This document shows positions 1 through 64,000 of a DNA stretch of 64,000 nucleotides, piece by piece. This DNA is from a virus (lineage: Duplodnaviria > Heunggongvirae > Uroviricota > Caudoviricetes): the IMG/VR virus record IMGVR_UViG_3300045538_000409, one strand, 5' to 3'. The notes beneath the pieces were generated by a model that made no database searches, was not told the origin of the DNA, and saw nothing but the letters and a program-made list of their open reading frames with translations. The position numbers were made by a program, and so were the translations under genes. How positions within the stretch are numbered: position 1 is the first letter of the stretch; each line of letters starts with the position of its first letter.

Positions 1-1
1 T

Positions 2-298
2 GGTGATGAACTGTATTCAATAATTGAAGATAAAAGTCTAAGTGATAATGAAGAAATATTTTCACAAAATCAAAAATTAAAAAATGAAATTAACAACATA
101 TTATCTAAATTAGAACCTAGAGAAAGGGAGATATTGGAATGTTATTTTGGTATTAATAGAGAATATAGTGGCATGACGTTAGAAACTATTGGTGAAAAAT
201 ATAATCTTACAAAGGAAAGGATAAGACAAATAAAAGAAAAAGCAATAAGAAAAATTCGTTTTAATGCTGATAACTTATTTAATATTTTAAACGAGTAG
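2..298 (+). CDS. RNA polymerase sigma-70 family factor, C-terminal fragment (region 4); 5' end lies outside window
   Basis: Frame-2 translation ...LEPREREILECYFGINREYSGMTLETIGEKYNLTKERIRQIKEKAIRKIRF matches the sigma-70 region 4 HTH signature. Stop TAG at 296-298. Confidence 0.75.
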   Translation, partial: GDELYSIIEDKSLSDNEEIFSQNQKLKNEINNILSKLEPREREILECYFGINREYSGMTLETIGEKYNLTKERIRQIKEKAIRKIRFNADNLFNILNE

Positions 299-315
299 CT
301 ATATTTATATATTGT

Positions 316-1593
316 ATGAAAAAGATATTATTATATTTGATATTAGTAATGGCTGTCGGAATGGCAGGTATTGTTGCTTATGTTTCCGTAGGTGGATTAC
401 TTAAAGTGTTTAGTGGGGCAGGGACTCTTGGACTATTATTTTTCTCATCTATTGAAATAGCTAAAATTGTCGCTACATCAGCAATACATACTTATGGTAA
501 GAAAATAGGTTTTATTTATAATGTATTATTATCATTGGGTATCGGTATAGCTATGCTTATAACCTCAATTGGTATTTATGGTTTCTTATCTTCAACATAT
601 AAAGAAACATTTATGAAATTGGAAAATGTTGAAGCTCAAGCATCAGTATTAATAAAACAAAGAGATGCAGTTCAGAAACAGATAGATAATATTGACAAGG
701 AAAAAGAAATAATAAATAGAAGTATTTCCGAACTTAACTCTGGATTATCTAATAATATAGTTCAATATAAAGACTCAAAAACAGGTCAAATAATTACAAA
801 TACATCTCAATCCAAAAATAAATCGATAGGAAAACAATTAGTTGATAATAGAGATAGATTAAACAAAATAGAAATTAAGTCTGATGAATTAAATACTAAG
901 TTATTCGACTTAGATAATAAGATAACTGAAGTCAGTTTGGGTAATGATAGTGCTGCTGAGTTAGGCCCGTTAAAGTACTTATCAGAAGTTACTGGTAAAA
1001 GTATGGATGAGGTTATGAAATATTTTATATTCTTATTAATTATAATAGGTGACCCAATGGCAGTATTGATGGTTATCGTATTTAACAAAGTAGTACGTAG
1101 TGAAGAAGAAGAACCAACAGTAGAAACAAAAAAAACATGGTTAAGTAATATTAAAAATCTAATAACAAATAGTAAAAACATCACACCAATGGTGTTAGAA
1201 GAAATAACACCTGACGAATTGAATGATAATGATGATACTATTATACAAGAAGAGATTAAAGCTATTGAACCAATAGATAAAAATCTAATTGATGACTTAA
1301 TTGCAAATACGTATAATGTATCCATTACAGAAACTACTAAACAAGAAAATGAAGCTCCTATTCAAGAAGCCTATATTGAGGAACCAGATGTGATTGAAGA
1401 AACTTTAAAAGAAATAGCTAAAAAAGAAGTTTTAAAAGAGATTGACATTGATGAAATTAAAGAAACAAGAGAAAGAGGATTTTCTGTAGTTGTTCCGAAT
1501 AGAAGAACAAATCACAGTGTGGATAGAATAGGTTCTAATAAAGAAATTAGGGATAAAAATAGTGATACTTTATTTTTCAAAAGAAATCGTTAA
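316..1593 (+). CDS. membrane-anchored coiled-coil protein with acidic C-terminal tail
   Basis: 425-aa ORF with two predicted N-terminal TM helices, a long coiled-coil segment and an E/D-rich tail. The antisense ORF 807..1325 is ignored. Confidence 0.5.
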   Translation: MKKILLYLILVMAVGMAGIVAYVSVGGLLKVFSGAGTLGLLFFSSIEIAKIVATSAIHTYGKKIGFIYNVLLSLGIGIAMLITSIGIYGFLSSTYKETFMKLENVEAQASVLIKQRDAVQKQIDNIDKEKEIINRSISELNSGLSNNIVQYKDSKTGQIITNTSQSKNKSIGKQLVDNRDRLNKIEIKSDELNTKLFDLDNKITEVSLGNDSAAELGPLKYLSEVTGKSMDEVMKYFIFLLIIIGDPMAVLMVIVFNKVVRSEEEEPTVETKKTWLSNIKNLITNSKNITPMVLEEITPDELNDNDDTIIQEEIKAIEPIDKNLIDDLIANTYNVSITETTKQENEAPIQEAYIEEPDVIEETLKEIAKKEVLKEIDIDEIKETRERGFSVVVPNRRTNHSVDRIGSNKEIRDKNSDTLFFKRNR

Positions 1594-2223
1594 ATGATAA
1601 TAGACTCTACCACATATAAGCTAAGTGAAAATAATTTTATAGTTGAAGGTACTAGTAAAAATAGAATAATAATAGGGTCAACTTATTGTATCGGAATGAA
1701 ACATTATAATGGATGGGTTCATCGCTATAATGGTAAGTATAAAAAAACAGCTATGTTTACTGTAGCTTTAAATGGTAAGATATATGAACATTTTTCACCA
1801 AACTATTATTCGGAGTATATGATGGATAAAAAATTAAATGAAGATAGTATAACGATATTATTAGAGAATGAAGGTTGGTTAATTAAAGATTTATTAAACG
1901 AAAACCAATACATTAACTATATTGGTAATATTTATAATAGAGAAGATTCGGTTGTAGAAAAATCTTGGAGAAATCAAAAATTTTGGGCCCCATTTACTAG
2001 TAAACAAATTAAGTCTACTATTGAACTAACCAAAAAATTATGCGAAAATTTTCAAATACCAATTGAAGCTATATCCCATAATACAAATTTTGATGAAGCT
2101 TACGATTTTAACGGAATATTATACAAGAGTAATTTTAAAAAATATTACACTGACATAAGCCCAGCATGGGATTGTGAGCTATTTAAAAATAAGTTAGAAA
2201 AAAAAGACAAAAAAAATGATTAA
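1594..2223 (+). CDS. hypothetical protein
   Basis: 209-aa ORF abutting the previous stop. Weak resemblance to amidase_2 (scattered His residues), not supported. Confidence 0.45.
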   Translation: MIIDSTTYKLSENNFIVEGTSKNRIIIGSTYCIGMKHYNGWVHRYNGKYKKTAMFTVALNGKIYEHFSPNYYSEYMMDKKLNEDSITILLENEGWLIKDLLNENQYINYIGNIYNREDSVVEKSWRNQKFWAPFTSKQIKSTIELTKKLCENFQIPIEAISHNTNFDEAYDFNGILYKSNFKKYYTDISPAWDCELFKNKLEKKDKKND

Positions 2224-2722
2224 CGAAAACGAACACGATTTTACCAAGATGATGCTTGAAACGATAAGAAAATCGAAATCATCATTATTAATAGAAAATG
2301 AAGATGCTGGAGCTAGTTTTAATAGTGAAACTTCTCAAGTACCAACAAACTCTTCAGCAACTAATAATATGTCAAACAATAGTACACCTCCAATTGATAA
2401 TAATCAGGAAGACGAAGAAGAAAATAATGAATTAACTGAAGAAGGTAAAACAGAAGCTGAAAAAATTAAACAAATGGTAGACCCATTAGTTAACACTAAA
2501 ACATTTAAAATATATCCTGAAAATGGTAATGTTGATATGTCAGGTGATTTTCAAAATGCAAAAATAAATTGGAAATTTTCTAAAAATGATGGTTTTTTTA
2601 TTGATGCTGAAAATGTTAACTTTACTGATAATGTTAAAGATATGATAGATAAACTTAGTGCTTATTATGTTAACTGGCAAAAGGAATGGGCTGGTAAAAT
2701 TGGTGAATACGTTAAAAAATAA
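2216..2722 (+). CDS. hypothetical acidic low-complexity protein
   Basis: 168-aa ORF with an N/S/E/D-rich N-terminus, overlapping the upstream stop by 8 nt. Confidence 0.4.
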   Translation: MINENEHDFTKMMLETIRKSKSSLLIENEDAGASFNSETSQVPTNSSATNNMSNNSTPPIDNNQEDEEENNELTEEGKTEAEKIKQMVDPLVNTKTFKIYPENGNVDMSGDFQNAKINWKFSKNDGFFIDAENVNFTDNVKDMIDKLSAYYVNWQKEWAGKIGEYVKK

Positions 2723-2727
2723 TTAAT

Positions 2728-3093
2728 ATGGATAAGAAAAGTTTTTTTATAATCACATTAGCAATAGCACTTATTATTAGTCTTATATTTAGACCATCTA
2801 AAACAATTGATATGTATGAGGATGAAATAAATAAATTTAAAATAGAAAATGATAAATTATTAGAAAAATGTGACAGTTTATTAAATATTAATATAAAGTT
2901 AAATTATGAAATAGGGAGATTATTAAATGATTTTGATAGTATAGGAATTAAATTAGCAAGTAATGAAAATGAAATAAATAGATTAAAAAATGGAAAAGGT
3001 AAGATTAATAATTACGTTAATACTCTTAACGCTGACGGTGTTTCAAGTGAAATCACAAAATATATCAATACGAGAAGACAAAACAAAAAATAA
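2728..3093 (+). CDS. hypothetical membrane/coiled-coil protein
   Basis: 121-aa ORF with an N-terminal TM helix and coiled coil. Confidence 0.4.
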   Translation: MDKKSFFIITLAIALIISLIFRPSKTIDMYEDEINKFKIENDKLLEKCDSLLNINIKLNYEIGRLLNDFDSIGIKLASNENEINRLKNGKGKINNYVNTLNADGVSSEITKYINTRRQNKK

Positions 3094-3475
3094 AGTAAAA
3101 ACTATAGTTAACGAAAAGGGTGACACATTAGTTCAATTACCTTATAAAGATGCTAAATTAATTTTGATTGATTTGTTAGAATGTCGATACAATGATAGTT
3201 TATTAATTACATACATTATTAGGGATAGTCTTAAAAATGATGCTATTAATATTCAAAAAGATATAATAGTTAAATTGGAAAATAAAAATAACAATTTAGA
3301 AGTTATAATTGATAATTTAACCAAGGTTATAGAAAATAAAGATGCTGTAATTGGATTTAAAGCTAAAATAATCGAAGACCAGAAAAAAGAAATTAGAAAA
3401 CAAAAAACTTATAAAATTATAGGTATAACTGGAGCAATAGTGTTACCTATATTAGTATTAATTTATGGAGGGTAG
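2990..3475 (+). CDS. hypothetical protein with signal-like N-terminus and C-terminal TM helix
   Basis: 161-aa ORF. Overlaps the previous ORF in another frame, so the true start is uncertain. Confidence 0.35.
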   Translation: MEKVRLIITLILLTLTVFQVKSQNISIREDKTKNKVKTIVNEKGDTLVQLPYKDAKLILIDLLECRYNDSLLITYIIRDSLKNDAINIQKDIIVKLENKNNNLEVIIDNLTKVIENKDAVIGFKAKIIEDQKKEIRKQKTYKIIGITGAIVLPILVLIYGG

Positions 3476-3477
3476 AC

Positions 3478-3678
3478 ATGGGAAGCAACCATATGCATTA
3501 TTTATTAACAAATACAGTTAAAAAAAATAATAAGGAAAATATTCCAACACATGACCCTTACACTGGTGAATTAAACCCCTATTACGAGGAATTGACTGGT
3601 GAAAAGAATCCGTATGCATTTAAAGTTGAAACTATCGATAAATTAATAGAATATTACGAGAATTCAATTCAATTATAA
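3478..3678 (+). CDS. hypothetical protein
   Basis: 66-aa ORF followed by an intrinsic terminator. Confidence 0.4.
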   Translation: MGSNHMHYLLTNTVKKNNKENIPTHDPYTGELNPYYEELTGEKNPYAFKVETIDKLIEYYENSIQL

Positions 3679-3696
3679 AATATTTATTATTAAATT

Positions 3697-3722
3697 AAAC
3701 CCTGGTTTCAGGGTTTTTTTGT
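3697..3722 (+). terminator. intrinsic terminator
   Basis: AAACCCTG-GTTT-CAGGGTTTTTTT. Confidence 0.7.
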
Positions 3723-3753
3723 TATTTATAAATATTTATAATTAAAACCATAT

Positions 3754-4008
3754 ATGAAAGATTTAATAAAAAAAAGACTCAACGAAGATTTCACCAAAAC
3801 TGACGCTAAAGACGTGGTAAAGAAGTATATGGATTCCAATGAATTTAAGAGCAAGGTTGAAAAAATAATTAAAGATAGAATAAATAACGATAAAGCGTTA
3901 GAAGATAAAGTTGTTGAGATAAGTAGAAACGTATTAACGCAACTTTATAAAGCGTTATGGATAAAAAGAACGGTGTGGAAATCTATGCTATCAAATAAAG
4001 GTAATTAA
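3754..4008 (+). CDS. hypothetical protein with CTS-like N-terminus (MKDLIKKRLNE)
   Basis: 84-aa ORF. Its N-terminus matches the recurrent MKxLIKKxLxE motif. Confidence 0.45.
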   Translation: MKDLIKKRLNEDFTKTDAKDVVKKYMDSNEFKSKVEKIIKDRINNDKALEDKVVEISRNVLTQLYKALWIKRTVWKSMLSNKGN

Positions 4009-4009
4009 T

Positions 4010-5809
4010 ATGAAAAAAATTAAGATAACTGAGCAACAAGCTAAAATGCTTAAAGAATTAAAAAAGAAAAAAGTTCTTAAGGTTACCCAAGAACAATATG
4101 AGTTAATTGCTAAACTTGAGCAATTAAATGAAACTGACCCAATCACTATAGAGTTTAATAAAAACTTATCACCAGGAGCTAAAAAACAATTTAATACTAC
4201 AAGACTGCCTGAAAGTATAAAAGAGATGTATAAAGAATTCATTAATGAATTATATAACATTAATGAAGATACTGAAAAAAAATATGAAAATTTAATTAAG
4301 TTAATGGAAGTTAGTGGTTATATAACCAAGAACAAGATAGTAAAAGAAAAGTTCAATGGGGATAAGAGTATTGTTGAATATGCTATATGTGAAGGTCTTT
4401 ACGAAATGAGTAATGGCTCCAGTCATTATAGAGCTATGGAGAGAATTGAGGAGGCTTTAAGTGACTATAAGTCTACCTATAATATAACATCGTTACAACG
4501 ACAAGCAAAAGAAATACCAACAGAAAAAGAAATAAAGGATAAGTTAGATTACTATAGAAACAGAGAACTAAATAGAAGAGAAGAAGAAGAATCTGATTGG
4601 GACAAAATGTTAAATAGAAGTAAACAATTGGAAGAAATGGATAATTACCCAATGGGCGCATCTGATGACCCTAGAGCACCATTTAATCAAACTAATAATG
4701 TAAATGAACCAAATACCCCACAAAACGTAATTTACACTGTTGAATGGTATGATGATGATGGTGGTGATAATGCTATATTGAAAAAGGGTGATGAATTATT
4801 TTTATTTAACATGGGTTCAGTTAGTAAAGATGATTATTCTAAATACGCAGAAAGAGAAATAACTACAGATTATGATGAAGAGGGACCATACAGTTTAAAT
4901 TCTGATGAATTTAAAGTGGATGGTGATGTTGTTGAAAGATATATAAATGATAATCTAACTAACTTATCAATTGGTGATGGTTATCAACATTATGAACAAG
5001 GTATTTATGATATAGTTAAATTTGATGATGAGTTAAAGGAACTATTTAGTGATGAATTAAGAAATGTTTCTACATTTAACGAAGTAACAACTGATTCTGG
5101 TTCATACGTTGGTTTATTTAGTGGTAAAGAATACGAATCAAATGTTTCAGGTGAAATGAATAAATTACTTACCAATGAAACTGAGATAGAAGGTGATAAA
5201 GTTGAAATTAACATTGATAATTCTGATATATATAAAAAAATAATAAACTTATTACAAGAAATTATTAATAGTCGAGCAGTAGCACCATCAGTAATAGAAA
5301 AAAATGCTAACAAATTAAAAATAATTATTGGTTTTTTAATTGACTTACAATATTCTTCACAACAAGAAAAATTAGTCTACGGAAAACATTTACCTGAGAT
5401 GATTAAAAAATTAATAAGTTATAGTAAAATGGTTCATAAAGACTTCGGTGCTTTTATAGAGCAAATTGGGAAGGTATATTACACACTTGAAGAACTTAAA
5501 AAAGATTTAAACGATATACCATCAACATTACACAGTGTTATGGAAGAACAAGGTATTGGTTCAGTTCCCTATTTCGATACCAACCCATTTAATGGCACTA
5601 AGTTAGGTCCTAATAATGAGAAAGGTAAAGGACCAACACATAAAGAAACAATGATACCAGGTGGTTCATTTGTAGAAATAAATGACAAGTGTAAAAAATT
5701 TCCTTATTGTAACTTAGATAGTAACGCTATTGTTAAAATTGTAGCTGAAGAAACTGAACGAAGTATTGAAGAGGTGAAAAAAATAATTAATAACTTTAAA
5801 CAAAAATAA
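4010..5809 (+). CDS. hypothetical large protein (possible virion component)
   Basis: 599-aa ORF with no recognizable catalytic motif. Confidence 0.55.
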   Translation: MKKIKITEQQAKMLKELKKKKVLKVTQEQYELIAKLEQLNETDPITIEFNKNLSPGAKKQFNTTRLPESIKEMYKEFINELYNINEDTEKKYENLIKLMEVSGYITKNKIVKEKFNGDKSIVEYAICEGLYEMSNGSSHYRAMERIEEALSDYKSTYNITSLQRQAKEIPTEKEIKDKLDYYRNRELNRREEEESDWDKMLNRSKQLEEMDNYPMGASDDPRAPFNQTNNVNEPNTPQNVIYTVEWYDDDGGDNAILKKGDELFLFNMGSVSKDDYSKYAEREITTDYDEEGPYSLNSDEFKVDGDVVERYINDNLTNLSIGDGYQHYEQGIYDIVKFDDELKELFSDELRNVSTFNEVTTDSGSYVGLFSGKEYESNVSGEMNKLLTNETEIEGDKVEINIDNSDIYKKIINLLQEIINSRAVAPSVIEKNANKLKIIIGFLIDLQYSSQQEKLVYGKHLPEMIKKLISYSKMVHKDFGAFIEQIGKVYYTLEELKKDLNDIPSTLHSVMEEQGIGSVPYFDTNPFNGTKLGPNNEKGKGPTHKETMIPGGSFVEINDKCKKFPYCNLDSNAIVKIVAEETERSIEEVKKIINNFKQK

Positions 5810-5833
5810 GATATTTATAATATAAAGATAGCT

Positions 5834-7558
5834 ATGAACAAAAATATAATTAAAAAACACTTAACTGAAACTTTCTTATCAGAAGATAAAAAACCAGATA
5901 GTTTAAGTAGTACTGAGAAAATTCAATCAGACTCTAAAAAAATAAATAGCGACAATCAAAACGAAGTTGCTAAAAAAATGAAAAGCTACGAAGAACCAAT
6001 CGAAGCTGAAACTGAACCTGTTAAATATAAAAATAACGAAGACCAACAAGAGTACCATGATGAAATGGAAATTATGAATGGTTTGGAAATGAATAGATTT
6101 GATAACGAACCAGCTAAACAGTTTAAAGAAAGAGCGGAAGAGGCTATTAGTGGCTCCGCAAGGATGGGTAATTCACCAGAATGGGCCAATGTTATTACTG
6201 CTGACCAAGCTGGTTTCACTGGACCTGAGTTTGGTAAAAACTTAGTTAAAAAAATTAAGTCATCTAAAGAAAAAAGAGATACTGCTGAAGCTAACAGAAA
6301 TCATAACAAAACTAGTGTTAGTGGTACTGACTTTAAAGATAGTGCTATGGGTAATAAAAACCCTAAAAGTATGGCGATAAGTGAAAATAAAAAAATAAAT
6401 GAAGGTCTTACTGAAAAGGGTCTTTTAACTTTAGGTAATTGGGTTAAAGAATTAGGTGCAGATAAAGCAGCTGTTAAATTAATCGATAAGGTTAGTGAAA
6501 CGGGTATAGTTTCATCTTTCCCAGATTCTATGGAATACGGCGAAGGCTTAAACATTGTGTCAAAACACTTAGCAAATGGTAAATATGATGCTGCTTATAA
6601 AAAAGCAAAATCATTAGCTAATAAATTAGAGAAAAAAGGTATGGGTGGTATGTTTGAAAATGTAAATGAAGGTAGACCATTCCAATTAGGTAAGGGTTAT
6701 ACTCATTTTGCGATATTTAAACTAGATGGTAAAATTGCAACTGGCTGGGATTATAAATCACTTTACGATAAACATGAAAAAGCTTACGATGATGAAAGTA
6801 TTAAAGAATATGCAAGACATGATATCGTGGATGATTTTCCAGATAACAAGTTAAGTGATTTCAAAATAGTTACCAGAGGTTATTTAGAAAAAAAGAACAT
6901 AGATATATCAGATTCTAATAATTGGTTTAAACCAAACATAAATAAAGATGATAATACAATAGAAATAAATGAAAGTATGAAAAGACTTGTATTTAAAAAA
7001 GAATTTAAGGGTGTTGAAAACGCATTAAGATTAATACCTGAATCTTATAAGGTTAATAATAAACAATTCCAAATGACTGATGGTAATGAGAAGTATGAAA
7101 TCAGATGGGAAGGAAATTTAACTGAAGGTAGAGCTATTATTACTAAGGCTTCTGACAAGAACCTTATGACTGAAGATATGCAAAAAATGAAACATCTTAT
7201 GGGTTATAAGTCTCAAGACACTCTTGGTATCATGAAGGGTCAAAATAGAATAGATGAAAATAAAGCGTTTGGTAAAATTTGGGATAAAACAAAAAATTTA
7301 TTAAATGAACAAATTGAAATAGATTCTACTAGTGATTTATATTCTAAATTTGGTGAAGATTATCCATATGCTAGCGATGCTGTTGCAAAATTTATATTCG
7401 GTTATAATGAAATTGATAATGAAATTGTTAATGCAATTAAAAATAACAAATTGGATGAATATGAATTAAGCGAATTTATGTTAGATTATGAATATTCGTG
7501 GGAAGAGAATATGGAAACAATAAATGATTATGTAAAAAATTTAATTAACAATAACTAA
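5834..7558 (+). CDS. hypothetical protein; C-terminal domain paralogous to the next gene; N-terminus MNKNIIKKHLTE is CTS-like
   Basis: 574-aa ORF. Residues ~390-500 (LIPESYKVNNKQFQMTDGNEKYEIRWEG...MKHLMGYKSQDTLG) align with the N-terminus of ORF 7560..8441. Confidence 0.55.
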   Translation: MNKNIIKKHLTETFLSEDKKPDSLSSTEKIQSDSKKINSDNQNEVAKKMKSYEEPIEAETEPVKYKNNEDQQEYHDEMEIMNGLEMNRFDNEPAKQFKERAEEAISGSARMGNSPEWANVITADQAGFTGPEFGKNLVKKIKSSKEKRDTAEANRNHNKTSVSGTDFKDSAMGNKNPKSMAISENKKINEGLTEKGLLTLGNWVKELGADKAAVKLIDKVSETGIVSSFPDSMEYGEGLNIVSKHLANGKYDAAYKKAKSLANKLEKKGMGGMFENVNEGRPFQLGKGYTHFAIFKLDGKIATGWDYKSLYDKHEKAYDDESIKEYARHDIVDDFPDNKLSDFKIVTRGYLEKKNIDISDSNNWFKPNINKDDNTIEINESMKRLVFKKEFKGVENALRLIPESYKVNNKQFQMTDGNEKYEIRWEGNLTEGRAIITKASDKNLMTEDMQKMKHLMGYKSQDTLGIMKGQNRIDENKAFGKIWDKTKNLLNEQIEIDSTSDLYSKFGEDYPYASDAVAKFIFGYNEIDNEIVNAIKNNKLDEYELSEFMLDYEYSWEENMETINDYVKNLINNN

Positions 7559-7559
7559 C

Positions 7560-8441
7560 ATGAAAAGACTTAAATTTAAAAAACCATTCAATGGAATGGA
7601 TAACGCAAAGAAGCTTATTCCAGAATCTTATAAGATTGATGGTAACGAGTTCGAAATAACTGATGGTAATGAAACTTATAGAGTTAAGTGGGAATCAGGT
7701 ATAAATGAAGGTACAATACTTTCATCATCTAATAAGGTTCAGATTAATGAGGACATGAAGAAGATGAAACACTTAATGGGTTTTAAATCTCAAGAGACAT
7801 TGGGAACCCTTAAAGGTAAAGAAAGAATTAACGAAAACAACAAATTTAGTGATGTATTCAATAAATCAAAGAAATTAATCAACGAAATGACTGTAGGTTA
7901 TGGATTTTCAAATGAAGGTAACCTTGAAGGACACGAAACCAATGAAGAATTCCATGATGAATCTTTAAAAGAAATGGACGGCGGAATGGAATCAGGAGTT
8001 TCAAGTATAGCTGATATCGCAAAAGAGCTTAAAAGTAAAGGGGCATCAATTAGTAAAGCTAATTTTACCACAAAAGAAAGAATGATTGTTGGTAAATTAT
8101 TAGATATTGTTGATGAGTTGTCTAAAGAATCTAATGGTTTTTCATCTCAAGTATTAACTAAATTAGAAGGATTAACTAGTGCAATAGATACTGCTATAAC
8201 AAAGAGTCCAACTCAAGGTGATGCAACTACTAGTTCAATTGGTGGTAATTCATCTAATATGGGGTTTAATGAATCTGAAGAATGTAATGAATGTGGCGAT
8301 AAGTACGAAATGGATAGATTTGATGAAATATTTGCAGGTATGTATGAGGAAGGTGAAGATTTCCCAGATTTAACTGGTGATGGTAAAGTAACTCAAGCTG
8401 ATATCCTTAAAGGTAGAGGAGTTTTTGAAGATGAAGAATAA
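7560..8441 (+). CDS. hypothetical protein, tandem paralog of the C-terminal domain of the upstream gene
   Basis: 293-aa ORF. LIPESYKIDGNEFEITDGNETYRVKWES...MKHLMGFKSQETLG is clearly homologous to the upstream protein. Confidence 0.55.
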   Translation: MKRLKFKKPFNGMDNAKKLIPESYKIDGNEFEITDGNETYRVKWESGINEGTILSSSNKVQINEDMKKMKHLMGFKSQETLGTLKGKERINENNKFSDVFNKSKKLINEMTVGYGFSNEGNLEGHETNEEFHDESLKEMDGGMESGVSSIADIAKELKSKGASISKANFTTKERMIVGKLLDIVDELSKESNGFSSQVLTKLEGLTSAIDTAITKSPTQGDATTSSIGGNSSNMGFNESEECNECGDKYEMDRFDEIFAGMYEEGEDFPDLTGDGKVTQADILKGRGVFEDEE

Positions 8442-8463
8442 TTTTTAATATTAAAATAAATTT

Positions 8464-8493
8464 ACCTCTCCCCTAAAAAGGAGAGGTTTTTTT
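8464..8493 (+). terminator. intrinsic terminator
   Basis: ACCTCTCC-CCTAAAAA-GGAGAGGTTTTTTT. Confidence 0.75.
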
Positions 8494-8527
8494 ATTTTAC
8501 AAGATATTTATTATAAAATAATTTACC

Positions 8528-9064
8528 ATGGAAAAAGAAGTTTCAAAATATGTTACTTATGACGAAGTAATACATAGTAATACAGCTATAGCTAATAAAT
8601 TAAAGAATGAACCAACTGAGCAACAATTGGAATTAATAAAAGCATTATGTGTTAATGTTTTTGATAAACTTAGAGAACATTCTGGAGCAGCAATTAAAAT
8701 TAACTCAATATTTAGGGGGCCTCAATTAAATAAACATATTGGTGGCTCTAAAACCTCACAACATTGTGTTGGATTAGACCCTAAATTAAATAGTTACGGT
8801 GCGGCAATAGATATCGATGATGAATATTGGAAAAGAGGTGTTAATAAAATGAATAATACTGAGATGGGGTATTGGATAAAAGATAATTTAGATTTTGACC
8901 AAATTATTTTTGAAGTCCCAATTAATGGATATCCTAGCTGGATACATGTTTCTTATAGACCAGATGGTAAAAATAGAAAACAAGCATTAATATATATCAA
9001 TAAGAAGTATATACCATATGTTGGTAACGAACATTTAATTAAAAATCCTGATTTAGATAAATAA
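8528..9064 (+). CDS. peptidase M15-family cell-wall hydrolase (L-alanyl-D-glutamate peptidase-type endolysin)
   Basis: SIFRGPQLNKHIGGSKTSQHCVGLD...GAAIDID matches the M15 motif R-x-x-N-x-x-V-G-G-x-x-x-S-x-H-x-x-G-x-A-x-D. Confidence 0.7.
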   Translation: MEKEVSKYVTYDEVIHSNTAIANKLKNEPTEQQLELIKALCVNVFDKLREHSGAAIKINSIFRGPQLNKHIGGSKTSQHCVGLDPKLNSYGAAIDIDDEYWKRGVNKMNNTEMGYWIKDNLDFDQIIFEVPINGYPSWIHVSYRPDGKNRKQALIYINKKYIPYVGNEHLIKNPDLDK

Positions 9065-9103
9065 TATTTATTTTTAATTATATTATAGTATATTAGTAAT
9101 GTA

Positions 9104-9580
9104 ATGGAAAATACAAATAAAACAATAAAATTCTTGAACTATATAAAGACACCATTAAGTGAAAGTAGTATCGCTGTATTGTTAAGTGCTAACTGCATAA
9201 GATACGAGCGCATTCAATTGTACAATGATTTTGTTCAATCACTATTTCATTTAATATTTGATACTTATATGGGTGACAATTTCACATCGGAACCAAACAG
9301 GTTTGCACACTTTAAATGGTGTTGGGATAGAAATATCAATAACTTTAAAAATGAAGGTATTATATTCGAAAACACGGAAGAAGCTTACGATTATTTTTTA
9401 GAATTTATCTATGAGATTTACTACTCTGTACTAGAAAAAGAAAATAAACCAAAAATGACTAATACTATATGTGAGTTATGGGAAAAGTTATTTTCACAAA
9501 ATACAATAAAAACACGTTCAGATGTCGATAATTTTCTAGATGTTTATAAAATTTTAGATAATTCCTTAAAAAAGTCGTAA
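9104..9580 (+). CDS. hypothetical protein
   Basis: 158-aa ORF. Confidence 0.45.
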   Translation: MENTNKTIKFLNYIKTPLSESSIAVLLSANCIRYERIQLYNDFVQSLFHLIFDTYMGDNFTSEPNRFAHFKWCWDRNINNFKNEGIIFENTEEAYDYFLEFIYEIYYSVLEKENKPKMTNTICELWEKLFSQNTIKTRSDVDNFLDVYKILDNSLKKS

Positions 9581-9631
9581 AAAATATCATTTAGACTTGA
9601 TTTCCATAAAAACATCATCTATAATAGAGTC

Positions 9632-9841
9632 ATGAGAATAATACAATTAGTGACATCTAGTTTAGCTTTAGATAAAATGAAAGCTGAAGAAAAACTTCAG
9701 TCAGTAATTAATTCTAACGATGATATTGACAAGAAACTTAATAAAATTAAAAAAATATTAAGTGAGGTTGTTAATATTGACAACATGATTCGTAAATGGA
9801 TGGAATACTTACCGTCTGAAGAATCAAATAATAATAATTAA
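9632..9841 (+). CDS. hypothetical protein
   Basis: 69-aa ORF. Confidence 0.4.
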   Translation: MRIIQLVTSSLALDKMKAEEKLQSVINSNDDIDKKLNKIKKILSEVVNIDNMIRKWMEYLPSEESNNNN

Positions 9842-9862
9842 ATAAAAAAAAATCAAAAAAAT

Positions 9863-10035
9863 GGAAAAATTTGAAAATTTAAAAGCATTAGTTGCTAGCA
9901 TTGAAGAAGACGTTAAAAAATTTAACGAAAAAAGTAATAAGTCTGCAGGTACAAGAGTAAGACAAGTTTTACAACAAATTAAATCGGTATCTCAAGAACT
10001 TAGAAAAGAGATTTCTGAAAAAAAGAATGGTTAAT
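9863..10035 (+). CDS. small basic DNA-binding protein, resembles Bacteroidetes histone H1-like family
   Basis: 57-aa ORF not in the track: MEKFENLKALVASIEEDVKKFNEKSNKSAGTRVRQVLQQIKSVSQELRKEISEKKNG. Composition and motifs are typical of the short 'histone H1-like' proteins annotated in Bacteroidetes. Confidence 0.4.
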
Positions 10036-10045
10036 AAATTAAGTT

Positions 10046-10258
10046 ATGCAGATAGATATACTCAATAAAATATTATTAATGTTTTTTGTAATGTGCTCAC
10101 TAAATATAGTGAGACACTTTTATTATTTTACACAAGCTTGGGTTAAGTCTGATAGTGACAATCCAGAAAAGTATAAAATTAATACTATTTCATTATGGAT
10201 TTTGAGTATATCTATTGCATACATCGTAACATCATTAGTACAAGGTGTTTTTGTTTAA
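10046..10258 (+). CDS. small membrane protein
   Basis: 70-aa ORF with two TM helices. Confidence 0.4.
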   Translation: MQIDILNKILLMFFVMCSLNIVRHFYYFTQAWVKSDSDNPEKYKINTISLWILSISIAYIVTSLVQGVFV

Positions 10259-10270
10259 ATAAAAAAATAT

Positions 10271-20032: not shown

Positions 20033-20403
20033 GGGGCTGACATTGGAAATTGATTATTAAACGATTCTAATTGTAAGGAAGTAGTGTTAAATGGAAACAC
20101 TTTAATAACCTATTAATACTTTTAAATGACAACGAATTTAACGTTGAACAAAACTTCCTTGAAACTTCAATAGTTGAAGTATATAAAGGAGAGGTAGCAT
20201 TAGCCTAATTCGAGTAATGTATTTGTGGTAAAACCACACAACACACCAATACTAAGGTGTTAAAATAGTAAATATGGATTACTACACACCATATAAACAA
20301 CGTAGTAGATTTTTTGGAAAGTTTTTTATAAAAACTATGACCTAAACTTCTAGAAATCATTTAAAACTTTAATAAGATTTGAGTTCGAATCTCAACAGCT
20401 CCA
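20033..20403 (+). ncRNA. ssrA: tmRNA (ssrA), one-piece, CCA not encoded
   Basis: 5' end GGGGCUGACAUUGG and 3' end GAUUUGAG-UUCGAAU-CUCAA-CAGCUCC-A. The acceptor pair GGGGCUG/CAGCUCC is identical to E. coli ssrA, and the T-arm is canonical. A promoter (TTGACA 19970 plus TATATATTTG 19991) lies upstream. A candidate tag ORF starts at ~20127 and ends ...GEVALA-UAA at 20207-20209. Confidence 0.75.
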
Positions 20404-20435
20404 CGAATATTACTTTTTATCATTTTATGTAAAAA

Positions 20436-20624
20436 ATGAACTATAATAATAAATTTAAAACAAATAAAATGAAAAACATTTTTATTTTAATTTTTGCAGT
20501 AATTTTGGTTTCATGCTCTTCAAAAAGTGGTGCAACTGAAGAAAACGTAACTAATGACAGTACAGTTGTGTCAGTTGATACAACAGTAGTTACACCTGCA
20601 GAAGTTGATTCTACCGTTAAATAG
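20436..20624 (+). CDS. small lipoprotein
   Basis: Lipobox ILVSCSS. The start may be the internal MKNIF. Confidence 0.4.
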   Translation: MNYNNKFKTNKMKNIFILIFAVILVSCSSKSGATEENVTNDSTVVSVDTTVVTPAEVDSTVK

Positions 20625-20648
20625 TAACATAATATTATTTATCATTTA

Positions 20649-20676
20649 AAACCCACAAATTTGTGGGTTTTTTTAT
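20649..20676 (+). terminator. intrinsic terminator
   Basis: AACCCACAAA-TTTGTGGGTTTTTTT. Confidence 0.75.
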
Positions 20677-20704
20677 TAAAATACTTTACATTTTAATTTT
20701 TTAT

Positions 20705-20715
20705 CAGTATATTTG
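20705..20715 (+). promoter_or_regulatory. promoter motif CAGTATATTTG upstream of FKBP gene
   Basis: Recurrent motif. Confidence 0.4.
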
Positions 20716-20740
20716 TTTTATAAATTTTTAAATACAAATT

Positions 20741-21187
20741 ATGATAACACAAAACAGTAAGGTAAGTGTACATTACACTGGTCGTTTTAAAAATGGTGAA
20801 ATCTTTGATTCTTCTATGCCAGTTGAAGGTGATGAATTATTTACAGAAGGTAGAGAACCAATTGAAGTTGAATTAGGTAAAGGAATGCTTATTCCAGGCT
20901 TTGAAAAAGCGTTACAAGGTATGTCTGAAGGTGAAACCAAGACAGTAACAATTAATCATCAAGACGCATATGGTCCAATAAAAGATAACTACTTCCAAGA
21001 AGTAGATAAACAACAAGTACCAGAAGATATTACAGTTGGAGCTATGCTACAAGCCGAAAATGAACTTGGTCAAGTTATGCAAGTAACAGTTAAAGAAATT
21101 AAAGATAATACAGTAATACTTGACGCTAACCATCCGTTAGCTGGCGAGGATTTAACTTTTGATTTAAAAGTTGTTGCTGTACATTAG
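20741..21187 (+). CDS. FKBP-type peptidyl-prolyl cis-trans isomerase (SlyD/FkpB-like)
   Basis: VHYTGRFKNGEIFDSS...GMLIPGFEKALQGMSEGE is a typical FKBP domain with an IF-type insert. Confidence 0.85.
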   Translation: MITQNSKVSVHYTGRFKNGEIFDSSMPVEGDELFTEGREPIEVELGKGMLIPGFEKALQGMSEGETKTVTINHQDAYGPIKDNYFQEVDKQQVPEDITVGAMLQAENELGQVMQVTVKEIKDNTVILDANHPLAGEDLTFDLKVVAVH

Positions 21188-21223
21188 TAATGATTATTAT
21201 TATTAATTATTTGTTTTTTTCAA

Positions 21224-21250
21224 AAGACCCTCTATTTAGAGGGTTTTTTT
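21224..21250 (+). terminator. intrinsic terminator
   Basis: ACCCTCTA-TT-TAGAGGGTTTTTTT. Confidence 0.75.
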
Positions 21251-21286
21251 ATTATTTAAATAATATTTATTAATAAACAAATAATT

Positions 21287-21577
21287 ATGAAAGAATTCTT
21301 TTTAAAATTAATCCAATCCGACTCTAAAGAAAGTAGTAAACGATTTTTATCGATTTATATTGTTTGCTTTTTAGGTTTAATAATTACTATTGTATCGTTA
21401 TTCAATGGTGTTGATTATATTTTCTTGTTAGGAACTTGGCTAGCATTTGTTGCAACATTACTAGGTCTTAGTGAATATAATAAAAATGTTAAGGAAAAAT
21501 ATTCTGCCGATATTGAAAAAGAGAGAATAAGAACGTTAAAAAACGAACAAAAGGAAGAAGTAGAAGAAATTAACTAA
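21287..21577 (+). CDS. hypothetical membrane protein
   Basis: 96-aa ORF with two TM helices. Confidence 0.4.
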   Translation: MKEFFLKLIQSDSKESSKRFLSIYIVCFLGLIITIVSLFNGVDYIFLLGTWLAFVATLLGLSEYNKNVKEKYSADIEKERIRTLKNEQKEEVEEIN

Positions 21578-21642
21578 TTAAAAACGGAAAGGTAGTCAGG
21601 AAAACCTGACCCTTACCTATTTTGTAGGCTTACTACCAGTAT

Positions 21643-21676
21643 TATTAGTATTAGTATTAGTGTTAGTGTTAGTGTT
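21643..21676. repeat. tandem hexanucleotide repeat (TATTAG)3(TGTTAG)2.5
   Basis: Seen directly in sequence. On the minus strand it encodes (NT)n inside a 33-aa ORF (21617..21718). Confidence 0.7.
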
Positions 21677-21861
21677 TGCAGGTTTATTATTACCCTTGTT
21701 TTTACATAGACATCCCATTGTGATTTTTTTTTAGTTTTGTTATTATAAATTATCTAATAATAAATATCTATTTAAAATAAAATAGTTTAATCAACATTGA
21801 TTTTATAAGAAAAAATGTTTATATTTGTTTATATTTATTATAAAATTAATATAACTAAAGA

Positions 21862-22056
21862 ATGATAAAAGTAAAGATTATAGATGGTAATATTGAAAAA
21901 GCTTTAAAAACGTTAAAAAGAAAAGTTTCAAATATCAAACAAAATAGAGAACTTTCTGAACGAAAAGAATATATAAAACCAACAACTAAAAATAGAGAAT
22001 TAAAGAAAAAAGCTATTTACTGTGAACGAAAAATAAGAGATAATGATGAAAATTAG
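21862..22056 (+). CDS. rpsU: 30S ribosomal protein S21
   Basis: MIKVKIIDGNIEKALKTLKRKVSNIKQNRELSERKEYIKPTTKNRELKKKA, compared with bacterial S21 ...[23 protein letters not shown]. Confidence 0.75.
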   Translation: MIKVKIIDGNIEKALKTLKRKVSNIKQNRELSERKEYIKPTTKNRELKKKAIYCERKIRDNDEN

Positions 22057-22282
22057 TTTATTTAAAAAAACCTCAGTAACTCTATTAGATGAGAAATGGA
22101 ACGTACTTAAAAGTAATGTTAAATTCAAATTCATACCAAGAATATACGAGTTAATTTACTTGAGTAGTGAAAATGGTTATTATAGAGTAGTTAATGTTGT
22201 ATATAATATTGATAACAATGTGGACACTTATGTTGTTATAGAGAAATATACTGATGATTTTAAATTAATTGAAAAAAAATAA
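22043..22282 (+). CDS. hypothetical protein
   Basis: 79-aa ORF. Confidence 0.4.
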   Translation: MMKISLFKKTSVTLLDEKWNVLKSNVKFKFIPRIYELIYLSSENGYYRVVNVVYNIDNNVDTYVVIEKYTDDFKLIEKK

Positions 22283-22427
22283 TAAAAGACTTGACAAACT
22301 AAAAATAATATACTATATTTGAGTATAGTTTCATTTAAATACGGAAATACTAAAGAAAGGGTTCAGCAACTTTTAACTTCGCTTGTAATACGAAAAAAAC
22401 CTTTCTGACTTTTCCAAAAAAAATATA

Positions 22428-22515
22428 CGGCGAGATAGTGTAATTGGTAACATGCTACACTCATAAGCTAGAGAAGTGGTAACATCATGTTGTTGGTTCG
22501 ATTCCAACCTTCGCA
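22428..22515 (+). tRNA. aberrant type-II tRNA-like element (CAU-like anticodon loop, long extra arm)
   Basis: Canonical T-arm GTTGG-TTCGATT-CCAAC and D-arm GTGT-AATTGGTA-ACAT. The acceptor stem pairs only at positions 2-6 (GGCGAGA/CTTCGCA), and the anticodon stem is 3 bp with loop CTCATAA. A terminator follows at 22522. Confidence 0.35.
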
Positions 22516-22521
22516 CAATTA

Positions 22522-22554
22522 AAAACCTTAAGGATGTTCTTAAGGTTTTTTTTA
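22522..22554 (+). terminator. intrinsic terminator after tRNA-like element
   Basis: AACCTTAAG-GATGTT-CTTAAGGTTTTTTTT. Confidence 0.75.
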
Positions 22555-22588
22555 TTTGTATATTTGTGAAAATATTTGTATATTTGTG
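22555..22588 (+). promoter_or_regulatory. tandemly duplicated promoter motif (2 x TTTGTATATTTGTG) upstream of dNMP kinase
   Basis: Copies at 22555-68 and 22575-88, forming a 20-nt direct repeat. Confidence 0.45.
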
Positions 22589-22603
22589 GAAAATATAAAT
22601 AAC

Positions 22604-23263
22604 ATGAATAAAAACGATTTAAAAAGCTCCCAACTTTCCAAGAGAATCCGACTTATCGGTGTGTCGGGTAAACTGGGAAGCGGTAAGGATACGTTTGCTG
22701 AGTTATTAGCTAAACAATTAGCAGGTAAAGTTGAAAGACATGCTTTAGCTGACAATTTAAGATTAATAACTGAAATTATTAGCGGTATTAGAATGACTAC
22801 AACACATGAAATAGATGAACCATTTTGTAATGAAATTCGTAATTATACTCAAGACCAAAAAAACATACTAATTAAACAGTTCGATAAGACTATTGGTGAA
22901 ACATTACAGTTAGTAGGTACTGAATTATTTAGAAATAATTACGATACTGACGTATGGGTTAAATCTTTATTTAGTGAAGAAATCTACGATAAAATGAATG
23001 ATGGTAAAATTATTATAATACCTGACGTTAGATTTATTAATGAAGCTGATTATATCCTTCAGGAAGGTGGCTATTTAATCAGAATGGAAGGTGACCCTGC
23101 TGGTGTTAGAGAAAATAGCTTACGTGACTTAAATCACTTATCTGAAACCAATCTAGATAACTATACCAAGTTTGATAAGGTTATAATTAATAACAAAAAA
23201 GATATAAATGAGTTGAAGCGTGTGGTAAATGATTTAATTGTTGAATTAAAATTAAACGAATAA
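22604..23263 (+). CDS. deoxynucleoside monophosphate kinase (T4 gp1-like)
   Basis: P-loop GVSGKLGSGKDT. Its blocks DVWVKSLF, IIIIPDVRF and HLSETNL are collinear with T4 dNMP kinase (SGVKRSGKDT, MYWVKLF, YYIVPDTRQ, HITEAGL). Start set at MNKND downstream of a tandem promoter motif. Confidence 0.75.
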   Translation: MNKNDLKSSQLSKRIRLIGVSGKLGSGKDTFAELLAKQLAGKVERHALADNLRLITEIISGIRMTTTHEIDEPFCNEIRNYTQDQKNILIKQFDKTIGETLQLVGTELFRNNYDTDVWVKSLFSEEIYDKMNDGKIIIIPDVRFINEADYILQEGGYLIRMEGDPAGVRENSLRDLNHLSETNLDNYTKFDKVIINNKKDINELKRVVNDLIVELKLNE

Positions 23264-23319
23264 CTCAAGTGTTTTTTTTTAATAAATATTTTATATATTT
23301 ATACTAAAAGATTTGTATT

Positions 23320-23781
23320 ATGAAAGCAATTGAATTAATAAAAAAAGAATTAGGTGATGCTAAACTACCACCAAACGCTAATACAATATTTACTATAATT
23401 GAAAATATTGGTAAGATAAGGTTTAACATGGAAAAGTTACTAGTTAAACTTAGTTATGAAAACATTGGTAATATAATATTAGGTGATATTAATTTAAATG
23501 ATTATGTGAGAATAAATCACGAACTTAGCAAGAAATTAACAAGGGAATATGATTCACTTAGAAGTGAAATGAATAAAGTTGAAGTGAATTATGATGAATA
23601 TGAGGTTTTTTACGATGTCATTGATAATAATTTTTACCCGATAACTGAAGAAGAGATTTCTGACATGATAGATTCAATAGTAAGTGTATTTTCTGATATA
23701 ATAGAGGGTGGTGGTGATAAGGTTTTAAGGGATGCAAACCAAAGTACAATTATTAATGAGTTCAACAGATACAAACGATGA
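23320..23781 (+). CDS. hypothetical protein
   Basis: 153-aa ORF. Confidence 0.45.
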   Translation: MKAIELIKKELGDAKLPPNANTIFTIIENIGKIRFNMEKLLVKLSYENIGNIILGDINLNDYVRINHELSKKLTREYDSLRSEMNKVEVNYDEYEVFYDVIDNNFYPITEEEISDMIDSIVSVFSDIIEGGGDKVLRDANQSTIINEFNRYKR

Positions 23782-24308
23782 AAGAAATAATTAAAAAAAT
23801 AATAAGAGAAGGTCTAGAAGATAAGATTACAAAGATTTCTATATTTGATTTTGATGGTACACTTATGGCGACCCCAGAACCAGAAACTGGTATGAAGATA
23901 TATAAGGAAAAGACTGGTAAGGATTGGCCATTCCAAGGTTGGTGGGGTAGAAATGAGTCATTAGACATGGATGTATTTGATATAAAACCTATTCCATCAG
24001 TGATTTCCGATTATAACAAAGAAAGAGTTAAACCAAATACTCGTGTAATTATGATGACTGGTAGAATACCAAAAAATGCTGAATTTGTTGAAAAAATATT
24101 AAATAAGTACAACATTACTTTTGATGAATATATTTATAAGAAAGCATCCGACACTCTTTTATTTAAAATAAGTAAATTGGAAGAAATGTTAAGATGTTAC
24201 TCAAATTTAAAAGAAATTTCAATGTGGGAAGATAGAATTGAACACGTTAAAGCTTTTACAGAATGGGGCTTAAATAAAGATATTAAAATGGTGGTAAACC
24301 AAGTATGA
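23778..24308 (+). CDS. HAD-superfamily phosphatase with CTS-like N-terminus (MKEIIKKIIREGL)
   Basis: HAD motif I at ISIFDFDGTLM. N-terminus shares the MKxLIKKLLRE motif. Confidence 0.6.
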   Translation: MKEIIKKIIREGLEDKITKISIFDFDGTLMATPEPETGMKIYKEKTGKDWPFQGWWGRNESLDMDVFDIKPIPSVISDYNKERVKPNTRVIMMTGRIPKNAEFVEKILNKYNITFDEYIYKKASDTLLFKISKLEEMLRCYSNLKEISMWEDRIEHVKAFTEWGLNKDIKMVVNQV

Positions 24309-26200
24309 AAAATTTAATAAAAAGATTATTAAGAGAAGGATTAATATTAAAAGAAAATAAGTTATACCCTGACAATATCATAACTGCAGCAACAAATCGT
24401 ATTGGTGATAAGTCTGATGATACAATTAATAAGTTAGCCATTGCTGGTTTATACAGGACAGTATTTGGCGATGTGCAACAACTTAAATCTAAAGAACAAC
24501 TAGACACAGTATTTAATGATTGGTATGATAATACAATTGAAAATCTAATCAAAACACCTTCATTTATTGATAATAAGCCACTTGCAACCAAGTATCTTGA
24601 TGCTTACATTAAAAACATTAAGTCGTTAGGTAATAATGCCAAACCATTCTCGTTTAAAAAGGTTGAACAAGGTCTTGTTGACGTGGTCAATAACAACCGT
24701 TGGATTGAGGATACGAGTATTAAACAAGGTCATAGCATCCATAATCCAAAGTCAGAAGATGTGGTTTATGAGGATGATAATATCATCATACTTGATACAA
24801 ACACAAAGGCTAAGTGTGTAATGTATGGTCAAGGTGAATCATGGTGCATAACCAAACCTGAACTTAACTACTATAATACATATAGGATTAAGTATGGCGC
24901 AACACCATACTTTGTGTTACAAAAGAATGAACCACATCCTGAGCATAAATTGGTTATTATGCATTACAAACATGGTTATGCGATTGCAGACCAAACTAAT
25001 AGTGGTAATAGGTCTGGTGGTAATCAATACTCAAATGGCCCATGGAGTGATATTGAAAGAGAAATACCTAACTTAAGGGGTTTGGAGAAATATTTCCCAT
25101 ATAGAGAAATAAGTAATGATGAAATTAAATATGATGAAATAGTTAAAAAAACTAAGGGTTATCAAGGTGATAATCTACAAGGTTATATCGATAATGTAAT
25201 AAAAGGTCTTGTTATTAATGGCAGTCAAGTTGAAGCCGTTGACTTCATAAGGGATTATGCTTCTGAGGGTAATAAAATAACAGATGGACAACTCAAATCA
25301 CTTAGACCAGAGGTAATAGATTCATTAATAGAAACAGGTTATTTCTTAAACTATCTTGGTCAAGAACAAATTGAATTATTATCGGACAAACAACGATTAA
25401 GAGTTGTTAGACTTAAGATGCAGAATAATAAAACTTTAAATTATGGTGAACTTAGCAGATTACCTAAAGAAGAGTGGTTTAACGCATTTAAGTTTTTAAG
25501 TATAAATTCTATAGCTTATTTTTTTGGTGATTATGAAGGAGACATTGATAAAATAGTAACAACATATCCTGATAAAATTAATAAATTTTTGGAAACTTTA
25601 TCAGAAGATTATGCTTGGAAGTTAATATATGTTTTAAGAAAATCGAAAACTCCACAAAACATATTTAAAATATTAGATAATAAAAGTAAAGAATATTTAA
25701 GTAATCTTACTGAAACCCAATTAAAGGACCTATTAATATTTAGTTATAATCCTAGTGAAATTTTTAAATTTTTAGGTAAAAACGGTCAAGAATTTATAAG
25801 TTCTTTTAATCTTAATAAAATAACTAAAGTATTAACCTTTAGCTCAAACCCAGAAAATCTATTACAAACATTTGGTGATGTTGGTAATAACTATATATCT
25901 AATTTATCAACATATGACATAGACGAAATGTTAAAGTTCGGTTTTAATCCCGAAGGTGTTTTTAATGTTATTAAGAATAGTAAAGCGTTTCAAATATATT
26001 TAAAAGATTTTGATATATATAATTTAATTAGTTTTTTATCTTTTAGCGATAACACCGAAAAGGTATTAAATTTACTAGGTGAAAAAACTAAGGAATATTT
26101 AAAAGATTTAACGGTAAATCATATAAAACAAATATTAAAAAGTTCGGATAAACCAGATTTAGTTAAAGATTTATTACGAAAATATGGTCATAAGATATAA
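24305..26200 (+). CDS. hypothetical 631-aa protein with CTS-like N-terminus (MKNLIKRLLREGL) and C-terminal ~37-aa internal repeats
   Basis: Its first 38 nt are identical to the start of gene 26221. The C-terminal region contains repeated LSNLTETQLKDLL / FSxNPxxxxxxLG units. Confidence 0.55.
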   Translation: MKNLIKRLLREGLILKENKLYPDNIITAATNRIGDKSDDTINKLAIAGLYRTVFGDVQQLKSKEQLDTVFNDWYDNTIENLIKTPSFIDNKPLATKYLDAYIKNIKSLGNNAKPFSFKKVEQGLVDVVNNNRWIEDTSIKQGHSIHNPKSEDVVYEDDNIIILDTNTKAKCVMYGQGESWCITKPELNYYNTYRIKYGATPYFVLQKNEPHPEHKLVIMHYKHGYAIADQTNSGNRSGGNQYSNGPWSDIEREIPNLRGLEKYFPYREISNDEIKYDEIVKKTKGYQGDNLQGYIDNVIKGLVINGSQVEAVDFIRDYASEGNKITDGQLKSLRPEVIDSLIETGYFLNYLGQEQIELLSDKQRLRVVRLKMQNNKTLNYGELSRLPKEEWFNAFKFLSINSIAYFFGDYEGDIDKIVTTYPDKINKFLETLSEDYAWKLIYVLRKSKTPQNIFKILDNKSKEYLSNLTETQLKDLLIFSYNPSEIFKFLGKNGQEFISSFNLNKITKVLTFSSNPENLLQTFGDVGNNYISNLSTYDIDEMLKFGFNPEGVFNVIKNSKAFQIYLKDFDIYNLISFLSFSDNTEKVLNLLGEKTKEYLKDLTVNHIKQILKSSDKPDLVKDLLRKYGHKI

Positions 26201-26220
26201 TCTAAGATATTTATAGATGT

Positions 26221-27018
26221 ATGAAAAATTTAATAAAAAGATTATTAAGAGAAGGATTGGAAGAAGTTAAATTATTTGAAACTCTTTTAGGTGAAGTTAC
26301 AAGCAAATTAGACTTCTCATCATTTAAGATGAACGACACACTTAACCCTGAGGTATGGGTTGATGAAAATACTATTGACCCAGAGATACAAAAAAATCTT
26401 TTAAAAATTGCTAAGGATTATTACAGTGAATTAAAATTAGATATTCCTATATTAGATATTACACTTACAGGTTCATTAGCCAATTATAATTGGTCAAAGT
26501 ATTCTGATATTGATTTACATATTATATTTGATGCAAATGAATTAGGTGAGGATAAGGATATGATTAAGGATTTATTGGATATTAAGACTAGAGCATGGAA
26601 CCTTAAACATGATATTAAGGTTAAAGGATTTGATGTGGAATTATATCTTCAACCAGAAGACCAACCACATCACTCAACTGGTGTTTATTCATTATTAAAT
26701 GATGAGTGGGTAACAGAACCAGAAAGAGTTGATGTGAATTTAGATAAAGAAACAATCACAAAAAAATATAATTCAATAATTAAATCTATTGAAGAAATTC
26801 AAAAAGATATGGATGAAGATAAGTTTGACTACGTTGTTAAACAACTAGATAAATTAAAAGAAAGAATTAAGAAGATGAGACAAAGTGGTTTGGATAGTGG
26901 TGGTGAATTTTCTAGTGAAAATATAGTATTTAAACTTCTTAGAAGAAATGATATAATGAAAAAGATTGACGATATGTTAGTGAAAGCATACGATAAATCA
27001 GTTAGCTTAGACCAATAA
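26221..27018 (+). CDS. nucleotidyltransferase-fold protein (Pol-beta superfamily) with CTS-like N-terminus
   Basis: LTGSLANYNWSKYSDIDLHIIFD matches the GS-x(9-13)-DxD minimal nucleotidyltransferase motif. N-terminus MKNLIKRLLREGL. Confidence 0.55.
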   Translation: MKNLIKRLLREGLEEVKLFETLLGEVTSKLDFSSFKMNDTLNPEVWVDENTIDPEIQKNLLKIAKDYYSELKLDIPILDITLTGSLANYNWSKYSDIDLHIIFDANELGEDKDMIKDLLDIKTRAWNLKHDIKVKGFDVELYLQPEDQPHHSTGVYSLLNDEWVTEPERVDVNLDKETITKKYNSIIKSIEEIQKDMDEDKFDYVVKQLDKLKERIKKMRQSGLDSGGEFSSENIVFKLLRRNDIMKKIDDMLVKAYDKSVSLDQ

Positions 27019-28337
27019 TGAAAGGATTAATTAAAACGCTTTTAAGGGAATATTTTCTAAATGAAAATAACGAATCAATTAATTATGAAATAGAACATTT
27101 GGGCAGCCATAATGGACAACATGATTATGAATTAGGTATGTATATTAATGGTGATATAGTTGGTTTAGCTCAATATACACTATATAATAATGAATTAACC
27201 ATTTCAGATATATTCGTTAGACCTGAAATGCGAAGAAGGGGTTATGGTTCTAGAATTATAGCATTTTTAAAAAAAGAATATCCAGAATACCAATATCAAC
27301 CTTCAATGAAAACTGATTTAGGTTCTAAATTCATACATAAAGACGTAAATCCGTATCAAGATTTAAACGAAGACACTTTTAATGTCTTAGAGTCTGAATT
27401 ACAAGAAGAAGTTACTTCTTCATTTACAGCCTATCATGGTTCACCAACTAAGATAGAAAGTTTTGTTGATGAATTTGTTGGTGGAAAAGACGCTACAGAC
27501 CAAAATGGACCTGGTATATATTTTACAACTAAGGTTGAAGAAACATATGGCTACGCTGAACGGGGTTATGTTTATCATGTTGAAATCGCTAATAGTAAAT
27601 TCTTAGATAGTATAGAACGTTCAGAAGGTTATTTAAGAAAATATAGAGGTGACGTTAAGAAACTAATTATGATGGCACCCGACTGGGAGATGGATGCTCA
27701 AAACTGGGCTGTAAACCCAAAAGAAGGACTTAATATGATGGTGGATAATTTCGTACAATACAATTCAAATGAGAAAGACGTATTCCTACAAGTTTGGATT
27801 GATGTATATAGGGGTATTGAAGTGCAGTTTGTAAGAAACATGGTCAAATTAGGATATGGTGGGTTGCTTATTAATGGTGGTTTTAATAGTGATAATGGTG
27901 GTGACCATATAGTAGTATATAACCCAGGGCTAATAACAATTAGTAAAGTAGAGTTTTTTGGTGATAAATCAATGAACGAACAAATAATATTACCTATAAT
28001 GAAAAACATGGAAAAAGCGCCAAATATGGGGAGTAAATTCGGTCAAGACGTAGAACCAAGTGGCACATATGTGTCTCATGATGATAGGAAAAATAAAACG
28101 CCAATAGATAATTATAAGTTAGGAAAAGTAACATTCAATAACCCACTTATAATAGATATAACTGATGATACAATCATTACTTATAAAAACAAATTAAGTC
28201 AACAATTTAAAGCTAAAGGTAAAAACCTTACTAATAAATTAATGGAAAAAGGTTATGATGGGTTAATTACTAGATGGCCCGATGGTAATTATAATGAACT
28301 GATATTATTCCCAAATAGTAAATATTACTTAAGTTAA
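27018..28337 (+). CDS. GNAT N-acetyltransferase domain fused to PARP/diphtheria-toxin-like (H-Y-E class) ADP-ribosyltransferase-like domain; CTS-like N-terminus
   Basis: GNAT motif A at VRPEMRRRGYGSRIIAFL. Downstream, FTAYHGSPTKIESF...GPGIYFTT parallels the PARP1 NAD-binding signature WHGSRTTNFAGIL...GKGIYFAD. N-terminus MKGLIKTLLRE. Confidence 0.55.
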   Translation: MKGLIKTLLREYFLNENNESINYEIEHLGSHNGQHDYELGMYINGDIVGLAQYTLYNNELTISDIFVRPEMRRRGYGSRIIAFLKKEYPEYQYQPSMKTDLGSKFIHKDVNPYQDLNEDTFNVLESELQEEVTSSFTAYHGSPTKIESFVDEFVGGKDATDQNGPGIYFTTKVEETYGYAERGYVYHVEIANSKFLDSIERSEGYLRKYRGDVKKLIMMAPDWEMDAQNWAVNPKEGLNMMVDNFVQYNSNEKDVFLQVWIDVYRGIEVQFVRNMVKLGYGGLLINGGFNSDNGGDHIVVYNPGLITISKVEFFGDKSMNEQIILPIMKNMEKAPNMGSKFGQDVEPSGTYVSHDDRKNKTPIDNYKLGKVTFNNPLIIDITDDTIITYKNKLSQQFKAKGKNLTNKLMEKGYDGLITRWPDGNYNELILFPNSKYYLS

Positions 28338-28374
28338 TAGTAAAGCTAATTAATTTGTATATTTAAAAACTTTT

Positions 28375-28385
28375 TACTATATTTG
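28375..28385 (+). promoter_or_regulatory. promoter motif TACTATATTTG upstream of CCA-adding enzyme gene
   Basis: 5 nt before the ATG at 28391. A second TTTGTATATTT lies at 28354. Confidence 0.4.
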
Positions 28386-28390
28386 TAATT

Positions 28391-29557
28391 ATGAAACAAA
28401 TAATTAAAAAAATGGTTAAACAAAAGTTACTTAAAGAAGAGAGGATAAAGTTAAATATACCTATTCCTGATGACATAATACAAATTAAAGATATATTCGT
28501 CAATAACGGATATAAGTTATATATTGTGGGTGGTTCTGTACGTGACTCATTACTTAACAAACCTATTAAGGATTACGATTTAGCTACTGACGCAACACCA
28601 GACCAAGTTGAAGATATAATGAATAAATCTGGTTTTAAAACACTACCAACTGGTAAAGCATTTGGGGTTATAAATGTGTTTACAGATACTAATGAATACG
28701 AAGTGGCCACGCTTAGGTCAGATGGGGAATATACAGATTCAAGGAGACCTGACTCAGTAACATTCAGCGATATAAACTCAGATGCAGCCAGAAGAGACCT
28801 GACATGTAACGCTTTATATTATGATATAGATACCAAGGAAGTCATTGACTTAGTTGGTGGTATAAATGACCTTAGAAAAGGTATAATACGAACTGTAGGT
28901 AAACCAGAAGATAGATTTAAAGAGGATAAGTTAAGAATTCTAAGAAGTATTCGTTTTGCGGGTAGATTTGGTTCAGAATTGGACCCCAACATTGATAAAG
29001 TATTAAGTAATGACAGTAGTCTTAAAGGTATATCACCTGAAAGGATTAGAGATGAGTTCTTAAAGACGATTAAAAGTGCTAAGAGCATACAACAAGTATT
29101 TTTATTAATTGATAAATATAAATTATGGAATGAAATTTTTCCAGGTATTGATATCAATAAGAAGTTTGTTGAATCCAAAGACCCAATTATTGTTATCAGT
29201 ACCCTTATATTAGGTAACGAACCATCGAACTTAAGTAAGATTTTAAATAAATTAACATATTCAATAAGTGAAAATAAAGCTATTACTTTTTTAATTTCAT
29301 TTAGTACATTTAACGATATAAACAATGTGTACAAGATGAAGAAACTATTTAACGCTTCAAATGTTACTAATGAACAATTAAGAGAATTTAATAATATTAA
29401 TAAAATCTTACCAAGTAATGTCGTTGACACATTTATTAATTTCCAACTTAGCGTTACTGGCGACCAAGTTCAAAGTGAATTAGGAATTAAACCAGGACCA
29501 GAAATGGGTAAAACTATTGAAAAAATGGAAATTGATAACTTTAATAAACTTTTATAA
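28391..29557 (+). CDS. cca: tRNA nucleotidyltransferase (CCA-adding enzyme), with N-terminal CTS-like extension
   Basis: Head-domain motifs LYIVGGSVRD, DYDLATDA, RRD(L)TCNALYYD and ATLRSDGEYTDSRRPD. N-terminus MKQIIKKMVKQKLLKE precedes the catalytic core. Confidence 0.8.
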   Translation: MKQIIKKMVKQKLLKEERIKLNIPIPDDIIQIKDIFVNNGYKLYIVGGSVRDSLLNKPIKDYDLATDATPDQVEDIMNKSGFKTLPTGKAFGVINVFTDTNEYEVATLRSDGEYTDSRRPDSVTFSDINSDAARRDLTCNALYYDIDTKEVIDLVGGINDLRKGIIRTVGKPEDRFKEDKLRILRSIRFAGRFGSELDPNIDKVLSNDSSLKGISPERIRDEFLKTIKSAKSIQQVFLLIDKYKLWNEIFPGIDINKKFVESKDPIIVISTLILGNEPSNLSKILNKLTYSISENKAITFLISFSTFNDINNVYKMKKLFNASNVTNEQLREFNNINKILPSNVVDTFINFQLSVTGDQVQSELGIKPGPEMGKTIEKMEIDNFNKLL

Positions 29558-29577
29558 TATTTATATTTAAAAAACAT

Positions 29578-30258
29578 ATGAGAAGATTTGATAAAAATTT
29601 AAACATACAAAAAGCTAACCTATTAGCCGAACAAAGATACCTTGAGTCAAAGGAATTGTTAAAGGAAGAATCAATGAATTTAATAAAAGAAGAACAATTT
29701 ACAGATTTATTCAAATTCATAGCCCAAGACCCCAAGAAAATGACACAAGGTAGTGCTTATTATGTGGCAGACCTAAATTCTTCAATGAATAAAAACATTG
29801 TTGATGATGATGGTAATAAAATACCTAATCCTATGTACGGTAAATTATATAAACACACTAGATTCTTATTTAAATGGGAAGATACCTACTTAAAAGCTAT
29901 GGACAGAGTAGACCCAGAACATATCGCTGGTAAAAGAAGTGGTAATTACGAGAAAGTACAAGGTTATGATGTATTAGAAACAGGTAAAAGCGGTCTATAT
30001 TTACCAATAATACCAACTGGTAGTGAATATCAATATGTTGTCGATAACAATGGCAATATGGAGGTAATCGACAAAGAAACTGTTAAGAAATACTTAAGAC
30101 CAATGTCACCATCAACTATTTCCGCAACAGAAGCTGGTAAACCACTATTTAGACCACTTATTATTGATAAGGTGGCTAAAATAACTGGTGGTGGTAATGT
30201 TTGGAAAAATCCTAACTTTAAAGGTGTATATATGGGACCAGGTTCAACTACTAATTAA
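29578..30258 (+). CDS. hypothetical protein
   Basis: 226-aa ORF. Confidence 0.45.
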   Translation: MRRFDKNLNIQKANLLAEQRYLESKELLKEESMNLIKEEQFTDLFKFIAQDPKKMTQGSAYYVADLNSSMNKNIVDDDGNKIPNPMYGKLYKHTRFLFKWEDTYLKAMDRVDPEHIAGKRSGNYEKVQGYDVLETGKSGLYLPIIPTGSEYQYVVDNNGNMEVIDKETVKKYLRPMSPSTISATEAGKPLFRPLIIDKVAKITGGGNVWKNPNFKGVYMGPGSTTN

Positions 30259-30521
30259 TATTAAATTATTTACCTGAATATCAACTAGTTATAAATTAAT
30301 TAAAAAATAATTTTAAAATTTACTTGTATTATTAAACTTTTTATCATATATTTGTATATATATATTAATTAAAGAAGTAACAAAAAAAATGAAAACAATT
30401 AACATACATATGATTTGGAATAGTAATTCGAGACGTATTAGTCTAGACGAATCAGGTATGTTTATTCAAAAATTCATGTAAATAATTATAACAGAATAAA
30501 AAAGAATAATAGAAAAGATAC

Positions 30522-30556
30522 AAAGCCTGAATTTATAAATTCAGGCTTTTTTTATT
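30522..30556 (+). terminator. intrinsic terminator
   Basis: AGCCTGAATTTA-TA-AATTCAGGCTTTTTTT. Confidence 0.75.
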
Positions 30557-30565
30557 TAATAAATT

Positions 30566-30754
30566 ATGGAAAATAACGAAAAGAAAATTAAAATACTTGG
30601 TACCGAAAATCTAAACGAATTAGAAAAGGGTGCAACTAATCTATACACTAAGTATAGCAAGATTGCTGAAGCATTAGGTTTGTATGGAAAAATTGGTTTT
30701 AAGAAGGAAAATGATAAAATTATCTTTTACGTAAGTAAGGATAATGGAGAGTGA
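30566..30754 (+). CDS. hypothetical small protein
   Basis: 62-aa ORF. Its stop lies inside an 8-bp closing stem of a structured 3' element. Confidence 0.4.
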   Translation: MENNEKKIKILGTENLNELEKGATNLYTKYSKIAEALGLYGKIGFKKENDKIIFYVSKDNGE

Positions 30755-30841
30755 ACTGGTCAGGGCACCAGGCTTCCCTGCTAAGGAATGCGTGCATTAT
30801 TGCATTGGCTTCGATTGCTACACTCTCCGCTTTTTTTTTTG
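30746..30841 (+). other. structured 3' element closed by 8-bp helix GGAGAGTG/CACTCTCC + U-tract
   Basis: The helix arms are at 30746-53 and 30821-28. Internal hairpins are CTGGT-CAGGGC-ACCAG and TGCA-TTAT-TGCA. The stop codon of ORF 30566..30754 lies inside the 5' arm. Confidence 0.45.
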
Positions 30842-30868
30842 TAAAATTACTAAATATTAAAAAAAAAT

Positions 30869-30879
30869 TAGTATATTTG
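30869..30879 (+). promoter_or_regulatory. promoter motif TAGTATATTTG upstream of Pnk-2H gene
   Basis: Exact recurrent 11-mer. Confidence 0.45.
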
Positions 30880-30894
30880 TAAAAAATAAAATAA

Positions 30895-31842
30895 ATGAAG
30901 AGTAATATAAGAAAAATCTTAAGGGAAAATGTTAATACTAATGTATTAGGTATAACGATTACAAGACCAAATCAAGAATTGATTGTAATGGTAGGAATTC
31001 CTGGTAGTGGAAAATCTACAAAAGCTAAAGAATTGGTTGGTAATGGTCAAATTTTTTCAACTGATGATAGAATTGAATCACAAGGTGATTATTTAGAGTT
31101 TTTTAACAAAATGATTAATTCTAAGGATTTCACACCATTAAGTAATATGCACAACTTGAATTTCACAATGGCAAAAAAAGCCATGAAGACAGGTACAACT
31201 CCAGTAATTATTGATAACACTAATTTATCACCATCTGAATCTAAGAAATATGTTGAAGAAGCCTTATTATTAGGATATGCTGATGATAATATTAAATTTA
31301 TTGAAATTGGTACTGGTGGTTTATCGGCTGAAGAATTGGCAAATAGAAACACTCATGGTGTTCCGCTGGACAAAATTCAATCAATGATTCAAAAATATAA
31401 TTCACATAAACCAATGACTCTTAATAAAGTTTTAAATTCAAAATCAATTGATAATAAAAAAACTAACTTAATTGCTAGTTTAGTATTAGATGATACATCG
31501 CACGATAAATTAATTAAACTAGTAAAGGATTACATCCCTAAAGGTTGGAAAGTTTTTGCACATCATATGACTATTAATTTTGGGAATGGGTTACCTGAAA
31601 ATCTTAAGAGTGATTTAGGTAAAGTTAAATCTATTACTGCAACTGAGATTGGCGTTTCTGATATGGCTATAGCGGTAAGGGTTGAAGGATATCATTCGGA
31701 TAACAAAATTCCTCATATTACTATAGCGGTTAATGTGGCAGAAGGTGGTCGCCCTGTAATGTCTAATAATATTACTAATTGGAGCAAATTAGAAAATAAA
31801 ATTAATCTATCTGGAGTCATTTCTGAAGAAAAATTGAATTAA
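30895..31842 (+). CDS. polynucleotide 5'-kinase (T4 Pnk-like) fused to 2H-family cyclic phosphodiesterase; CTS-like N-terminus
   Basis: P-loop IVMVGIPGSGKST. Blocks VIIDNTNLSPSE and HGVPLDKIQSMIQKY are collinear with T4 Pnk (GCPGSGKST, VIISDTNLNPERR, VPIDVLRSMYKSM). The C-terminus has two H-x-T motifs (HHMTI, HITIA), a 2H phosphoesterase signature. N-terminus MKSNIRKILRE. Confidence 0.75.
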   Translation: MKSNIRKILRENVNTNVLGITITRPNQELIVMVGIPGSGKSTKAKELVGNGQIFSTDDRIESQGDYLEFFNKMINSKDFTPLSNMHNLNFTMAKKAMKTGTTPVIIDNTNLSPSESKKYVEEALLLGYADDNIKFIEIGTGGLSAEELANRNTHGVPLDKIQSMIQKYNSHKPMTLNKVLNSKSIDNKKTNLIASLVLDDTSHDKLIKLVKDYIPKGWKVFAHHMTINFGNGLPENLKSDLGKVKSITATEIGVSDMAIAVRVEGYHSDNKIPHITIAVNVAEGGRPVMSNNITNWSKLENKINLSGVISEEKLN

Positions 31843-31914
31843 ATTTTAAATATAATTTGGTTTACTGAAATATTCTTATTACATTTGTCTAATAATTAAA
31901 AAAACAAATAAATT

Positions 31915-32391
31915 ATGAATATTTTTGTATTAGATGAAGATGTAAAAAAATGTGCTGAGTATCATTTAGATAAACATTCCACTAAAATGTGTGTGGAATA
32001 TAGTCAAATTTTATGTAGCGTTCATCACATGACCGCAGAAGTTACTACAGAAGTACCTTATAGGTTAACGCATAAAAACCACCCTTGTTCAATATGGGCT
32101 AGAGAATGTATCGAGAATTATATATGGTTATGTGATTTAGGTTTAGAATTATGTAAAGAATACACACATAGATATGATAAGCGTCATAAGAGTCAAGATG
32201 TTATTGAATGGTGTATTATTAACAAACCAAATCTACCGACACATAATAAACTCACACCGTTTGCGTTAGCCATGCCAGATGAATATAAGTGTGATAATGC
32301 TATATCATCGTATAGAAAGTACTATATAATGGATAAAGGACACTTAGCAAATTGGACAAAAAGAAAAAAACCATTTTGGTTTGCAATTTAA
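31915..32391 (+). CDS. hypothetical Cys/His-rich protein
   Basis: 158-aa ORF with HPCSIWARECIENYIWLC...C; family not recognized. Confidence 0.45.
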   Translation: MNIFVLDEDVKKCAEYHLDKHSTKMCVEYSQILCSVHHMTAEVTTEVPYRLTHKNHPCSIWARECIENYIWLCDLGLELCKEYTHRYDKRHKSQDVIEWCIINKPNLPTHNKLTPFALAMPDEYKCDNAISSYRKYYIMDKGHLANWTKRKKPFWFAI

Positions 32392-32400
32392 ATAAAAAAG

Positions 32401-32411
32401 TAGTATATTTG
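32401..32411 (+). promoter_or_regulatory. promoter motif TAGTATATTTG
   Basis: Exact recurrent 11-mer; ATG at 32416. Confidence 0.45.
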
Positions 32412-32415
32412 TAAT

Positions 32416-32685
32416 ATGAAAGAAAATAAAACTAACGAAAGACGTAAAGACGTCTCTGACAAACTGCTAAAAATAGCAGATTCCCTACGAACGGAAGGGA
32501 TTGAAAATAACGACATGAATTTAGAACTTGGTGCCAATATGATTATGTTAATTGGTGGAATTCTAACTAGTGACGAAGATTTAAAAACATTATCCGAGTT
32601 ATGTGCGATGTATTCTGCTAAAAAAATATTAGACAATATGAGCAATTTTGAAGGGATGGATTTAAATGATATTTTCGAAGAATAA
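32416..32685 (+). CDS. hypothetical acidic protein
   Basis: 89-aa ORF. Confidence 0.4.
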   Translation: MKENKTNERRKDVSDKLLKIADSLRTEGIENNDMNLELGANMIMLIGGILTSDEDLKTLSELCAMYSAKKILDNMSNFEGMDLNDIFEE

Positions 32686-32828
32686 TAAATTTTTTTTAAC
32701 TTTAAATAATTAAAACATGAAAGGAGCATTAGGACTTATAGTATTAGCAGCGGTTATTTATGTATTTTGGATAACTGGGGTAATAATCAAAAGAACAAGA
32801 AATAAAAACAAAGATAAAAAAGATTAAT

Positions 32829-33179
32829 ATGAGTTGCGATTATTTAAAAACATTTGATATAATATCAAAGTCACTATTCTTAATAGGTGCTTTATTTATT
32901 ATAGTTAAACCATTAAATATTTGGTTTTATGAAAAAATTGGTTTCATATTAAAAGATAGTAAACATTCAAGGTATTTATTACCCACCTTTGGTTTTGAGG
33001 CATATTATAGTAAAGAATCGTCTATACTTAGAGCTGCGTTTTTGCTTATATACTGGACAATGCAAACAATTTTTTTATTTATAATAACAATTACAATAGG
33101 TCTTATATGGCCTTTATTGATAGTATTTGTATTAGTATGGGGGTTTATATACATCACCGATAAATTTAAAAAAGATTAG
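32829..33179 (+). CDS. membrane protein, paralog of next gene
   Basis: LFLIGALFIIVKPLNIWFYEKIGFILKDS matches IFFSIGTLFIIVKPLNIWFYKKIGLDINKD in ORF 33182. Confidence 0.45.
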   Translation: MSCDYLKTFDIISKSLFLIGALFIIVKPLNIWFYEKIGFILKDSKHSRYLLPTFGFEAYYSKESSILRAAFLLIYWTMQTIFLFIITITIGLIWPLLIVFVLVWGFIYITDKFKKD

Positions 33180-33181
33180 AT

Positions 33182-33490
33182 ATGTATTTTGGCATTGGAT
33201 TTACGTTAGGAATTATTTTTTTCTCTATTGGTACATTATTTATTATCGTTAAACCTTTAAATATTTGGTTTTATAAAAAAATAGGGTTAGACATCAATAA
33301 AGATACACACTATGATTTAATAGATATTGCACATGATAGTCATTTTAGTGAAGAAAATAAATTAGGTAATTTTATAGTGTATTTTTTTATACATATCGTT
33401 GCATTATTCTTAATTACAGTATTGGTAATATTATTATACCCATTAATTGTATTAAGCATCTTTGGTTATGTTATTTACAGATTATTTTAA
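33182..33490 (+). CDS. membrane protein, tandem paralog
   Basis: See the previous entry. Confidence 0.45.
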   Translation: MYFGIGFTLGIIFFSIGTLFIIVKPLNIWFYKKIGLDINKDTHYDLIDIAHDSHFSEENKLGNFIVYFFIHIVALFLITVLVILLYPLIVLSIFGYVIYRLF

Positions 33491-33496
33491 AAAGTT

Positions 33497-33898
33497 ATGA
33501 AGGTTAGAACAGAAAATGACGAGGTAATAGAATGGAAAAATAAAGATGGTCTATTACATAGAGAAGATGGTCCAGCAAGAGAATGGTTAGATGGAGATAA
33601 ATCATGGTGGTTAAACGGAAAATACCATAGAGAAGATGGACCCGCTATTGAATGTGCAAATGGAGATAAATACTGGTGCTTAAATGGAGAATTTCATAGA
33701 GAAGACGGACCTGCTTTTGAAGAGCCTAGTGGGTATAAGGCATGGTGGATAAATGGAAAACTCCATAGAGAAGATGGACCCGCAAGAGAATGGGCAAATG
33801 GGAATAAAGAATGGTGGTTAAATGGAGAAGAGTTAACTGAACAAGAATTTAATGACCTAATATTAAAGAAAAGATTACAAAGAATAATTAATTTTTAA
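33497..33898 (+). CDS. tandem 23-residue repeat protein (MORN-variant-like HREDGPAxEWxNGxKxWWLNGK repeats)
   Basis: At least 4.5 consecutive copies of the HREDGPA(R/I/F)E(W/C/E)xNGxK(S/Y/A/E)WW(L/I)NG(K/E) repeat. Confidence 0.55.
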   Translation: MKVRTENDEVIEWKNKDGLLHREDGPAREWLDGDKSWWLNGKYHREDGPAIECANGDKYWCLNGEFHREDGPAFEEPSGYKAWWINGKLHREDGPAREWANGNKEWWLNGEELTEQEFNDLILKKRLQRIINF

Positions 33899-33911
33899 AA
33901 ACAAATAAGAC

Positions 33912-34169
33912 ATGGTAATTTTATATTTTTTAGTAACATTTGTTATATTTTTCTTCATGTATAAGAAATACTGGCCTTTAATCAATCGTAAAATGAAGAT
34001 ACATGGCTATTATAATTGGATAGATTGCTCAGAGTTTTGGATAATGATTATTATCCCATTATTTTGGGTAATTTCACTACCATTATATTTTTTATGGTTA
34101 TTTTTGGATTATATATACGAAAGATATATCGTAAATAAGGATAAAACGGGGAACGCTGAAAACCGTTAA
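33912..34169 (+). CDS. small membrane protein
   Basis: 85-aa ORF with two TM helices. Confidence 0.4.
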   Translation: MVILYFLVTFVIFFFMYKKYWPLINRKMKIHGYYNWIDCSEFWIMIIIPLFWVISLPLYFLWLFLDYIYERYIVNKDKTGNAENR

Positions 34170-34207
34170 TAGAGTAAGCAAATAGCAATTTAATTTAAAT
34201 TTTAAAA

Positions 34208-35008
34208 ATGAAAAAAGTAATTTATTTAGCAATGGCAATCTTTGGGTTATCATTGACATCATGCGAAACAGTATCTCCAGGACACAAGGGTGTGGAAATT
34301 TCTTGGGGTGGTGAGACAAATTTACAAACAACTTATAATGAAGGTATGGCAACTGGTCTACACTGGATTTGGGATGAAATGGTAGAGTACGATGTTAGAC
34401 AAAAAACGCTAGTTGAAAAGTTTGAGTTTAACGACAACAACAACATGACAACTAATGTGGAAATATCGTTAGATTATAACTTAAATCCTGATAAGGTAAC
34501 TTTGTTACATACTCAGATTAGTGATATTGAGACAAAAATCCTCAAGACACTTAAGTCAGCAGGTAAGGAAGTTGTTCCACAATATTCGGCAGTTGAATTG
34601 AATATTACTAAGAGGCAAGAAGCGGAAGATAAACTTAACGCAATCCTTGCTAGGGAATTACCAGAATTCTATGTTCAATTAGCGAGAGTTCAAATGACTG
34701 ATGTTGACATCCCACCAGCAGTAGCTAAATTAGCTGAAGAAACAGCAGTTCAACTTGGTAGAAATGAATTAGCAACTAAGAAAGAAGCTGAACAAAAGTC
34801 ATTAGCTAAGGCTAAGGTAGCAACAGCACAAGGTAATTTTGACGCTGGTATTCTAGATGCTAAGACTAAGGAGTTATTGTCTAAACCAGAATTACTTAAG
34901 TTGAAAGAATTAGAGGTTGATATGGAATACGCTAAAAAAGGTGTTTCAAAATATGGAACTAACAATGTCTTTGGTGGTAATGGTGCAACTGTCATTAAAG
35001 GTTTATAA
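34208..35008 (+). CDS. SPFH/band-7 (prohibitin/HflKC-like) domain lipoprotein
   Basis: Lipobox LSLTSC, then VSPGHKGVEISWGG...VEYDVRQKT, typical of the SPFH domain start. Confidence 0.6.
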   Translation: MKKVIYLAMAIFGLSLTSCETVSPGHKGVEISWGGETNLQTTYNEGMATGLHWIWDEMVEYDVRQKTLVEKFEFNDNNNMTTNVEISLDYNLNPDKVTLLHTQISDIETKILKTLKSAGKEVVPQYSAVELNITKRQEAEDKLNAILARELPEFYVQLARVQMTDVDIPPAVAKLAEETAVQLGRNELATKKEAEQKSLAKAKVATAQGNFDAGILDAKTKELLSKPELLKLKELEVDMEYAKKGVSKYGTNNVFGGNGATVIKGL

Positions 35009-35868
35009 TGAAAATTATTAGATATCCAGATGGTTCTTCTTACGTAAAGTTAGAAGAACCAATATCTAAAGAAATAATATTTAGATTAAATACTTACGAA
35101 GATTTGTGGCATTTAAACCAAATTGTTGATGTTTATAATTATAACAATATAGTACCTACCATAACTATACCTAATCTTATAGATGCTCAAGCTGATAGAA
35201 GGTTTAATGATAATGAAAGTAGTGGCTTGAAATTAGTATGTAAATTTTTAAACAATTTAAATGCTAATTTTAAAATATTTCATCCACATAATCCTGAAGC
35301 GGTTGAAGCTTTAATGGATAACGTTAAAATTATTGAGAATCATTCATTTATTAAAGAAGTATTATCTGAAATATATTGTGATAATAATAGTATACTTAGA
35401 GACCTTGGGTTATTTTACCATACTAAATCAGAACTTTACGATAATTTAATTTTATTTTCAAGTGATTCTGGTGGATTCAAACCTCTTATGAAACTTTGTG
35501 ATAAAATTAATTGGAAAGGTGAAACTTTTTCAGCTAGTAAATCTCGTAAATATGAAAATGGTGAAACTAAATTAATACAACAAGTTAATCGTGAAGATTT
35601 TGGTGGTAAAGACATTCTTATTATCGATGACATTTGTGTATATGGAAAAACTTTTAAAGGTTTATATAAATTACTTAAAGAACGTAATTGTGGTAAATTA
35701 TATTTAGCTGTTAGCCATTTGACTATAGAACATCACCCACAAGATAGTGTATTTGAATATTTCGATAAGGTTTTTTGTACGAATAGTAAGTATGACGAAT
35801 ATACTGCTGAAAATGAACTTAGAGAAATGTTAATACCGCAAAATTTAGAAATTATAAAATTATTTTAA
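35008..35868 (+). CDS. PRPP-synthetase-like / type I phosphoribosyltransferase-domain protein
   Basis: PRPP-binding loop DILIIDDICVYGKTF and an N-terminal Prs-like region. Start overlaps the upstream stop (ATGA). Confidence 0.5.
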   Translation: MKIIRYPDGSSYVKLEEPISKEIIFRLNTYEDLWHLNQIVDVYNYNNIVPTITIPNLIDAQADRRFNDNESSGLKLVCKFLNNLNANFKIFHPHNPEAVEALMDNVKIIENHSFIKEVLSEIYCDNNSILRDLGLFYHTKSELYDNLILFSSDSGGFKPLMKLCDKINWKGETFSASKSRKYENGETKLIQQVNREDFGGKDILIIDDICVYGKTFKGLYKLLKERNCGKLYLAVSHLTIEHHPQDSVFEYFDKVFCTNSKYDEYTAENELREMLIPQNLEIIKLF

Positions 35869-35870
35869 TT

Positions 35871-38579
35871 ATGCAAAAATTAAATCAAACGTTTAAAATT
35901 AACCCTTTGTATGAAGCAGATGGGTATAAAGTAGCTCATCATAAAATGTTAGCTCCTGGAACTACTAAATTATATGGTACTTGGATACCTAGAAGCTTAA
36001 AGTATATGCCTAGCGGTATTGATAAGATTATGTCAGCAGGACAACAATTAGTTGTTAGACATTTACATAGTACTTTTCAAGAAAATTTCTTTGATAAAGA
36101 TTCTAATGTTGCTATACAGTTTGCAAATGATATGTCAGCTTACTTAGGCATGGATTATGATGGAACACATTTTTTAGATTTGTATAAGTTAGGTTACTTA
36201 CCAATTAGAGTTAAATCTTTACCAGAAGGTATTTTCACACAACCTAATATTCCACACATGACTTTTGTTAATACTGTTGATGGTTATGCTTGGTTAACTT
36301 TATTTTTAGAGACTTATATTTCTAAATTAGCTTGGCAAATGCCTACTGTAGCTACTATAGGTCATAAGTTTAAAGAAAATGCTAAAGCATGGGTAAATTA
36401 TACTGATAAAGAAAATTTATGGTTAGCTGATTTTATGTGTCATGATTTTCATAGTAGAGGTGGAAATCCATTTACATCAATAGCTTGTGGTTTAGGGTTT
36501 TCTTTATCAAATAAAGGTAGTGATACACTTAATATTATCCCCGCTAGTAGATATTATTACGATGAAGCTGAAGATAGTATGCCTATTTTTTCAGTTAATG
36601 CTAGTGAACATTCAGTTTCTACAACTAAAATTTTTACAGTAGGTGAGCAACAAATGATAGCAGATTGGTTAAAGTTATTTCCTACTGGTATTTTAAGTGT
36701 TGTTAGCGATACTTTTTCTCTTTGGGATTGTATTGAATACTTTAAAGAGCTTAAAGATGAAATTATGGGTAGAGATGGTAAGCTAGTGTGTAGACCAGAT
36801 TGTCTAGATGATAAATCTCAAATATTAACACCTAAAGGATGGAAATATTTTAAAGATTTAACAGAAAATGATTTAGTGGCACAAGTAAAAAAAGATGGTA
36901 TTTATGAATTTGTAAAACCTTTAAAAATAATTAACGAACCTTATGAAGGTGATATGTATGAAATAAGAGATTTTCATGGAAAAATAGATTTAGTAGTTAC
37001 TCCAAATCATAGATTGGTTTCTTATAAAAATTCAGATAATTCTATCTCTATAAAAGAAGCTTCTGATTACAAACAAAATTATTGGGAATATAAAAAATTA
37101 AGAAGTCCTAAATCTCAAAGTAAAGGTAGAGAGTTAACAGCCTATGAAAGATTTTTAATTGCCTTACAGGCTGATGGTTGTATTAAATATGTAAATAAAG
37201 ATTTAAGTACAAGAATAGAATTTAACTTTAAAAAAGAAAGAAAACACGATAGATTACTAGAAATACTTAAAAATACAGATTTAGAATATAACGTTTATTT
37301 TACTAAATCAAGACAAGGTCAATCTACATTTAGTGTGTTAATACCTTATAATAGAATGGTATCTAAAACATTTGATTGGGTAGATACTTCTAATTTAGAT
37401 AGTTTGTGGGCGGAAGAATTTATAGAAGAACTAAAATATTGGGATTCTTCTATTAGAAATGATGGTAGATTTAAGTATGATACTACAATTAAAGAAAATA
37501 TTGATGTTGTAGAACTTGTAGCAATTGCTGCGGGAAAAGGTGTTTATATTTCTGAGTCAGAAGATAATAGAAAAAAACATTTTTCTAATGTATATACTGC
37601 TCATATTTTAGATAATCCTTATGTTGGTGGACAGTCTATTACTAAAAACAAAATACATTATAAAGGAACTATACATTGTGTAAAAGTACCAACAGGTATG
37701 ATTTTAGTAAAAAGAAATCAAGGTGTTTGTGTTACTGGCAATAGTGGAGACCCTGTAGATATTATTTGTGGAGTTTCAACTAAATATCGAGATTTATCAG
37801 CATACCTTCCTGAAGGAGAAGTTTTACCTGAATATTTCGAAGAAGTTTTATTAGAAGAAGTTAGGGAAGATACCCCGCATGGAAAACGTGGTGTTAGAGA
37901 ATATGAAAATGTCTATACCGTAAGAGGTAAACTGTATAAGGCTAAAATACACAACATATCTTGGAATAGACATGATAAACAATACTATTTCATCGATATG
38001 TGGGAAAAAGCAGAAATTACAATCGAAGAATTAGAATGGAAACCTTCTGATAAAGGTGTAATAGAACTTCTTTGGGATATATTTGGCGGTACTGTAAATG
38101 AAGAAGGTTATAAAGTATTAGACCCACACATTGGGGCTATTTATGGTGACAGTATTAATCTTGAAAGACAAATTCAAATCTATGAAAGACTTGAAGCTAA
38201 AGGATTTGCTGCTAGTAATATTGTTTTAGGTGTAGGTAGCTATACTATGGTTATGCTTACGAGAGATTCAGCTGGGTATGCAGCTAAAGGTAGTTGGTTT
38301 GAAGTTAAAGAGGAAACAGGTAATTTGTTATTAACCGACCCACCACAACCCGAATACAAGGTAACATCATATAACATCTACAAAGACCCAGTAACTGATG
38401 GTGGTAGTAAAAAATCACTTAAGGGTTTGATGCAAGTTAAATTAGTAGATAATGAATATGTGGTAAATCAAGAATGCACTTGGGAACAAGAAGAAGATTC
38501 TGAATTAAAAACCATCTATGAAAATGGTGTGTTTAAAAATCAAACTACTTTAAGTGAAATTAGAAGCAGAGTTAGTTAA
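35871..38579 (+). CDS. nadV: nicotinamide phosphoribosyltransferase (NAMPT/NadV) interrupted by a 314-aa LAGLIDADG intein
   Basis: N-extein NPLYEADGYKVAHHKMLAPGTTKLY matches NAMPT [24 protein letters not shown]. C-extein GAIYGDSINL...VLGVGSYTMVMLTRD matches VIQGDGVDIN...AFGSGGGLLQKLTRD. The extein junction RPD|SGDP is the conserved active-site RPDSG. Confidence 0.85.
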   Translation: MQKLNQTFKINPLYEADGYKVAHHKMLAPGTTKLYGTWIPRSLKYMPSGIDKIMSAGQQLVVRHLHSTFQENFFDKDSNVAIQFANDMSAYLGMDYDGTHFLDLYKLGYLPIRVKSLPEGIFTQPNIPHMTFVNTVDGYAWLTLFLETYISKLAWQMPTVATIGHKFKENAKAWVNYTDKENLWLADFMCHDFHSRGGNPFTSIACGLGFSLSNKGSDTLNIIPASRYYYDEAEDSMPIFSVNASEHSVSTTKIFTVGEQQMIADWLKLFPTGILSVVSDTFSLWDCIEYFKELKDEIMGRDGKLVCRPDCLDDKSQILTPKGWKYFKDLTENDLVAQVKKDGIYEFVKPLKIINEPYEGDMYEIRDFHGKIDLVVTPNHRLVSYKNSDNSISIKEASDYKQNYWEYKKLRSPKSQSKGRELTAYERFLIALQADGCIKYVNKDLSTRIEFNFKKERKHDRLLEILKNTDLEYNVYFTKSRQGQSTFSVLIPYNRMVSKTFDWVDTSNLDSLWAEEFIEELKYWDSSIRNDGRFKYDTTIKENIDVVELVAIAAGKGVYISESEDNRKKHFSNVYTAHILDNPYVGGQSITKNKIHYKGTIHCVKVPTGMILVKRNQGVCVTGNSGDPVDIICGVSTKYRDLSAYLPEGEVLPEYFEEVLLEEVREDTPHGKRGVREYENVYTVRGKLYKAKIHNISWNRHDKQYYFIDMWEKAEITIEELEWKPSDKGVIELLWDIFGGTVNEEGYKVLDPHIGAIYGDSINLERQIQIYERLEAKGFAASNIVLGVGSYTMVMLTRDSAGYAAKGSWFEVKEETGNLLLTDPPQPEYKVTSYNIYKDPVTDGGSKKSLKGLMQVKLVDNEYVVNQECTWEQEEDSELKTIYENGVFKNQTTLSEIRSRVS
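36801..37742 (+). mobile_element. intein with LAGLIDADG homing-endonuclease domain inserted in nadV
   Basis: Begins with Cys1 (CLDDKSQ), has block B TPNH, LAGLIDADG-like LIALQADGC, and ends ...VCVTGN followed by Ser+1. Removing it restores the contiguous NAMPT motif RPD-SGDP. Confidence 0.75.
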
Positions 38580-38583
38580 ATAT

Positions 38584-38973
38584 ATGAGATTCATATTAAT
38601 ATTATTTATATCCTTAACCCTACAACAAGATAAGTTAGTAGGGTTTTGGATTATATCCACAAATGATTTAATAATTGAATGTTATGAGAAAAACGATAAA
38701 TATTATGGAAAAATACATTGGTTTAAAGACAATAATCCAGACAAGAAAAAATATTCAGAGAACGGTGTAATTAAATCAAAGTGGAATGGGTTTGTAGTCA
38801 TGTCAGACTTCACTTATATTGGTGATAGATTATCTGGTAAGATATATGACGTTAAAAATGGTCAAGAATATGACGCTTACATTGAAATAAATGGTGATAG
38901 GATAAAAGTAATTACTTATGTTTTTTTACCTATATTTGGTAAAGAAATGGAATTTAGAAGATATAAAAAATAA
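38584..38973 (+). CDS. hypothetical secreted protein
   Basis: Track ORF 38554..38973. The internal start MRFILILF gives a signal peptide and avoids overlap with nadV. Confidence 0.4.
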   Translation: MRFILILFISLTLQQDKLVGFWIISTNDLIIECYEKNDKYYGKIHWFKDNNPDKKKYSENGVIKSKWNGFVVMSDFTYIGDRLSGKIYDVKNGQEYDAYIEINGDRIKVITYVFLPIFGKEMEFRRYKK

Positions 38974-38979
38974 AAAAAA

Positions 38980-40095
38980 ATGGAACTAAACATCGTTAAA
39001 CATATAAAAAAATATGGTCTAGAAAAGGCCATTATTGATTTTGATTTAATATGCAAGGAGAATGGCAATCTTATATTACTTAAATACAATCAAATATCCT
39101 CTCCAATGGACAAAATAGAGGTTCAAGAATCTAGAGGTTTAATATTAGAAAAAGGTACATATAAGGTTATTTCAATGGCCTTTATGAAATTTTTCAATCA
39201 TGGTGAAACTAACGCAGCAAATATTGACTGGGACTCAGCGCATGTTTTAGATAAATTAGATGGGTCGCTACTTTCTTTATATCATTATAATGACACTTGG
39301 AATGTTTGTACAACAGGAACCATTAATGGTGAAGGTGAAGTTAATAATAAATATGGAACTACATTTAGAGATTTGTTTTGGGGTACAATAAATAGTAAAT
39401 ATAATTTCAATATTAATAAATTAAATAGTGACTATATATATGCTTTTGAATTAACGACACCTTATAATATTGTTGTTAAACCACATAGTGAATCATCCGC
39501 AACACTTCTTACAATTAGAAATAGAGAAAATCTTAAAGAAATACCTTATAATGAGTTAATTCCAGTTGCCAATGAATTAGGTGTACCTTTAGTTAAAAGG
39601 TATGATTTTAACATTAAAAATGTTGATGTTTTAATTAAGACTTTTGAAAATATGCCATGGTCAGAGGAAGGTTATATTGTTTTAGATGGTAACTTTAGTA
39701 GAATTAAGATAAAAAATCCAGCATATGTTGCGGTTCATTTATTAAAAAATAGAACATCAGAACATTCAATAATGGAAATTGTTAAGTCTAATGAAATTGA
39801 AGAGTTTGCATCAACATTTATAGAGAGAAGAGAAGAGATTTATAATCTTCATAAAAACTATAATGAATTAATTAATAAATTAGAAAATATATGGAAATTG
39901 CTTGAACCATTAAAACCAAAAGACATATCTCCAGAAGAAAAAAAGAGGTATGCTATGGAAGTCTTTAGAGTATGTGAAGAAAATGATATTAAGATGTTTA
40001 CAGGACTTTATTTTGGTTTAAACGATGGTAAAATTGAATCTATTGGTGAATATATGATGAATTATGATAATAAAAGATTATATCAAATTTTATGA
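38980..40095 (+). CDS. ATP-dependent RNA ligase (Rnl family)
   Basis: Nucleotidyltransferase motif I KLDGS, motif IV EGYIVLDG and motif V RIKIKNPAY. Confidence 0.75.
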   Translation: MELNIVKHIKKYGLEKAIIDFDLICKENGNLILLKYNQISSPMDKIEVQESRGLILEKGTYKVISMAFMKFFNHGETNAANIDWDSAHVLDKLDGSLLSLYHYNDTWNVCTTGTINGEGEVNNKYGTTFRDLFWGTINSKYNFNINKLNSDYIYAFELTTPYNIVVKPHSESSATLLTIRNRENLKEIPYNELIPVANELGVPLVKRYDFNIKNVDVLIKTFENMPWSEEGYIVLDGNFSRIKIKNPAYVAVHLLKNRTSEHSIMEIVKSNEIEEFASTFIERREEIYNLHKNYNELINKLENIWKLLEPLKPKDISPEEKKRYAMEVFRVCEENDIKMFTGLYFGLNDGKIESIGEYMMNYDNKRLYQIL

Positions 40096-40916
40096 ACCAA
40101 ATATATAAAATTTTCAAACAATATAAATATAAATTATTATTAATTTATTTATTTATGTTAGTAACTGAGTTAGCTATAGTTACACAACCATATTTACTTG
40201 GTAAAAGTATTGATGGTTTAATATCTGGAGATACATCGTGGACCTTATTACTCTTTATCTCATTTGTAACATCTCAATTTTTTATGTATAAAAGAATGGT
40301 ATATGATACTAAGATATATAAAAAAATATATAATGATATTGTTATTGATTTCTTGAAAAAATCAAAAGATGATTATTCAATAAAAATAGCAAGAACTGAT
40401 ATGGCTAATGATATTGTTGGTGTGCTAGAAGGATATGTTCATTATTATATATCAATTATAATTACTATTGTAGGTTCAATAGGTTTTATATACTTAGAAA
40501 ATTGGAGAGTAGGTTTATTAGTTACTACATCATTTATATTCATAGTCCTAAGTGTTTTATTGTTCTATAAGAAAATAAGACAAAGTATTAACATTAGAAA
40601 TAATAATTATGAAAATAAAGTTAAGGCTATACAATCAGGTTACGAAAAATCAGTATCCTTCTTACATCGACAACGCAAAATAGAAATTATTGAATCAAAC
40701 CTACAAGGTAAAAACTGGTTCTCCGTTGGTATAATAAAATCTATATTTTTAATATTATCTATTATAACACTAATTTTTACTAGTGAAAATGTTACAGCAG
40801 GTAGTGTAATTACAATATATACATATATTAATAATTTCTTAATATCACTAATGTCCATACCAGTAGCATTTGAAATGTACTCAAGATTAAGTGATATAAT
40901 TAAAAGACTTTGTTAG
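40092..40916 (+). CDS. polytopic membrane protein
   Basis: 274-aa ORF with about 6 TM helices. Confidence 0.45.
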   Translation: MNQIYKIFKQYKYKLLLIYLFMLVTELAIVTQPYLLGKSIDGLISGDTSWTLLLFISFVTSQFFMYKRMVYDTKIYKKIYNDIVIDFLKKSKDDYSIKIARTDMANDIVGVLEGYVHYYISIIITIVGSIGFIYLENWRVGLLVTTSFIFIVLSVLLFYKKIRQSINIRNNNYENKVKAIQSGYEKSVSFLHRQRKIEIIESNLQGKNWFSVGIIKSIFLILSIITLIFTSENVTAGSVITIYTYINNFLISLMSIPVAFEMYSRLSDIIKRLC

Positions 40917-41652
40917 TGTTAAACATCTCTTTACCTAATAAACCTTCTCTGTACATTCTGCGTTTAAGATTTTTAATCCAATTATTTCTTTCACTGTACG
41001 GTAGTTCATTGTAAATAACGTATAATGTTGGGGACATATGGATTAATTCGTCAAATGATAATAAATCCCACAAGTCCTCATTTTTCCGTTTTAACTGTAT
41101 AATGTTATGTATTTGTGCTTGTAATTCTAAATGATGTGTATTTATATGTTTAATTGGTTTAGACATATTGAAAAATTTTTCAATATGTCTATTATGAAAT
41201 GAATCATCTAACCAATGTGCTAATTCATGATGAATACTACCTTTAATTTTTTCCTCAGTGAATTCCTGCATAAAGCTTTTACCTAGAGAAACTGGTAAGT
41301 TTTCTTTTGCTTGTTTTAAATTTCCATTATAATCAAAGGCGTAGTTAAAAGCATTAAAATTAATTGATATTGATATTAATTGTTCAGACGGTCTATAAAA
41401 ATTATTACCATAATTTATTTTTATTTTACAAGGGTTAATTTTATTTGCCTTTAAAGTCAATTCATCAGTAAATACATCGGTGGTTGATATATACTGTTTA
41501 AACATATCTTTTCTAACAAACCCAGTGCTATTAATTTCATTAATATTGTTTTTGAAATATGCGTCATAAATATAATCTACGTCATGATTAATATTCATAA
41601 CCTTTTCTGTTAAAAGTGATTCCCTAACTAATTTTTTAATTAATGATTTCAT
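40900..41652 (-). CDS. zincin-like metallopeptidase-motif protein (HExxH) with CTS-like N-terminus (minus strand)
   Basis: Minus-strand ORF MKSLIKKLVRESL...SIHHELAHWLDD, with an HExxH motif. Confidence 0.5.
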   Translation of the reverse strand: MKSLIKKLVRESLLTEKVMNINHDVDYIYDAYFKNNINEINSTGFVRKDMFKQYISTTDVFTDELTLKANKINPCKIKINYGNNFYRPSEQLISISINFNAFNYAFDYNGNLKQAKENLPVSLGKSFMQEFTEEKIKGSIHHELAHWLDDSFHNRHIEKFFNMSKPIKHINTHHLELQAQIHNIIQLKRKNEDLWDLLSFDELIHMSPTLYVIYNELPYSERNNWIKNLKRRMYREGLLGKEMFNTNKVF

Positions 41653-41690
41653 TCTTTTTATTTATAAATATTTGTTTTTTGTAATAAAAT

Positions 41691-41701
41691 TAGTATATTT
41701 G
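41691..41701 (+). promoter_or_regulatory. promoter motif TAGTATATTTG
   Basis: Exact recurrent 11-mer, in the divergent region between the minus gene 40900..41652 and the + gene at 41717. Confidence 0.45.
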
Positions 41702-41716
41702 TGAAAAATATAAATT

Positions 41717-41947
41717 ATGGCAAACGCAAAAATTAGTAATAAGGTATTCAGACTAAAGAGAGCTGGAACATTTAATTTACCAGGTATACCTGACCCAGTT
41801 ACATTTGATAATGGAGAAGAATTTCACATAATTGGAGATGTTCTTTATATGAAAGGATTTCTAGTACCAGGTAATTTACAACATCCAATAATTAATTGGA
41901 TTGTAAATAATAAAATATTATTTGTTGAAGACACAAGGAACTTTTAA
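41717..41947 (+). CDS. hypothetical protein
   Basis: 76-aa ORF downstream of a promoter motif. Confidence 0.4.
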   Translation: MANAKISNKVFRLKRAGTFNLPGIPDPVTFDNGEEFHIIGDVLYMKGFLVPGNLQHPIINWIVNNKILFVEDTRNF

Positions 41948-41955
41948 AAATAACC

Positions 41956-42237
41956 ATGATGGAGAAAAAAATAAAAACGTTTGAAGATAAATTGACCATT
42001 GCTTCAATTAAAGAAAAGGAAATTAATTTTAAAACAAAAATTCCTAGTGAAATTAAACAAGGTGAGATTGAGAAGACGATTGACTCAATAAACACTTTAC
42101 GTTATTTATTGGAAGGTTACACGTTTGATGCTGATACTACTATTTTGAATAGTGAACCAAAATATAAAACAATATTAACGGAGGAAGAAACTTATGTTGT
42201 AAAAGAAAAGTTATTTGAATTAATAAAAAAATTATAA
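41956..42237 (+). CDS. hypothetical protein
   Basis: 93-aa ORF. Confidence 0.4.
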   Translation: MMEKKIKTFEDKLTIASIKEKEINFKTKIPSEIKQGEIEKTIDSINTLRYLLEGYTFDADTTILNSEPKYKTILTEEETYVVKEKLFELIKKL

Positions 42238-42242
42238 TAAAT

Positions 42243-42986
42243 ATGGAAGAAATTAAGAAAACTGGTTATGAATGGTCACTTGAATCTAACCATAGGTTAT
42301 TAGACTTACACAATTTTAGAATAGGTTATAATAAACCTAGTATATCTGGTGAAGTTGCATATTTCGAAAAAGAAATATGTAAAAGTGAATATTTAACAGC
42401 TATAGAAAATCTAGATATAAAAGAAAAGTCCACACCAAGAAAGACTAATAATTATCTTGAATGGCGTATGTATGGATTCGTACCGTATAATATTAGCTCT
42501 ATACAATCAGGAATTCAGTTTGGACATGGAGTGGTTGAATACGGTCAAAATATTTCAGGTTTAGGTAAAATTGAAGATAATTACAATAATTGGGCTAGGA
42601 GAGATAAAACATTTATTATTCTTAACGGTGGTACAACTAACGAAAATAAGAATAATAAATTCTACGGGACCATGCAACAATATAGAGATTTATTATTGGA
42701 AAATGAAATATTAATTGCTCAATTTCATGAACCAGATTTAAATAATGCTTTAACCTCAATTTGTTTCCTAGTGGATGAGAGGGTTTGGAACAGAACACTA
42801 TATCCTGATTATGTTAATATCCCATTTCCTTGGAATGGTAGAAGAAACTATGACCCATCAGAAAGGGAAATAGAAAGGTGGAAAGAAGATAATGAAAAAC
42901 ATAAAGAAGCTTGGATTGATAAAATTGGCGGGATAAAGAATGCATTTTTACGTGATTTCTTACGTGATAAAAAATTAGCTAATTAA
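42243..42986 (+). CDS. hypothetical protein
   Basis: 247-aa ORF. Confidence 0.45.
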   Translation: MEEIKKTGYEWSLESNHRLLDLHNFRIGYNKPSISGEVAYFEKEICKSEYLTAIENLDIKEKSTPRKTNNYLEWRMYGFVPYNISSIQSGIQFGHGVVEYGQNISGLGKIEDNYNNWARRDKTFIILNGGTTNENKNNKFYGTMQQYRDLLLENEILIAQFHEPDLNNALTSICFLVDERVWNRTLYPDYVNIPFPWNGRRNYDPSEREIERWKEDNEKHKEAWIDKIGGIKNAFLRDFLRDKKLAN

Positions 42987-43030
42987 AATAAAATTTGGTT
43001 AATTAAATAATTATTCTTAATTTTGTTATT

Positions 43031-43585
43031 ATGGAAAACAAGATAGTAGTAAGAGGCAAGATAATATTTGACCCTATAGATGTAACAAAAAAACATAATA
43101 AACAATCTAGCTGGAAGAAAGTTGCAATGATTCTTATTGGTGGTGAGATATCCGAATACTATGCTTGGTTTATTAAGAAGAGATATAATATTAATTTAAC
43201 ACCACCACTTAGAAGTTCACATGTAACTATAATCAACGATAGAGAAAGTGACACAAATGGTAAATGGAAAAAAGTTAAGAATAAGTGGCATGGTAAATAC
43301 ATTGATGTAGTATTAAGTGTTGACCCCAGAACAGATTCTGATGACCCAAAAAGTGATTGTCATTGGTGGCTTAATGTGCCAGAAGAAGACAGAACTGAAA
43401 TACAAGCAATAAGGGCGGAATTAGGTCTTTGTAGACCATTTTATAGTCTTCACATGAGTATAGGTAGAGCTGTTGATATGGTTAATGACAACAACTTTAT
43501 CCCAGGTGTTGAGAAGGCCAAAGAAATGAATATCGAACAAAGTAAATACATACATAGGCTTATTAAAAACAATCTTATAAAATGA
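43031..43585 (+). CDS. 2H phosphoesterase superfamily protein (LigT / 2'-5' RNA ligase-like)
   Basis: Two H-x-(T/S)-x motifs about 88 aa apart (SSHVTII, SLHMSIG). The 184-aa size is typical of LigT. Confidence 0.55.
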   Translation: MENKIVVRGKIIFDPIDVTKKHNKQSSWKKVAMILIGGEISEYYAWFIKKRYNINLTPPLRSSHVTIINDRESDTNGKWKKVKNKWHGKYIDVVLSVDPRTDSDDPKSDCHWWLNVPEEDRTEIQAIRAELGLCRPFYSLHMSIGRAVDMVNDNNFIPGVEKAKEMNIEQSKYIHRLIKNNLIK

Positions 43586-43818
43586 AAGTAATAGTTGAAT
43601 TAGAAAAGGAAGACTTTGATGTGCTACATGATGTGGTACTTGGGATAACTGGTTATGGTTATTCTGATAAAGAATTACAAACAGTTTGGAATAATCTACC
43701 TGAAGATATTAAAGGTATTGCTATTCAATGGGGCACTAACGACACGGTATTTAGAGATAAAATGTACGAACACTTAGATGAAAAATTAACAATTAAATCC
43801 AACATTACCAATAGTTAG
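43582..43818 (+). CDS. hypothetical protein
   Basis: 78-aa ORF. Confidence 0.4.
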   Translation: MKVIVELEKEDFDVLHDVVLGITGYGYSDKELQTVWNNLPEDIKGIAIQWGTNDTVFRDKMYEHLDEKLTIKSNITNS

Positions 43819-43981
43819 AGTTTCAGACAATATTAAATGTTTTGCGTTTCTAATTATTGATTACTCGCAAGAACACGATTTATTATTCACATGTGCAATG
43901 GATGACGGTGAAATATGGACACTTAAAAACAGTGAAATAAGAGTGGTACAAAATATAAGTTTAGGTAGAAAATAAAATAAA

Positions 43982-45157
43982 ATGAAACAGATAACACATG
44001 AATATTTAGTAGAAAATAATCTTATATTATTTGAAGTTATAGTTGGTAGTCAAGCACACGGGACTAGTTTACCTACTAGTGACGAAGACCGAAAATTCGT
44101 ATATATTTTACCAGAAGAATTTATTTTGGGTAATAAATATGTTGAACAAATTGATATCAACAAGGACTATACTGGCTGGGAGATAAGAAGATTCTTAGAG
44201 TTGTTAGAGTCTAATAATCCTACCGTATTTGAAATTTTGTATAGTCCAGAGGATTGTATAATTACAAAACATCCATTATTTGATATATTAATAAATAATA
44301 GAGATAAGTTTATCACTAAGATTTGTAAAAACTCATTTGGCGGATATGCACGCCAACAGATTACTAAGGCGAAGGCGCTTAATAAAAAACAGAACTGGGA
44401 AAAAGAAAAAATAACTCGTAAAGATGTCTTAGATTTTTGTTACGTAATCGAAGGTAATAAGACTACCCCATGGAGATTATGGAATGAAGCTAATCACTAC
44501 GATGAAAAATTTATTGGTGTGGTAAACACACCGAACGCTAGGGATATTTATGCGGTTTATTTTGATGTTGACGCTAACAATTGCTTCAGCGAGAAAATGC
44601 CAGAAGAGCTAAGAGAGGCAGCTAAAAAATGGAGAAAAGAAAGTGGTGCATCAATGGGGTTTGGCTATAAAGGGCTTGTAAAGAGTGGTGAGGGTAATAA
44701 TATTACTGAATCAAACCAATTAAGACTATCTAGTATTCCTAAAGGTGAAAAACCTATTGCAGTTATTTCTTATAATAAGGATGGTTACACTCAGCATTGT
44801 AAGGATTATAGAGAATACCAAGAATGGCTTGAAAAACGTAATGAAACTAGATATGTTGAAACTAAAACACATGGTCAACAAATAGACGGTAAAAATATGT
44901 TACACTGTGTTAGACTTATTAATATGGCAACAGAAATAGCTGAAGGTAAAGGTGTTCAAGTCCGCAGACCAGATAGAGAATACTTATTATCTATCAGAAG
45001 GGGTGAAGTACCCTTAGAAGAACTTATTGATTTAGCTAATGAAAAAATTAACAAGTTAGATGAGTTATTTGATAAATCAAACCTACCTGATAAAGTTGAA
45101 GATGGTTTAGTACATAAATTGTTAGTTGATATTAGAAAAAACTTCTATAATCGATAA
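43982..45157 (+). CDS. putative nucleotidyltransferase (Pol-beta-like fold)
   Basis: N-terminal VGSQAHGTSLPTSDEDRKFVYI matches the GS...DxD motif. The 391-aa specific family is not resolved. Confidence 0.5.
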   Translation: MKQITHEYLVENNLILFEVIVGSQAHGTSLPTSDEDRKFVYILPEEFILGNKYVEQIDINKDYTGWEIRRFLELLESNNPTVFEILYSPEDCIITKHPLFDILINNRDKFITKICKNSFGGYARQQITKAKALNKKQNWEKEKITRKDVLDFCYVIEGNKTTPWRLWNEANHYDEKFIGVVNTPNARDIYAVYFDVDANNCFSEKMPEELREAAKKWRKESGASMGFGYKGLVKSGEGNNITESNQLRLSSIPKGEKPIAVISYNKDGYTQHCKDYREYQEWLEKRNETRYVETKTHGQQIDGKNMLHCVRLINMATEIAEGKGVQVRRPDREYLLSIRRGEVPLEELIDLANEKINKLDELFDKSNLPDKVEDGLVHKLLVDIRKNFYNR

Positions 45158-45158
45158 C

Positions 45159-45482
45159 TTATTTAAAGAAGTGGTTGTTTTCTTTCATGAATATGATAGT
45201 AGCTTCCACTTCTTTACAATGCTTAATGAAATTAATAACACATTCGTTTGGTAAATCGAACCACTCGGTACCACCTTCATTAACTTTATATTTATTAAAT
45301 CTACGGTGCAACCAAATTTCAATTTCCTTGTAATGTTCAGATTCAAATTTATTAACCAAATGTATGTCATTAGAGTTCCCAGTTCTCAACTCTGATATTC
45401 TTGAAGTTAAATTCCTTTTCGTTACACCTATCTTAAATCTAGAATTATCTGATAATTCACATAATAAATATACAATCCCCAT
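45159..45482 (-). CDS. GIY-YIG / T5orf172-domain protein (freestanding homing-endonuclease-like), minus strand
   Basis: MGIVYLLCE...RFKIGVTKRNLTSRISEL matches the GIY...YIG/T5orf172 motif (GxVYLL...KIGxT...R...L). Lone minus-strand gene between + strand genes. Confidence 0.55.
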   Translation of the reverse strand: MGIVYLLCELSDNSRFKIGVTKRNLTSRISELRTGNSNDIHLVNKFESEHYKEIEIWLHRRFNKYKVNEGGTEWFDLPNECVINFIKHCKEVEATIIFMKENNHFFK

Positions 45483-45580
45483 ATAGATATATATAATTTT
45501 TTTATAAAAAAAGTAAATATTATTTGATTATATCATTTATTATTGTTACCTTTGATTATATTAATTTAAAAAATAAAATT

Positions 45581-46405
45581 ATGAAAAAAAATCAAACGAT
45601 TATCGGACAAGAATTATTAACAAATGAAATTAATAGAATATTCGAGATATTTAAAGCCTCGGAATGTTCAGTTAGACCACATTTTATCCTAACTGGGTCA
45701 TCTGGTAGTGGTAAATCATTTACAATTAAAAACATGGCGTTAAAACACGAATTAGGGTTTTTTGAGGTTAATGCGGCACAGTTAACAAAAGAAGGTACTT
45801 CAGGAAACAGTTTATCAAAAGCATTAACACCATTAATGCAATTAGGTGGTAAACCTTGTATTGTATTTGTTGATGAATTTGACAAATTATTTATTAGTGG
45901 TAATTCTAATGATAGTTCAGCACATGAAAGCACTACTGGCGTTCAAAATGAATTCCTAAAGGTATTAGAATCGGATACTTGTAGTGTATTTGGTGATTAT
46001 GGAAAATATGTTAATGTACCATCAGAAAATGTATTATTTGTATTTGCTGGTGCGTTTAATGGTGAACAGGATTTAACGATAGATAGACTTAGAGAAATTG
46101 GACTTAAAACAGAGTTCTTAGGTCGAGTTGGTTTAGTTTATAACACAAAAGAGTTAACGCTTGAAGATTTATATCAAATTATTGATAATTCAGAATTATT
46201 AAAAAATTACCTATCATTATTCAAAGCTGTTAATCGTGAAGATGTATTAACTAAAGTTAAAAAAGTTGTAAAGGATAATTATGAAATGAATACACTCGGT
46301 GCCAGGTTGATAAATACCTTAATTCACCAGTACTTTATTAAAGGAGGTAAATTAGGTGACGAAGAAATTAAAGAAATAACATTCCAAAGGGAATTAAGTT
46401 TTTAA
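45581..46405 (+). CDS. ClpX-like AAA+ ATPase lacking the N-terminal zinc-binding domain
   Basis: Walker A ILTGSSGSGKSF and Walker B CIVFVDEFDKLF. The sensor region EFLGRVGLVYNTKELTLEDLYQII parallels ClpX [25 protein letters not shown]. Confidence 0.65.
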   Translation: MKKNQTIIGQELLTNEINRIFEIFKASECSVRPHFILTGSSGSGKSFTIKNMALKHELGFFEVNAAQLTKEGTSGNSLSKALTPLMQLGGKPCIVFVDEFDKLFISGNSNDSSAHESTTGVQNEFLKVLESDTCSVFGDYGKYVNVPSENVLFVFAGAFNGEQDLTIDRLREIGLKTEFLGRVGLVYNTKELTLEDLYQIIDNSELLKNYLSLFKAVNREDVLTKVKKVVKDNYEMNTLGARLINTLIHQYFIKGGKLGDEEIKEITFQRELSF

Positions 46406-46447
46406 TTTCAAAAAAATAAATAAAACTTGACAATTTAAATAACTTTT

Positions 46448-46457
46448 GCTATATTTG
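46448..46457 (+). promoter_or_regulatory. promoter motif TGCTATATTTG upstream of small MKTIN ORF and the tRNA cluster
   Basis: Recurrent motif. Confidence 0.4.
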
Positions 46458-46585
46458 TGTATATTTATTAAAACAATGAAAACAATTAACAACATATCAA
46501 TCCTTTTATCATGTTTAGTGGTGCTATTATGTACGACCGAATTAGGTATTGTTGTTAGTTAAGTAATAAAAACATAAAAAACAAT

Positions 46586-46618
46586 AAACCCTGGTTCGGA
46601 AACGTTCCAGGGTTTTTT
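46586..46618 (+). terminator. intrinsic terminator preceding tRNA-Cys
   Basis: CCCTGG-TTCGGAAACGTT-CCAGGGTTTTTT. Confidence 0.65.
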
Positions 46619-46627
46619 ATTCTCAAT

Positions 46628-46701
46628 GGTTGGATGTCCGAGCGGTTAAGGTAGGTATTTGCAAAGTATCTTTTTCGGGGGTTCGAATCCCTCTCCAACC
46701 T
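46628..46701 (+). tRNA. tRNA-Cys (anticodon GCA)
   Basis: Acceptor GGTTGGA/TCCAACC is perfect. Anticodon stem GGTAT/GTATC with loop TTGCAAA. T-arm GGGGG-TTCGAAT-CCCTC. D-loop AGCGGTTA as in bacterial tRNA-Cys, but the D-stem is weak. Confidence 0.6.
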
Positions 46702-46836
46702 CAATATAAAATAAAAATGGAACCAAAAGATATTAGAGAAAGAATAATTAAAGAATGGTTAGAAAATGAAATAATTAATATAGATGATATTATTATTGAT
46801 GAAATTCAACCCTTCACTAAGTGAAAAAATAAATAT

Positions 46837-46908
46837 GGTGGTAGCCCAACAGGTAGAGGTATCAAGCTTAAACCTTGTACAGTGCGGGTTCGAATCCCGC
46901 TCACCACA
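46837..46908 (+). tRNA. tRNA-like element / possible pseudo-tRNA (anticodon undetermined)
   Basis: Perfect T-arm GCGGG-TTCGAAT-CCCGC and a D-loop-like AACAGGTAGA. The acceptor (TGGTGGT vs CTCACCA) and the D/anticodon stems cannot be folded canonically. Confidence 0.35.
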
Positions 46909-46913
46909 CACAC

Positions 46914-46995
46914 GCCGACATGATGAAATGGAAGCCATGCATGTCTTAGAAACATGTTCTCTTAGAGAGTGCGGGTTCAAATCCCGCTGTCGGTA
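46914..46995 (+). tRNA. tRNA-Leu (anticodon TAG), type II
   Basis: Acceptor GCCGACA/TGTCGGT. Anticodon arm CATGT-CTTAGAA-ACATG. Long variable arm TCTC-TTAG-AGAG. T-arm GCGGG-TTCAAAT-CCCGC. Confidence 0.85.
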
Positions 46996-47009
46996 CTAAA
47001 TTTATATAT

Positions 47010-47390
47010 ATGTACAATTTATTTTTGGATGACGAAAGATTCCCAACAAGAGCTCAATCACTCATTGAGTTTGATAAAGAATTATACACTGACGATTCTA
47101 ATTGGGTGATAGTTAGAGACTACTCAGAGTTCATAAATTATATTAGCGATAATGGGCTACCAGAAATGGTTTCTTTTGACCACGATTTAGCTGATATTAA
47201 ATACGTTATGGGCAAATCATCTTTTTCTTTTAAGGAACACACAGGATATGATTGCGCAAAGTGGTTAGTAGAATATTGTTCAACCAATAATTTAAAGTTA
47301 CCCAAATACCAAGTACATTCAGCCAATCCAATTGGAAAGGTTAATATACAAAGTTATTTAGAAAATGCTAAAAAACATATCGGATTATGA
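47010..47390 (+). CDS. hypothetical protein
   Basis: 126-aa ORF between tRNA genes. Confidence 0.45.
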   Translation: MYNLFLDDERFPTRAQSLIEFDKELYTDDSNWVIVRDYSEFINYISDNGLPEMVSFDHDLADIKYVMGKSSFSFKEHTGYDCAKWLVEYCSTNNLKLPKYQVHSANPIGKVNIQSYLENAKKHIGL

Positions 47391-47404
47391 CATTCTCCCA
47401 TGGT

Positions 47405-47785
47405 CTAAAGAACCATGGGTTTCTCAATAAGAGATGATTTATTCATTAGATTGAATCTATGAATCACACTGTATTTATCCAGTGGCTGTGTCATTGCAGC
47501 AAGATGGTTGTTAAAGTGTCTTTCTAATATATTAATAGACGCATTTAAATCTCCATCTATTTCTATATCATTACTTAATTTAACTGTCCTATCACTTAAA
47601 GTTATTTTATCTTTAAATTGTTTACCAGTTAAACAATTTAATTGTGTGGTATATGATTCATTTATCTTTATAATATCTGTTTTAAACATATAAGATTTAT
47701 ATTTTAACATATTCACAAACATGGATATATTACTCTGATGAAATGATTTATTTAATCCATTATATTTGCCATCACCACTACTCAT
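47405..47785 (-). CDS. hypothetical protein (minus strand)
   Basis: 126-aa ORF. Confidence 0.45.
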   Translation of the reverse strand: MSSGDGKYNGLNKSFHQSNISMFVNMLKYKSYMFKTDIIKINESYTTQLNCLTGKQFKDKITLSDRTVKLSNDIEIDGDLNASINILERHFNNHLAAMTQPLDKYSVIHRFNLMNKSSLIEKPMVL

Positions 47786-47851
47786 TAACTTTTTGACTTA
47801 TAATCAAAAACAGTTGGTTCAAACCCAACACTTTAAATGCCATCCTGTATT

Positions 47852-47935
47852 TGCTAGTGTGGTGGAATTGGTAGACACACCGTCCTAAGGAGGCGGTGCT
47901 CGAAAGAGCGTGAGGGTTCGAGTCCCTCCATTAGT
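47852..47935 (+). tRNA. tRNA-Leu (anticodon AAG), type II
   Basis: Acceptor GCTAGTG/CATTAGT (two G-U pairs). Anticodon arm CCGTC-CTAAGGA-GGCGG. Variable arm GCTC-GAAA-GAGC. T-arm GAGGG-TTCGAGT-CCCTC. An A34 anticodon is unusual. Confidence 0.7.
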
Positions 47936-48118
47936 ACAGTTTTAAAAGTAGTGATTAACTATCCTTGGCCAACATTAGGCTTCTTATAATTCTTAGAAGT
48001 CTTACACTTAGAAGATTTCTTTTTTGGAATGAACTCCAGGTCTACTCTTTTTAGGTTTATCCAATTTGATTGATACTGCTGCTGATTTTGCCATAACTTT
48101 GTTGTTTTTAAATAAATA

Positions 48119-48739
48119 TTATTTTTTGTGTTCTATTTCTTGCGGGACATCGATAAATGGTTTTGACATTTTATCTGAACTACTAAAATCTTTATCAATA
48201 ACTTTATTAGCTGCTTTTTTAACATCTTCCCACAATTCTTCAACGACCAATACTATATCACCATTCTTTACCTCTAAATGTTTAAGGTTAAATTCCTTAG
48301 CTTCCTTAGCATGTGTTAAACCAACACCATCTTTAGGTTTAAGCATATTCAACATTCCATTTCTAAGTTTATCGTATAAGTTAGTGTCTTTATACTCTGA
48401 AGGCATTAACTCATTAATACATCTATTAAAATCAACACTACCATTTTCATTTTTAGTGAATGTTTTATCATCAGATATACACTTACCTAGAAAATCAATT
48501 GCTATTGGTATAAATATAAACGAGAAATAATAACTTTTATCCTTTACTATATTATCCATACTACCCAAGATAATATCTTTAATCATTTCTTTTGGGTAAT
48601 GATGTTTATCTTTAAATGATTCATTTTCATTTAAACTATTGGTAATTTGCTTGAACCTCTTAAGTTCCTCATTTAGATTATGCATGGTTAATTTATTTAT
48701 AAATAGGTAAAATTTTAAATAAATATTAAAAAAAATCAA
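48119..48739 (-). CDS. hypothetical protein (minus strand)
   Basis: 206-aa ORF. The antisense track ORF 48066..48530 is rejected. Confidence 0.5.
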   Translation of the reverse strand: MIFFNIYLKFYLFINKLTMHNLNEELKRFKQITNSLNENESFKDKHHYPKEMIKDIILGSMDNIVKDKSYYFSFIFIPIAIDFLGKCISDDKTFTKNENGSVDFNRCINELMPSEYKDTNLYDKLRNGMLNMLKPKDGVGLTHAKEAKEFNLKHLEVKNGDIVLVVEELWEDVKKAANKVIDKDFSSSDKMSKPFIDVPQEIEHKK

Positions 48740-48807
48740 AAAAATGTTGCATATACCATTAATTAATAATATATTTGTTTATATTAAAAATCTAAAAATA
48801 AAAAATT

Positions 48808-49164
48808 ATGTTTACATTAAAAGGAAAATTAATCGTTAAGGGTGAAGAACAACAAATTAGCGAAAAATTTAAAAAAAGAGAATTCATTATCCAAGATAAT
48901 GATGACCAGTACCCACAAGTTATCTCTTTTCAATTAACACAAGACAAGTGCTCTTTAATTGATACGTTAGTATTAAATGAAGAAGTTACAGTTTACTTTA
49001 ACGTAAGGGGTAGAGAATGGACATCACCTAAAGATGGACAAACAAAATACTTCAACACACTTGAAGCTTGGAAAGTATTAAAAGATGGTCAAGAACAAAT
49101 TAACATACCAAAAGCAAGTAAAGCTATGGCTAATGTTGAAGTTGATGATGACTTACCATTTTAA
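48808..49164 (+). CDS. hypothetical protein, resembles Bacteroidetes DUF3127-like small OB-fold proteins
   Basis: MFTLKGKLIVKGEEQQISEKFKKREFIIQ...VISFQLTQDKCSLID...VYFNVRGREW; family recalled from memory only. Confidence 0.4.
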   Translation: MFTLKGKLIVKGEEQQISEKFKKREFIIQDNDDQYPQVISFQLTQDKCSLIDTLVLNEEVTVYFNVRGREWTSPKDGQTKYFNTLEAWKVLKDGQEQINIPKASKAMANVEVDDDLPF

Positions 49165-49312
49165 CGACAAGTAATAACATAATGGGTTTAGAATATTCTA
49201 AACCCATTATTATTAATAAATGGATGGTATGTTTAAAAATAATTAGAGGTATTTAGTGAAATTTAAATATGTAGATAGTTGCATAATTAAAATAATTTTG
49301 ATATATTTGCAT

Positions 49313-49834
49313 ATGGATATTAAAAAGTATAAAAATTTAAACGGTGTTTCATTTATGACACTACCTCAATATCGAGATGATAGGGGGTTTTTCACACCAT
49401 TTACAAATTTCACTTCCTTATTAGAGGGGCCTATTGTTCAAATGAACACATCCTTATCATATAAGGGTGTTTTGAGAGGTATGCACCATCAAATAAATAA
49501 ACCACAAGGTAAGTTAGTTACATGTGTTAGTGGTTGCGTTTTGGACATGGTATATGATAATAGAAAGGAATCGTTAACTTATGGCGAATCTGGTGTGTTC
49601 TTATTAGACAGTCCAAATAAATTCTTATATGTTCCAAGAGGTTATTTACATGGATTTATTTCTCTAGCTGATGATTCAATATTTCAATATTACATTGATA
49701 ATGAATACGACCCAAAAGATGAAGAAACTGTTAGTTGGAAAATAATGGAAGGAACAATTCCATGGGACATATTACACAATGTATATTCAATCACAAAAGA
49801 TAATCTTATCATTTCAGATAAAGATAATATTTAA
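49313..49834 (+). CDS. dTDP-4-dehydrorhamnose 3,5-epimerase-like cupin (RmlC family)
   Basis: RGMHHQ...PQGKLVTCVSGCVLDMVYDNR...YGESGVFLL...LYVPRGYLHGFISL...QYYIDNEYDPKDE matches the RmlC signature RG(L)H(F/Y)Q...KLVRCV.G...D.R...G.W.GV.L...L.IP.G.AHGF. Confidence 0.75.
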   Translation: MDIKKYKNLNGVSFMTLPQYRDDRGFFTPFTNFTSLLEGPIVQMNTSLSYKGVLRGMHHQINKPQGKLVTCVSGCVLDMVYDNRKESLTYGESGVFLLDSPNKFLYVPRGYLHGFISLADDSIFQYYIDNEYDPKDEETVSWKIMEGTIPWDILHNVYSITKDNLIISDKDNI

Positions 49835-49859
49835 AATTTAATTACATAATTAAAAAAAT

Positions 49860-50258
49860 ATGGACAATATATTATTAAATCAATTAATTAAAGCGTATAA
49901 GCAACACGGTAAAATTATAGTGGGTGTTGATTTTGACGACACAGTATTCCCATTCAATAAGGATGAGGAGAATGTTAATAGATGTGCTAGAGTGGTTGAA
50001 CTATTAAAAATTAATAGAGATATCATTACAATATGTTTATTTAGTGTGGCTGATAAACAATCTTTAATATATAAAGAACACATTATGGACTTATACGGTA
50101 TCAAACCAGACTATATAAATGAATCACCTATTGTTAAATGGGGGGTATGTAATAAACCTTATTTCAATATTCAATTAGATGATAAAGCTGGTTTAAATGA
50201 GGCACTTGAAACTATTAGAGAATTTTTCAGATATGTTTCTATATTAATAAACGATTAA
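49860..50258 (+). CDS. hypothetical small HAD-like protein
   Basis: IIVGVDFDDTVFPF resembles HAD motif I. Only 132 aa. Confidence 0.4.
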   Translation: MDNILLNQLIKAYKQHGKIIVGVDFDDTVFPFNKDEENVNRCARVVELLKINRDIITICLFSVADKQSLIYKEHIMDLYGIKPDYINESPIVKWGVCNKPYFNIQLDDKAGLNEALETIREFFRYVSILIND

Positions 50259-50291
50259 TATTATTAAATACTTGTATAAATAAAAAAATAT

Positions 50292-50302
50292 TAGTATATT
50301 TG
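50292..50302 (+). promoter_or_regulatory. promoter motif TAGTATATTTG driving the ncRNA cluster A-B-C
   Basis: Exact 11-mer 16 nt upstream of element A. No protein start follows. Confidence 0.5.
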
Positions 50303-50318
50303 TAAAAGGTTTTATAAA

Positions 50319-50449
50319 AGAATAGTTACAGCAAATTTTAACTTATTTGAACCGCTATACTGTAGGTTCAAGTCCTACCCTCCCAACTAATTTTACAATG
50401 GGAGGTGGTGAAATTGGTAAACACGGTGGTAAAGTTTAAACGCTATTCT
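50319..50449 (+). ncRNA. stem-closed ncRNA element A with circularly permuted tRNA-like module (YrlA/Y-RNA-like architecture)
   Basis: Promoter motif TAGTATATTTG at 50292-50302. Closing helix AGAATAG (50319-25) / CTATTCT (50443-49). Inside are a T-arm GTAGG-TTCAAGT-CCTAC (50362-78), acceptor 3' strand CCTCCCA (50379-85), a 13-nt loop, acceptor 5' strand TGGGAGG (50399-405), and a D-arm TG-GTG-AAATTGGTAAA-CAC closely similar to the D-arm of tRNA-Leu(AAG). Confidence 0.6.
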
Positions 50450-50484
50450 GTTAAAATCTTAGTACAAGAAATTAAAAAAATTAA

Positions 50485-50545
50485 AGAGTGGTTTCAGCAA
50501 ACTTTTATACTCAAACTTTTACTTTGAACCTATAAACGCCACTCT
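50485..50545 (+). ncRNA. stem-closed ncRNA element B
   Basis: Closing helix AGAGTGG/CCACTCT enclosing TTTCAGCAAACTTTTATACTCAAACTTTTACTTTGAACCTATAAACG. Shares the CAGCAAA-TTTTA and TTTGAACC motifs with element A. Confidence 0.45.
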
Positions 50546-50559
50546 GAAAATATTAGACT

Positions 50560-50678
50560 AAGTGAAGCCTCTTCCGAAAGGAACGTAACTTAGTTAGGGA
50601 ATATAGCTCAATGGTAGAGTAACTGGCGTGTCAAGCCAGAGGATGGTGTGTTCAATTCCACCTATTTCCACTTCACTT
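50560..50678 (+). ncRNA. stem-closed ncRNA element C containing tRNA-Asp-like module
   Basis: 8-bp closing helix AAGTGAAG (50560-67) / CTTCACTT (50671-78). An internal hairpin CTTCCGAAAGGAAC is followed by the tRNA-Asp(GTC)-like module 50597-50670. Confidence 0.5.
50597..50670 (+). tRNA. tRNA-Asp(GTC)-like module embedded in stem-closed element C; T-arm non-canonical
   Basis: Acceptor GGGAATA/TATTTCC. D-arm GCTC-AATGGTA-GAGT. Anticodon arm CTGGC-GTGTCAA-GCCAG. The T region GGTG-TGTTCAATTC-CACC has a 4-bp stem and a 10-nt loop. Confidence 0.5.
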
Positions 50679-50693
50679 AATAATATAAAAAAT

Positions 50694-50918
50694 ATGGATT
50701 TACAAGATTTCAGAACCGTACATAGAGTACACGCTGATAGTCAGCTAGTTATTCAATGGTACGCCTATAAAGCAAAAGGCGAATATAAAACTTGGGTTAG
50801 TCAAGCTTTTGCGTCCGCTTCCAACGAAGATAAACAAAAAATAATCGATAAATGGATAACTAATCACCCAAATAAACCTAAGTCTTGGGTTTGGATTATA
50901 ACAAAAATAACAGATTAA
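50694..50918 (+). CDS. hypothetical protein
   Basis: Track ORF 50628..50918 overlaps the tRNA-Asp-like element, so the internal start MDLQDF was chosen. Confidence 0.4.
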   Translation: MDLQDFRTVHRVHADSQLVIQWYAYKAKGEYKTWVSQAFASASNEDKQKIIDKWITNHPNKPKSWVWIITKITD

Positions 50919-50954
50919 CGAGATTTTATTATAAAATAAAAAAAATGTGTAACT

Positions 50955-51422
50955 ATGGGAAATAATTTTGATGATTTATTTAATGAGTTTTTTGGTAATA
51001 ATAAACGAAAAAGAAAGAAAATTAATAAGGGTATTATGAATAATTTTTATGACGATATAAAAAATACATTAAACCTTAATAATGATGTTGATGCAACTCA
51101 AGATTTAATTAATAAATTAAATTCATTTGTTGAAGATTTAAATAATGAAGACTTTGCTAACCCTTATGGAGAAAAATTAGGTGAGCCAGATGTTATTGAA
51201 AATTACGAAAAAGATGGACTTCATTTTGAAAAGAAAATATGGAATCTTGAACATGGTCAAATGATAAAAATTAATATGTTGTCAACACCATTTGAGTCGA
51301 ATATTAAAACTAATAATGTCTTATCTCTTGAAAAACAATTGGAATTAGCTTTAAATGAAGAGCGATATGAAGACGCCACAAAGTTAAGAGATGAAATTAA
51401 ATCTAACAAAAAAAGTAAATAA
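50955..51422 (+). CDS. UVR-domain-containing protein
   Basis: C-terminal LEKQLELALNEERYEDATKLRDEI matches the UvrB/UvrC-type UVR motif. Confidence 0.5.
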   Translation: MGNNFDDLFNEFFGNNKRKRKKINKGIMNNFYDDIKNTLNLNNDVDATQDLINKLNSFVEDLNNEDFANPYGEKLGEPDVIENYEKDGLHFEKKIWNLEHGQMIKINMLSTPFESNIKTNNVLSLEKQLELALNEERYEDATKLRDEIKSNKKSK

Positions 51423-51486
51423 TAATTACATTATTCACTAACTTAAATGGACAATCCTTGAGTAAGGTCCTAAACTCTCTGGGGCC

Positions 51487-51593
51487 AGGAAGAAAAACAT
51501 TTGGTAATGTCTATGCAAATAGCTTATAGCCGAGGACTACAAGATAGTTACAGCTCACAAAACTAAGGTGTGAGTTCGATTCTCACTTCTTCC
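51487..51593 (+). tRNA. over-long (107 nt) tRNA-like element with ~36-nt internal insertion
   Basis: Acceptor GGAAGAA/TTCTTCC is perfect. D-arm ACAT-TTGGTA-ATGT. T-arm GTGAG-TTCGATT-CTCAC. The 59-nt central region has no canonical anticodon arm and carries the motif ATAGTTACAGC shared with element A at 50322. Confidence 0.4.
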
Positions 51594-51616
51594 ACTAACA
51601 ATAAAAACTATAAAAT

Positions 51617-51925
51617 ATGAAAATAAAACTTATTAACCAGGACGAACATTTAGTTGAATATGTTATAAAAGAAAAAAAGACTAAAGAAGGGAATAGAAAG
51701 ATGCTTTTAAAAACATCTAAGTCTGATATTTGGGTTGATTTTGCAAAAAATAAAAAACAAGTTGAAATTATTGAGATAGGTGATGATTTTTTAATCAAGA
51801 TACAGGACAAACCTGATATGATTTTAGATGCATCTCAATTACAGGTGTTACAATTACTATTAAATAATTTTGTATTAGAAACAGATAATTTTTCACCTGG
51901 TTACGAAAGACTAATAAAAAAATAA
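51617..51925 (+). CDS. hypothetical protein
   Basis: 102-aa ORF. Confidence 0.4.
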   Translation: MKIKLINQDEHLVEYVIKEKKTKEGNRKMLLKTSKSDIWVDFAKNKKQVEIIEIGDDFLIKIQDKPDMILDASQLQVLQLLLNNFVLETDNFSPGYERLIKK

Positions 51926-51930
51926 AGATT

Positions 51931-52284
51931 ATGAGTGGCGGAAAATGGGACTACAATCAATATAGGTTCACTGAAGTAATTGACGACATTAAAGAGTTAA
52001 TATCTAAGAACGGTCAAAAGAAAACTGAAGAAGAATTAAGACTTGAATATTGGAATGATAAGGAATGGTATGAAAAACATCCAGAAGGATTATATCATCA
52101 TAAGTATCCTGATGAGGTTATAGAAAAATTCAAAGAAGGTGTTGATATTATAGAAAAAGCACAAATATTTATGCAGAGGTTTGACTGGCTTCTATGTCAT
52201 GATGATAGTGAAGAAAGCTTTATAAACCGCTTGGAAGAAGAATTAAATGAATTAAAAATAAAAAATGAAAAGGTTTCAACATAG
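51931..52284 (+). CDS. hypothetical protein
   Basis: 117-aa ORF. Confidence 0.4.
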   Translation: MSGGKWDYNQYRFTEVIDDIKELISKNGQKKTEEELRLEYWNDKEWYEKHPEGLYHHKYPDEVIEKFKEGVDIIEKAQIFMQRFDWLLCHDDSEESFINRLEEELNELKIKNEKVST

Positions 52285-52639
52285 TAATTGGTTAGTTAAA
52301 TTATGGAGATATAGACATTATTTATATATTCCATTTAAATGGTTATGGTATAAGTATATAAAACCATTTGAAGTTATTAATGATACAACCTTAAAGAAGG
52401 AAGAAATTAATACTATTAGATTTAGAAAATTAATTAAGAAATATGGAATAAAAAAAACTATATTTTATTTTTTTAAAGGTAAATTAAAATGTGAATTATG
52501 GAGTGTACTTATCGGTATGGCACAAAGTGATATGGCATGGTTTTATACGTGGGATGAAGTTAAAGATAGATTTGGAATATTAGATGATGATGTTATTGAT
52601 GATGTTGATGATAATATAGGTTGGAGAGGAATTGATTAA
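52265..52639 (+). CDS. hypothetical protein
   Basis: 124-aa ORF. Confidence 0.4.
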   Translation: MKRFQHSNWLVKLWRYRHYLYIPFKWLWYKYIKPFEVINDTTLKKEEINTIRFRKLIKKYGIKKTIFYFFKGKLKCELWSVLIGMAQSDMAWFYTWDEVKDRFGILDDDVIDDVDDNIGWRGID

Positions 52640-52689
52640 AAATAAATAACCTGATGGTCAATAAGTTATAAAAAAAATATAAAAAAGAC

Positions 52690-52720
52690 TTGATAATTAA
52701 AAACATTTACAGTATATTTG
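52690..52720 (+). promoter_or_regulatory. promoter (TTGATAA ... CAGTATATTTG) upstream of small ORF and tRNA cluster
   Basis: TTG at 52690 and TATATTTG at 52713-20. Confidence 0.4.
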
Positions 52721-52882
52721 CATATATATTAAAAAGAAAACAATTAAAATAAAATAAAATGAACTTAGTAGTTAGTACATATCAGACGAAACAGAACAAG
52801 CAAGGCGGGAAGCCGAGTGGAAGGGGTTTGCTATGTGTATTCGATAGTCTTTAATAGGAATTATAAATACAAAAAACATTAC

Positions 52883-52916
52883 AAACCCTTAACCTAAAAA
52901 GTTAAGGGTTTTTTTA
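52883..52916 (+). terminator. intrinsic terminator
   Basis: AACCCTTAAC-CTAAAAA-GTTAAGGGTTTTTTT. Confidence 0.75.
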
Positions 52917-52976
52917 TGCTCTATTCTAAAGGAGTTAAAATTTTTAGAAATGTTATTTGAAATATTATTAAATTAT

Positions 52977-53052
52977 AGAGTGGTGGGCTAATTGACTAAG
53001 CCTCCTAGTTTGGGACTAGGACATCATCCGAGTTTGAGTCTCGGTCACTCTA
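52977..53052 (+). tRNA. tRNA-Pro (anticodon TGG)
   Basis: Acceptor AGAGTGG/TCACTCT. D-arm GGCT-AATTGACTA-AGCC. Anticodon arm CCTAG-TTTGGGA-CTAGG. T-arm CCGAG-TTTGAGT-CTCGG. D-loop lacks GG and T-loop has U56. Confidence 0.8.
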
Positions 53053-53120
53053 CTAAAGGATGAATACAGCAAATAAAAAAAAACTACATTTTGGATTGTA
53101 TAAACTTCATCCTGTTTTTT

Positions 53121-53193
53121 GCGAGAGTAGCTCAATTGATAGAGCGCCTGCCTTCCAAGCAGGGGGTTGAGGGTTTGAGCCCCTTCTCTCGCT
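53121..53193 (+). tRNA. tRNA-Gly (anticodon TCC)
   Basis: Acceptor GCGAGAG/CTCTCGC. D-arm GCTC-AATTGATA-GAGC. Anticodon arm CCTGC-CTTCCAA-GCAGG. T-arm GAGGG-TTTGAGC-CCCTT. Confidence 0.85.
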
Positions 53194-53198
53194 CACTT

Positions 53199-53271
53199 GC
53201 CTATGTAGCTCAGTTGGTAGAGCAGCTGATTTGTAATCAGCAGGTCGTGGGTTCAAGCCCCTCCATAGGCT
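53199..53271 (+). tRNA. tRNA-Thr (anticodon TGT)
   Basis: Acceptor GCCTATG/CATAGGC. D-arm GCTC-AGTTGGTA-GAGC. Anticodon arm GCTGA-TTTGTAA-TCAGC. T-loop TTCAAGC. Confidence 0.85.
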
Positions 53272-53278
53272 CACACAT

Positions 53279-53351
53279 TGCCATGTAGTGTAACGGTAGC
53301 ACACAACTCTTTGACAGTTGTAGTCTTTGGGTTCAAATCCCAGCATGGTAA
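53279..53351 (+). tRNA. tRNA-Gln (anticodon TTG)
   Basis: Acceptor TGCCATG/CATGGTA (U1-A72 as in E. coli tRNA-Gln). D-arm GTGT-AACGGTA-GCAC. Anticodon arm CAACT-CTTTGAC-AGTTG. T-arm TTGGG-TTCAAAT-CCCAG. Confidence 0.75.
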
Positions 53352-53433
53352 CATTAGTACGGTTTAAGCTGAAATAAACCGCTCATTAATTTGAGTCCCA
53401 AGGGAGGTTGGGGAATAAAAGCTTATCCACAAA

Positions 53434-53503
53434 CGGGAGTATCGTCAGGGTACTGGGCGGCTCTGTAAAAGCACCCCTTGGAGGTTCGATTCCTCCTGCT
53501 CCC
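53434..53503 (+). tRNA. short tRNA-like element (70 nt), anticodon undetermined
   Basis: Acceptor GGGAGTA/TGCTCCC (one G-U). Canonical T-arm GGAGG-TTCGATT-CCTCC. D/anticodon region GTCAGGGTACTGGGCGGCTCTGTAAAAGCACCCC is not foldable canonically. Two hairpins precede it (53362-53384, 53393-53410). Confidence 0.35.
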
Positions 53504-53687
53504 ACTCTAGGACGTTTTTTGCACAATATTAAATAATTAACAAAAAGCAAACTAATAGTTTATTAATTAGAACTAAAATAAACCATTTAAAATAAATTAT
53601 TATGAAAAATTTAATTAAATTAAAACGAAAATTTAAACCCTAAAACACTCGACTAACAAGTTACGGGTGTTATTAGGAAAACTATAT

Positions 53688-53760
53688 GCATCTGTAGCTC
53701 AATTGGTGGAGCCATCGACTTTTAATCGATAGGTTGCGAGTTCGAACCTCGCCAGATGCA
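53688..53760 (+). tRNA. tRNA-Lys (anticodon TTT)
   Basis: Perfect cloverleaf: GCATCTG-TA-GCTC-AATTGGTG-GAGC-C-ATCGA-CTTTTAA-TCGAT-AGGTT-GCGAG-TTCGAAC-CTCGC-CAGATGC-A. Confidence 0.9.
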
Positions 53761-53788
53761 CATAAGGACGTTCACTAAGTATTTATAA

Positions 53789-54181
53789 TTAGAATTTATT
53801 GTGACAGAATTTTGGTCTTAATACTAGCTCTATATTTTGGTTTTCATAATTATCAAATGAAAATAGACCAAAATTAGCATAAATAACCTCAGACACACCG
53901 ATTACCCATTCACCAACAATTACACCAGTTGGGTCTAAGTCTTGAATAACAAAATTAAATAATAGTCCATCAAGTGGTAGTTCATTTACCATTTGATAAA
54001 CCCCATGTTCTGGTGAAGGACTAATTATGTTACGAAATTTAATTTTAAAATCATCCCATTTACCATTAATAAATTTTGGCTTATTAATTTCAGTTATTAC
54101 ATATTCCTGAATATTGTACTTTGATGGGAACTTAACAATGCATCTATTATTTTTCTTAGGTTCAAAATCTATTACCTCCAT
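53789..54181 (-). CDS. hypothetical protein (minus strand)
   Basis: 130-aa ORF downstream of the tRNA cluster. Confidence 0.45.
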   Translation of the reverse strand: MEVIDFEPKKNNRCIVKFPSKYNIQEYVITEINKPKFINGKWDDFKIKFRNIISPSPEHGVYQMVNELPLDGLLFNFVIQDLDPTGVIVGEWVIGVSEVIYANFGLFSFDNYENQNIELVLRPKFCHNKF

Positions 54182-54289
54182 AAAACTGTTTTAATATAAA
54201 TATAAATTTTTTAAAAAAAGTTTCATAAAAATTTGCATTATCCAATCTTTATTAGTAATTTTGATTTTATAATTAAAAACTAAATAAAT

Positions 54290-54544
54290 ATGAAGAACAC
54301 AATATTAATCGACATGGACACTGACCGAGAAGAGGTTGTTAAGTTTTCCAAACCAGAGCAGTCATTAGATTTAGAGAATGAAGAGGTTGCGAGGGAAATG
54401 GTGTTAAATGATTTGACAACATTATGTAACGCACTTGGTACGCTTATACATTTAGCACATCATAACAATTATTTATCTTCGGATAAGTCATGTAAATTAT
54501 GTATAGATTTTTTAAATGCTAATTTCAACACTAAAGATGAATAA
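54290..54544 (+). CDS. hypothetical protein
   Basis: 84-aa ORF. Confidence 0.4.
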   Translation: MKNTILIDMDTDREEVVKFSKPEQSLDLENEEVAREMVLNDLTTLCNALGTLIHLAHHNNYLSSDKSCKLCIDFLNANFNTKDE

Positions 54545-54562
54545 TATAATATTTATTAACAC

Positions 54563-54880
54563 ATGGCAGCTAGAAAACCAAAAAAAACTCTAACATCAAA
54601 ACCTAATGTTATTAAAAAAAATACAGGTACTAAAAAGGTTCCACCTAAAAACCCAATAATAAATAAACCAGTAGTTAATTCATCACCAGTTAGTACACCA
54701 GTAAGAAAAAAAACTGAAGTTATTAAGAAAAATGAGTATGAATATGTAAAGGTACCTGGCAATGCTAAAGAAAACCGATTTAACGAGATTGGTCAAAAGG
54801 TGCAAAGCGGTGAATTACAATGGGCATATTATGCAATTGAAAATGATATTGGTTATCATTTTTACAGAAAATTAAAGTAG
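54563..54880 (+). CDS. hypothetical basic protein
   Basis: 105-aa ORF with a K/P-rich N-terminus. Confidence 0.4.
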   Translation: MAARKPKKTLTSKPNVIKKNTGTKKVPPKNPIINKPVVNSSPVSTPVRKKTEVIKKNEYEYVKVPGNAKENRFNEIGQKVQSGELQWAYYAIENDIGYHFYRKLK

Positions 54881-54922
54881 TTTTAAATATTAAAAAAGTT
54901 TCACTAATTAAAATTAAATAAG

Positions 54923-55324
54923 ATGAGTTTAATCGAACAAATTAATCAAGATTTCATGATAGCTTATAAGGCTAAAGAAATGCAAAAGAAAGACTTCTTA
55001 GGTGTCTTAAAAACTGAAGTTACTAAAGAAACAAAAATTCCTGAGGACACTTATATTGTTTCAAAAATTAAATCAATGATTAAGAATGCTGCAGCAACGA
55101 ATTCACTTACTGAGGATGAGTTAAGTATATTAAATAAGTACTTGCCAGCACAAATGGGTGAAGAAACCTTAAGACAAATTATTAATGAACAGGTAATCAA
55201 TAATGGTTATTCTGACATGAAAGATATGGGTAAAATCATGGGATACTTAAAGAATAACTATGATGGTCAATATGATGGTGGTTTAGTTTCAAAATTAATA
55301 AAGGAAATATTAACAAATAAATAA
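54923..55324 (+). CDS. GatB/YqeY-domain protein
   Basis: MSLIEQINQDFMIAYKAKE...LKTEV...LNKYLPAQMGEETLRQIINE...MKDMGKIMGYLK...GGLVSKLIKE is collinear with the YqeY family (MSLKEQL..DMK.AMKAKD..EEYLP.QLSEEEL...MKDMGKVM...DGKLVSALVKEKL). Confidence 0.75.
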   Translation: MSLIEQINQDFMIAYKAKEMQKKDFLGVLKTEVTKETKIPEDTYIVSKIKSMIKNAAATNSLTEDELSILNKYLPAQMGEETLRQIINEQVINNGYSDMKDMGKIMGYLKNNYDGQYDGGLVSKLIKEILTNK

Positions 55325-55332
55325 TTTAAAAA

Positions 55333-55521
55333 TTGAATAGTATGGCAAGCATGAAAAAAGTTTACGAAGAGGCTAATGTGTTAATTAACACCGTTGGTGT
55401 TGCTAAGGCTAAAGAAGAAATACAAGATATCATAAGATATACTAAGAATTCAGTTAAAAAAGCTTTTTGGGGTGAAATATTGGAAAGTTATTTACCAAAA
55501 TTTGAAAATATAAAAAATTAA
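55333..55521 (+). CDS. hypothetical protein
   Basis: 62-aa ORF. Confidence 0.4.
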   Translation: MNSMASMKKVYEEANVLINTVGVAKAKEEIQDIIRYTKNSVKKAFWGEILESYLPKFENIKN

Positions 55522-55560
55522 TTTATGACATAGATTAATAGTTTTAAAAATATAAATTAT

Positions 55561-55797
55561 ATGAACGAAAAAGCGGAATTTGCGGTTAAAGTGCTTAAAC
55601 GATACGCACATGAAAACCAAGTGCCAGCAAGAAGTACTAGTGACTTATCTCCAATGGAGCAATGGTTAATATTACGCCTACTTGCTTTTACCAATTCATT
55701 ACCAGATTACGATGAAATATATCAAAAGGCAAAAGAACTTGATGAAAATGACTTTGCTCAATGGATGTATGAAAGTTTAAAAGATAATTTTTTATGA
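55561..55797 (+). CDS. hypothetical protein
   Basis: 78-aa ORF. Confidence 0.4.
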   Translation: MNEKAEFAVKVLKRYAHENQVPARSTSDLSPMEQWLILRLLAFTNSLPDYDEIYQKAKELDENDFAQWMYESLKDNFL

Positions 55798-56054
55798 TAA
55801 CATTAGAAGATTTAAAAGCAGAGGTAGAGCCATATAAAAACACATTAGTAATAGATGATTTTGACACAGTTGTACGATTGGTTGATGTTATTGATGGTGA
55901 TGATGATTATTATTGGGTATTTGAATCAAGGAATAGAACATATTATTCTTCTTGCGTGGGTGGATGGATACCATTAAAAGGATTCATAGAACAAGAAAAG
56001 TACGATAGAATGGTTCGTATATGGAATTTAAATAATATTAATAAGGCAGTTTAA
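55794..56054 (+). CDS. hypothetical protein
   Basis: 86-aa ORF. Confidence 0.4.
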   Translation: MITLEDLKAEVEPYKNTLVIDDFDTVVRLVDVIDGDDDYYWVFESRNRTYYSSCVGGWIPLKGFIEQEKYDRMVRIWNLNNINKAV

Positions 56055-56235
56055 TTTTATAAATTTGATGTTAGTTATAAAATACCTTATAACATCCGCA
56101 GGTAGGTGATGTGGTGGAATTTGGAACACAAAAATATACGTAAATACTGAACTTGATTTAATAACAAACTTAAATATTAAATATAAACCTTAATAGGGTA
56201 TTTCATATATACCTTATTAGTAACAGTTACTTATT

Positions 56236-56427
56236 ATGAAACGAGAATATAAAGTTAGATTTTTTCAAGACAATACTTATGAGGTTATAGAAATTATAAC
56301 AACATACGGAGAACGAACAAGTGCTTATGATAGTGAACCTAACACGGTGGAAGAAAATAATGTATATCAAGGTGGATTAGCAGATTGTGAAGCTTACATT
56401 CGATTACATGAAGGCGGTTACATGTAA
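56236..56427 (+). CDS. hypothetical protein
   Basis: 63-aa ORF. Confidence 0.4.
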   Translation: MKREYKVRFFQDNTYEVIEIITTYGERTSAYDSEPNTVEENNVYQGGLADCEAYIRLHEGGYM

Positions 56428-56596
56428 TTGTTGCTAACGGTTGCAAATATATTGTCGTTTTAATGCAATATATTTGATGTTATGCTCTCGTGCCGAATTA
56501 TTAACCGATAATGTTTATTTGAAACACGAAAGAAAAACAAAAAGAATTTTGGGTGGATATTTTAAATTTGGATATTTATATATAAACATAAAAACT

Positions 56597-57166
56597 ATGA
56601 GTGAAGATATACGAAAAATGATTGATAAAGTTAAGAATTTTAAGCAGTTTGTTAATGAAAATCAATACCAAGATAATGCTTTGGATAAAATCAATAAACT
56701 TGGAGGATTTAAAAATTTACCAGATATTGATAAATTAGCATTATTATCTGATTCCGATAAATATGAAGAATTAAAAAAATTAAATTTAAGTAATATTTAC
56801 AAAGATAACGGTGGCACTTTTGGTAGATTTAACATAAAAATAATGGTTAAACCATTAAAAGAACAACCAATCGACCATAGATTTAGTAAAGAGTTTCAAA
56901 ATAAAATAGGATGGCTATATCCTTATATCGATTATGACGATAGCGGTAATGGATATGTTACTGTTAGATTTGATGAATATATACCAGATAATAAGATGAA
57001 AGGTGGTGGTATTTACACTGAAAGACCTATTATGCTTAAAAATATATTTCCAATTGCTATAACTGATGTTAAATCTGAATTTAAGGATTATGATAAAAGA
57101 ATTGATGTAGATAGGAACGATTTTTTAAATAGATTAGGTTTTGATTCTAACGAATTTAATTGGTAA
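56597..57166 (+). CDS. hypothetical protein
   Basis: Track ORF 56441..57166. Internal start MSEDIRK chosen. Confidence 0.45.
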   Translation: MSEDIRKMIDKVKNFKQFVNENQYQDNALDKINKLGGFKNLPDIDKLALLSDSDKYEELKKLNLSNIYKDNGGTFGRFNIKIMVKPLKEQPIDHRFSKEFQNKIGWLYPYIDYDDSGNGYVTVRFDEYIPDNKMKGGGIYTERPIMLKNIFPIAITDVKSEFKDYDKRIDVDRNDFLNRLGFDSNEFNW

Positions 57167-57395
57167 ACTATGTTAGGTAATTCTTTTTGTTTTTCATCAC
57201 AAATGTTAAATCGAAGAACTGAATTAAGACATGGAGCATAACGTATGCAAATATAAAACGTTTTAAACAGAACTTAAATAGAATGAATAAACTTGACAAT
57301 TATTATAAACTTTATTTTGAAAAACGAATAAAATGTTTTATATTTGTTGTTATAAGTATGTAAAACAAAAAATATACAATTAAAAAATAAATATA

Positions 57396-57570
57396 TGGAC
57401 GAAGAACAAAAAAAATCTGAAGAAATATTCATACTGATGAATATAGGTAAAATGACAGTGACAGAAATAAACACATTAACAGATAAAGAAAGATTTTTTT
57501 TATCTAAATGGTTTATGGAAAAGTTAAAAAACGAAGAACAAATGTATAAGGAACGATTTAAAAAATCATA
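57396..57570 (+). CDS. hypothetical small protein
   Basis: 58-aa ORF not in the track, downstream of TTGACA and a TATATTTG motif. Confidence 0.35.
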
Positions 57571-57585
57571 ATTTTTATTTTATTA

Positions 57586-57676
57586 CTTATAACGCTTGGT
57601 AGCTAACAGAAGTGGCTGCTTGTAAGAACTTCTGAATTTAAAACAAATGCTTGTAGCAGCCATTTTTGTTAGGTGC
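57586..57676. repeat. intergenic inverted-repeat element E1 (YTAACGKT-family); ~90% identical copy at 59832..59930
   Basis: Ends CTTATAACGCTTGGTAGCTAACA ... TGTTAGGTGCTGTTATAAG. Internal hairpin CAGAAGT/ACTTCTG with GGCTGCT...AGCAGCC. Confidence 0.6.
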
Positions 57677-57704
57677 TGTTATAAGCTGTAAAAAATTACA
57701 TGCA

Positions 57705-57929
57705 ATGGCTTTATTAAAAGGAGAACAAATTAAAATTGATACACCAACCTTGAAGAAAATGGTTGGTACTAAAGTTGAATATCTACTTGAAAGAGATATT
57801 GACAAAAGTGGACGTGGTTATTTTAGCCCTAAATACGGTATAATCACTGAGGTAATAAGAAGACAAGTAGATTTAGGCAATGGATGTCATGAGCCATTTT
57901 CTTCAATTCGTGAGATGGTGTTGCGGTAA
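57705..57929 (+). CDS. hypothetical protein
   Basis: Track ORF 57666..57929. The internal start MALLKGE avoids the inverted-repeat element E1. Confidence 0.4.
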   Translation: MALLKGEQIKIDTPTLKKMVGTKVEYLLERDIDKSGRGYFSPKYGIITEVIRRQVDLGNGCHEPFSSIREMVLR

Positions 57930-58011
57930 TTTTTTATTGCTTATAACGGTTCTCGGATATATCTTAGTTCCGATTTTAATAAATAATTAAAAACTTTAAA
58001 TAAATAGAAAA

Positions 58012-58233
58012 ATGTCAGAAAACGAAAACACTTTATTAGGACACGTATCGGAATTAGATATATCCGATGTTATGAAACGTGCTTACTTCTTAATTCCAGA
58101 TGGAGAAGCTACTTTTGCTTATTATAGTACAAAGGCTTATTACAACGAAGAAGGTTGGTATATGTATGATGTAGATAACATAAGACAGTTCTTACCCGAA
58201 AGTTGGTTAGTACTTCAAAAGCATGTTTCATAA
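58012..58233 (+). CDS. hypothetical protein
   Basis: 73-aa ORF. The stop lies in the CATAACGTTACG palindrome. Confidence 0.4.
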   Translation: MSENENTLLGHVSELDISDVMKRAYFLIPDGEATFAYYSTKAYYNEEGWYMYDVDNIRQFLPESWLVLQKHVS

Positions 58234-58260
58234 CGTTACGCAAATAAATACAGTACGATT

Positions 58261-58539
58261 ATGAAAGCAACAGATTATTTTAAGCACAAAGTTGAAAGCG
58301 GAGAGATGACATCCGAAGAAGCACTAAAGCAAGTATTGGATTTATTTGATGTTAGCGGCAGTTTTATTGATACTTTGATTGAAAAATATACGGAACAAAA
58401 AAAGTTGGCTATTAAAAACGCACAACAATTTAAAGACCATCCAAAATATGAATGGTATGATGCAACTTTCAATAACACATTACTTTTTTTGTGGGACTTG
58501 GAAGATATAAAATGTAGAAGTGGTATGTCTGATGACTAA
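58261..58539 (+). CDS. hypothetical protein
   Basis: 92-aa ORF. Confidence 0.4.
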   Translation: MKATDYFKHKVESGEMTSEEALKQVLDLFDVSGSFIDTLIEKYTEQKKLAIKNAQQFKDHPKYEWYDATFNNTLLFLWDLEDIKCRSGMSDD

Positions 58540-58543
58540 ATTG

Positions 58544-58640
58544 CCACTAACGTGTTGTGTATGAGCAGTGGCACTTGTACACACTTTCAAATTAGCTACA
58601 TCGCTTGTGTGCCATTGCTTATACACGGTGTTAGGTGCAG
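58544..58640. repeat. intergenic inverted-repeat element (YTAACGKT-family)
   Basis: CCACTAACGTGTTGTGTATGAGCAGTGGCAC ... GTGCCATTGCTTATACACGGTGTTAGGTGCAG, imperfect ~35-bp arms. Confidence 0.5.
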
Positions 58641-58672
58641 TATTTTATTGATTATTAATTAAATATATAAAT

Positions 58673-59158
58673 ATGAAAACAAAAATTATTTCAGCATTCC
58701 CTGGTACAGGGAAAAGTGTTTATCACTCAAAACACAAAGAAACTACATTAGATAGTGATTCATCTAATTTTAGTTGGATTATTGATGAAAATGGGAATAA
58801 GGTAAGAAACCCTGAATTTCCAAAAAATTACATAGACCATATTAAAGAAAATATTGGTAAATATGAGTTTATATTTGTTTCATCACATAAAGAAGTTAGA
58901 GATGCGTTATTTGAAAACTGCATTTTCTTTTATTTGGTTTATCCAGACGATAGACGAAAAGATGAATTTATTGAACGCTATAAGAACAGAGGTAATAATG
59001 AAAAATTCATTGAATTAGTTTCAAATAAATGGGATGATTGGATGAAAGAAATTTGGTTTTTACCTGATGGTTGTAAGCATATCAATATGGTTTTAGATAA
59101 TCTTGAAGATGAAATAAGACATTTAAAAGCTGTTGAACATGGCGAGGTTGATTCTTAA
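58673..59158 (+). CDS. P-loop NTPase-like protein
   Basis: Walker A-like SAFPGTGKSV near the N-terminus. Confidence 0.5.
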   Translation: MKTKIISAFPGTGKSVYHSKHKETTLDSDSSNFSWIIDENGNKVRNPEFPKNYIDHIKENIGKYEFIFVSSHKEVRDALFENCIFFYLVYPDDRRKDEFIERYKNRGNNEKFIELVSNKWDDWMKEIWFLPDGCKHINMVLDNLEDEIRHLKAVEHGEVDS

Positions 59159-59165
59159 TATTGCA

Positions 59166-59258
59166 CCTAACGGTTGGGTATATGTGAAGTACCTTACCAC
59201 AGAACTTTAAAATTTAGTAGAAACTTTATGATGTATTTCACATATACCTTGTTATAAA
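59166..59258. repeat. intergenic inverted-repeat element (YTAACGKT-family)
   Basis: CCTAACGGTTGGGTATATGTGAAGTAC ... GTATTTCACATATACCTTGTTATAAAC. Confidence 0.55.
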
Positions 59259-59446
59259 CATGTAAAATTATGAGATTAAAATTACCTAAATTGGGTGAAA
59301 CACGAAACATAAAAAAATTTGCATTTTTACCAATAAAAGCAAAAAACTTAAATATAGATAGATATGAAATAAGATGGTTTTGTTTCGTGTTTATTCATCA
59401 AAGATATGCACATGAATGGTTAAATGAATATTTTATAGATAAATAA

Positions 59447-59598
59447 TTTTATTGTGTATAACGTTTTGCGTGTATAAGAAGTGGTGGATTAGAACCCAGA
59501 AACTTTCAGTAAACGCAGAACTTAATTAGAATTACAAAACTTTAAATTAATCGAGAACCCGCCATTTTTTATACACGCTGTTAGTGGCTGGGCTTTTC
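59447..59598. repeat. intergenic inverted-repeat element (YTAACGKT-family)
   Basis: TATAACGTTTTGCGTGTATAAGAAGTGG ... CCATTTTTTATACACGCTGTTAGTGG. Confidence 0.5.
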
Positions 59599-59826
59599 AT
59601 AAAACTAAATAAAATGTTTAACAACAATCAAATTCAAAAAGTAGAGATAGACCAAGAGAAGAAAAAACTTTATGTCTATTACATTCAGGACAACTCACAT
59701 TTAATGAGCAATCCGCCACCACCTCCAAGTTATTACAGAGAAGTTTTTTCTTTCGATAATTTGGAATTTATTGAAAAGGAATACGCAAAAGTAGAGCGTA
59801 GTTTTGAAAAGGTAACGTGGTCATAG
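59584..59826 (+). CDS. hypothetical protein
   Basis: 80-aa ORF. Confidence 0.4.
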   Translation: MAGLFIKLNKMFNNNQIQKVEIDQEKKKLYVYYIQDNSHLMSNPPPPPSYYREVFSFDNLEFIEKEYAKVERSFEKVTWS

Positions 59827-59831
59827 CCTTG

Positions 59832-59930
59832 CCACTAACGTTTTGCAGCTAACAGAAGTGGCTACTTGTAAGAACTTCTGAATTAAAAACAAATGCTTAT
59901 GCAGCCATTTTTGTTAGGTGCTGTTATAGG
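59832..59930. repeat. intergenic inverted-repeat element E2 (copy of E1)
   Basis: CCACTAACGTTTTGCAGCTAACAGAAGTGGCTACTTGTAAGAACTTCTGAATTAAAAACAAATGCTTATGCAGCCATTTTTGTTAGGTGCTGTTATAGG aligns with E1 with ~10 differences. Confidence 0.6.
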
Positions 59931-59948
59931 TTGTAAAATTTACGGATT

Positions 59949-60191
59949 ATGAAAGTAACAGATTTTATTGGAGTGAAAGTCAAATACGATGAAGATGGAC
60001 AATTTATTTGGGGAATTGAAAAGGATGGAGGACATCAAAAACTTGCTGATTTAAGAGGTTGGGGAGCAATTCAAAACTTATTCATCAATAAGGATAAATC
60101 AATTGATTTAGATGCAGCAGCAAGTTTTCAAGATGAATTTGGTAGATGGATTGTCGAAGCTATAAACGAGAAATTGGAACGGGAACGGTAA
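59949..60191 (+). CDS. hypothetical protein
   Basis: 80-aa ORF. Confidence 0.4.
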   Translation: MKVTDFIGVKVKYDEDGQFIWGIEKDGGHQKLADLRGWGAIQNLFINKDKSIDLDAAASFQDEFGRWIVEAINEKLERER

Positions 60192-60296
60192 GTAAATTTT
60201 ATTACCTATAACGTTTCGCAGCTATATTTAGTTGCGGATTTTGAAACAAAAAACTTTAAATTAAGAATAAATTGTCAAACTTAAAAAATACATAAA

Positions 60297-61079
60297 ATGG
60301 AATTAGTCTTTTTATCAAATGGCCAAGCCTGTTACCTAAAAGAAAAAATAGGCGGTAAATATATAGTAAACAAAGTGTTTAAGTACGAAGATGAAGAAAA
60401 TGGGTGGCAAGATGTACAAGATGCAAATGATATTGTAGTTGATGCTGTATTTAACAAACCACCTATTGAAAAAATAGATGCTGAAATTAAAGAATTACAA
60501 CTTAAAAAGAAGCAAACTCTTTCTGAAATTTCAGAACTTGAAAGTAAAAAGCGCACAGTTAAAAACGAAGTTGAGCAAATAACTAAAACACAAGTTTCTA
60601 ATAGCAAATTTATAATTAACAGAAGTGATTTGATAAATGCTAAAACTTTGGCTTTATTTATGAAAGACCGCCCATTACCAAAACTAATGGATAATAGTAA
60701 CAAATCTTTTAGAGGTTTAAAAGTTTGTTTAACTGTTGAAATATCTACTGGACTTGAAAGAAGCTGGGCTTATAGCTTGTATTATGATTATGAAGGAAGT
60801 AGCGATTACCTGTGTGAAAAATACGGCATATTAATAAACCCAACACAAGAAGAAATAGATACTATTATAGTTAAAAGGCTTTCAGAGTTTAAATTTAGCG
60901 ACCATTGGATAAAAAGTGTTGATGACAAATATTTGACAGCAGAACAATTGAAACAAAAAAATGAATATTTAGAAAGTGAAAGAGTTAAAGAAAAGGCAAA
61001 ATTAGAAAAACAGATATTGGAAACGCAGGAAAAACTTTCAAAGTTGCAGAGTGCTAACGATTGCCTGTATGTAAAATAA
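60297..61079 (+). CDS. hypothetical coiled-coil protein
   Basis: 260-aa ORF. Confidence 0.45.
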   Translation: MELVFLSNGQACYLKEKIGGKYIVNKVFKYEDEENGWQDVQDANDIVVDAVFNKPPIEKIDAEIKELQLKKKQTLSEISELESKKRTVKNEVEQITKTQVSNSKFIINRSDLINAKTLALFMKDRPLPKLMDNSNKSFRGLKVCLTVEISTGLERSWAYSLYYDYEGSSDYLCEKYGILINPTQEEIDTIIVKRLSEFKFSDHWIKSVDDKYLTAEQLKQKNEYLESERVKEKAKLEKQILETQEKLSKLQSANDCLYVK

Positions 61080-61090
61080 AAAAATAAATT

Positions 61091-61396
61091 ATGAATACAG
61101 TAGAAAATACCACTTGCACAAAACCAATGTTAGCAGAAGTTTTTGTTGGTTCAATTTCAGAAATACGAGAATTTTTTAATCGTAAATGGTGTAGAATGCA
61201 TAAGATTGATGAAAGCAAGTGGAAACATATTGCACCATCATCAATAGATGGATTGAAGATTAAAAACATAGAAAGTGGTTTTGAAATGTCTTTTTGGGCA
61301 GGTAGTTCGGGAACAAATAATATGGCAATAGATAGTAAAGGTGGATGTCACGATTTGTCATTTCATAGTAGTTACACGTTTGAGGTAGTCGTTTAA
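61091..61396 (+). CDS. hypothetical protein
   Basis: 101-aa ORF. Confidence 0.4.
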   Translation: MNTVENTTCTKPMLAEVFVGSISEIREFFNRKWCRMHKIDESKWKHIAPSSIDGLKIKNIESGFEMSFWAGSSGTNNMAIDSKGGCHDLSFHSSYTFEVVV

Positions 61397-61402
61397 CATT
61401 TC

Positions 61403-61496
61403 TGCTAACGGTTGGCAATATATGTAGTTGTCTTGCACGAACTTATCAATTTAGTATAAACCTTAATAGGCAATTACATATATTGCTTGTTAGCAA
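61403..61496. repeat. intergenic inverted-repeat element (YTAACGKT-family), near-perfect 25-bp arms
   Basis: TTGCTAACGGTTGGCAATATATGTA ... TACATATATTGCTTGTTAGCAA. Confidence 0.6.
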
Positions 61497-61794
61497 ACGT
61501 TCCTTTATGAGTGATATTATTAAAAAGTTAGAAGAAAATCAGTTTCAAACAGTAAAAAAATCAAATGTAAAATGTCCAATATGTAATGGTGATTTATATA
61601 CAGTTGATAATTGGATGATGATAGTTATGGATGGTAATACTGTTTATCATTGCGAAAATGTTGAAGAACATAAATTTTGGAATCATCCGTTTGAAGATAG
61701 AAATATTTTACATTTGAACAAAAATGCAAGTGAAACTGATTGGACATCTGAACAAGACTATAGATTAGTAGACGGTTCTTGGTATGTTTGCTAA
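61483..61794 (+). CDS. hypothetical zinc-ribbon protein
   Basis: CPICNG...HCEN motif. The stop lies in GCTAACGG. Confidence 0.4.
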   Translation: MLVSKRSFMSDIIKKLEENQFQTVKKSNVKCPICNGDLYTVDNWMMIVMDGNTVYHCENVEEHKFWNHPFEDRNILHLNKNASETDWTSEQDYRLVDGSWYVC

Positions 61795-61822
61795 CGGATA
61801 ACAAATAAAAGAAGTAAAATAC

Positions 61823-62029
61823 ATGAAAGAACTAATATTAAAAATAGCAAAAGAACTTGAAGAAGGTACTATAACTGAAACTGAATCACAAACACTTTTA
61901 TTACGTTTATTTGGTGTTATAAAACCGTTTGTTTGTGATAAACATCCAAACGCAAATACATATACTAGTACTACTGGTAAAATATGTTGTATAAAATGTA
62001 TATTTGATTCACAAACTAATGTTTTATAA
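61823..62029 (+). CDS. hypothetical protein
   Basis: 68-aa ORF. Confidence 0.4.
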   Translation: MKELILKIAKELEEGTITETESQTLLLRLFGVIKPFVCDKHPNANTYTSTTGKICCIKCIFDSQTNVL

Positions 62030-62118
62030 CGTTTTGCGTATATGAGAAGTGGCACTTGTAGAATGTTATAATTTAGCACAAATGCTTCTGTACCATTTCT
62101 TATATACGCTGTTAGCAG
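62025..62118. repeat. intergenic inverted-repeat element (YTAACGKT-family)
   Basis: TATAACGTTTTGCGTATATGAGAAG ... CTTATATACGCTGTTAGCAG. Confidence 0.55.
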
Positions 62119-62306
62119 TAGTACGGATTATTAACAAATAAATTAAATAAAATGAAAAAATTATTGTACTTATTATTAAAGAAAGATATGATTAAGAAGT
62201 TGAGTAAAAAACACGGAACTCAATTTGTTGATGATGTTATGTCAACTTTTGGAATGCCAACTGATACAACTAATGAATATTTAAACTCACTAAAACAAAC
62301 AGAAAA

Positions 62307-62531
62307 ATGCGAATCTATCAATTAAAAACAGCAAAAGAATTTTTAGATTATTTCAAAGATTCTAATTTAAGTCAAGAACAATTGATGCATATGTACGCAG
62401 AAGATGTAGCAAAAAGATTTGCTGCTGAATGTGTAAACGAAGCACTTGGAAATAAAATGGAAGTATCAAACTCTTTACATCACGCAATTGAAGGTAAGTA
62501 TAGAAGTATTATTTGGAATAACGAGGGTTAG
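62307..62531 (+). CDS. hypothetical protein
   Basis: 74-aa ORF. A 56-aa ORF at 62153..62323 partly overlaps upstream. Confidence 0.35.
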   Translation: MRIYQLKTAKEFLDYFKDSNLSQEQLMHMYAEDVAKRFAAECVNEALGNKMEVSNSLHHAIEGKYRSIIWNNEG

Positions 62532-62803
62532 TATTACTGCTAACGGTCTCAGGTATATACAGTTACATAAATAACAGATAAACTTAATTAAAAGAGATAA
62601 GATATGAAAAACAAGAAAAGTAAATTAAAAGAACAACAGGAGCAATTGGATATACCTGTTGTTAGCAAACGTAAACCTGAACCACCTAAACCACCAAAAG
62701 ACAGAGAGGTTCATTTAGGTGGATTTAGTAGACATAAACGAGCTTGATTTATGTTTGCTAACATCTCGGTTTACGCAGTTCAAAAAATAAAAAAACCCAC
62801 TTA

Positions 62804-62838
62804 GATGGAGCGAATATCTAAGTGGGTTAACAAGCAGC
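62804..62838 (-). terminator. hairpin with U-tract only on the minus strand
   Basis: AACCCACTTAGAT...ATCTAAGTGGGTT. An A-run precedes it on + (a T-run on minus) and no T-run follows on +. Confidence 0.4.
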
Positions 62839-62984
62839 CGAAGCTATATACGGTCCTAAACGTATATTATTTTTTCAAAAAATTAACAACTTTCATTGGG
62901 TTTACATCTTTATATTTCATTATAAATGAGGGTAAATCTTTCACTTTTTTTGATATGTAAGATATTAATTCAGAAGATTTAAAG

Positions 62985-63191
62985 TTGAAAAATTATTCGC
63001 AAAACACGATTGAAAATTATGTTTGTCAAGTTAGATGTTTTTTAGAATACTTCAACAAAGTTGCTACTAAACCATCAGAAATATCTGAAAGACAGGTGAA
63101 AGAATGGATATTAAAAGTTGATTCTATTAATGGTAGGAAACACAGGATTTCAGCTATAAAATTATTAAATAAGGTTGCATTACCAATATAA
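62985..63191 (+). pseudogene. tyrosine recombinase/integrase N-terminal SAM-like (core-binding) domain only; catalytic domain absent
   Basis: KNYSQNTIENYVCQVRCFLEYF...PSEISERQVKEWILKV...NGRKHRISAIKLLNKVA matches Phage_integrase_N SAM-like domain logic (LSxnTxxaYxxdlxxFxxfl...i..wi..l...l....i...l..l..). The ORF ends after 68 aa. Confidence 0.5.
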
Positions 63192-63194
63192 AAA

Positions 63195-63205
63195 TAGTAT
63201 ATTTG
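63195..63205 (+). promoter_or_regulatory. promoter motif TAGTATATTTG
   Basis: Exact 11-mer; ATG at 63210. Confidence 0.45.
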
Positions 63206-63209
63206 TATC

Positions 63210-63560
63210 ATGAGCGTAATTAAATTTGAATTAAAAAAGGAGCATATTAAATTGCTTAAACATTTATCATGGTCAGAACTTACCAATGGTAAACAAATAA
63301 CAACTAATGGTGATAATTCTCCATTTGGCGGTATGAATCATTATGAAGACATGGGCATCATCTTATATGGACAACCAGAAGATTTTAACCCTTTTGATGG
63401 TGACCCATTCACATGGACGGATGAACAAAAAACAGAAATGGATAAACTATTAAATGAGTTACCATTAGCAATTGAAATTATCCTTTATACACAATCATTT
63501 GAAACTGGTCATTATAAAGCTAGATTTCATACTAGAGAGTGGAAAAATAAAAACAAATAA
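63210..63560 (+). CDS. hypothetical protein
   Basis: 116-aa ORF downstream of a promoter motif. Confidence 0.4.
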   Translation: MSVIKFELKKEHIKLLKHLSWSELTNGKQITTNGDNSPFGGMNHYEDMGIILYGQPEDFNPFDGDPFTWTDEQKTEMDKLLNELPLAIEIILYTQSFETGHYKARFHTREWKNKNK

Positions 63561-63563
63561 CTT

Positions 63564-63770
63564 ATGTTAGAAATTCTAGGTTATTTAGCTTCAATAGTGG
63601 TGATAATATCTATATTAATGGATAATATGATTATGTTTAGATATATAAATTCTATATCTTGTTGCATGTTTATTTGTTACGGAATGTTAAGGGATGATTT
63701 ACCGTTAATTATTTTAAACTTTGCTATAATATTAATTAACATATATCATTTAACTTTAAAAAGAAACTAA
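63564..63770 (+). CDS. small membrane protein
   Basis: 68-aa ORF with two TM helices. Confidence 0.4.
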   Translation: MLEILGYLASIVVIISILMDNMIMFRYINSISCCMFICYGMLRDDLPLIILNFAIILINIYHLTLKRN

Positions 63771-63774
63771 GCTT

Positions 63775-64000
63775 ATGATAAAAATTGGATTTATTAGTGA
63801 TACACATACCTTACATGATACTTGGTATGATAATTTAAATTATCATCAATGGGGGTGGGAAGTAGAAGATAATTGGAAAAAATTAGACTTACTTATTTTT
63901 GCTGGGGATTGTACTAGTAGAGGTAGTGAAAATGATGTTGATATGTTCATGAATTGGTTTAATATGCAACCAGCTAAAGAAAAAGTGATGATTGCTGGTA
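63775..64000 (+). CDS. calcineurin-like metallophosphoesterase, 3' end outside window
   Basis: MIKIGFISDTHTLHD (motif I DxH) ... LLIFAGDCTSRG (motif II GDxxxRG). Confidence 0.65.
   Translation, partial: MIKIGFISDTHTLHDTWYDNLNYHQWGWEVEDNWKKLDLLIFAGDCTSRGSENDVDMFMNWFNMQPAKEKVMIAG

Follow-up and report, generated by a model that had tools for sequence, protein, structure and literature searches.

This locus raises the question of whether a tmRNA (ssrA) gene carried on a 64-kb stretch of phage DNA (hereafter the window) is a working ribosome-rescue RNA and, if so, which peptide it appends and what would read that peptide. Phage ssrA genes have been listed by Hudson et al., and Buchholz et al. 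counted 133 unique tmRNAs in 402 phages. tmRNAs have been reported in huge phages from ARAGORN calls (Al-Shayeb et al. 2020, PMC7162821; Mar_Mega_1, PMC9723777), in both cases as presence only, without analysis of tag, structure, or synteny. Neither phage tmRNAs nor long tags within them are new; the window gene adds a tag family and a synteny.

A first-pass annotation had read a complete tmRNA gene of 371 nt, and both the gene and its length, counted to the discriminator A, stand. ARAGORN places a tmRNA at 20033-20404 (+), and Rfam model RF00023 aligns over its positions 1-374 to 20033-20406 (E = 4.3e-11, local search). The covariance model, proposed at first reading as a check, spans the gene end to end, though with a score of 31.9 bits that lies below the gathering threshold of 47 bits. 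The bias term of this match is 33.0 bits, which reflects a GC content of 30%, and posterior probability is low in the central part of the alignment, including the stretch from helix 5 to the 3′ strand of helix 2. In related viral contigs, about 30 in all, the same gene follows ClpP. All 16 family members tested exceed the Rfam gathering score (54.6-80.8 bits), and the window copy belongs with the tmRNAs because it is homologous to them; the family profile (nhmmer; family alignment of 405 columns) matches the window with 192 bits. ARAGORN failed to detect 8 of the approximately 30 members. Past the discriminator, the C at 20404 could be the first C of CCA.

The termini GGGGCUG and UUCGAAU-CUCAA-CAGCUCC-A are both present as first described, and the T-arm is canonical, with a tRNA-like T-loop (GUUCGAAUC). 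The acceptor stem contains the alanine identity pair G3-U70 (G3-U in 19 of 19 family sequences), followed by the discriminator A at 20403. A long helix 2, whose 3′ strand includes CUAAACUUCUAG at 20342-20353, takes the place of the anticodon arm, linking the tRNA-like domain with the part that comprises the mRNA-like region and the pseudoknots. In pseudoknot 1 (PK1), stem 1 pairs AGUGUU (20083-20088) with AACACU (20096-20101), is 90.4% paired across the family, and has three covarying pairs; stem 2 pairs AAUGG (20090-20094) with CUAUU (20110-20114), is 90.5% paired, and its first pair alternates among G-U, G-C, and A-U. Helix 5, whose loop contains the final tag codon and the stop codon, has at least 4 bp in 22 of 25 members, and its third pair covaries between A-U (15) and U-A (8). 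Helices 2-5 of the covariation analysis comprise 18 pairs that are 89-100% paired, 12 of them with compensatory changes.

RNAalifold recovered the tmRNA scaffold unaided from the family alignment. Scaffold pairs hold in 96.0% of cells, compared with 40-50% in slid controls, and 28 of them have changed on both sides. The covariation score was 0.381 vs at most 0.086 in slid controls, and none of 500 shuffles reached it. Compensatory substitutions across about 30 viral contigs maintain the acceptor stem, T-arm, helix 2, PK1, and helix 5. Three near-identical assemblies of this phage have tmRNAs that are 100% identical and so add no covariation data; samples in which the phage is present include SRR30127151, ERR14789965, and ERZ27272073.

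The stretch that separates helix 5 from the helix 2 3′ strand, where RF00023 posterior probability is low, contains in order a hairpin, a pair of H-type pseudoknots, and the terminal hairpin. Two compact 3′-domain pseudoknots this good arose in 2 of 1000 dinucleotide shuffles, and two relatives (L009 and L019) have pseudoknots of the same position and geometry as the first of the pair, with different sequences. Folding of PK1-PK4 had been named as a check on the gene: PK1 holds, with covarying stem pairs, and the two predicted H-type pseudoknots probably form a structured domain whose one-to-one match with the canonical PK2-PK4 is a candidate assignment.

Table 1. Features of the tmRNA locus and its neighborhood, in window coordinates.
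Feature	Position	Strand	Description and basis
DnaJ	16566..17639	+	J domain, CXXCXGXG zinc-finger region, C-terminal domain; first gene of cassette
Phage ClpP	18833..19570	+	Ser-His-Asp triad motifs conserved; N-terminal extension of ~50 residues; invariably 5′ of the tmRNA across the family
Terminator-like hairpin and T-run	19938..19953	+	Ends upstream ORF o98; separates o98 from tmRNA transcription unit
Promoter region (sigma-70-like)	19970..20000	+	TTGACA 19970-19975, 17-nt spacer, TATATT 19993-19998
5′ leader, 14 nt	20019..20032	+	GTTCTTTAATTTAT; abuts mature 5′ end
tmRNA (ssrA) gene	20033..20403	+	371 nt to discriminator A; ARAGORN, Rfam, family profile, covariation
Acceptor stem	20033..20039 (5′ strand, GGGGCUG); 20396-20402 (3′ strand, CAGCUCC)	+	Compensatory changes in pairs 5-7
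Helix 2, 5′ strand segments	20054..20082	+	Partners are 3′ strand segments within 20342-20378
Pseudoknot 1	20083..20114	+	Stem pairing and covariation in family
Tag reading frame	20128..20208	+	Resume codon GAC 20128-20130; 26 codons, DNEFNVEQNFLETSIVEVYKGEVALA; TAA 20206-20208
Helix 5	20197..20220	+	GCAUUA (20197-20202) / UAAUGU (20215-20220); family comparison
Hairpin, start of 3′ pseudoknot domain	20224..20238	+	UGUGG / UAAAA / CCACA; 3/3 pairs covary
H-type pseudoknot	20243..20270	+	ACACC / GGUGU and UACUA / UAGUA; shuffle test, relatives
H-type pseudoknot	20272..20308	+	AUAUGG / CCAUAU and UUACUAC / GUAGUAG; shuffle test
Terminal hairpin, before helix 2 3′ strand	20320..20336	+	AGUUUUU / UAU / AAAAACU; 3/4 pairs covary
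T-arm	20379..20395	+	UUGAG / UUCGAAU / CUCAA; 4/5 pairs covary, 100% of cells paired
FKBP-type peptidyl-prolyl isomerase	20741..21187	+	PF00254, E = 2.6e-18; directly downstream of tmRNA

The first-pass annotation had placed the resume site near nt 95, at the head of a 26-codon frame, and the comparative data agree. The frame opens with GAC at tmRNA nt 96, 13 nt past PK1, and closes with GCC (20203-20205) before the stop codon; together with the tmRNA-carried alanine, 27 residues would be appended. The A at position -4 of the resume codon is invariant in the family. In the resume codon column, the GAC or GGC of the phages aligns with the GGC of Bacteroidota tmRNAs, whose tags start from nt 95-99, and in the RF00023 alignment the posterior probability is high where the consensus resume region meets UGACAACGA. 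ARAGORN itself reports tags of 25-26 residues from nt 93-95 in 12 relatives. Both in-frame indels of the tag region are 3 nt long, entropy summed by codon position is 16.6, 13.6, and 24.9 (positions 1, 2, and 3), and synonymous changes occur at tag codons 2, 3, 7, 9, 11, and 14. Over tag codons 1-17, pN/pS is 0.52 vs 1.02 and 1.12 off-frame. The tag frame alone ends in an Ala-terminal peptide; no other frame does so. Judged by these substitution patterns, purifying selection acts on the peptide from end to end, and the 26-codon tag from GAC 20128 is the right frame and start, a better call than that of ARAGORN for the window copy.

Family tags follow the consensus [D/G]-N-x-[F/L]-x-[V/I]-x-x-N-F-L ... 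G-E-[V/L/M]-A-[L/V/F/Y]-A, in which the N-F-L and G-E-x-A-x-A motifs are invariant. At the RNA level, a UUCC/GGAG pair within the tag frame is also invariant and is a candidate helix. The atypical end VALA noted at first reading is confirmed: the window tag closes with V-A-L-A, the family end is A-[L/V/F/Y]-A, and the canonical A-L/V/M-A-A end is absent. That end is typical of most tmRNAs, without strictly defining them, and exceptions are documented.

Several features tie the gene to the one-piece tmRNAs of Bacteroidota (for example, those of Bacteroides, Algoriella, and Chitinophagaceae), which resemble it in overall length (355-395 nt) and architecture. Both groups have the PK1 signature GUAAGCAUGYAGUG...CACUUWAAU, which is almost exclusive to Bacteroidota genomes, the 3′ motif CUAARCAUGUAGAAAGC, a resume codon at nt 95-99 with A at -4, a usually unencoded CCA, and the TAnnTTTG promoter. 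The first tag codons of the phage, G/D-N-E/D, are homologous to the Bacteroidota GGC AAC GAA, so the likeness to E. coli ANDENY drawn by the first-pass annotation is less apt than one to the directly homologous Bacteroidota G-E/N-x-x-Y-A-x-A-A. The comparison with a host-type tag proposed there gives a clear difference: Bacteroidota tags of the GENNYALAA type have 9 residues and end in Y-A-[L/M/I]-A-A, whereas the phage tag, at 25-26 codons, is about three times longer and has another C-terminus, A-[L/V/F/Y]-A. The central region is unalignable, and bacterial genes match the phage profile at its two ends only, with 35-52 bits compared with 160-307 bits within the family. The phage gene adjoins ClpP on phage DNA, whereas the Bacteroidota tmRNA is a bacterial gene.

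The promoter that had been placed upstream is there as a sequence match. Overlapping its TATATT, TATATTTG (19993-20000) fits the Bacteroidota -7 consensus TAnnTTTG, which occurs at most 80 nt upstream in 16 of 23 family members vs ~0.1 expected; the related motif TAGTATATTTG is found 19 times on the + strand of the window vs 5.75 expected. The leader that follows is unique within the window, is kept in 23 of 23 family members, and is probably a precursor-processing or expression signal. It also precedes one Bacteroidota ssrA gene (L093, labeled "Bacteroidetes MAG"). That contig as a mis-binned phage was considered and rejected: it has no proteins in common with the window, its tmRNA body is that of an ordinary bacterial gene, and we treated it as bacterial. 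At the 3′ end, the discriminator A is followed in the DNA by CGA, which templates CCA only in part, and a CCA-adding-type enzyme is encoded at 28391-29557, both as had been claimed. The argument that connected the two is not specific to the tmRNA, because CCA is likewise untemplated in all 11 tRNA genes of the window and in 18 of the 21 Bacteroidota ssrA genes inspected.

How the gene could be read otherwise turns on three alternatives. ARAGORN's annotation of the window copy resumes at GAA (tmRNA nt 144) and yields a ten-residue tag, EVYKGEVALA, and its calls are similarly short in L022, L023, L026, and L027. However, this GAA lies 61 nt past PK1, compared with 13 nt for GAC; nt 96 is where the resume codon of Bacteroidota falls in the alignment; the codons 5′ of nt 144 bear the coding selection (pN/pS 0.52), with indels of 3 nt only; and ARAGORN's choice of resume site varies among close relatives (nt 93-95, 108-114, or 144) while the frame stays constant. 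The data from relatives and from Bacteroidota contradict EVYKGEVALA as the tag, and that the ARAGORN annotation is right is very improbable. Another reading would make the locus a nonfunctional remnant, either a piece of a host ssrA left at a prophage att site or host DNA that entered a phage contig by mis-assembly. The subthreshold Rfam score would fit, and many viral-contig tmRNAs with host-identical tags (ANDENYALAA) probably do come from prophage borders. Yet the gene is complete from terminus to terminus, sits among phage genes on one strand, has a 6.7-kb context that is identical in three independently assembled samples, shows canonical structure with compensatory changes and conservation across about 30 phage contigs, and is far from bacterial tmRNAs in profile score. 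Already contradicted by these comparative and assembly data, a remnant of the att type against which the first-pass annotation had warned, or a mis-assembly, is extremely improbable. The RNA could also act mainly as a regulator or decoy that competes with the host tmRNA for SmpB, AlaRS, or stalled ribosomes and thereby blocks a host response, or that senses host state, with tagging secondary. Titration of SmpB has been proposed for a phage ssrA that consists of the tRNA-like domain (TLD) only, that of DS6A (PMC4131195); the use of tmRNA by phages for host-state sensing is mentioned by Al-Shayeb et al. (PMC7162821); and the search of the window revealed no SmpB of the phage. A decoy could do without a 26-codon frame under amino-acid-level selection, a helix 5 whose loop holds the stop codon, and a PK1 at canonical spacing, and we regard this role as quite improbable. 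We put the probability that 20033-20403 is a genuine, selected tmRNA gene with a 26-codon tag at about 0.8; judged from its sequence and those of its relatives, it is best explained as a functional one-piece tmRNA, encoded by the phage and of Bacteroidota descent.

What would read the tag is a question of its neighbors. The first-pass annotation had noted a phage ClpP, which is confirmed immediately upstream of the tmRNA: it matches Pfam CLP_protease (E = 2.5e-62) and solved ClpP structures (E = 1.5e-52), with which its motifs AASMG, MLHQ, and DRD align, and is predicted to be catalytically intact. The cassette order DnaJ-o143-o82-ClpP-tmRNA(-FKBP) is kept in 24 loci, and of the 33 loci whose ClpP is closest, about 30 have the tmRNA downstream of it. 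In E. coli, the ClpX degron is defined by a terminal A-A, which the phage tag lacks; the C-terminal L-A-A-COOH degron is absent, and the tag ends in A-L-A. As suggested at first reading, so atypical an end may alter targeting to ClpXP.

No partner unfoldase or adaptor was found in the window. The zinc-binding-domain-less (ZBD-less) ClpX-like ATPase claimed at first reading does not hold up: the protein at 45581-46405, an AAA+ ATPase with both Walker motifs (A and B), has ClpX as its best PDB match, a weak one (54.6 bits), and lies 25 kb from the tmRNA; it reads GTSG where ClpX has the GYVG pore-1 loop and has no IGF-type ClpP-docking loop. The absence of these two loops leaves its reading as a ClpX unfoldase unsupported. 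A phmmer search with an E. coli SmpB sequence gave no match at E ≤ 10 among all six-frame ORFs of the window, and Pfam at E ≤ 1 showed neither SmpB, ClpS, nor SspB among ten ORFs around the tmRNA (17674-23263). The SmpB-sized ORF o143 is in every cassette and has 30 homologs, all unnamed. Its AlphaFold model is poor (pLDDT 55.7), and its predicted secondary structure is largely helical, unlike the SmpB beta-barrel. Foldseek returned only weak matches of o143, to minimal zincin peptidases (E ≥ 0.03); o143 has AEEAI where those enzymes have HExxH.

We propose the following working model. The gene would be transcribed from the Bacteroidota-type promoter, trimmed at the conserved 5′ leader, given its CCA post-transcriptionally by the host enzyme or the phage CCA-adding-type enzyme, and charged by host AlaRS. 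SmpB, presumed to be host-supplied or encoded elsewhere in the phage because none was found in the 64-kb window, would bring the charged RNA, in infected cells, to ribosomes that have stalled on broken or non-stop mRNAs. The ribosome would resume on the tag frame and be released at UAA, leaving the rescued protein with a phage-specific tag. In the most speculative step, proposed because the gene is locked in a DnaJ-ClpP-tmRNA-FKBP cassette, the tag would mark products for a protease containing phage ClpP and a putative unfoldase or adaptor. With such degradation, phage production would not run short of ribosomes and amino acids.

That the tag is coupled specifically to phage ClpP is a possibility that we hold tentatively. 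That the phage clade runs its own tag-and-destroy circuit, in which the 27-residue tag is read by the phage-ClpP protease separately from host ClpXP, seems unlikely; under such a circuit, the partner of ClpP could be a host unfoldase, the N-terminal extension of ClpP itself, or one of the conserved cassette proteins without assigned function (o143, o82, o74, and o98), products of stalled ribosomes would go to the phage protease and not to host ClpXP, and the ARAGORN tags of 20-33 residues in other tRNA-rich phages, seen in IMG/VR contigs, would be parallel cases. It is also rather doubtful, if less so, that the gene is a functional rescue tmRNA whose tag is no phage-ClpP degron, being read by host proteases (ClpXP, ClpAP, Lon, FtsH, or Tsp) or serving mainly ribosome release, and we would give the same weight to the accompanying idea that the ClpP neighborhood is a co-regulated chaperone/protease module. 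DnaJ and the FKBP isomerase fit a general proteostasis island, the search for a cognate unfoldase or adaptor in the window (AAA+ loops, Pfam, o143 model) found none, and the ClpP regions of the megaphages LR745206, LR756502, LR756504, and Lak-C1, which keep ClpP, contain no adjacent tmRNA (ARAGORN; Rfam, E ≤ 0.01). The separation of tmRNA and ClpXP in Bacillus phage G (PMC12484599) points the same way. Against this reading stand the recurrence of the tmRNA downstream of ClpP and the purifying selection over all 26 residues, with its invariant motifs, which implies that something specific reads the peptide.

Comparison with known systems places the window gene further. The Mycoplasma tag, of ~27 residues and without the LAA-COOH ClpX degron, is a precedent for a long tag that redirects substrates. 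Gur and Sauer (2008) reportedly found long ssrA tags of Mycoplasma to be degraded by Lon and not by ClpXP. Those bacterial genomes lack ClpXP, whereas the window phage encodes ClpP beside its tmRNA. Like the huge phages and megaphages with reported tmRNAs, the window comes from a large uncultivated phage with many tRNAs and translation genes and a predicted Bacteroidota host; its nearest GenBank relatives by protein are LR745206 and LR756502, which belong to this group of phages and are also nearest to Mar_Mega_1. No blastn match was found among GenBank phages to the window tmRNA, its 24-kb surroundings, or two central family members, nor did the exact 3′-end pattern match in viral contigs. 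Phage G, whose tag AKLNITNNELQVA differs from that of its host, the Bxz1-like mycobacteriophages, pelagiphage, and Melnitz likewise combine a complete ssrA, a tag unlike the host's, and a lytic-type phage. The window lineage and tag family differ from all of these; its tmRNA is one-piece, whereas those of pelagiphage and Melnitz are two-piece and marine, and its fixed synteny with ClpP, DnaJ, and FKBP contrasts with the arrangement in phage G.

Phage tmRNAs usually appear as a single line of ARAGORN output, and such output can misplace the resume codon, as the three start sites among close relatives illustrate. The Rfam gathering threshold misses the AT-rich window copy, and ARAGORN misses some of its relatives. 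Comparative analysis recovers a conserved tag about three times the host-type length, with another C-terminus and a fixed synteny with ClpP, DnaJ, and FKBP. Should the tag prove to be a phage-specific degron, it would offer a concrete case, open to testing, of how a virus rewires protein quality control in bacteria, and it may provide an extra degradation tag for Bacteroidota genetics. Should it not, the locus still stands as a clearly delimited part of the translation toolkit of huge phages.

ARAGORN calls a tmRNA in the window, and Rfam model RF00023, searched against the region alone, aligns over positions 1–374 (to 20033–20406; E = 4.3e-11), with high posterior probability at the termini and not at the centre. 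The score of 31.9 bits lies below the threshold of 47, with a bias term of 33.0 bits (the sequence is 30% GC), and in a whole-window scan the model was below its gathering score. The ends described in the first-pass annotation were all found: 5′ GGGGCUG pairs with CAGCUCC, followed by the discriminator A, in an acceptor stem that includes G3-U70, and the T-arm reads UUGAG-UUCGAAU-CUCAA. Since all 16 relatives submitted to Rfam pass its curated threshold (54.6–80.8 bits over the full-length model), comparison identifies the family as bona fide tmRNAs and the window copy as one of its divergent, AT-rich members.

The window is 28.6% GC, with nearly all genes on one strand, and encodes DnaJ, ClpP, a CCA-adding-type nucleotidyltransferase, an Rnl1-like RNA ligase, RlaP, NAD-salvage genes and 11 tRNAs. 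It had no DNA match among GenBank phages. By protein, the nearest are ~600-kb "huge phages" (LR745206, with a 59% identical ClpP, LR756502, LR756504 and LR756511) and Prevotella Lak megaphages; in the four of these that were checked (LR745206, LR756502, LR756504 and Lak-C1), no tmRNA lies beside ClpP. Anchoring a search of IMG/VR on ClpP yielded 80 related loci. ARAGORN calls a tmRNA downstream of ClpP in 22 of them, at distances from a few hundred to ~1,800 nt. An nhmmer profile built from these sequences recovered eight more; family members score 164–307 bits, and the window 192. An identical 6.7-kb stretch that includes the tmRNA and the exact ClpP protein is present in independent assemblies SRR30127151 and ERR14789965, and the exact ClpP protein also in ERZ27272073, making mis-assembly of the locus unlikely.

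ARAGORN begins the window tag at nt 144 (EVYKGEVALA). We rejected this site: comparative evidence places the resume codon at GAC, tmRNA nt 96 (window 20128), and the longer, 26-codon frame of the first-pass annotation is upheld. ARAGORN's resume sites in the relatives fall at nt 93–95, 108–114 or 144, always in the same frame, and 12 relatives receive collinear 25–26-residue tags from ARAGORN itself. The relative whose ClpP is closest to the window's (L009) encodes DNEFDIDKNFLETSQVEEFSGEVAFA. Both in-frame indels are exactly 3 nt, and those elsewhere are of arbitrary length. Summed column entropy at codon positions 1, 2 and 3 is 16.6, 13.6 and 24.9; synonymous changes are seen at codons 2, 3, 7, 9, 11 and 14, every one of them 5′ of nt 144; and pN/pS over codons 1–17 is 0.52 in the tag frame versus 1.02 and 1.12 in the other two. 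The resume codon lies 13 nt after PK1 and starts with G in every member, and the A at −4, the counterpart of E. coli A86, is invariant. The consensus resume region of the Rfam model falls on UGACAACGA at high posterior probability, and an Ala-terminal hydrophobic peptide end is absent from every other frame of the RNA. The encoded tag is DNEFNVEQNFLETSIVEVYKGEVALA, and the family consensus is [D/G]-N-x-[F/L]-x-[V/I]-x-x-N-F-L-x-x-x ... G-E-[V/L/M]-A-[L/V/F/Y]-A.

When one genome per bacterial species was scanned for the family PK1 signature, almost only Bacteroidota were returned, with 9-residue tags (GENNYALAA, GNTQYAMAA, GNEEYALAA and similar) starting at nt 95–99. In a joint alignment, the phage GAC/GGC shares a column with the bacterial GGC resume codon (AAAU-GAC AAC GAA in the window, AACU-GGC AAC GAA in Algoriella), a match that also favors the longer frame. 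The comparison with the host tag proposed in the first-pass annotation, made here with Bacteroidota as the probable host group, yields a common resume column but a different length, 9 residues against 26 codons. Bacterial genes score 35–52 bits against the phage profile, at the two ends only.

From 19 distinct members, RNAalifold recovered unguided the acceptor stem, T-arm, long helix 2 and first stem of PK1. A second PK1 stem, in which [G/A]AU(U)GG of the loop pairs with CUAU[C/U], was identified by eye and added before pairs were counted. In this structure 96.0% of cells were paired, 28 pairs changed on both sides and the covariation score was 0.381; slid controls, with pairing partners shifted by 1–3 columns, gave 40–50%, 5–10 and at most 0.086. 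None of 500 shuffles matched any of five observed pairing measures. G3-U is invariant in the family, and PK1 stem 2 is 90.5% paired, its first pair varying among G-U, G-C and A-U. In 22 of 25 members, the stop codon and the tag codon before it lie within the loop of helix 5; the third pair of this helix is A-U in 15 members and U-A in 8, so that the synonymous third base of Ala codon 24 changes with its partner. Of the pseudoknots named in the first-pass annotation, PK1 is supported by the pairing counts; for the 3′ domain, stem enumeration on the window RNA predicts two H-type pseudoknots and two hairpins. Two compact pseudoknots of equal quality arose in only 2 of 1000 dinucleotide shuffles, and two relatives (L009 and L019) have a first-site pseudoknot alike in position and geometry, with different sequences. 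Within the tag frame, UUCC and GGAG are nucleotide-invariant in every member, third codon positions included, and are paired by RNAalifold; they could form a helix enclosing codons 11–21, serve as a Shine–Dalgarno-like element or reflect a strict peptide requirement. Taken comparatively, these data show an intact tmRNA, with selection acting on both its structure and its tag peptide.

Features of the tmRNA locus and its surroundings in the window
Feature	Position	Strand	Remarks
DUF2828/DUF7788 protein	13262-14698	+	478 residues; E = 3e-33 and 3e-54
o143	17908-18339	+	between DnaJ and ClpP in nearly all family loci
o82	18339-18587	+	phrog_13182; between DnaJ and ClpP in nearly all family loci
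Terminator-like hairpin	19938-19953		upstream of tmRNA
Promoter	19970-19998		candidate, TTGACA-17-TATATT
Leader GTTCTTTAAWTTAT	20019-20032	+	14 nt
tmRNA	20033-20404	+	ARAGORN call
Tag codons	20128-20205		26 codons
UUCC	20155-20158		nt 123-126
GGAG	20188-20191		nt 156-159
Stop codon	20206-20208		UAA
Hairpin	20224-20238		predicted, 3′ domain
First H-type pseudoknot	20243-20270		predicted, 3′ domain
Second H-type pseudoknot	20272-20308		predicted, 3′ domain
Terminal hairpin	20320-20336		predicted, 3′ domain
Lipoprotein-like ORF	20436-20624		signal peptide ending LVSC
o148, FKBP-type peptidyl-prolyl isomerase	20741-21187	+	PF00254, E = 2.6e-18
Ribosomal protein S21	21862-22056	+	PF01165 in gene table of identical contig L209
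tRNA-Met	22429-22516	+	88 nt; Rfam 29.7 bits vs 29
RNA-repair/nucleotidyltransferase cluster	26221-31842, 38980-45157	+
CCA-adding-type enzyme	28391-29557
DUF805b motif (RF02914)	34145-34180	+	40 bits vs gathering score 35.6
SPFH/Band-7 gene	34208-35008		just downstream of DUF805b motif
AAA+ ATPase, ClpX/HslU clade	45581-46405	+	274 residues; Walker A and B
TAGTATATTTG examples	20705, 22311, 28375, 30869, 32401, 41691, 50292, 63195	+

A promoter-like sequence, as noted in the first-pass annotation, is present 5′ of the gene. A Bacteroidota-type TAnnTTTG element lies within 80 nt upstream in 16 of 23 family members (~0.1 expected). Copies of the related motif TAGTATATTTG (Bacteroidota −7 type, TAnnTTTG) number 19 on the window's + strand, where 5.75 would be expected; most sit immediately 5′ of a gene, and the motif is apparently the general promoter element of this genome region. 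The leader GTTCTTTAAWTTAT runs up to the mature 5′ end, is conserved in 23 of 23 members and occurs once in the window; it may be a signal for processing or a second promoter. It also precedes ssrA in one low-GC Bacteroidota MAG (L093, ~5893–5906; CANHGM010000040.1) that is otherwise ordinary and bacterial. The TAnnTTTG element, this common leader and the megaphage kinship point to a host within Bacteroidota and to an ssrA captured from that group long ago. Tara Oceans data contain homologues of o143, so at least part of the phage lineage is marine. At the 3′ end, CGA follows the discriminator, so CCA is not fully templated; this is compatible with the CCA-adding-type enzyme, as first proposed, but CCA is also missing from all 11 window tRNA genes and from 18 of 21 Bacteroidota ssrA genes inspected at the 3′ end, making its absence a lineage and genome trait not special to the tmRNA.

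The order DnaJ–o143–o82–(o74)–ClpP–(o98)–tmRNA–(o148)–o79 is kept in 24 loci, with DnaJ, ClpP and FKBP forming a conserved proteostasis cassette around the tmRNA. The phage protein is a true ClpP: it matches solved structures at E = 1.5e-52, its Ser, His and Asp motifs align, and it carries an N-terminal extension of ~50 residues. The AAA+ ATPase just upstream of the tRNA cluster, taken for ClpX-like at first pass, cannot be called ClpX: its best PDB match, ClpX, scores only 54.6 bits, GTSG stands in place of the GYVG of ClpX, and an IGF-type loop is missing. SmpB was not found within the 64-kb window. o143 does not resemble SmpB; its model is of low confidence and too poor for interpretation, showing a weak likeness to minimal zincins, although the protein has AEEAI in place of HExxH. 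The small lipoprotein-like ORF precedes the FKBP gene; the S21 gene is found 1.5 kb beyond the tmRNA, with the unusually long tRNA-Met after it, and 85–89-nt tRNA-Met genes recur downstream of the tmRNA in relatives L013, L018, L026 and L039. Further along, an NTP_transf_2 protein, a GNAT/ART-PolyVal fusion, the CCA-adding-type enzyme, an AAA_33 kinase-like protein, the Rnl1-like RNA ligase and RlaP suggest that the tmRNA is accompanied by a toolkit for tRNA/RNA repair.

From established tmRNA biology, the RNA would be transcribed from a host-type promoter, trimmed of its 5′ leader and then given CCA, alanylated by host AlaRS via G3-U70 and delivered to stalled ribosomes by SmpB. Translation would resume at GAC and stop at UAA, adding a 27-residue C-terminal tag. 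More speculatively, the tag might send products to a protease of which the adjacent phage ClpP is part. Conservation of the peptide shows that it is read by something, and the fixed synteny suggests ClpP; a search for the unfoldase or adaptor of such a protease found none.

Bxz1-like mycobacteriophages and phage G are known to carry tmRNAs (PMC4131195), 133 unique tmRNAs were counted in 402 phages by Buchholz et al. (PMC9004378), and huge phages carry tmRNA and SmpB (PMC7162821). Mar_Mega_1, whose nearest relatives are those of the window, has "one tmRNA" (PMC9723777). The phage G tag ends in LQVA, with ClpXP encoded elsewhere in the genome (PMC12484599). Among other IMG/VR tmRNAs sampled, ARAGORN calls alone give tags of 20–33 residues in several phage contigs rich in tRNAs. 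Phage-context contigs with tags in this range are L005, L232, L236, L251, L256 and L263, with examples such as AKNVIAYDFIPVEEEVLVVA and ANVELSTMTFEDAMAWMNSFDYAVAA, and phage tmRNAs may generally have extended tags. A tmRNA in a phage is not new in kind, nor is a long non-canonical tag; in the literature we found no description of this family, its comparatively validated tag or the fixed DnaJ–ClpP–tmRNA–FKBP synteny. ARAGORN misses 8 of the ~30 family loci (L009, L013, L014, L016, L020, L021, L024 and L025), all detected by Rfam and the nhmmer profile, so ARAGORN-only counts of phage tmRNAs are probably too low. The window tmRNA is real and well supported, and its interest, which we consider moderate, lies in a testable link between tag and protease and in the routine annotation that mis-calls or misses such genes.

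Follow-up and report, generated by a model that had tools for sequence, protein, structure and literature searches.

Nine ORFs encoding unrelated proteins begin with an MKxLIKKLLRE-type leader (class A), and one further ORF with a second conserved leader (class B), in a 64,000-nt stretch of viral DNA (IMG/VR record IMGVR_UViG_3300045538_000409; hereafter the window). By sequence, and by analogy with the capsid targeting sequences (CTS) of T4, the leader is probably a capsid-loading signal that a protease removes. The occurrence of one leader with a T4-type capsid-protease cutting site on unrelated enzymes makes capsid loading and injection probable. The starts listed in the initial annotation, including those of 3754, 5834 and the minus-strand gene 40900..41652, were all present with the coordinates and N-termini given there.

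The main block, on the plus strand, opens with a HAD phosphatase of the RNA-repair type (23778..24308; Pfam HAD_SAK_1, E=3e-13) with the leader MKEIIKKIIRE/G (23778-23810; slashes mark putative cuts), which scored 23.9 with the leader PSSM described below. It is followed by a 631-aa protein of no assigned function (24305..26200), comprising an alpha-helical N-domain, a small beta domain and C-terminal helical repeats, with the leader MKNLIKRLLRE/GLILKE/NKLY (24305-24355), and by a nucleotidyltransferase-fold protein (26221..27018; Pfam NTP_transf_2, E=6e-6; PSSM 34.3; tagged ortholog in locus L072) with MKNLIKRLLRE/G (26221-26253), the N-terminus common to the two being MKNLIKRLLREGL. A GNAT acetyltransferase fused to an ART-PolyVal-like ADP-ribosyltransferase (27018..28337; Pfam Acetyltransf_1, E=1.4e-8) carries MKGLIKTLLRE/YFLNE/ (27018-27065). 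Its ART-PolyVal match, at 27.5 bits, lies under the Pfam cut-off of 31.2, and homologs found in Rak2-like jumbo phages support the ART call; in relatives, orthologs of 27018 and also solo ARTs are tagged. The CCA-adding enzyme (28391..29557; Pfam PolyA_pol, E=1.4e-39) has a degenerate class A leader, MKQIIKKMVKQKLLKE/E (28391-28438), whilst orthologs have clean ones (MKQTIKQILREGIINE, MKTQIKQILREGL) and some are untagged, their first residue being that right after the leader end, which bears out the proposal that the leader is an extension ahead of a complete catalytic core. The initial annotation described seven consecutive genes with the class A motif; the plus-strand block is real, but 29578 (29578..30258), a 226-aa protein of unassigned fold, instead has a class B leader of 30 aa, MRRFDKNLNIQKANLLAE/QRYLESKELLKE/E (29578-29667). 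An AF2 model of it (pLDDT 85) places a helix at residues 6-35 ahead of a beta-rich domain, and comparison with PDB folds gave no match. The block closes with a polynucleotide-kinase-like P-loop domain joined to a 2H phosphoesterase (30895..31842; Pfam AAA_33, E=1.9e-11; tRNA_lig_CPD weak; leader MKSNIRKILRE/N, 30895-30927), in which two HxT motifs (HMTI, HITI) support the 2H call; every Pnk-2H ortholog in relatives has a leader, as do solo 2H domains. Most of the earlier domain calls stand: HAD_SAK_1, NTP_transf_2, GNAT, PolyA_pol/CCA and the AAA_33 kinase were significant, whereas ART-PolyVal and 2H/CPD fell below Pfam cut-offs.

The remaining class A leaders are on a HExxH (HELAH) zincin-like protein on the minus strand (40900..41652; PSSM 31.0; MKSLIKKLVRE/SLLTE/, 41652-41605), tagged orthologs of which follow closely behind the capsid gene in loci L113, L136 and L152; on an 84-aa plus-strand protein with the loose leader MKDLIKKRLNE/D (3754..4008; PSSM 13.1), which opens a block of genes conserved across relatives; and on a conserved 574-aa plus-strand protein (5834..7558; PSSM 16.3) with the N-terminus MNKNIIKKHLTE and the variant leader MNKNIIKKHLTETFLSE/D, whose orthologs retain ..K.[HY]L..[KR]F[VIL][NS]E. 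A tentative third leader type, MKKIKITEQQAKML.., begins a 599-aa plus-strand protein (4010..5809) with six non-homologous N-terminal matches, and is also found on a member of the 631-aa family, P0033, as MKKIIITENQLSLLGGSLLNE/NKLY.

Six-frame translation of the window gave six occurrences of the strict motif, each directly behind an initiator Met, and ten of the loose motif, nine of them at real N-termini. A degenerate DNA pattern of the leader matched six times, always at start codons, against 0.00 expected from 100 dinucleotide shuffles, the shuffled-sequence check suggested earlier. With a PSSM trained on leaders from unrelated metagenome proteins, exactly nine window N-termini scored 6.6 to 34.3 and the next -2.5; the best score at 16,247 internal positions was 6.8, so that the score by itself leaves 30895 and 28391 borderline, though orthologs of both carry clean leaders. 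It is extremely improbable that what these genes share is a nucleic-acid element without a functional peptide, such as a recombination junction or a translation-initiation enhancer for a host lacking Shine-Dalgarno signals. The genome is AT-rich with AAA frequent as second codon, and 24305 and 26221 are indeed identical over their first 38 nt, as first reported, which points to recent exchange. Against this, the similarity begins exactly at the ATG with none upstream, amino-acid classes are conserved as far as position 16, and the codons of the window leaders differ synonymously; among 105 distinct leader sequences, each conserved residue is encoded by varying synonymous codons, which argues for selection on the peptide, not the DNA. 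Nor is the motif on most genes: it starts 9 to 11 of ~114 window ORFs (~8%), and thus reflects no generic start-of-gene preference.

Every leader finishes in [LIV]-x-E with a small residue behind it, in agreement with the gp21 cleavage consensus (hydrophobic-x-Glu, then a small residue) that had been read into the L/I-x-E end of the motif. A leader-pattern scan of IMG/VR, whose figures are lower bounds among the matches listed, returned at least 132 matches in at least 120 loci, nearly all at true ORF starts, and placed the class A leader on at least 53 unrelated clusters. Amongst the class A matches listed, and at positions that the search pattern left free, residue 12 is N/S/A/G and residue 13 is hydrophobic in 89 of 97; 41 of these 97 also have a second [LIVMF]xE ending at residue 15 or 16, compared with a background of ~2% per position. 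In the 631-aa family, where the leader was not selected by pattern, K6 and [LIV]9 are each found in 57/57, position 10 varies, E11 is found in 56/57 and position 12 is G/S/A/T in 53/57; judged by its sequence, this junction is of the P3-x-P1/small form seen in T4.

The same 631-aa mature domain is joined to at least eight other leader types, always via [LIVF]-x-E/(N/D/S)KLY, and the 29578 family has at least six, every one ending [LIM]-x-E-E. The class B leader (MRRFDK..KANLLAEQRYLESKELLKE or MRRFDK..KANLLAEQRYLESKGLIKE) is found on 153 protein clusters (50% identity), the mature parts of which form 79 families; nearly all matches lie at residues 1-30, L16-A-E18 and [LIV]28-x-E30 are kept throughout the family of leaders, and beyond E30 the similarity drops abruptly. 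A search of the cultured-phage collection for class B and the other leader types found none. Tag status is kept per gene family in relatives, Pnk-2H always being tagged and Rnl1, RlaP, ClpP and dNMP kinase never. On these comparisons the leaders are mobile, interchangeable N-terminal peptide modules, strictly N-terminal, rare in the genome and on unrelated proteins as first proposed.

The first 11 residues of the leader form an amphipathic basic helix, modelled by AF2 as a low-confidence lone helix preceding the fold, and could dock to a common cytoplasmic partner or site (an RNA-repair complex, membrane or replication compartment) without involvement of the capsid. The tagged genes of the window cluster in an RNA-repair island, and the same activities are fused elsewhere as a ‘Swiss army knife’ protein, according to the Pfam HAD_SAK_1 description. 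We nevertheless regard docking as unlikely, as it leaves unexplained an invariant Glu and small residue while P2 varies, dissimilar leaders with a common [LIV]-x-E junction, tagged genes directly behind the capsid gene and the restriction to one gp21 lineage; the ligase, RlaP and DUF2828 protein of the island are moreover never tagged. The junction and cleavage-site evidence equally opposes a recognition tag for a phage or host protease or chaperone, which would time degradation or folding. The window does encode a canonical ClpP (18833; Pfam E=2.5e-62), an AAA+ ATPase (45581) and a full DnaJ (16566), ClpP and DnaJ are conserved in relatives, and we take the Met-basic-hydrophobic N-termini of the leaders to resemble ClpX N-terminal signals and DnaK-binding motifs. 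However, the 30-aa class B and other leaders are unlike class A and yet replace it on the same mature domain, and no contextual link between the tagged genes and clpP was seen, leaving this explanation very unlikely.

A capsid-loading role is consistent with the genomic context. T4-type portal, gp21 and gp23 genes are present in ~25 of the tag-selected loci listed, and Pfam confirms Peptidase_S77, Gp23 and Portal_T4 in relatives. A portal, protease or capsid gene was found nowhere within the 64,000-nt window, the head module of this genome lying outside it, so that the prohead protease called for in the initial annotation was recovered, as a gp21-family (S77) enzyme, from relatives and not from the window itself. 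The window is syntenic with jumbo contigs bearing gp23 and tagged genes, 55 of its 114 proteins matching at ~50% identity. In the gp21 protease of relatives the columns of the catalytic T4 residues His85 and Ser140 are invariant, and authentic head proteins of the clade have the same site at the expected place: the capsid protein has LLTE/A at residue 60 (T4 gp23, FLTE/A at 65), the post-portal protein IIAE/G at 17, and the scaffold protein 8-11 sites. In relatives, the capsid gene is immediately followed by tagged genes. Amongst 80 loci picked by gp21 homology alone, independently of the leader, leaders were found on 14/288 ORFs in the close clade versus 1/583 in T4-like loci further away (Fisher p=1.6e-6). 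The closest capsid protein from a cultured phage shares 39% identity, and the clade is one of uncultured low-GC T4-head-type jumbo phages that probably infect Bacteroidetes.

The CTS of T4 IPI-III and the propeptide of Alt (CTS properties are described in PMC9026906) are, like the class A leader, short N-terminal peptides on unrelated proteins, and the initial comparison with them holds for position and length: both are N-terminal, with hydrophobic residues around positions 4 and 7-9 and a small residue behind the final [LI]-x-E. A prohead protease of the gp21 family and a core of the gp22 type are likewise common to T4 and this clade, and 27018, with its ART-like domain, recalls the ADP-ribosyltransferase Alt. 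The sequences nonetheless differ (MKTYQEFIAE/A at the start of IPII and IPIII against MKxLIKKLLRE here), having only the Met-Lys start, hydrophobic spacing and [LI]-x-E end in common. Unlike in T4, two tandem sites are frequent, several unrelated leader classes occur together, one of them of 30 aa, putative cargo families are far more numerous, and RNA-repair enzymes carry leaders, whereas T4 makes its own after infection without packaging them. The closest sequence match to class A is the propeptide of T4 gp24 (MAKINELLRE/S), which has the ..LLRE/S ending at equal distance from Met1; gp24, however, is a shell protein, and no portable targeting role is known for its propeptide. Since this resemblance is too short to prove homology, we claim that the leader works like these peptides, not that it is homologous to them.

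Cleavage in phiKZ-like giant phages is reported to occur at S/A/G-x-E. Many ejection proteins are loaded into the large capsids of phiKZ and SPN3US and processed after Glu by a T4-related prohead protease (PMC5694885, PMC7411985, PMC10052503), much as proposed for the cargo here; the propeptides of their inner-body and ejection proteins, however, are long rather than a common short tag, and these phages are unrelated to this clade. Polyvalent proteins, which phages and conjugative elements encode (Iyer et al. 2017, PMC5512222), are likewise predicted to be packaged and injected with the DNA, and their domain repertoire (ART-PolyVal, GNAT, zincin-like peptidase) overlaps that of the window cargo. 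They unite many domains in one giant polypeptide, whereas here the proteins are separate, each with its own leader. Only 27018 would combine at least two disparate enzymatic domains, GNAT and an ART match below the Pfam cut-off, the other cargo being single-function.

From these comparisons we infer core binding, cleavage, packaging, injection and a cargo role against host tRNA-targeting defences. The amphipathic leader would bind the scaffolding core during prohead assembly, so that the protein bearing it is built into the capsid interior; a gp21-family serine protease would then cut behind the Glu of [LIV]-x-E, freeing the mature enzyme in the head, from which it would exit with the DNA at the next infection. 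The window's cargo would include a kit for healing RNA ends and for tRNA 3' ends (the HAD phosphatase, the kinase-2H phosphoesterase, the CCA-adding enzyme and the NTase), the GNAT-ART host-modifying enzyme, the zincin-like protein and several proteins without assigned function. The presence of ART, GNAT and zincin domains is typical of proteins for which injection has been predicted (PMC5512222). Against packaging, a single ART homolog, CBB_455, comes from a phage whose virion proteome is published, and the virion proteins detected in the files consulted do not include it. Tagged proteins might also enter the prohead and lose the leader but serve as core, filler or inside the head, being degraded or retained rather than injected. 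In T4, the majority of core proteins bearing sites of this kind are broken down and exit the head (PMC9026906), 8-11 [LIV]xE-type sites are present in each of the post-portal and scaffold proteins of relatives, and many tagged proteins are small and lack an assigned function. Yet the tagged proteins of the window are complete enzymes with intact catalytic motifs, their sites of the leader type cluster where the N-terminal leader meets the mature part (~20-fold enrichment at positions 15/16 over the rest of the protein), and T4 Alt and IPI, of the same architecture, are injected and active (PMC9026906, PMC5512222), which makes this fate improbable. We tentatively propose, as a possibility rather than an expectation, that interchangeable ‘zip codes’ of this large clade, each finishing in the prohead-protease site, load dozens of enzymes, including the tRNA end-repair kit and GNAT-ART, for injection that pre-empts host tRNA-cleaving and other defences before phage gene expression. 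Different leader classes in one genome might then determine different head positions or copy numbers. If so, leaders would provide a sequence-only readout of the injected proteome in uncultured phages.

The description of the cargo as an RNA-repair arsenal stands insofar as RNA and tRNA end enzymes are tagged; it is too narrow, because the leader marks dozens of mostly uncharacterised families, the RNA ligase required to complete repair is untagged in the same island, and the CCA enzyme also serves an ordinary purpose, the 11 phage tRNA genes all being without an encoded CCA. Against packaging, the CCA and kinase-2H enzymes have obvious cytoplasmic jobs, and as some CCA orthologs lack a leader, packaging cannot be essential to the function of this enzyme. 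The promoter-like motif nearest to these genes, which also speaks against packaging, is host-like (TATATTTG) and differs from the ATATTTATA type that precedes gp21. HAD_SAK_1 (23778) and kinase-2H (30895) are separate genes, in contrast to ‘Swiss army knife’ RNA repair with HAD, kinase and 2H/CPD in one protein, and kinase-2H is the only fused pair among these modules.

The open reading frames and N-termini for which the initial annotation had proposed a cleavable, T4-like propeptide were all found in the window where it had placed them. In this phage-like, 28% GC sequence, with genes almost all on the + strand and 11 tRNA genes, the class A leader (an N-terminus of ~11-16 residues of the MKxLIKKLLRE type) opens genes 23778 (+, MKEIIKKIIRE), 24305 and 26221 (both +, MKNLIKRLLREGL, with identity over their first 38 nt confirmed), 27018 (+, MKGLIKTLLRE), 30895 (+, MKSNIRKILRE) and 40900..41652 (-, MKSLIKKLVRE), genes being named by their start, with looser versions on 28391, 3754 and 5834. 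The block as first drawn omitted 29578, which carries a different, class B leader (MRRFDKNLNIQKANLLAEQRYLESKELLKE, 29578-29667, +). The earlier domain calls held for HAD_SAK_1, NTP_transf_2, GNAT, PolyA_pol (the CCA-adding enzyme) and the AAA_33 kinase, all significant in Pfam, whilst ART-PolyVal (27018) and 2H/CPD (30895) scored below the cut-offs. Protein 30895 has both HxT motifs expected in a 2H phosphoesterase (HMTI and HITI), and 40900, the HExxH protein, has a HELAH motif. A PDB sequence search with 40900 gave no match, and Pfam and PHROGs gave almost no matches to 24305, 29578, 5834, 4010, 7560 and 40900, or to ten tagged (leader-bearing) proteins from other contigs. Genes 5834 and 7560 (window 5834-8441) have a single fused counterpart (~560-720 aa) in several relatives (loci L083, L088, L028 and L042).

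The strict motif occurs six times in the six-frame translation of the window, always directly after an initiator methionine, and the loose motif ten times, with only one of the ten away from a real N-terminus; against shuffled sequence, the degenerate DNA pattern gave six matches where 0.00 were expected (100 shuffles). A PSSM trained on the leaders of metagenome proteins and then applied to the window picked out exactly the nine N-termini of the initial annotation (6.6 to 34.3); the next-best N-terminus scored -2.5, and the highest score among 16,247 internal positions was 6.8. Only 9 to 11 of ~114 window ORFs carry the leader, which is therefore not a general start-of-gene habit. Likeness among leaders begins at the ATG, with none upstream, and in 105 distinct leaders taken from other contigs each conserved residue is encoded by several synonymous codons (for example ATT 50, ATA 46 and ATC 9 for Ile5; CTT 46, TTA 27 and CTA 12 for Leu9). 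The leader is therefore under selection as a peptide, and the same observations rule out a generic translation or mRNA signal. A signal acting at the nucleic-acid level, the last by weight of four rival explanations, is also opposed by the [LIV]-x-E ends at which the leaders join their proteins.

Scanning IMG/VR with the degenerate DNA pattern gave at least 132 matches in at least 120 loci. The matches listed lie almost all at true ORF starts, on contigs of 4 to 473 kb with 26-37% GC (one at 46%), and together with the window's own proteins they place the class A leader on at least 53 unrelated clusters. Among 97 of the leaders listed, conservation extends to positions that the search pattern left free: N, S, A or G occupies position 12, 89 leaders have a hydrophobic residue at position 13, and 41 have a second [LIVMF]-x-E with its Glu at position 15 or 16 (background ~2% per position). 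The 631-aa protein (24305) has more than 139 metagenome homologues, and among 57 non-redundant class A starts of this family K6 and [LIV]9 are present in all, E11 in 56, L8 in 55 and G, S, A or T at position 12 in 53, position 10 being variable (R, K, S, N, I). With P3 and P1 conserved, P2 free and P1' small, the junction has the appearance of a protease site rather than of a binding helix alone. AF2 models predict both leader types as a helix preceding the folded domain (residues 1-20 of the 631-aa protein with low confidence). A leader serving as a cytoplasmic docking helix, second of the rivals by weight, or as a recognition tag for Clp or DnaJ, the third, would in each case have to accommodate this junction logic, which speaks against both.

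The leader is an exchangeable module. At least eight N-termini other than class A occur in the 631-aa family, all reaching the conserved start of the mature part via [LIVF]-x-E (for example MLRLTTILDSLDTTIPQLLE↓DKLY, MKLYKLYEQVLTESLISE↓NSLY, MKKIIITENQLSLLGGSLLNE↓NKLY and MKQILFEERFAKNFKKLCGVDLLLE↓NKLY, the arrow marking the putative cleavage point). The homologue in locus L003 is 89% identical to that of the window and has a different, longer N-terminus (MINKKLLEELNKFRRLSGLPLLKEDYNIESHLINE↓NRLY); an IS605 OrfB/TnpB-like gene (Cas12f1-like_TNB) lies at 19520-20692 of this locus. The class B leader (MRRFDKxxNIxKANLLAEQRYLESKGLIKE, 30 aa; also in proteins P0209-P0366) heads six or more unrelated proteins in the loci analysed, and when 1.84 billion cluster representatives were searched exhaustively it turned up in 153 clusters, nearly always at residues 1-30, with mature parts in 79 families and an abrupt end of conservation after E30 (139/145). 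Depending on the phage, the mature domain of 29578 stands behind a class A leader, a class B leader or one of at least four others, always with an [LIM]-x-E-E junction. Some relatives have a tagged CCA-enzyme orthologue (MKQTIKQILREGIINE.., MKTQIKQILREGL..) and others an untagged one, and the untagged proteins start exactly where the leader ends (MRVKFNL.. versus ..LLKEE↓RIKLNIP), bearing out the earlier description of the leader as an extension before a complete core. Tag status is a stable property of the gene family: the kinase-2H protein is always tagged in relatives and solo 2H domains are tagged too, whilst the Rnl1 ligase, RlaP, the DUF2828 protein, ClpP and dNMP kinase never are.

Neither a near-identity DNA search with the block nor tblastn with the 631-aa and 29578 proteins matched any cultured phage, and the nearest cultured capsid protein is that of Flavobacterium phage immuto (39% identical). 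Using T4 proteins (NC_000866) as queries, homologues of the T4-type portal, prohead protease (gp21) and major capsid protein (gp23) were found in ~25 loci selected by the leader DNA pattern and confirmed by Pfam (Portal_T4, Peptidase_S77, Gp23). The columns of T4 gp21 His85 and Ser140, which we take to be the catalytic residues, are invariant among the gp21 homologues of relatives. Gene order in relatives is terminase, portal, small core-like genes, gp21, scaffold and capsid protein, with gp21 at 7734-8459 and the scaffold at 8580-9833 in L039; tagged genes directly follow the capsid gene in L039, L115, L016, L113 and L106, and tagged orthologues of the window's HExxH protein do so in L113, L136 and L152. 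The sequence ..ENQASSLLTE↓ATTANSSG.. is found at residue 60 of the relatives' capsid protein, comparable with the known maturation site of T4 gp23 (..FGSFLTE↓AEIGG, residue 65), the gene following the portal encodes a protein with IIAE↓G at residue 17 plus another 8-11 [LIVMF]xE[GSAN] sites, and the scaffold protein has 8-11 such sites, all of which indicates that a prohead-protease site is in use in this clade. As a control, 80 loci were picked solely by homology to the clade's gp21: the 24 nearest (mostly 60-90% identical) held 14 class A or B leaders in 288 ORFs, whereas 56 more distant T4-like loci held one in 583 (Fisher p = 1.6e-6). The leader therefore travels with one gp21 lineage. The head module of this genome was not seen within the 64-kb window; 55 of 114 window proteins match tag-bearing contigs at ~50% identity and in synteny, one syntenic contig of 205 kb having gp23 between two tagged genes as well as a tagged CCA enzyme and a further one spanning 306 kb, so that the present phage very probably belongs to this clade of jumbo phages, with its head module lying outside the window. 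Large contigs of 205-362 kb (3300034198_017033, 3300032268_000832 and 3300042502_001233) were covered in pieces of ~14 kb.

The layout of the class A leader, hydrophobic at 4-5 and 8-9, then x-E, then a small residue, is shared with the T4 capsid targeting sequence (CTS), which in IPII and IPIII reads MKTYQEFIAE↓A; T4 gp24 starts with MAKINELLRE↓S. For targeting to the capsid, the first 10 residues of IPIII are enough; the CTS residues that matter are 4 and 7 in targeting and 8 and 10 in processing, and a foreign protein joined to the CTS is packaged and delivered (PMC9026906). The GNAT-ART protein (27018) recalls T4 Alt as well as the 'polyvalent' proteins that are injected (PMC5512222). By analogy, the leader system appears to work like the T4 CTS, homology to which is not demonstrable, and we consider it likely that the leader is a capsid-loading signal of this kind, removed by a gp21-type protease, with the cargo being ejected. 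The leader would bind the assembling core and the attached protein would become enclosed in the head; the protease would then cut on the C-terminal side of the Glu in [LIV]-x-E, using E11, E15-17 or both in class A and E18, E30 or both in class B, and the mature protein would leave the head together with the DNA. The cargo encoded in the window would comprise an RNA end-healing and tRNA 3'-end kit, the GNAT-ART modifier, a zincin-like protein and proteins without assigned function.

Several observations count against this mechanism: the ligase is untagged, some orthologues lack the leader, the genome's own head module was not seen, and the CCA enzyme has an ordinary cytoplasmic role, since all 11 phage tRNA genes lack an encoded 3' CCA. 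A further one is that CBB_455, the ART homologue of phage CBB, appears in the annotation table only and not among the detected virion proteins. The heaviest of the four rivals is that tagged proteins are packaged but not delivered as active enzymes, against which their intact catalytic cores speak.

Leaders of a comparable kind may occur beyond the clade. In distant T4-like loci (L155-L210), non-homologous small proteins beside gp21 share MKKSELKEIIKxxVxE or MKITKxxLKxIIxEE starts, and in the uncultured huge phage LR745206 (635 kb; seen in L001, LR745206 501294-532370, and L002, LR756502) many neighbouring unrelated ORFs share an N-terminal motif (MKYLKKFNEEL, MIIKKYIRFLES, MRLKKYNQFIKES), carried also by its CCA-enzyme homologue (MILKKYKMFLES), which looks like an analogous leader system in another lineage. 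These shared starts suggest a general habit of T4-head-type phages. In tblastn against cultured phages the class B leader gave no match and the '..RMQKLAGIITE' leader matched only Flavobacterium phage immuto, where starts MKKSQLRQIIKEAL and MKKQILSEQFRRMQKLAGIITE occur (L126 6269-7027).

Proteins injected with phage DNA are the first to act in infection and a rich source of anti-defence functions, and as a rule they come to light only when the virions of a cultured phage are analysed by proteomics. With a conserved, cleavable leader such cargo would be recognizable straight from metagenomic sequence, giving a sequence-only marker for uncultured jumbo phages. The leaders described here single out hundreds of clusters as candidate cargo (at least 53 class A and 79 class B families), most without known function. 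Our literature search found no description of this leader, its multiple classes or RNA-repair cargo, and we know of none; nor do we know of any earlier indication that a phage brings tRNA/RNA repair enzymes along ready-made instead of expressing them once infection has begun. If true, pre-made repair enzymes would change the timing of the contest between phages and anticodon-nuclease-type defences, and the leader could serve as a packaging tag for engineering Bacteroidetes phages, as the CTS does for T4.

In most relatives a promoter-like motif, ATATTTATA, lies ~20-30 nt upstream of the gp21 operon, right after a terminator. In the window it precedes 3754 (3723-3740), 5834 (5812-5819), 23320, the first gene of the block (23296-23303), 26221 (26208-26215), 29578 (29558-29565) and 40900 (41663-41670, -), whilst the repair enzymes 28391 and 30895 are preceded by TATATTTG (28380-28387 and 30874-30881), a host-like motif resembling the Bacteroidetes -7 element TAnnTTTG. 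This hints weakly at co-expression of tagged genes with head genes, the picture being mixed for these two enzymes, which are the best annotated of the repair set. Motif-to-start-codon leaders are short and show no Shine-Dalgarno sequence, and a bS21 ribosomal protein gene (21862-22056, +; Pfam Ribosomal_S21, E=1e-10) lies among non-structural genes; comparable bS21-encoding jumbo phages of Bacteroidetes have been reported (PMC9723584). Low GC, the TAnnTTTG-like motifs, the missing Shine-Dalgarno sequence and bS21 fit a Bacteroidetes host.

The tRNA genes (ARAGORN) lie at 22429-22516, 46628-47937, 50597-50671 and 52977-53761, and ARAGORN also called a tmRNA (20033-20404, tag EVYKGEVALA), not confirmed by Rfam at gathering score. 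Further RNA-repair genes without leader (13262-14698, 38980-40095, 43982-45157 and 47010-47390) encode a DUF2828/DUF7788 protein, a T4 Rnl1-type RNA ligase, an RlaP nucleotidyltransferase and a cREC_REC 'cyclic-phosphate processing' receiver domain. A full-length DnaJ, a ClpP and an AAA+ ATPase are encoded at 16566-17639, 18833-19570 and 45581-46405; ClpP (E=2.5e-62, with a ~65-aa N-terminal extension) and DnaJ are kept in relatives, and ClpP was rejected as the prohead protease, being canonical and situated in a conserved non-structural block. An Rfam DUF805b RNA motif (34145-34180; 40 bits, gathering score 35.6) lies just upstream of the Band_7/SPFH gene 34208. An NAD-salvage pair (35008-38579) consists of a Pribosyltran protein and a 902-aa NAPRTase/NAMPT-family protein, in which the Pfam match spans residues 730-811 only. 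Over ~390 aa the latter is 23% identical to an unusually long gp21 homologue (L153 199-2076; L019, L045) whose protease halves are separated by ~1.1 kb, suggesting that the two share an inserted element such as a putative intein.

Follow-up and report, generated by a model that had tools for sequence, protein, structure and literature searches.

Members of the ART-PolyVal family (PF18760) are ADP-ribosyltransferases (ARTs) related to Tox-ART-HYD2 that were defined from the polyvalent proteins of phages and conjugative elements, which join unrelated activities and are predicted to be injected; they are found in giant multidomain phage proteins, with several ART copies described per protein, carry a histidine in strand 1, a tyrosine in strand 2 and a conserved aspartate in strand 5 (H-Y-D), and have a GNAT domain as their usual neighbour (Iyer et al., 2017, PMC5512222). 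Polyvalent-protein ARTs are the commonest predicted macromolecule-modifying enzymes of that class. Other described ARTs are the PARPs and diphtheria toxin, which are H-Y-E enzymes, T4 Alt, a phage-encoded enzyme of the R-S-E clade (Alt/VIP2), and the NAD+-dependent Tpt1/KptA (PF01885), which belongs to the same superfamily and has an R-H-R-R catalytic tetrad. In addition, NARP1 (Adps + Namat) is an anti-defence pathway shown to counter host NAD+ depletion.

The ORF analysed here lies in a stretch of 64,000 nucleotides of a Caudoviricetes phage (IMG/VR record IMGVR_UViG_3300045538_000409), called the window below, and codes for 439 aa at 27018..28337 on the plus strand, exactly where the original prediction had placed it. 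Its product is best explained as a small modular enzyme built from four units: a portable leader of 11 residues, a minimal GNAT domain, an ART-PolyVal-type ART that is predicted to bind NAD+, and a miniature ART-like domain (mini-ART). Unlike the ART-PolyVal domains of polyvalent proteins, it is a stand-alone protein; a GNAT-ART fusion near NAD+ genes is, taken by itself, largely already described. The ORF is under purifying selection, with a dN/dS of 0.17 (from 53 substitutions) with respect to a 95%-identical orthologue of the same synteny (P0001), and per-domain values that span 0.05-0.21. Exact and 95%-identical copies of the gene were found in metagenome contigs only, the phage being uncultured, and a DNA search with the gene against 50,697 phage records gave no match. 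The start ATG shares one base with the TAA of the upstream ORF (26221..27018, +), a Pol-beta-type nucleotidyltransferase with an MKxLIKxLLRE-type leader of its own, in a TAATG arrangement of translational coupling.

Domains of the GNAT-ART protein

The N-terminal domain (aa ~20-115, 27075..27362, +) is a minimal GNAT acetyltransferase of just ~95 aa. Pfam Acetyltransf_1 matched aa 8-92 over model positions 7-92 of 116 (E 1.4e-8, 35.4 bits against a curated cutoff of 20.7 bits), and motif A, RRRGYGSRII (aa 72-81, 27231-27260, +), holds the R/Q-x-x-G-x-G/A acetyl-CoA pyrophosphate-binding loop as R72-R-R-G75-Y-G77-S78. Residues R72, R73, S78, Y93, S96, G102, F105 and K108 are invariant in 59/59 homologous GNAT domains, G75 being kept in 55 and G77 in 51 of them. 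The score above cutoff and the motif conservation bear out the GNAT domain that had been predicted from motif A, and this module may acetylate a target.

The GNAT domain is followed by a PARP/diphtheria-toxin-like ART fold (aa ~133-313, 27414..27956, +) with the NAD-site His and Tyr. The motifs YHGS (aa 139-142) and GPGIYF (aa 164-169), which the original prediction had read as the NAD-site motifs of such a fusion, place H140 (27435-27437, +) 28 residues before Y168 (27519-27521, +), and since both residues are invariant in 148/148 aligned homologous ART domains, a chance match of the motifs can be dismissed and the fusion stands as predicted. The ORF shares with the PARPs and diphtheria toxin the H-G-S and G-x-G-I-Y-F signatures and a second tyrosine, Y179 (27552-27554, +), which corresponds to PARP1 Y907 by motif alignment; unlike them, it has neither the catalytic Glu nor the PARP regulatory domains, identity is ~15%, and PDB sequence searches with the ART domain and profiles found no match. 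The proposed H-Y-E class is therefore correct for H and Y but not for E: when the strands are paired in order, one to one, with those of diphtheria toxin and PARP1, H297 (27906-27908, +) takes the place of the catalytic Glu, a position that is His in 137 of 147 homologues (Asn in 5, Gln in 2, Ile in 2 and Tyr in 1). We infer from this strand order that the product is not an H-Y-E enzyme, although the ART fold itself is present.

The ART domain is best assigned to ART-PolyVal, a family already described in phages, with which it shares the strand-1 His, the strand-2 Tyr and the GNAT neighbour. Nearly all of its 90 closest database relatives carry PF18760, and homologues of ~40% identity obtain 33.4-38.1 bits across model positions 4-134, above the Pfam cutoff of 31.2, whereas the ORF itself reaches 27.5 bits over model positions 9-67 only. 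Tpt1/KptA (PF01885) gave no profile match, and the R-H-R-R tetrad is absent from the ORF. Its subfamily differs from ART-PolyVal as described in an ~80-aa helical insert and in the conserved His of the Glu slot. In structure, the ART domain best matches a cyanophage A4 ejection protein, assigned to gp27 from chain length and motifs; a Pfam scan of the A4 ejection proteins found no ART family. This match, like the occurrence of the family typically in polyvalent proteins, is compatible with injection. Behind it rank PARPs that modify proteins, and diphtheria toxin; further matches include the inactive PARP-like domains of RCD1, SRO1, TASOR and PARP13 as well as the NAD+-degrading toxins RES and MbcT.

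Residues H140, G141, G164, G166, Y168, Y179, H297, N302 and P303 are retained in the ORF, but the only broadly conserved Asp of the family (G-Y-D-G), found in 139/149 sequences and also in A4 gp27 (V-D-A-L), is replaced by G281 (27858-27860, +). Gly stands at this position in 2/149 sequences; the 95%-identical orthologue shares it, whereas the next clade carries Ser. Because of this replacement the ART domain of the ORF may be impaired; its dN/dS with respect to P0001 is 0.21.

The C-terminal 120 aa (aa ~320-439, 27975..28334, +), absent from the earlier reading of the ORF, form the mini-ART, which keeps one Tyr and one Glu. Its characteristic residues are K329/N330, Q343-D-V-E346, Y351 (28068-28070), D414 (28257-28259) and E427 (28296-28298), all on the plus strand; Lys-Asn stands where ARTs carry the strand-1 His or Arg, and Y351, D414 and E427 are invariant. 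This domain also has the lowest per-domain dN/dS (0.05). The nearest solved analogue is AcrF11, a minimal ART anti-CRISPR, at 11-12% identity. Global profile-profile comparison of the mini-ART with the ART domain was not significant, and the local comparison gave a weak hint (E 4e-4, probability 36%, C-terminal 38 columns) in which E427 pairs with H297 and D414 with position 281. The mini-ART may bind substrate or ADP-ribose.

RNA-repair genes around the ORF and its homologues

Besides the nucleotidyltransferase, the window contains RlaP, cREC, a tmRNA, 11 tRNAs and a series of RNA-repair enzymes. A CCA-adding tRNA nucleotidyltransferase (28391..29557, +; Pfam PolyA_pol E 1e-39) lies 54 bp downstream of the ORF and is followed by a P-loop polynucleotide kinase joined to a 2H phosphoesterase (30895..31842, +; HMTI at aa 224, HITI at aa 274), a gene that this ART family usually has downstream, and by an Rnl1-type RNA ligase (38980..40095, +; Pfam RNA_lig_T4_1 E 5e-14). 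On the upstream side there is a HAD_SAK_1 RNA-repair phosphatase (23778..24308, +), a domain that is fused to ART or GNAT in homologues P0133 and P0128. A likeness of the 631-aa neighbour at 24305 to the middle region of P0010 was dropped (BLASTP E 0.02). A scan of about 40 ORFs of the window, itself part of the genome, gave no match to KptA (PTS_2-RNA).

The leader MKGLIKTLLRE (aa 1-11, 27018..27050, +) follows the pattern MKxLIKxLLRE, which is common to 5 ORFs of the window strictly and to 7 when one mismatch is allowed; besides this ORF, the CCA-adding enzyme, the kinase-2H protein, the HAD phosphatase and the nucleotidyltransferase carry it. In the homologue set the motif occurs 49 times, at N-termini or in the joints of domains, compared with 0.7 from shuffling, and in related loci 24 times compared with 0.6. 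The N-terminus had been called CTS-like, and the pattern itself is there, although it marks RNA-repair enzymes and the joints of fused homologues as well. Its end, hydrophobic-hydrophobic-x-Glu, resembles the T4 capsid-targeting sequence, an amphipathic N-terminal leader of ~10 aa with hydrophobic-x-Glu at its end, and the L/I-x-E cleavage rule. The leader may serve as a signal for assembly, cleavage or packaging.

The surroundings of this ART were surveyed within 10 kb at 56 IMG/VR viral loci, which gave 39 clusters after dereplication. A 2H gene was found at 27 of the 56 loci, a kinase at 20, Rnl1 at 19, a CCA-adding enzyme at 18, NUDIX at 15 and at least one tRNA at 27, whereas unrelated window genes were near the ART at 0-3 of them; these locus counts are not fully independent because many loci may share one broad phage lineage. 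After dereplication, 2H was present in 18 of the 39 clusters, usually as a kinase-2H gene, and lay downstream in 17 of these 18 (median 1.2 kb); the kinase-2H start follows the ART gene by 22-143 bp in 7/39 clusters, Rnl1 is nearby in 11/39, and 21/39 have no RNA-repair neighbour. Independent contigs show the orders cREC-ART...kinase...HAD_SAK and CCA...ART-kinase/CPD-PolB-NUDIX-Rnl1-Rnl2. In the jumbo phages BF and Munch, solo homologues reside within tRNA arrays, and one jumbo-phage homologue sits among virion genes. The linkage of this subfamily to kinase-2H, Rnl1 and CCA genes is not described for this ART in the literature consulted, Iyer et al. (2017, PMC5512222) included, and an earlier description in RNA-repair surveys is possible.

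Fusions bring together the same activities. The ART is joined to a complete CCA-adding enzyme in 14/221 homologues and to 2H in 8/221, where both HxTx motifs are kept in most and 2H comes directly after ART in 4; further fusion partners are HAD_SAK_1 (P0133) and NUDIX (P0125), and some giant proteins combine ART, CCA-adding enzyme, 2H and HAD domains. Among the 221 homologues, the partners of the ART recur in fusions with the GNAT and mini-ART modules, and no MuF or portal fusion was seen. Fusion by itself says little about a shared pathway, since activities with no relation to one another are combined in polyvalent proteins (Iyer et al., 2017, PMC5512222).

Candidate roles of the ART module

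Since the partner genes and fusions match the Trl1 + Tpt1 enzyme set (kinase, 2H/CPD, RNA ligase and NUDIX), the reading we prefer, on gene context, is a Tpt1/KptA-like NAD+-dependent role in phage tRNA repair, to which we give somewhat less than an even chance. The gene order in related phages, with kinase-2H and Rnl1 typically coming straight after the ART gene, also points to RNA repair, and the ORF more likely belongs to a phage RNA (tRNA) repair island than to an injected Alt-like weapon set. In such a pathway, tRNA cleaved by host nucleases would have its ends healed by the phage kinase-2H, leaving a 2'-phosphate; the Rnl1 ligase would seal the break and the CCA-adding enzyme rebuild 3' ends, and the ART module would move the 2'- or terminal phosphate onto ADP-ribose with NAD+, as Tpt1/KptA does, the ADP-ribose by-product then being handled by 2H, cREC, HAD or NUDIX enzymes. 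An earlier paper (PMC9503650) sets out the KptA-2H-Macro/NUDIX chemistry and argues from context in the same way for a sirtuin clade. A broader and more tentative proposal is that a polyvalent-protein ART subfamily, often with the previously unrecognised mini-ART, acts as a non-orthologous Tpt1/KptA stand-in in large-phage tRNA repair, with an ART - kinase/2H - Rnl1 operon as the phage counterpart of the Trl1 + Tpt1 pathway of eukaryotes and a toolkit whose shared leader MKxLIKxLLRE marks module boundaries. If the RNA-repair reading is true, a PARP/toxin-like ART clade was recruited for the job of Tpt1, the step missing from phage pathways in which 2H enzymes heal RNA ends is supplied, and NAD+ is spent on tRNA repair in a second example from the arms race with host anticodon nucleases; the reading predicts that 2'-phosphate is removed in vitro and that a tpt1 deletion is complemented. 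Against it are the 21 clusters that have no RNA-repair neighbour, the homologue among virion genes, and the loss of the family Asp at G281, by which the ART may be impaired.

It is less probable, and in our view unlikely, that the protein is an effector of the Alt or polyvalent type, in which the ART would ADP-ribosylate and the GNAT acetylate host proteins (RNA polymerase, translation factors, defence proteins) early in infection, maybe after delivery from the capsid with the leader as targeting or cleavage signal. Like T4 Alt, the ORF encodes a phage ART that might use an N-terminal leader for packaging, and the T4-like end of the leader fits this; the same leader is found on an HExxH protein at 41652-40900. 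The definition of ART-PolyVal from proteins predicted to be injected, with GNAT as usual neighbour, and the protein-modifying PARPs and diphtheria toxin among the structural matches point the same way, and the likeness of both GNAT families to RimI suggests protein substrates. Unlike T4 Alt, however, the ORF is of the H-Y type and its gene is placed among nucleotide-metabolism and RNA-repair genes, not virion or baseplate genes. The injected Alt-like enzyme of the original prediction is thus weakly borne out: the leader is common to the CCA-adding, kinase-2H, HAD and nucleotidyltransferase enzymes, MuF and portal fusions are absent from the homologues, the order of ART, kinase/2H and Rnl1 is conserved, and the one protease-like gene found in the window is ClpP/S49-like, not T4 gp21-like. 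If this reading is nevertheless true, the shared leader would be a new signal that targets an entire set of enzymes to the capsid.

It is also rather improbable that the main ART is a degenerate NAD+/ADP-ribose-binding or scaffold module with catalysis supplied by the GNAT or the mini-ART. The replacement of the family Asp by G281, the PF18760 score below cutoff, the Glu slot without Glu, the inactive PARP-like domains among the structural matches, and the invariant Tyr, Asp and Glu and low dN/dS of the mini-ART agree with it, whereas the retained NAD-site residues and the purifying selection on the ART domain do not; PARPs without the Glu, such as PARP10 and PARP15, remain active mono-ARTs, and the catalytic residue could be position 281 (Asp in the family) or H297. 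Least probable, and highly doubtful, is that the product makes or consumes soluble NAD+/ADP-ribose derivatives, as an NADase or by signal interference, and acts together with a NARP1-like gene pair in managing the NAD+ pool. The pair consists of a Prs-like gene (35008-35868, +; Pribosyltran E 3e-9) and a Nampt-like gene of the NAPRTase family (35871-38579, +; Pfam E 1e-14, PHROG NAMPT E 1e-133), and, together with NUDIX genes near ART homologues and RES and MbcT among the fold matches, it is what speaks for this reading. The original prediction had named both genes correctly, as NAMPT and PRPP-synthetase-like, but had put them next to the ORF; they share its strand and start 6.7 kb downstream of it, separated by roughly a dozen ORFs. 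The proposed co-encoding of NAD+ supply and consumer is not conserved, as a Prs-like or NAMPT gene was found within 10 kb of the ART at 0/56 related viral loci, and the role of NARP1 against host NAD+ depletion explains the presence of the pair without the ART. The NARP1 layout, known here from gene order, has a Nampt-family gene right behind a Prs-family gene, an arrangement that the Bas63 and SPbetaL1 operons show as well; the Nampt-like gene of the window, of 902 aa, carries an intein-like insert.

Domain architecture and active site

The 439-aa product is encoded by a genuine ORF (27018–28337, +) whose ATG shares one base with the stop codon of the nucleotidyltransferase gene before it (TAATG), in a window with a G+C content of about 28% and nearly all coding on one strand. 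A DNA-level search of 50,697 phage records matched no cultured phage; metagenome contigs carry an identical protein and also a 95%-identical orthologue with the same synteny, against which dN/dS is 0.17 overall, 0.21 in the ADP-ribosyltransferase (ART) domain and 0.05 in a C-terminal mini-ART (small counts throughout). The original prediction described a GNAT acetyltransferase fused to a PARP-like ART. Its observation of the ORF, the coordinates and the quoted motifs were confirmed (RRRGYGSRII at aa 72–81, YHGS at aa 139–142 and GPGIYF at aa 164–169), and its interpretation is partly supported. The motifs are no chance matches, since Pfam detects Acetyltransf_1 (GNAT) over the cutoff (E 1.4e-8) and ART-PolyVal (PF18760) at E 6e-6 (27.5 bits, slightly below the cutoff of 31.2 bits, with ~40%-identical homologues reaching 33–38 bits across almost the entire model), and all 148 aligned homologous domains carry both H140 and Y168.

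The PARP/diphtheria-toxin-like NAD site guessed for this domain proved right, because PARP15 (score 9.3), PARP4 (9.2), diphtheria toxin (8.6) and PARP1 (8.3) are among its structural matches. Tpt1 scored 6.5 and 4.9. The top match is a chain of the cyanophage A4 pre-ejectosome (9k3a_B, a 1071-residue 'tail protein'; 10.8, 155 residues aligned), assigned to gp27 of Anabaena phage A-4L (1717 aa; locus L004, 5117–10270, −) because only gp27 is long enough. It carries the motifs LYHGT...GSGTYF...VGVDAL...TLVINP, and its residues ~1424–1600 look by sequence like an H-Y-D ART-like domain, which was missed by Pfam; the A4 structure paper makes no mention of ADP-ribosylation.

Conservation was read from 149 aligned ART domains, in which H140 and Y168 are invariant, Y179 is Tyr or Phe, Asp occupies position 281 (G-Y-D-G) in 139/149 and His position 297 (H-I-I-V-Y-N-P) in 137/147. 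The strands past the helical insert (280–285, 297–300 and 306–313) pair one to one with RVVLSLP, VE148YINNW and LSVELEINF of diphtheria toxin and with HSVKG, E988YIVY and VNLKYLLKLKF of PARP1, and for this reason H297 would occupy the catalytic-Glu slot. By the same topology, D281 would head the preceding strand, the 'Y-D-S' strand of mono-ART PARPs. ART-PolyVal was described as an H-Y-D family with the Asp in 'strand 5' (Iyer et al., 2017, PMC5512222), and position 281 is the sole broadly conserved Asp among the domains aligned, also present in the A4 protein. It is Gly in the ORF product and the 95% orthologue and Ser in the next clade; the ORF product keeps H297 and every other conserved position. 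The predicted H-Y-E class was thus not borne out: with His apparently in the Glu slot and Gly for the family Asp, the canonical triad is absent.

The C-terminal 120 residues, passed over by the original prediction, match no Pfam family. Their model (pLDDT 88.6) has the secondary-structure order of the ART domain without most of the helical insert, and its top Foldseek match is AcrF11, a 137-residue mini-ART (probability 0.98); structural scores are modest and two methods concur. Local profile-profile alignment weakly links the C-terminal halves of both domains. Y351, D414 and E427 are invariant, E427 aligning with H297, and Lys-Asn occupies the strand-1 His position. The protein is thus made up of leader, GNAT, ART and mini-ART.

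Mobile modules and the leader

ART-PolyVal was defined from 'polyvalent proteins' found in phages and conjugative elements, which contain 1–12 ART copies each, and was placed with the Tox-ART-HYD2 clade, kin of PARPs and diphtheria toxin (Iyer et al., 2017, PMC5512222). The family and its GNAT fusion are already known; new are the second ART-like domain, the active-site state (His for Glu, Gly for Asp) and the strong, quantified tie of this subfamily to kinase-2H/Rnl1/CCA tRNA-repair genes. ART, GNAT and mini-ART behave as mobile modules in 221 database relatives: ART alone (108), GNAT alone (53), mini-ART-ART (31), mini-ART alone (19), ART-mini-ART (4), GNAT-ART (3), and one each of ART-GNAT, ART-ART and GNAT-ART-mini-ART, the last being the orthologue.

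The leader, MKxLIKxLLRE or more broadly M-K-x-[LI]-I-[KR]-x-[LI]-[LIV]-[KR]-E, starts seven window ORFs (23778, 24305, 26221, 27018, 28391 and 30895, +; 41652, −), which encode RNA-repair-type enzymes or their unannotated neighbours; two agree in all of their first 13 residues and are nearly identical in DNA. Homologues have it at N-termini or exactly between modules (median 5 residues past one domain and 7 ahead of the next), with 49 matches observed against 0.7 expected; related loci show 24 against 0.6, mainly at the ART N-terminus or the mini-ART|ART junction. It may signal cleavage or packaging, as originally suggested, act as a docking helix or mark a module boundary that favours recombination. 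One leader-bearing protein (250 aa; 40900–41652, −) has no significant Pfam match; its conserved IKGSIHHELxHW (HExxH) marks it as possibly a zincin-like metallopeptidase, and in three homologues (P0122, P0146 and P0220) the corresponding domain is joined to ART, GNAT or mini-ART.

RNA-repair genes around the ART

The window encodes a HAD_SAK_1 phosphatase (23778), a Pol-beta nucleotidyltransferase (26221), a CCA-adding enzyme (28391), an Rnl1 ligase (38980) and a P-loop kinase (GIPGSGKS) fused to a 2H phosphoesterase (HxTx motifs HMTI and HITI; 30895–31842, +), the latter a putative Trl1-like kinase-CPD end-healing enzyme. Within the tRNA cluster, a 126-aa ORF (47010–47390, +) matches (E 2.5e-30) a gene of locus L008 called cREC_REC by Pfam, directly upstream of ART. 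Of the 221 relatives, 14 join ART to a complete CCA-adding enzyme and 8 join it to 2H (with 2H immediately after ART in 4), with HAD_SAK_1 and NUDIX as further partners; GNAT and mini-ART are fused to the same partners.

Six-frame ORFs of 56 viral loci with ART were searched with the window proteins, and within 10 kb of ART were found 2H (27/56), at least one tRNA (27/56), P-loop kinase (20/56), Rnl1 (19/56), CCA-adding enzyme (18/56) and NUDIX (15/56), against 0–3/56 for unrelated window genes taken as controls. After dereplication at 80% identity (39 clusters), 2H is present in 18, downstream in 17 of these (median 1.2 kb); in 7 clusters a kinase-2H gene starts 22–143 bp past ART, and in 11 Rnl1 lies 1.4–6 kb further on. 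Four more long contigs show cREC-ART or ART-kinase/CPD-NUDIX-Rnl1-Rnl2, and two show neither. The jumbo phages BF and Munch (~350 kb) have solo ART homologues of ~200 aa, annotated as hypothetical, inside tRNA arrays and directly after a tRNA gene (Serratia phage BF, L005 6992–7591; Salmonella phage Munch, L007 5989–6678). The XaC1 homologue lies amid virion genes, adjoining two NUDIX genes.

The analogy with T4 Alt, an injected host-modifying enzyme, was left behind, as the neighbours and fusion partners of ART are RNA-repair enzymes. Kinase, 2H/CPD, ligase and NAD+-dependent ART form the Trl1/Tpt1 set, in which the 2'-phosphate left by 2H-type healing is moved onto NAD+ by Tpt1/KptA and the ADP-ribose product is handled by 2H, Macro or NUDIX enzymes. 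Because neighbours, fusions and conserved loci match this set, a Tpt1-like or RNA-phosphate-directed role of the ORF product is preferred. Confidence is no more than moderate, since the argument is purely contextual, the fold more closely resembles those of protein-modifying ARTs and polyvalent proteins are known to combine unrelated activities. Similar context led to a KptA-like role being proposed for a phage sirtuin clade (PMC9503650); none was found for a polyvalent-type ART in the literature covered, a scope outside which the key 2016 RNA-repair survey falls.

NAD+ genes and translation rescue

The NAD+ supply genes that the original prediction coupled to the ART do exist: a Prs-like gene (35008–35868, +) is directly followed by a Nampt-like gene (35871–38579, +; 902 aa), the layout of NARP1 (Adps + Namat), which remakes NAD+ from ADP-ribose and nicotinamide and so beats NAD+-depleting defences. 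The NAMPT profile (500 positions) is covered over aa 7–901, with an insert of ~320 aa (aa ~300–626) that matches profiles of unrelated proteins (RNR, PhoH and ThyX), a pattern typical of an inserted intein or homing endonuclease. The coupling itself did not hold: both genes are absent within 10 kb of ART in all 56 related loci, so their co-occurrence in the window reflects no conserved functional link, and a local NAD+ recycling loop is speculation.

The window also contains 11 tRNA genes (22429–53761), a phage-encoded tmRNA (20033–20404, +; tag EVYKGEVALA), an RlaP nucleotidyltransferase (43982–45157) and a DUF2828/DUF7788 protein (13262–14698; PHROG 'RNA-binding protein'), possibly TROVE-like; taken together, they amount to an island unusually complete for translation rescue and RNA repair. 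Adjoining the tmRNA, amid non-structural genes, is a ClpP/S49-like gene (18833–19570, +) matching the 'head maturation protease' PHROG 94 (E 4e-38), whose product could be a ClpP-type protease instead of a prohead protease.

Follow-up and report, generated by a model that had tools for sequence, protein, structure and literature searches.

Predicted repair genes and RNAs

The window (the whole stretch of 64,000 nucleotides analysed) is DNA of an uncultivated tailed phage that is large and low in GC. Its predicted repair gene set is dispersed over about 23.8-47.4 kb; a Ro/TROVE-like gene (13.3 kb) lies outside. The interval 28391-40095 also holds unrelated genes (SPFH, an NAD-salvage pair, DUF2147, an endonuclease-V-like gene), and NAMPT-like and Prs-like genes sit between the healing and the sealing genes. 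The observation of a phage tRNA-repair toolkit, made previously from sequence, is confirmed: the five ORFs named in this original prediction are real and lie where it had placed them, and profile searches returned CCA, kinase, ligase and HAD domains as predicted. Its interpretation is partly supported. The sequences show which domains are present, that the catalytic motifs are intact, how the genes are arranged in related loci and which domains are fused.

An 11-residue N-terminal leader, MKxLIKxLLRE, is common to the HAD, CCA (weak), kinase-2H, NTase and ART proteins described below. The CCA-adding enzyme that had been claimed is encoded at 28391..29557 (+): class II, HD-less, 388 aa (Pfam PolyA_pol, 1.4e-39), with intact motifs (GGSVRD47, DYD61, RRD134, EDKLR178) and an N-terminal extension of ~35 aa that opens with the weak leader. 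The separate HAD phosphatase expected at 23778..24308 (+) is a stand-alone SAK-type protein of 176 aa with leader (PF10307 HAD_SAK_1, 3.1e-13; motifs DFDGT24, TGR94); it is proposed to strip a 2'- or 3'-phosphate monoester. The KxDG RNA ligase at 38980..40095 (+) is likewise present: a T4 Rnl1-family ATP-dependent enzyme of 371 aa, without leader (PF09511, 4.8e-14; T4 Rnl1, 1.5e-10 over residues 47-334, both domains aligned). Ligase motifs: I, K92LDG; III, FE156; IV, EGY230; V, K243IK.

The gene at 30895..31842 (+) encodes a predicted bifunctional end-healing enzyme of 315 aa, according to its domains, motifs and model. The leader occupies nt 30895-30927 (+); the polynucleotide 5'-OH kinase domain follows at about nt 30958-31449 (+), and a compact cyclic phosphodiesterase domain of the 2H type takes up about nt 31462-31839 (+). 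The kinase domain matches AAA_33 (Pfam, 1.9e-11); it had been called T4-Pnk-like, and T4 Pnk is indeed the best PDB sequence match (1.8e-4, residues 28-169). The P-loop GIPGSGKS34-41, D57 and the lid R151-N-T-H154 are invariant in 24 homologues; with catalytic Asp and lid Arg conserved, the domain is to be regarded as of bona fide polynucleotide-kinase type. A C-terminal 2H domain with two HxT motifs replaces the phosphatase, as had been claimed: H224-M-T and H274-I-T are both invariant in 24 homologues, and the predicted fold is CNPase-like. In the AlphaFold model (pLDDT 87), the C-domain resembles the catalytic domains of CNPase/RICH, with E about 1e-4 and prob 1.0. Foldseek matches: CthPnk, T4 Pnkp and PNKP for the N-domain; CNPase for the C-domain. 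In BFVD, full-length fold matches are confined to giant-virus Trl1-like proteins and a kinase-CPD-like protein of 292 aa from a Sylvanvirus (E 8.6e-13); Acb1 is found at rank 39. PF08302 (fungal tRNA-ligase CPD) is matched by 18/18 kinase-2H family members tested (best E 1.7e-7), the protein of the window itself scoring 18.4 bits, below the 23-bit cut-off.

A divergent stand-alone 2H-superfamily protein of 184 aa is encoded at 43031..43585 (+). Of its earlier description as LigT-like 2H, the 2H part stands (H64xT and H141xS are both invariant) and the LigT part is not demonstrable: Pfam gives no LigT match, and 2H-SAK matches are weak. The fold matches of its model (pLDDT 89) are all 2H proteins and all weak: Usb1, LigT, AtCPDase and Acb1 on top (E 0.017 or worse), with poxvirus cGAMP PDE also among them. 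Its role is ambiguous: a function as an RNase or as a phosphodiesterase of signal nucleotides is just as possible.

The original prediction had overlooked RlaP, cRec, a second Pol-beta nucleotidyltransferase and the Ro/TROVE-like protein. The RlaP-family Pol-beta nucleotidyltransferase (43982..45157, +; 391 aa) matches PF10127 above cut-off (1.9e-21) and has GS...DED. The cRec (cyclic-phosphate-processing receiver) domain protein (47010..47390, +; PF20274, 1.9e-24) is encoded immediately 3' of a tRNA-Leu gene; a role of cRec in RNA repair is predicted in PMC7824862. The second Pol-beta nucleotidyltransferase (26221..27018, +; 265 aa, GS...DID) has the leader, which is absent from its homologues of other huge phages; its membership in the repair set is uncertain. 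The Ro/TROVE-like putative RNA-binding protein (13262..14698, +) combines DUF2828 and DUF7788 (phrog_850, 1.7e-151). A GNAT + ART-PolyVal protein of 439 aa with leader is encoded at 27018..28337 (+); ART-PolyVal falls in a protein-modifying ART clade. Tpt1/KptA (PF01885) had no match in any window ORF scanned.

More than 10 tRNAs and a tmRNA had been predicted. ARAGORN finds 11 tRNAs, and 10 of the 11 reach the Rfam gathering score. They form a cluster of 10 (Cys, Leu x3, Asp, Pro, Gly, Thr, Gln, Lys; 46628..53761, +) and, outside it, tRNA-Met (22429-22516). The tmRNA (20033..20404, +; tag peptide EVYKGEVALA) is found by ARAGORN and matches RF00023 over its full length, with 31.9 bits, under the gathering score of 47.

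Distribution, synteny and domain fusions

The kinase-2H family is common in metagenomic phages: 872 cluster representatives were found, and members lie on 293 IMG/VR contigs of up to ~370 kb; the 50,697 GenBank phage records searched contain no homologue. Of 68 related loci with 6 kb or more of sequence beyond the kinase-2H gene, 59 have an Rnl1 gene 0.4-8 kb downstream, on the same strand. A CCA-adding gene lies upstream in 41/47 related loci, and the ART-PolyVal gene directly upstream in ~14. Only 4/87 loci, that of the window's own phage included, have a HAD homologue no more than 10 kb away from kinase-2H. Since the phages compared are related to one another (50-70% identity, a single lineage), the position of Rnl1 could be inherited rather than selected. 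At least 38 protein families bear the leader; of the Rnl1-family ligases, 0/73 do.

A profile of the 2H module found 1835 representatives. The best 149 of these include 70 stand-alone 2H proteins and fusions to a CCA-adding domain (37), a SAK-HAD (11), a kinase (10) or, in CCA/2H proteins, an ART domain (6); fusion to a ligase or RlaP: none among these 149. The fused HAD is a close homologue of the HAD of the window (best E 1.8e-62), and DxDxT and GGxVRD motifs are kept in the fusions. This choice of partners (CCA, SAK-HAD and ART, never a ligase among the best 149) points to a tRNA 3'-end repair route, in which 2H, HAD and CCA would act in turn, beside kinase/2H healing followed by Rnl1 sealing; the repair logic would thus be at least partly that of the tRNA 3' end. 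On Tara Oceans contigs as long as 270 kb, the place of the kinase-2H gene is taken by kinase-less variants of 142 aa (leader + 2H), which indicates that the 2H module works without the kinase.

Proposed route and alternatives

A dispersed phage tRNA-repair set, healing, sealing and rebuilding tRNAs damaged by host defences, is the fairly probable reading. From sequence we infer what it acts on, the chemistry of its products, how the steps follow one another and its role in the phage. The kinase-2H protein would heal both ends: its T4/Clostridium-type P-loop kinase domain would phosphorylate the 5'-OH, and its 2H domain (Trl1-CPD/CNPase type) would open the cyclic phosphate. By likeness to Trl1/plant tRNA-ligase CPDs, the product would be 3'-OH,2'-PO4; such 2H CPDs have no monoesterase activity (PMC3592404 Table 1). 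The monoester would then be removed by the SAK-type HAD 23778; the T4 HD-independent HAD-family phosphatase strips both 2'- and 3'-phosphates (PMC3592404 Table 1). Anticodon-loop breaks would be sealed by the T4 Rnl1-type ligase 38980 (2'-PO4 is not required by T4 Rnl1; PMC11404444), and a lost nucleotide could be replaced by the RlaP nucleotidyltransferase 43982 (RlaP extends damaged RNA by 1-2 nucleotides; PMC12776372). The HD-less CCA-adding enzyme 28391 would restore damaged tRNA 3' ends, with the CPDase and phosphatase functions of the E. coli Cca HD domain supplied in trans by 2H and HAD proteins. The tRNAs, tmRNA, cRec and Ro/TROVE-like protein may serve the same aim: translation kept running. 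Points against this reading are the lack of any ligase or RlaP fusion among the best 149 2H proteins, a position of Rnl1 that could be inherited, the existence of kinase-less forms and of 70 stand-alone 2H proteins among those 149, the RNase or signal-nucleotide roles argued for phage 2H domains by Iyer et al. 2017, the sub-cut-off PF08302 score of 30895, the scarcity of HAD homologues near kinase-2H (4/87 loci) and the missing Tpt1/KptA match in the window ORFs scanned.

It is rather unlikely that repair is restricted to the tRNA 3' end (2H, then HAD, then CCA), with Rnl1 a mere syntenic neighbour and the kinase otherwise used, e.g. to phosphorylate 5'-OH fragments and mark them for decay. 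The fusion partners of 2H agree with such a restriction (CCA 37, SAK-HAD 11, ligase 0 among the best 149 of 1835), as does the leader, present on HAD, CCA and kinase-2H and on none of the 73 ligases. So does the CCA enzyme of the window, without the HD domain that carries the CPDase and phosphatase activities in E. coli Cca (Yakunin 2004, cited in PMC2190708). However, the kinase domain is of bona fide polynucleotide-kinase type, a 5'-kinase without a ligase has no obvious purpose, and Rnl1 lies downstream in 59/68 loci.

The 2H domains (C-terminus of 30895 and/or 43031) are unlikely to be counter-defence phosphodiesterases that destroy 2'-5'-linked nucleotides or immune signals of the host (in the manner of Acb1 or of viral 2',5'-PDEs), or Usb1-like RNases, instead of end healers. 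Iyer et al. 2017 predicted possible RNase or signal-nucleotide phosphodiesterase activity for the 2H domains of phage polyvalent proteins, kinase-less and stand-alone 2H forms are abundant, and the fold matches include Usb1, Acb1 and poxvirus cGAMP PDE for 43031 and Acb1 (BFVD rank 39) for 30895. Against this, fusions of 2H to CCA-adding enzymes and to HAD phosphatases of the RNA-repair type occur repeatedly, the tRNA-ligase CPD profile is matched by 18/18 members, and the domain of 30895 is fused to a polynucleotide kinase in synteny with Rnl1.

A yeast-type pathway, with direct ligation of the 3'-OH,2'-PO4 end and later removal of the 2'-phosphate at the junction by an NAD-dependent transferase, is very improbable. 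The transferase could be the ART-PolyVal protein 27018, if Tpt1/KptA-like: Tpt1 has an ART fold, ART domains occur in 6 of the best 149 2H representatives, and the ART gene is adjacent to kinase-2H in ~14 loci. The NAMPT-like and Prs-like genes between healing and sealing genes, the Arabidopsis CPDase among the matches of 43031, and Bacillus phage G, whose KptA lies amid NAD genes near a Pnk-ligase pair, also fit. But ART-PolyVal belongs to a protein-modifying clade, the ORFs scanned have no PF01885 match, the ligase is like T4 Rnl1 (which needs no 2'-PO4) and not like Trl1, and the HAD phosphatase could strip the phosphate directly.

That these are independently acquired auxiliary genes in an accessory region of one phage lineage is hardly credible: the genes extend over more than 20 kb, interleaved with unrelated ones, and the synteny data are from one lineage throughout, but 2H has been fused independently to CCA, HAD and ART in many architectures, and unrelated jumbo phages carry the same component set.

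Comparison with known systems

The preferred reading, a dispersed tRNA-repair set, is close to T4 Pnkp and Rnl1: the 5'-kinase is homologous to T4 Pnk, the ligase is of the Rnl1 family with both domains aligned, healing and sealing are on separate proteins, and the presumed purpose is the reversal of host tRNase damage. A separate ligase, originally described as unusual for a phage, is the phage norm and is unusual only relative to Trl1. The T4 kinase is fused to a DxDxT HAD phosphatase, whereas that of 30895 is fused to a metal-independent 2H phosphodiesterase, and the HAD here is of another family (SAK) and has its own gene. With 2H in place of the T4 HAD, the expected intermediate is 2'-PO4 instead of the 3'-PO4 of T4 (PMC3592404 Table 1).

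The leader resembles the T4 capsid-targeting sequence of internal proteins and Alt: a ~10-residue N-terminal peptide with an MK start and an (L/I)-x-E end, carried by unrelated, fast-evolving accessory proteins, ADP-ribosyltransferase included (PMC9026906, PMC3012670). The leader here is also found on otherwise unrelated, fast-evolving accessory proteins, including the ADP-ribosyltransferase type. By this analogy the leader-bearing enzymes may be packaged and injected. The leader differs from that of T4 in its sequence (MKTYQEFIAE in T4) and its spread to at least 38 families, RNA repair enzymes included; no gp21-type protease is available here.

Fungal and plant Trl1/AtRNL share the order of a P-loop polynucleotide kinase followed by a 2H CPD with two HxT motifs. 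The original prediction had drawn this parallel of kinase-CPD order with Trl1/CNPase, and the domain order of 30895 bears it out, as do the weak match of its 2H to the tRNA-ligase CPD profile and its CNPase-like predicted fold. Lancelet PNK/CPDase, vertebrate CNPase and giant-virus Trl1-like proteins belong to the same kinase-CPD group; the lancelet enzyme is likewise apart from its ligase (PMC5434554). Unlike Trl1, 30895 is phage-encoded, bears the leader, is far smaller (315 aa; 2H ~125 aa), has a kinase closer to bacterial/T4 Pnk than to the Trl1 kinase, and is partnered with a T4 Rnl1-type ligase instead of the 2'-PO4-dependent Trl1 type, no Tpt1 being found in the ORFs scanned.

E. coli Cca and the 2H-CCA-HAD fusions share one logic: CCA addition + CPDase + phosphatase. 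In the former, hydrolysis is the task of an HD domain; in the latter it falls to 2H + HAD, which are separate genes in the window. Bacillus phage G (gp264/gp265/gp280) is a jumbo phage in which a Pnk fusion adjoins an RNA ligase and genes for KptA and NAD salvage lie close by; an NAD-salvage pair is found here too. Its gp264 is kinase + HD (HD-Pnk type), versus kinase + 2H here. RNA repair kits are reportedly the subject of work by Burroughs and Aravind in 2016. For jumbo phages the repair-kit concept is already known, and Iyer et al. 2021 (PMC7824862) give matching components: Rnl1/2, PNK, 2H, stand-alone SAK-HAD, RlaP, CCA, cRec, Ro/TROVE, many tRNAs and NAD salvage. In the sections of that paper covered here, PNK is described as usually fused to HAD and 2H as separate; in the window the kinase is fused to 2H.

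The kinase-2H protein and its relatives

The gene at 30895-31842 (+) encodes a protein of 315 aa. A short N-terminal leader is followed by a T4 Pnk-like kinase and by a 2H domain of the cyclic phosphodiesterase (CPD) type. Judged from sequence and from the predicted structure, this kinase-2H fusion is real. T4 Pnk is the top PDB sequence match of the kinase half (1.8e-4, residues 28-169), and its catalytic residues are invariant in 24 aligned homologues: the P-loop GIPGSGKS (residues 34-41), D57 and the lid R151-N-T-H154-GVP. In CthPnk and in the Trl1 kinase, the general base and the lid residues are the counterparts of D57 and of this lid motif. The P-loop, Asp general base and lid Arg of T4-type Pnkp kinases are thus all found, and the T4-Pnk-like kinase of the original prediction is upheld.

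The 2H domain (about 125 residues) carries two invariant motifs, H224-M-T and H274-I-T. The fungal tRNA-ligase CPD profile (PF08302) is matched by all 18 family members tested (best E 1.7e-7); the protein of the window scores 16.3-18.4 bits for a curated cut-off of 23. In the AlphaFold model (mean pLDDT 87), each HxT opens a beta-strand. Foldseek matches the kinase half to CthPnk, Pnkp1, T4 Pnkp and PNKP, and the C-terminal half to the catalytic domains of CNPase and RICH (E about 1e-4, probability 1.0). The domain searches therefore assign the C-terminal half to the 2H fold, as originally predicted, and not to another fold; the predicted structure is CNPase-like. A profile search of the PDB with the 2H domain gave Myb matches alone, which are spurious and were due to a 'PxxWxxIAxH' stretch.

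The kinase-2H family comprises 872 cluster representatives in metagenomes and is found on 293 IMG/VR contigs, the longest of about 370 kb. Gene order was compared in 87 fetched loci (86 and that of the window's own phage). Of the 68 loci that extend 6 kb or more beyond the kinase-2H gene, 59 have a downstream Rnl1 homologue in the same orientation; the kinase-2H gene is preceded by a CCA-adding gene in 41 of 47 loci. The distance between the kinase-2H and Rnl1 genes has a median of 1.5 kb in the related loci and reaches 7.1 kb in the window, because NAD-salvage and other genes are inserted there. Since the phages are kin, synteny alone is weak evidence for a system. Among 185,579 species genomes, a single full-length relative was found (L208, PLXT01000115.1), on a 170-kb contig from palsa peat binned as a Methanobacterium MAG; it is probably a mis-binned contig of a large phage.

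A natural variant lacks the whole kinase domain, the leader being joined in frame directly to the 2H domain (142 aa; P0241; loci L206 and L207, 6001-6429; on Tara Oceans contigs as long as 270 kb). It fills the same syntenic slot as the kinase-2H gene and occurs in 63 blocks of the collection, which argues for a kinase-independent role of the 2H module.

Two further genes flank the kinase-2H gene. Directly 3' of it is a gene for a pyrimidine-dimer glycosylase similar to T4 endonuclease V (31915-32391; Pyr_excise; phrog_624, 4.9e-59), which keeps this position in eight of the nine related loci having it. Upstream, a protein of 226 aa without detectable family (29578-30258) is conserved; homologues are found in 20 related ORFs and in loci L002, L004 and L006, and a sequence search of the PDB gave no match. 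It could be an unrecognised component.

Of the inserted NAD-salvage genes, a Prs-like gene (35008-35868) followed by a NAMPT/NAPRTase-like gene (35871-38579, 902 aa) resembles a NARP1-like NAD+ reconstitution pair. By eye, the 902-aa ORF appears to contain an intein-like insert of about 314 aa that splits a conserved motif exactly, RPD|SGDP. Its first residues are 'CLDDKSQ' and its last 'VCVTGN', with 'S' following, and it includes a LAGLIDADG-like stretch, 'LIALQADGCI'; a sequence search of the PDB with it gave no match. A DUF805b RNA motif (RF02914; 34145-34180; 40 bits, over the gathering score) lies just upstream of an SPFH/Band_7 gene (34208).

The source of the window is a large uncultivated tailed phage. 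The G+C content is 25-32% and nearly all genes are on the + strand. Neither the span 28391-40095 (megablast) nor the kinase-2H protein (tblastn) matched any of 50,697 GenBank phage records; a large neighbouring ORF likewise gave no match to GenBank phages by tblastn. A metagenomic contig carries the same DNA as the window. The nearest relatives of individual genes are from uncultured 'huge phage' genomes (about 35-45% protein identity). All ORFs named in the original prediction are present where it placed them, and its count of more than ten tRNAs with a tmRNA agrees with the 11 tRNA genes and one tmRNA called. The tmRNA (20033-20404; ARAGORN call, tag EVYKGEVALA) aligns over its full length with RF00023 at 31.9 bits (gathering score 47). 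A tRNA-Met of 88 nt (22429-22516) is borderline in Rfam (29.7 bits; threshold 29), and a tRNA-Pro (52977-53053) called by ARAGORN is under the Rfam gathering score. The window also encodes a full-length DnaJ (16566-17639), a ClpP-like protease (18833-19570), an FKBP-type isomerase (20741-21187) and a YqeY-like protein (54923-55324).

Further putative repair genes, 2H fusions and a candidate repair route

Profile searches and motifs agree for each of three other enzymes originally predicted: an RNA ligase, a CCA-adding enzyme and a HAD phosphatase. The ligase (38980-40095, +) matches PF09511 above cut-off (4.8e-14). In the PDB, T4 Rnl1 structures alone match its sequence significantly (1.5e-10, residues 47-334 aligned with T4 Rnl1 residues 50-332), and motifs I (K92LDG), III (FE156), IV (EGY230) and V (K243IK) place it in the Rnl1 family; in NCBIfam it matches the T4 RnlA family (66.6, equivalog cut-off 242). 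The predicted class II CCA-adding enzyme (28391-29557, +; PolyA_pol 1.4e-39; phrog_2244 1.8e-60) has no HD domain. It carries the class II motifs GGSVRD, DYD, RRD and EDKLR with body and tail domains, and scores 225 bits with the NCBIfam CCA tRNA nucleotidyltransferase model (equivalog cut-off 290). The HAD phosphatase (23778-24308, +) is of the SAK type (PF10307, 3.1e-13, 50.4 bits for a cut-off of 25.6) with an intact DxDxT motif, DFDGT24; a sequence search of the PDB with it gave no match.

Five genes absent from the original prediction were added. These are a RlaP nucleotidyltransferase (43982-45157, +; PF10127, 1.9e-21, 77.3 bits for a cut-off of 23; Pol-beta GS...DxD/E motif GSQAHGTSLPTSDED); a second Pol-beta nucleotidyltransferase (NTase; 26221-27018, +); a GNAT and ART-PolyVal protein (27018-28337, +), whose PDB sequence matches are weak and limited to acetyltransferases (GNAT); a protein with a cRec cyclic-phosphate-processing domain (47010-47390, +; 1.9e-24); and a Ro/TROVE-like RNA-binding protein (13262-14698, +; phrog_850, 1.7e-151). 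RlaP extends damaged RNAs by one or two nucleotides and restores the aminoacylation of repaired tRNA (PMC12776372). Among the window ORFs scanned, which represent an incomplete genome, none matches Tpt1/KptA (PF01885), and no PrrC-like protein or other tRNase was found.

The second 2H protein of the original prediction (43031-43585) is the weaker case. Both Hx[TS] motifs are invariant, the model is confident (pLDDT 89) and every top Foldseek match is a 2H protein (Usb1, LigT, Arabidopsis CPDase, Acb1, poxvirus cGAMP PDE), with weak scores (E 0.017 or worse, TM about 0.3-0.4). LigT_PEase and 2_5_RNA_ligase2 gave no Pfam or NCBIfam match; the single profile match, 2H-SAK, is weak and found in 10 of 27 family members. 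From its motifs and model, the protein is probably a divergent member of the 2H superfamily; a LigT-like character is not demonstrable. A 247-aa 'hydrolase' gene (42243-42986; phrog_3668) is immediately upstream of it wherever related loci have both; the 'hydrolase' has no match in Pfam, NCBIfam or the PDB.

Among 1.84 billion representatives, 1835 proteins match a profile built on the 2H module (1038 at E <= 1e-10). Architectures were determined for the best 149 of the 1835; in this set, the categories of which partly overlap, 70 proteins are stand-alone 2H domains (<210 aa), 37 carry a CCA-adding domain, 11 a close homologue of the SAK-HAD of the window (best E 1.8e-62), 10 a Pnk kinase and 6 the ART part of the GNAT-ART protein. 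None of these 149 is fused to a ligase or to RlaP. The fusions include 2H-CCA-HAD (about 700-800 aa), HAD-2H, CCA-ART-2H and proteins of 1.4-2.3 kaa; the CCA domain of two giant ones is backed by PDB sequence search (about 1e-29 to 1e-30). Catalytic motifs are retained: DxDxT in 10 of 11 HADs and GGxVRD in 33 of 38 CCA domain hits. Multi-domain examples of 0.7-2.3 kaa (P0317, P0318, P0339, P0396, P0288, P0375, P0403) have long N-terminal regions. The HAD, ART, CCA and kinase-2H genes are thus neighbours in the window (nt 23778-31842) and parts of single polypeptides elsewhere, which is strong evidence, drawn from protein sequences, that their products would act together on tRNA.

The most economical reading, built on the observed domain identities, motifs, synteny and fusions, is a five-step repair route; we infer on what substrates it acts, with which regiochemistry, in what order and to what biological end. 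The kinase domain of the kinase-2H protein would phosphorylate the 5'-OH; its 2H domain would open the cyclic phosphate; the SAK-HAD would take off the resulting monoester; Rnl1 would seal anticodon-loop breaks, lost nucleotides being filled in by RlaP; and the HD-less CCA-adding enzyme would rebuild damaged tRNA 3' ends. According to Table 1 of PMC3592404, the CPDs of Trl1 and plant tRNA ligases convert RNA>p to 3'-OH,2'-PO4 ends and are without monoesterase activity, and the T4 HAD-family phosphatase takes off 2'- as well as 3'-phosphates. The 2'-PO4 is needed by the Trl1 ligase and not by T4 Rnl1 (PMC11404444; PMC1920235). 2H and HAD would also act in trans for the HD domain missing from the CCA-adding enzyme. 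In E. coli Cca, whose NCBIfam family is named 'multifunctional CCA addition/repair protein', the HD domain supplies these functions (Yakunin 2004, as cited in PMC2190708). The toolkit originally predicted is confirmed as an observation; its interpretation is partly supported and can be sharpened.

Three other readings are ranked below this route. The data allow a narrower one in which only tRNA 3'-end repair is coupled and the ligase takes no part, as the best 149 of the 1835 2H proteins include CCA and HAD fusions and no ligase fusion. A yeast-type pathway, with an ART clearing the junction 2'-phosphate, is also compatible with the data: ART is fused to 2H elsewhere, NAD genes lie adjacent in the window, and no Tpt1 is found in the window ORFs scanned. 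Finally, the 2H domains could be RNases or signal-nucleotide-degrading enzymes and not end healers, a function predicted for phage and polyvalent-protein 2H domains by Iyer et al. 2017; Acb1-like folds are among the weaker matches. Against the five-step route, nearly half of the best 149 of the 1835 2H relatives stand alone, and the variant with leader and 2H only occurs in the kinase-2H slot.

The recurrent 2H-CCA and 2H-HAD fusions suggest that damage to tRNA 3' ends is a major phage-host battleground. They also define a compact 2H module (about 125 aa, more than 1800 relatives) convenient for enzymology.

A shared N-terminal leader

Seven otherwise unrelated proteins of the window begin with a leader of 11-16 residues, MKxLIKxLLRE(G/S/N)L. 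Six are encoded on the + strand: the HAD (23778, MKEIIKKIIRE), a 631-aa protein (24305, MKNLIKRLLRE), the second Pol-beta NTase (26221, MKNLIKRLLRE), the GNAT-ART protein (27018, MKGLIKTLLRE), the CCA-adding enzyme (28391, a weaker leader, MKQIIKKMVKQ) and the kinase-2H protein (30895, MKSNIRKILRE). The seventh is a 250-aa protein on the - strand (40900-41652, start at 41652, MKSLIKKLVRE). Weaker leader-like starts are found at 3754 and 5834. Six proteins of the window match the strict pattern (0.0003 matches expected), each from residue 2; there is no internal match. L9-R10-E11 of the leader is conserved. Within the kinase-2H family, K2, I5, R10 and E11 are invariant and residues 12-24 vary; in the model of the kinase-2H protein the leader is a detached helix of low confidence.

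An IMG/VR scan gave at least 102 distinct complete ORFs with the leader, in at least 38 unrelated clusters from contigs of this phage lineage. Among the matches listed, most ORFs belong to no Pfam family, a few being recognised by profiles for GNAT, ART-PolyVal, GP88, DUF4116 or protein kinases, and position 13, outside the search pattern, is hydrophobic in 97 of 102. The leader heads 50 of 76 kinase-2H proteins and 17 of 36 CCA proteins, and is kept by the kinase-less 2H variant. It is absent from Rnl1 (0/73), stand-alone 2H (0/15) and 'hydrolase' (0/17) proteins, and from homologues of the leader proteins in other phages. On this distribution the leader is portable and family-specific.

One possible reading, advanced tentatively and by analogy, is that the leader would be a capsid-targeting and protease-processing signal like the T4 capsid-targeting sequence (CTS), the repair enzymes being packaged in the virion and injected with the DNA. 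As described in section 2.6 of PMC9026906 and in PMC3012670, the T4 CTS has about 10 residues with an MK start, is processed after (L/I)-x-E and is common to diverse internal proteins that are packaged and ejected; the ADP-ribosyltransferase Alt is packaged behind a short cleaved N-terminal propeptide. The leader shares with the CTS, at the level of sequence, the short N-terminal peptide on unrelated proteins and the (L/I)-x-E end. 'Polyvalent proteins', predicted to be injected, contain ART, GNAT, Pol-beta NTase, kinase and 2H domains (PMC5512222), and the same domain types bear the leader here. This CTS-like pattern, together with the polyvalent-protein domains, makes packaging and injection a live hypothesis. 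No head genes were identified within the window, in which the ClpP-like gene is the only protease gene seen.

Alternatively, the leader may be an N-terminal degron read by that ClpP-like protease (18833-19570), a helix serving localisation or assembly, or an element involved in recombination or translation. A promoter or ribosome-binding-site cassette is ruled out, since the DNA similarity between copies starts exactly at the ATG and the differences are synonymous.

If the leader does direct packaging, this phage lineage would carry a large modular arsenal of virion enzymes, including pre-made tRNA end-healing and CCA-repair enzymes, and tRNA repair could precede any phage gene expression. The 2H, CCA, HAD and ART domains that polyvalent proteins join in one giant polypeptide would here be carried as separate proteins. 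The leader would then also serve as a sequence handle for listing the proteins that an uncultivated phage lineage injects, and possibly as a tool to load cargo proteins into capsids.

Comparison with known RNA-repair systems

The component set is known from jumbo phages: section 3.4.9 of PMC7824862 already catalogues RNA repair kits with exactly these components. In the kits described there, the kinase is usually fused to HAD and 2H is separate, whereas here the kinase is fused to 2H, a difference from the kits of PMC7824862. In BFVD, the full-length fold matches to the kinase-2H protein are Trl1-like and come only from viruses of the giant eukaryotic kind: a Sylvanvirus protein of 292 aa (E 8.6e-13), one of 771 aa from Cafeteria roenbergensis virus (CroV) and a Marseillevirus 'RNA ligase' of 765 aa. 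Phage entries match the kinase half only. Bacillus phage G gp264, a BFVD candidate for a phage kinase-2H protein, proved on reading to be a kinase with an HD domain (HD-Pnk type). Trl1, the stand-alone lancelet PNK/CPDase and CNPase have the same kinase-to-2H order as the protein of the window (PMC5434554).

In T4 Pnkp, the kinase is fused to a DxDxT HAD 3'-phosphatase; in the phage of the window, 2H takes this place and HAD is encoded by a separate SAK-family gene. The healing module of Trl1 and AtRNL has the same order, a kinase then a 2H CPD with two HxT motifs. By analogy, the CPD of the window would yield 3'-OH,2'-PO4 ends and the kinase would act on 5'-OH RNA. In Trl1 and AtRNL, the ligase is part of the same polypeptide and belongs to the 2'-PO4-requiring clade, whereas here it is of the T4 Rnl1 type and encoded by a separate gene 7.1 kb downstream; their partner Tpt1/KptA is without counterpart in the window ORFs scanned of this incomplete genome. 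If the biochemistry holds, Pnk fused to a 2H CPD and accompanied by a stand-alone HAD would be a third phage design for RNA-end healing. It would mix the "phage" (T4) and "yeast" (Trl1) pathways, hitherto treated as distinct, and raises the question of how an Rnl1-type system handles a 2'-phosphate. Bacillus phage G (L205; JN638751, 193353-206236) is a cultured comparator with a different solution for 3' healing: its HD-Pnk gp264 adjoins the RNA ligase gp265, and a KptA-like phosphotransferase (gp280) is encoded nearby among NAD-salvage genes.
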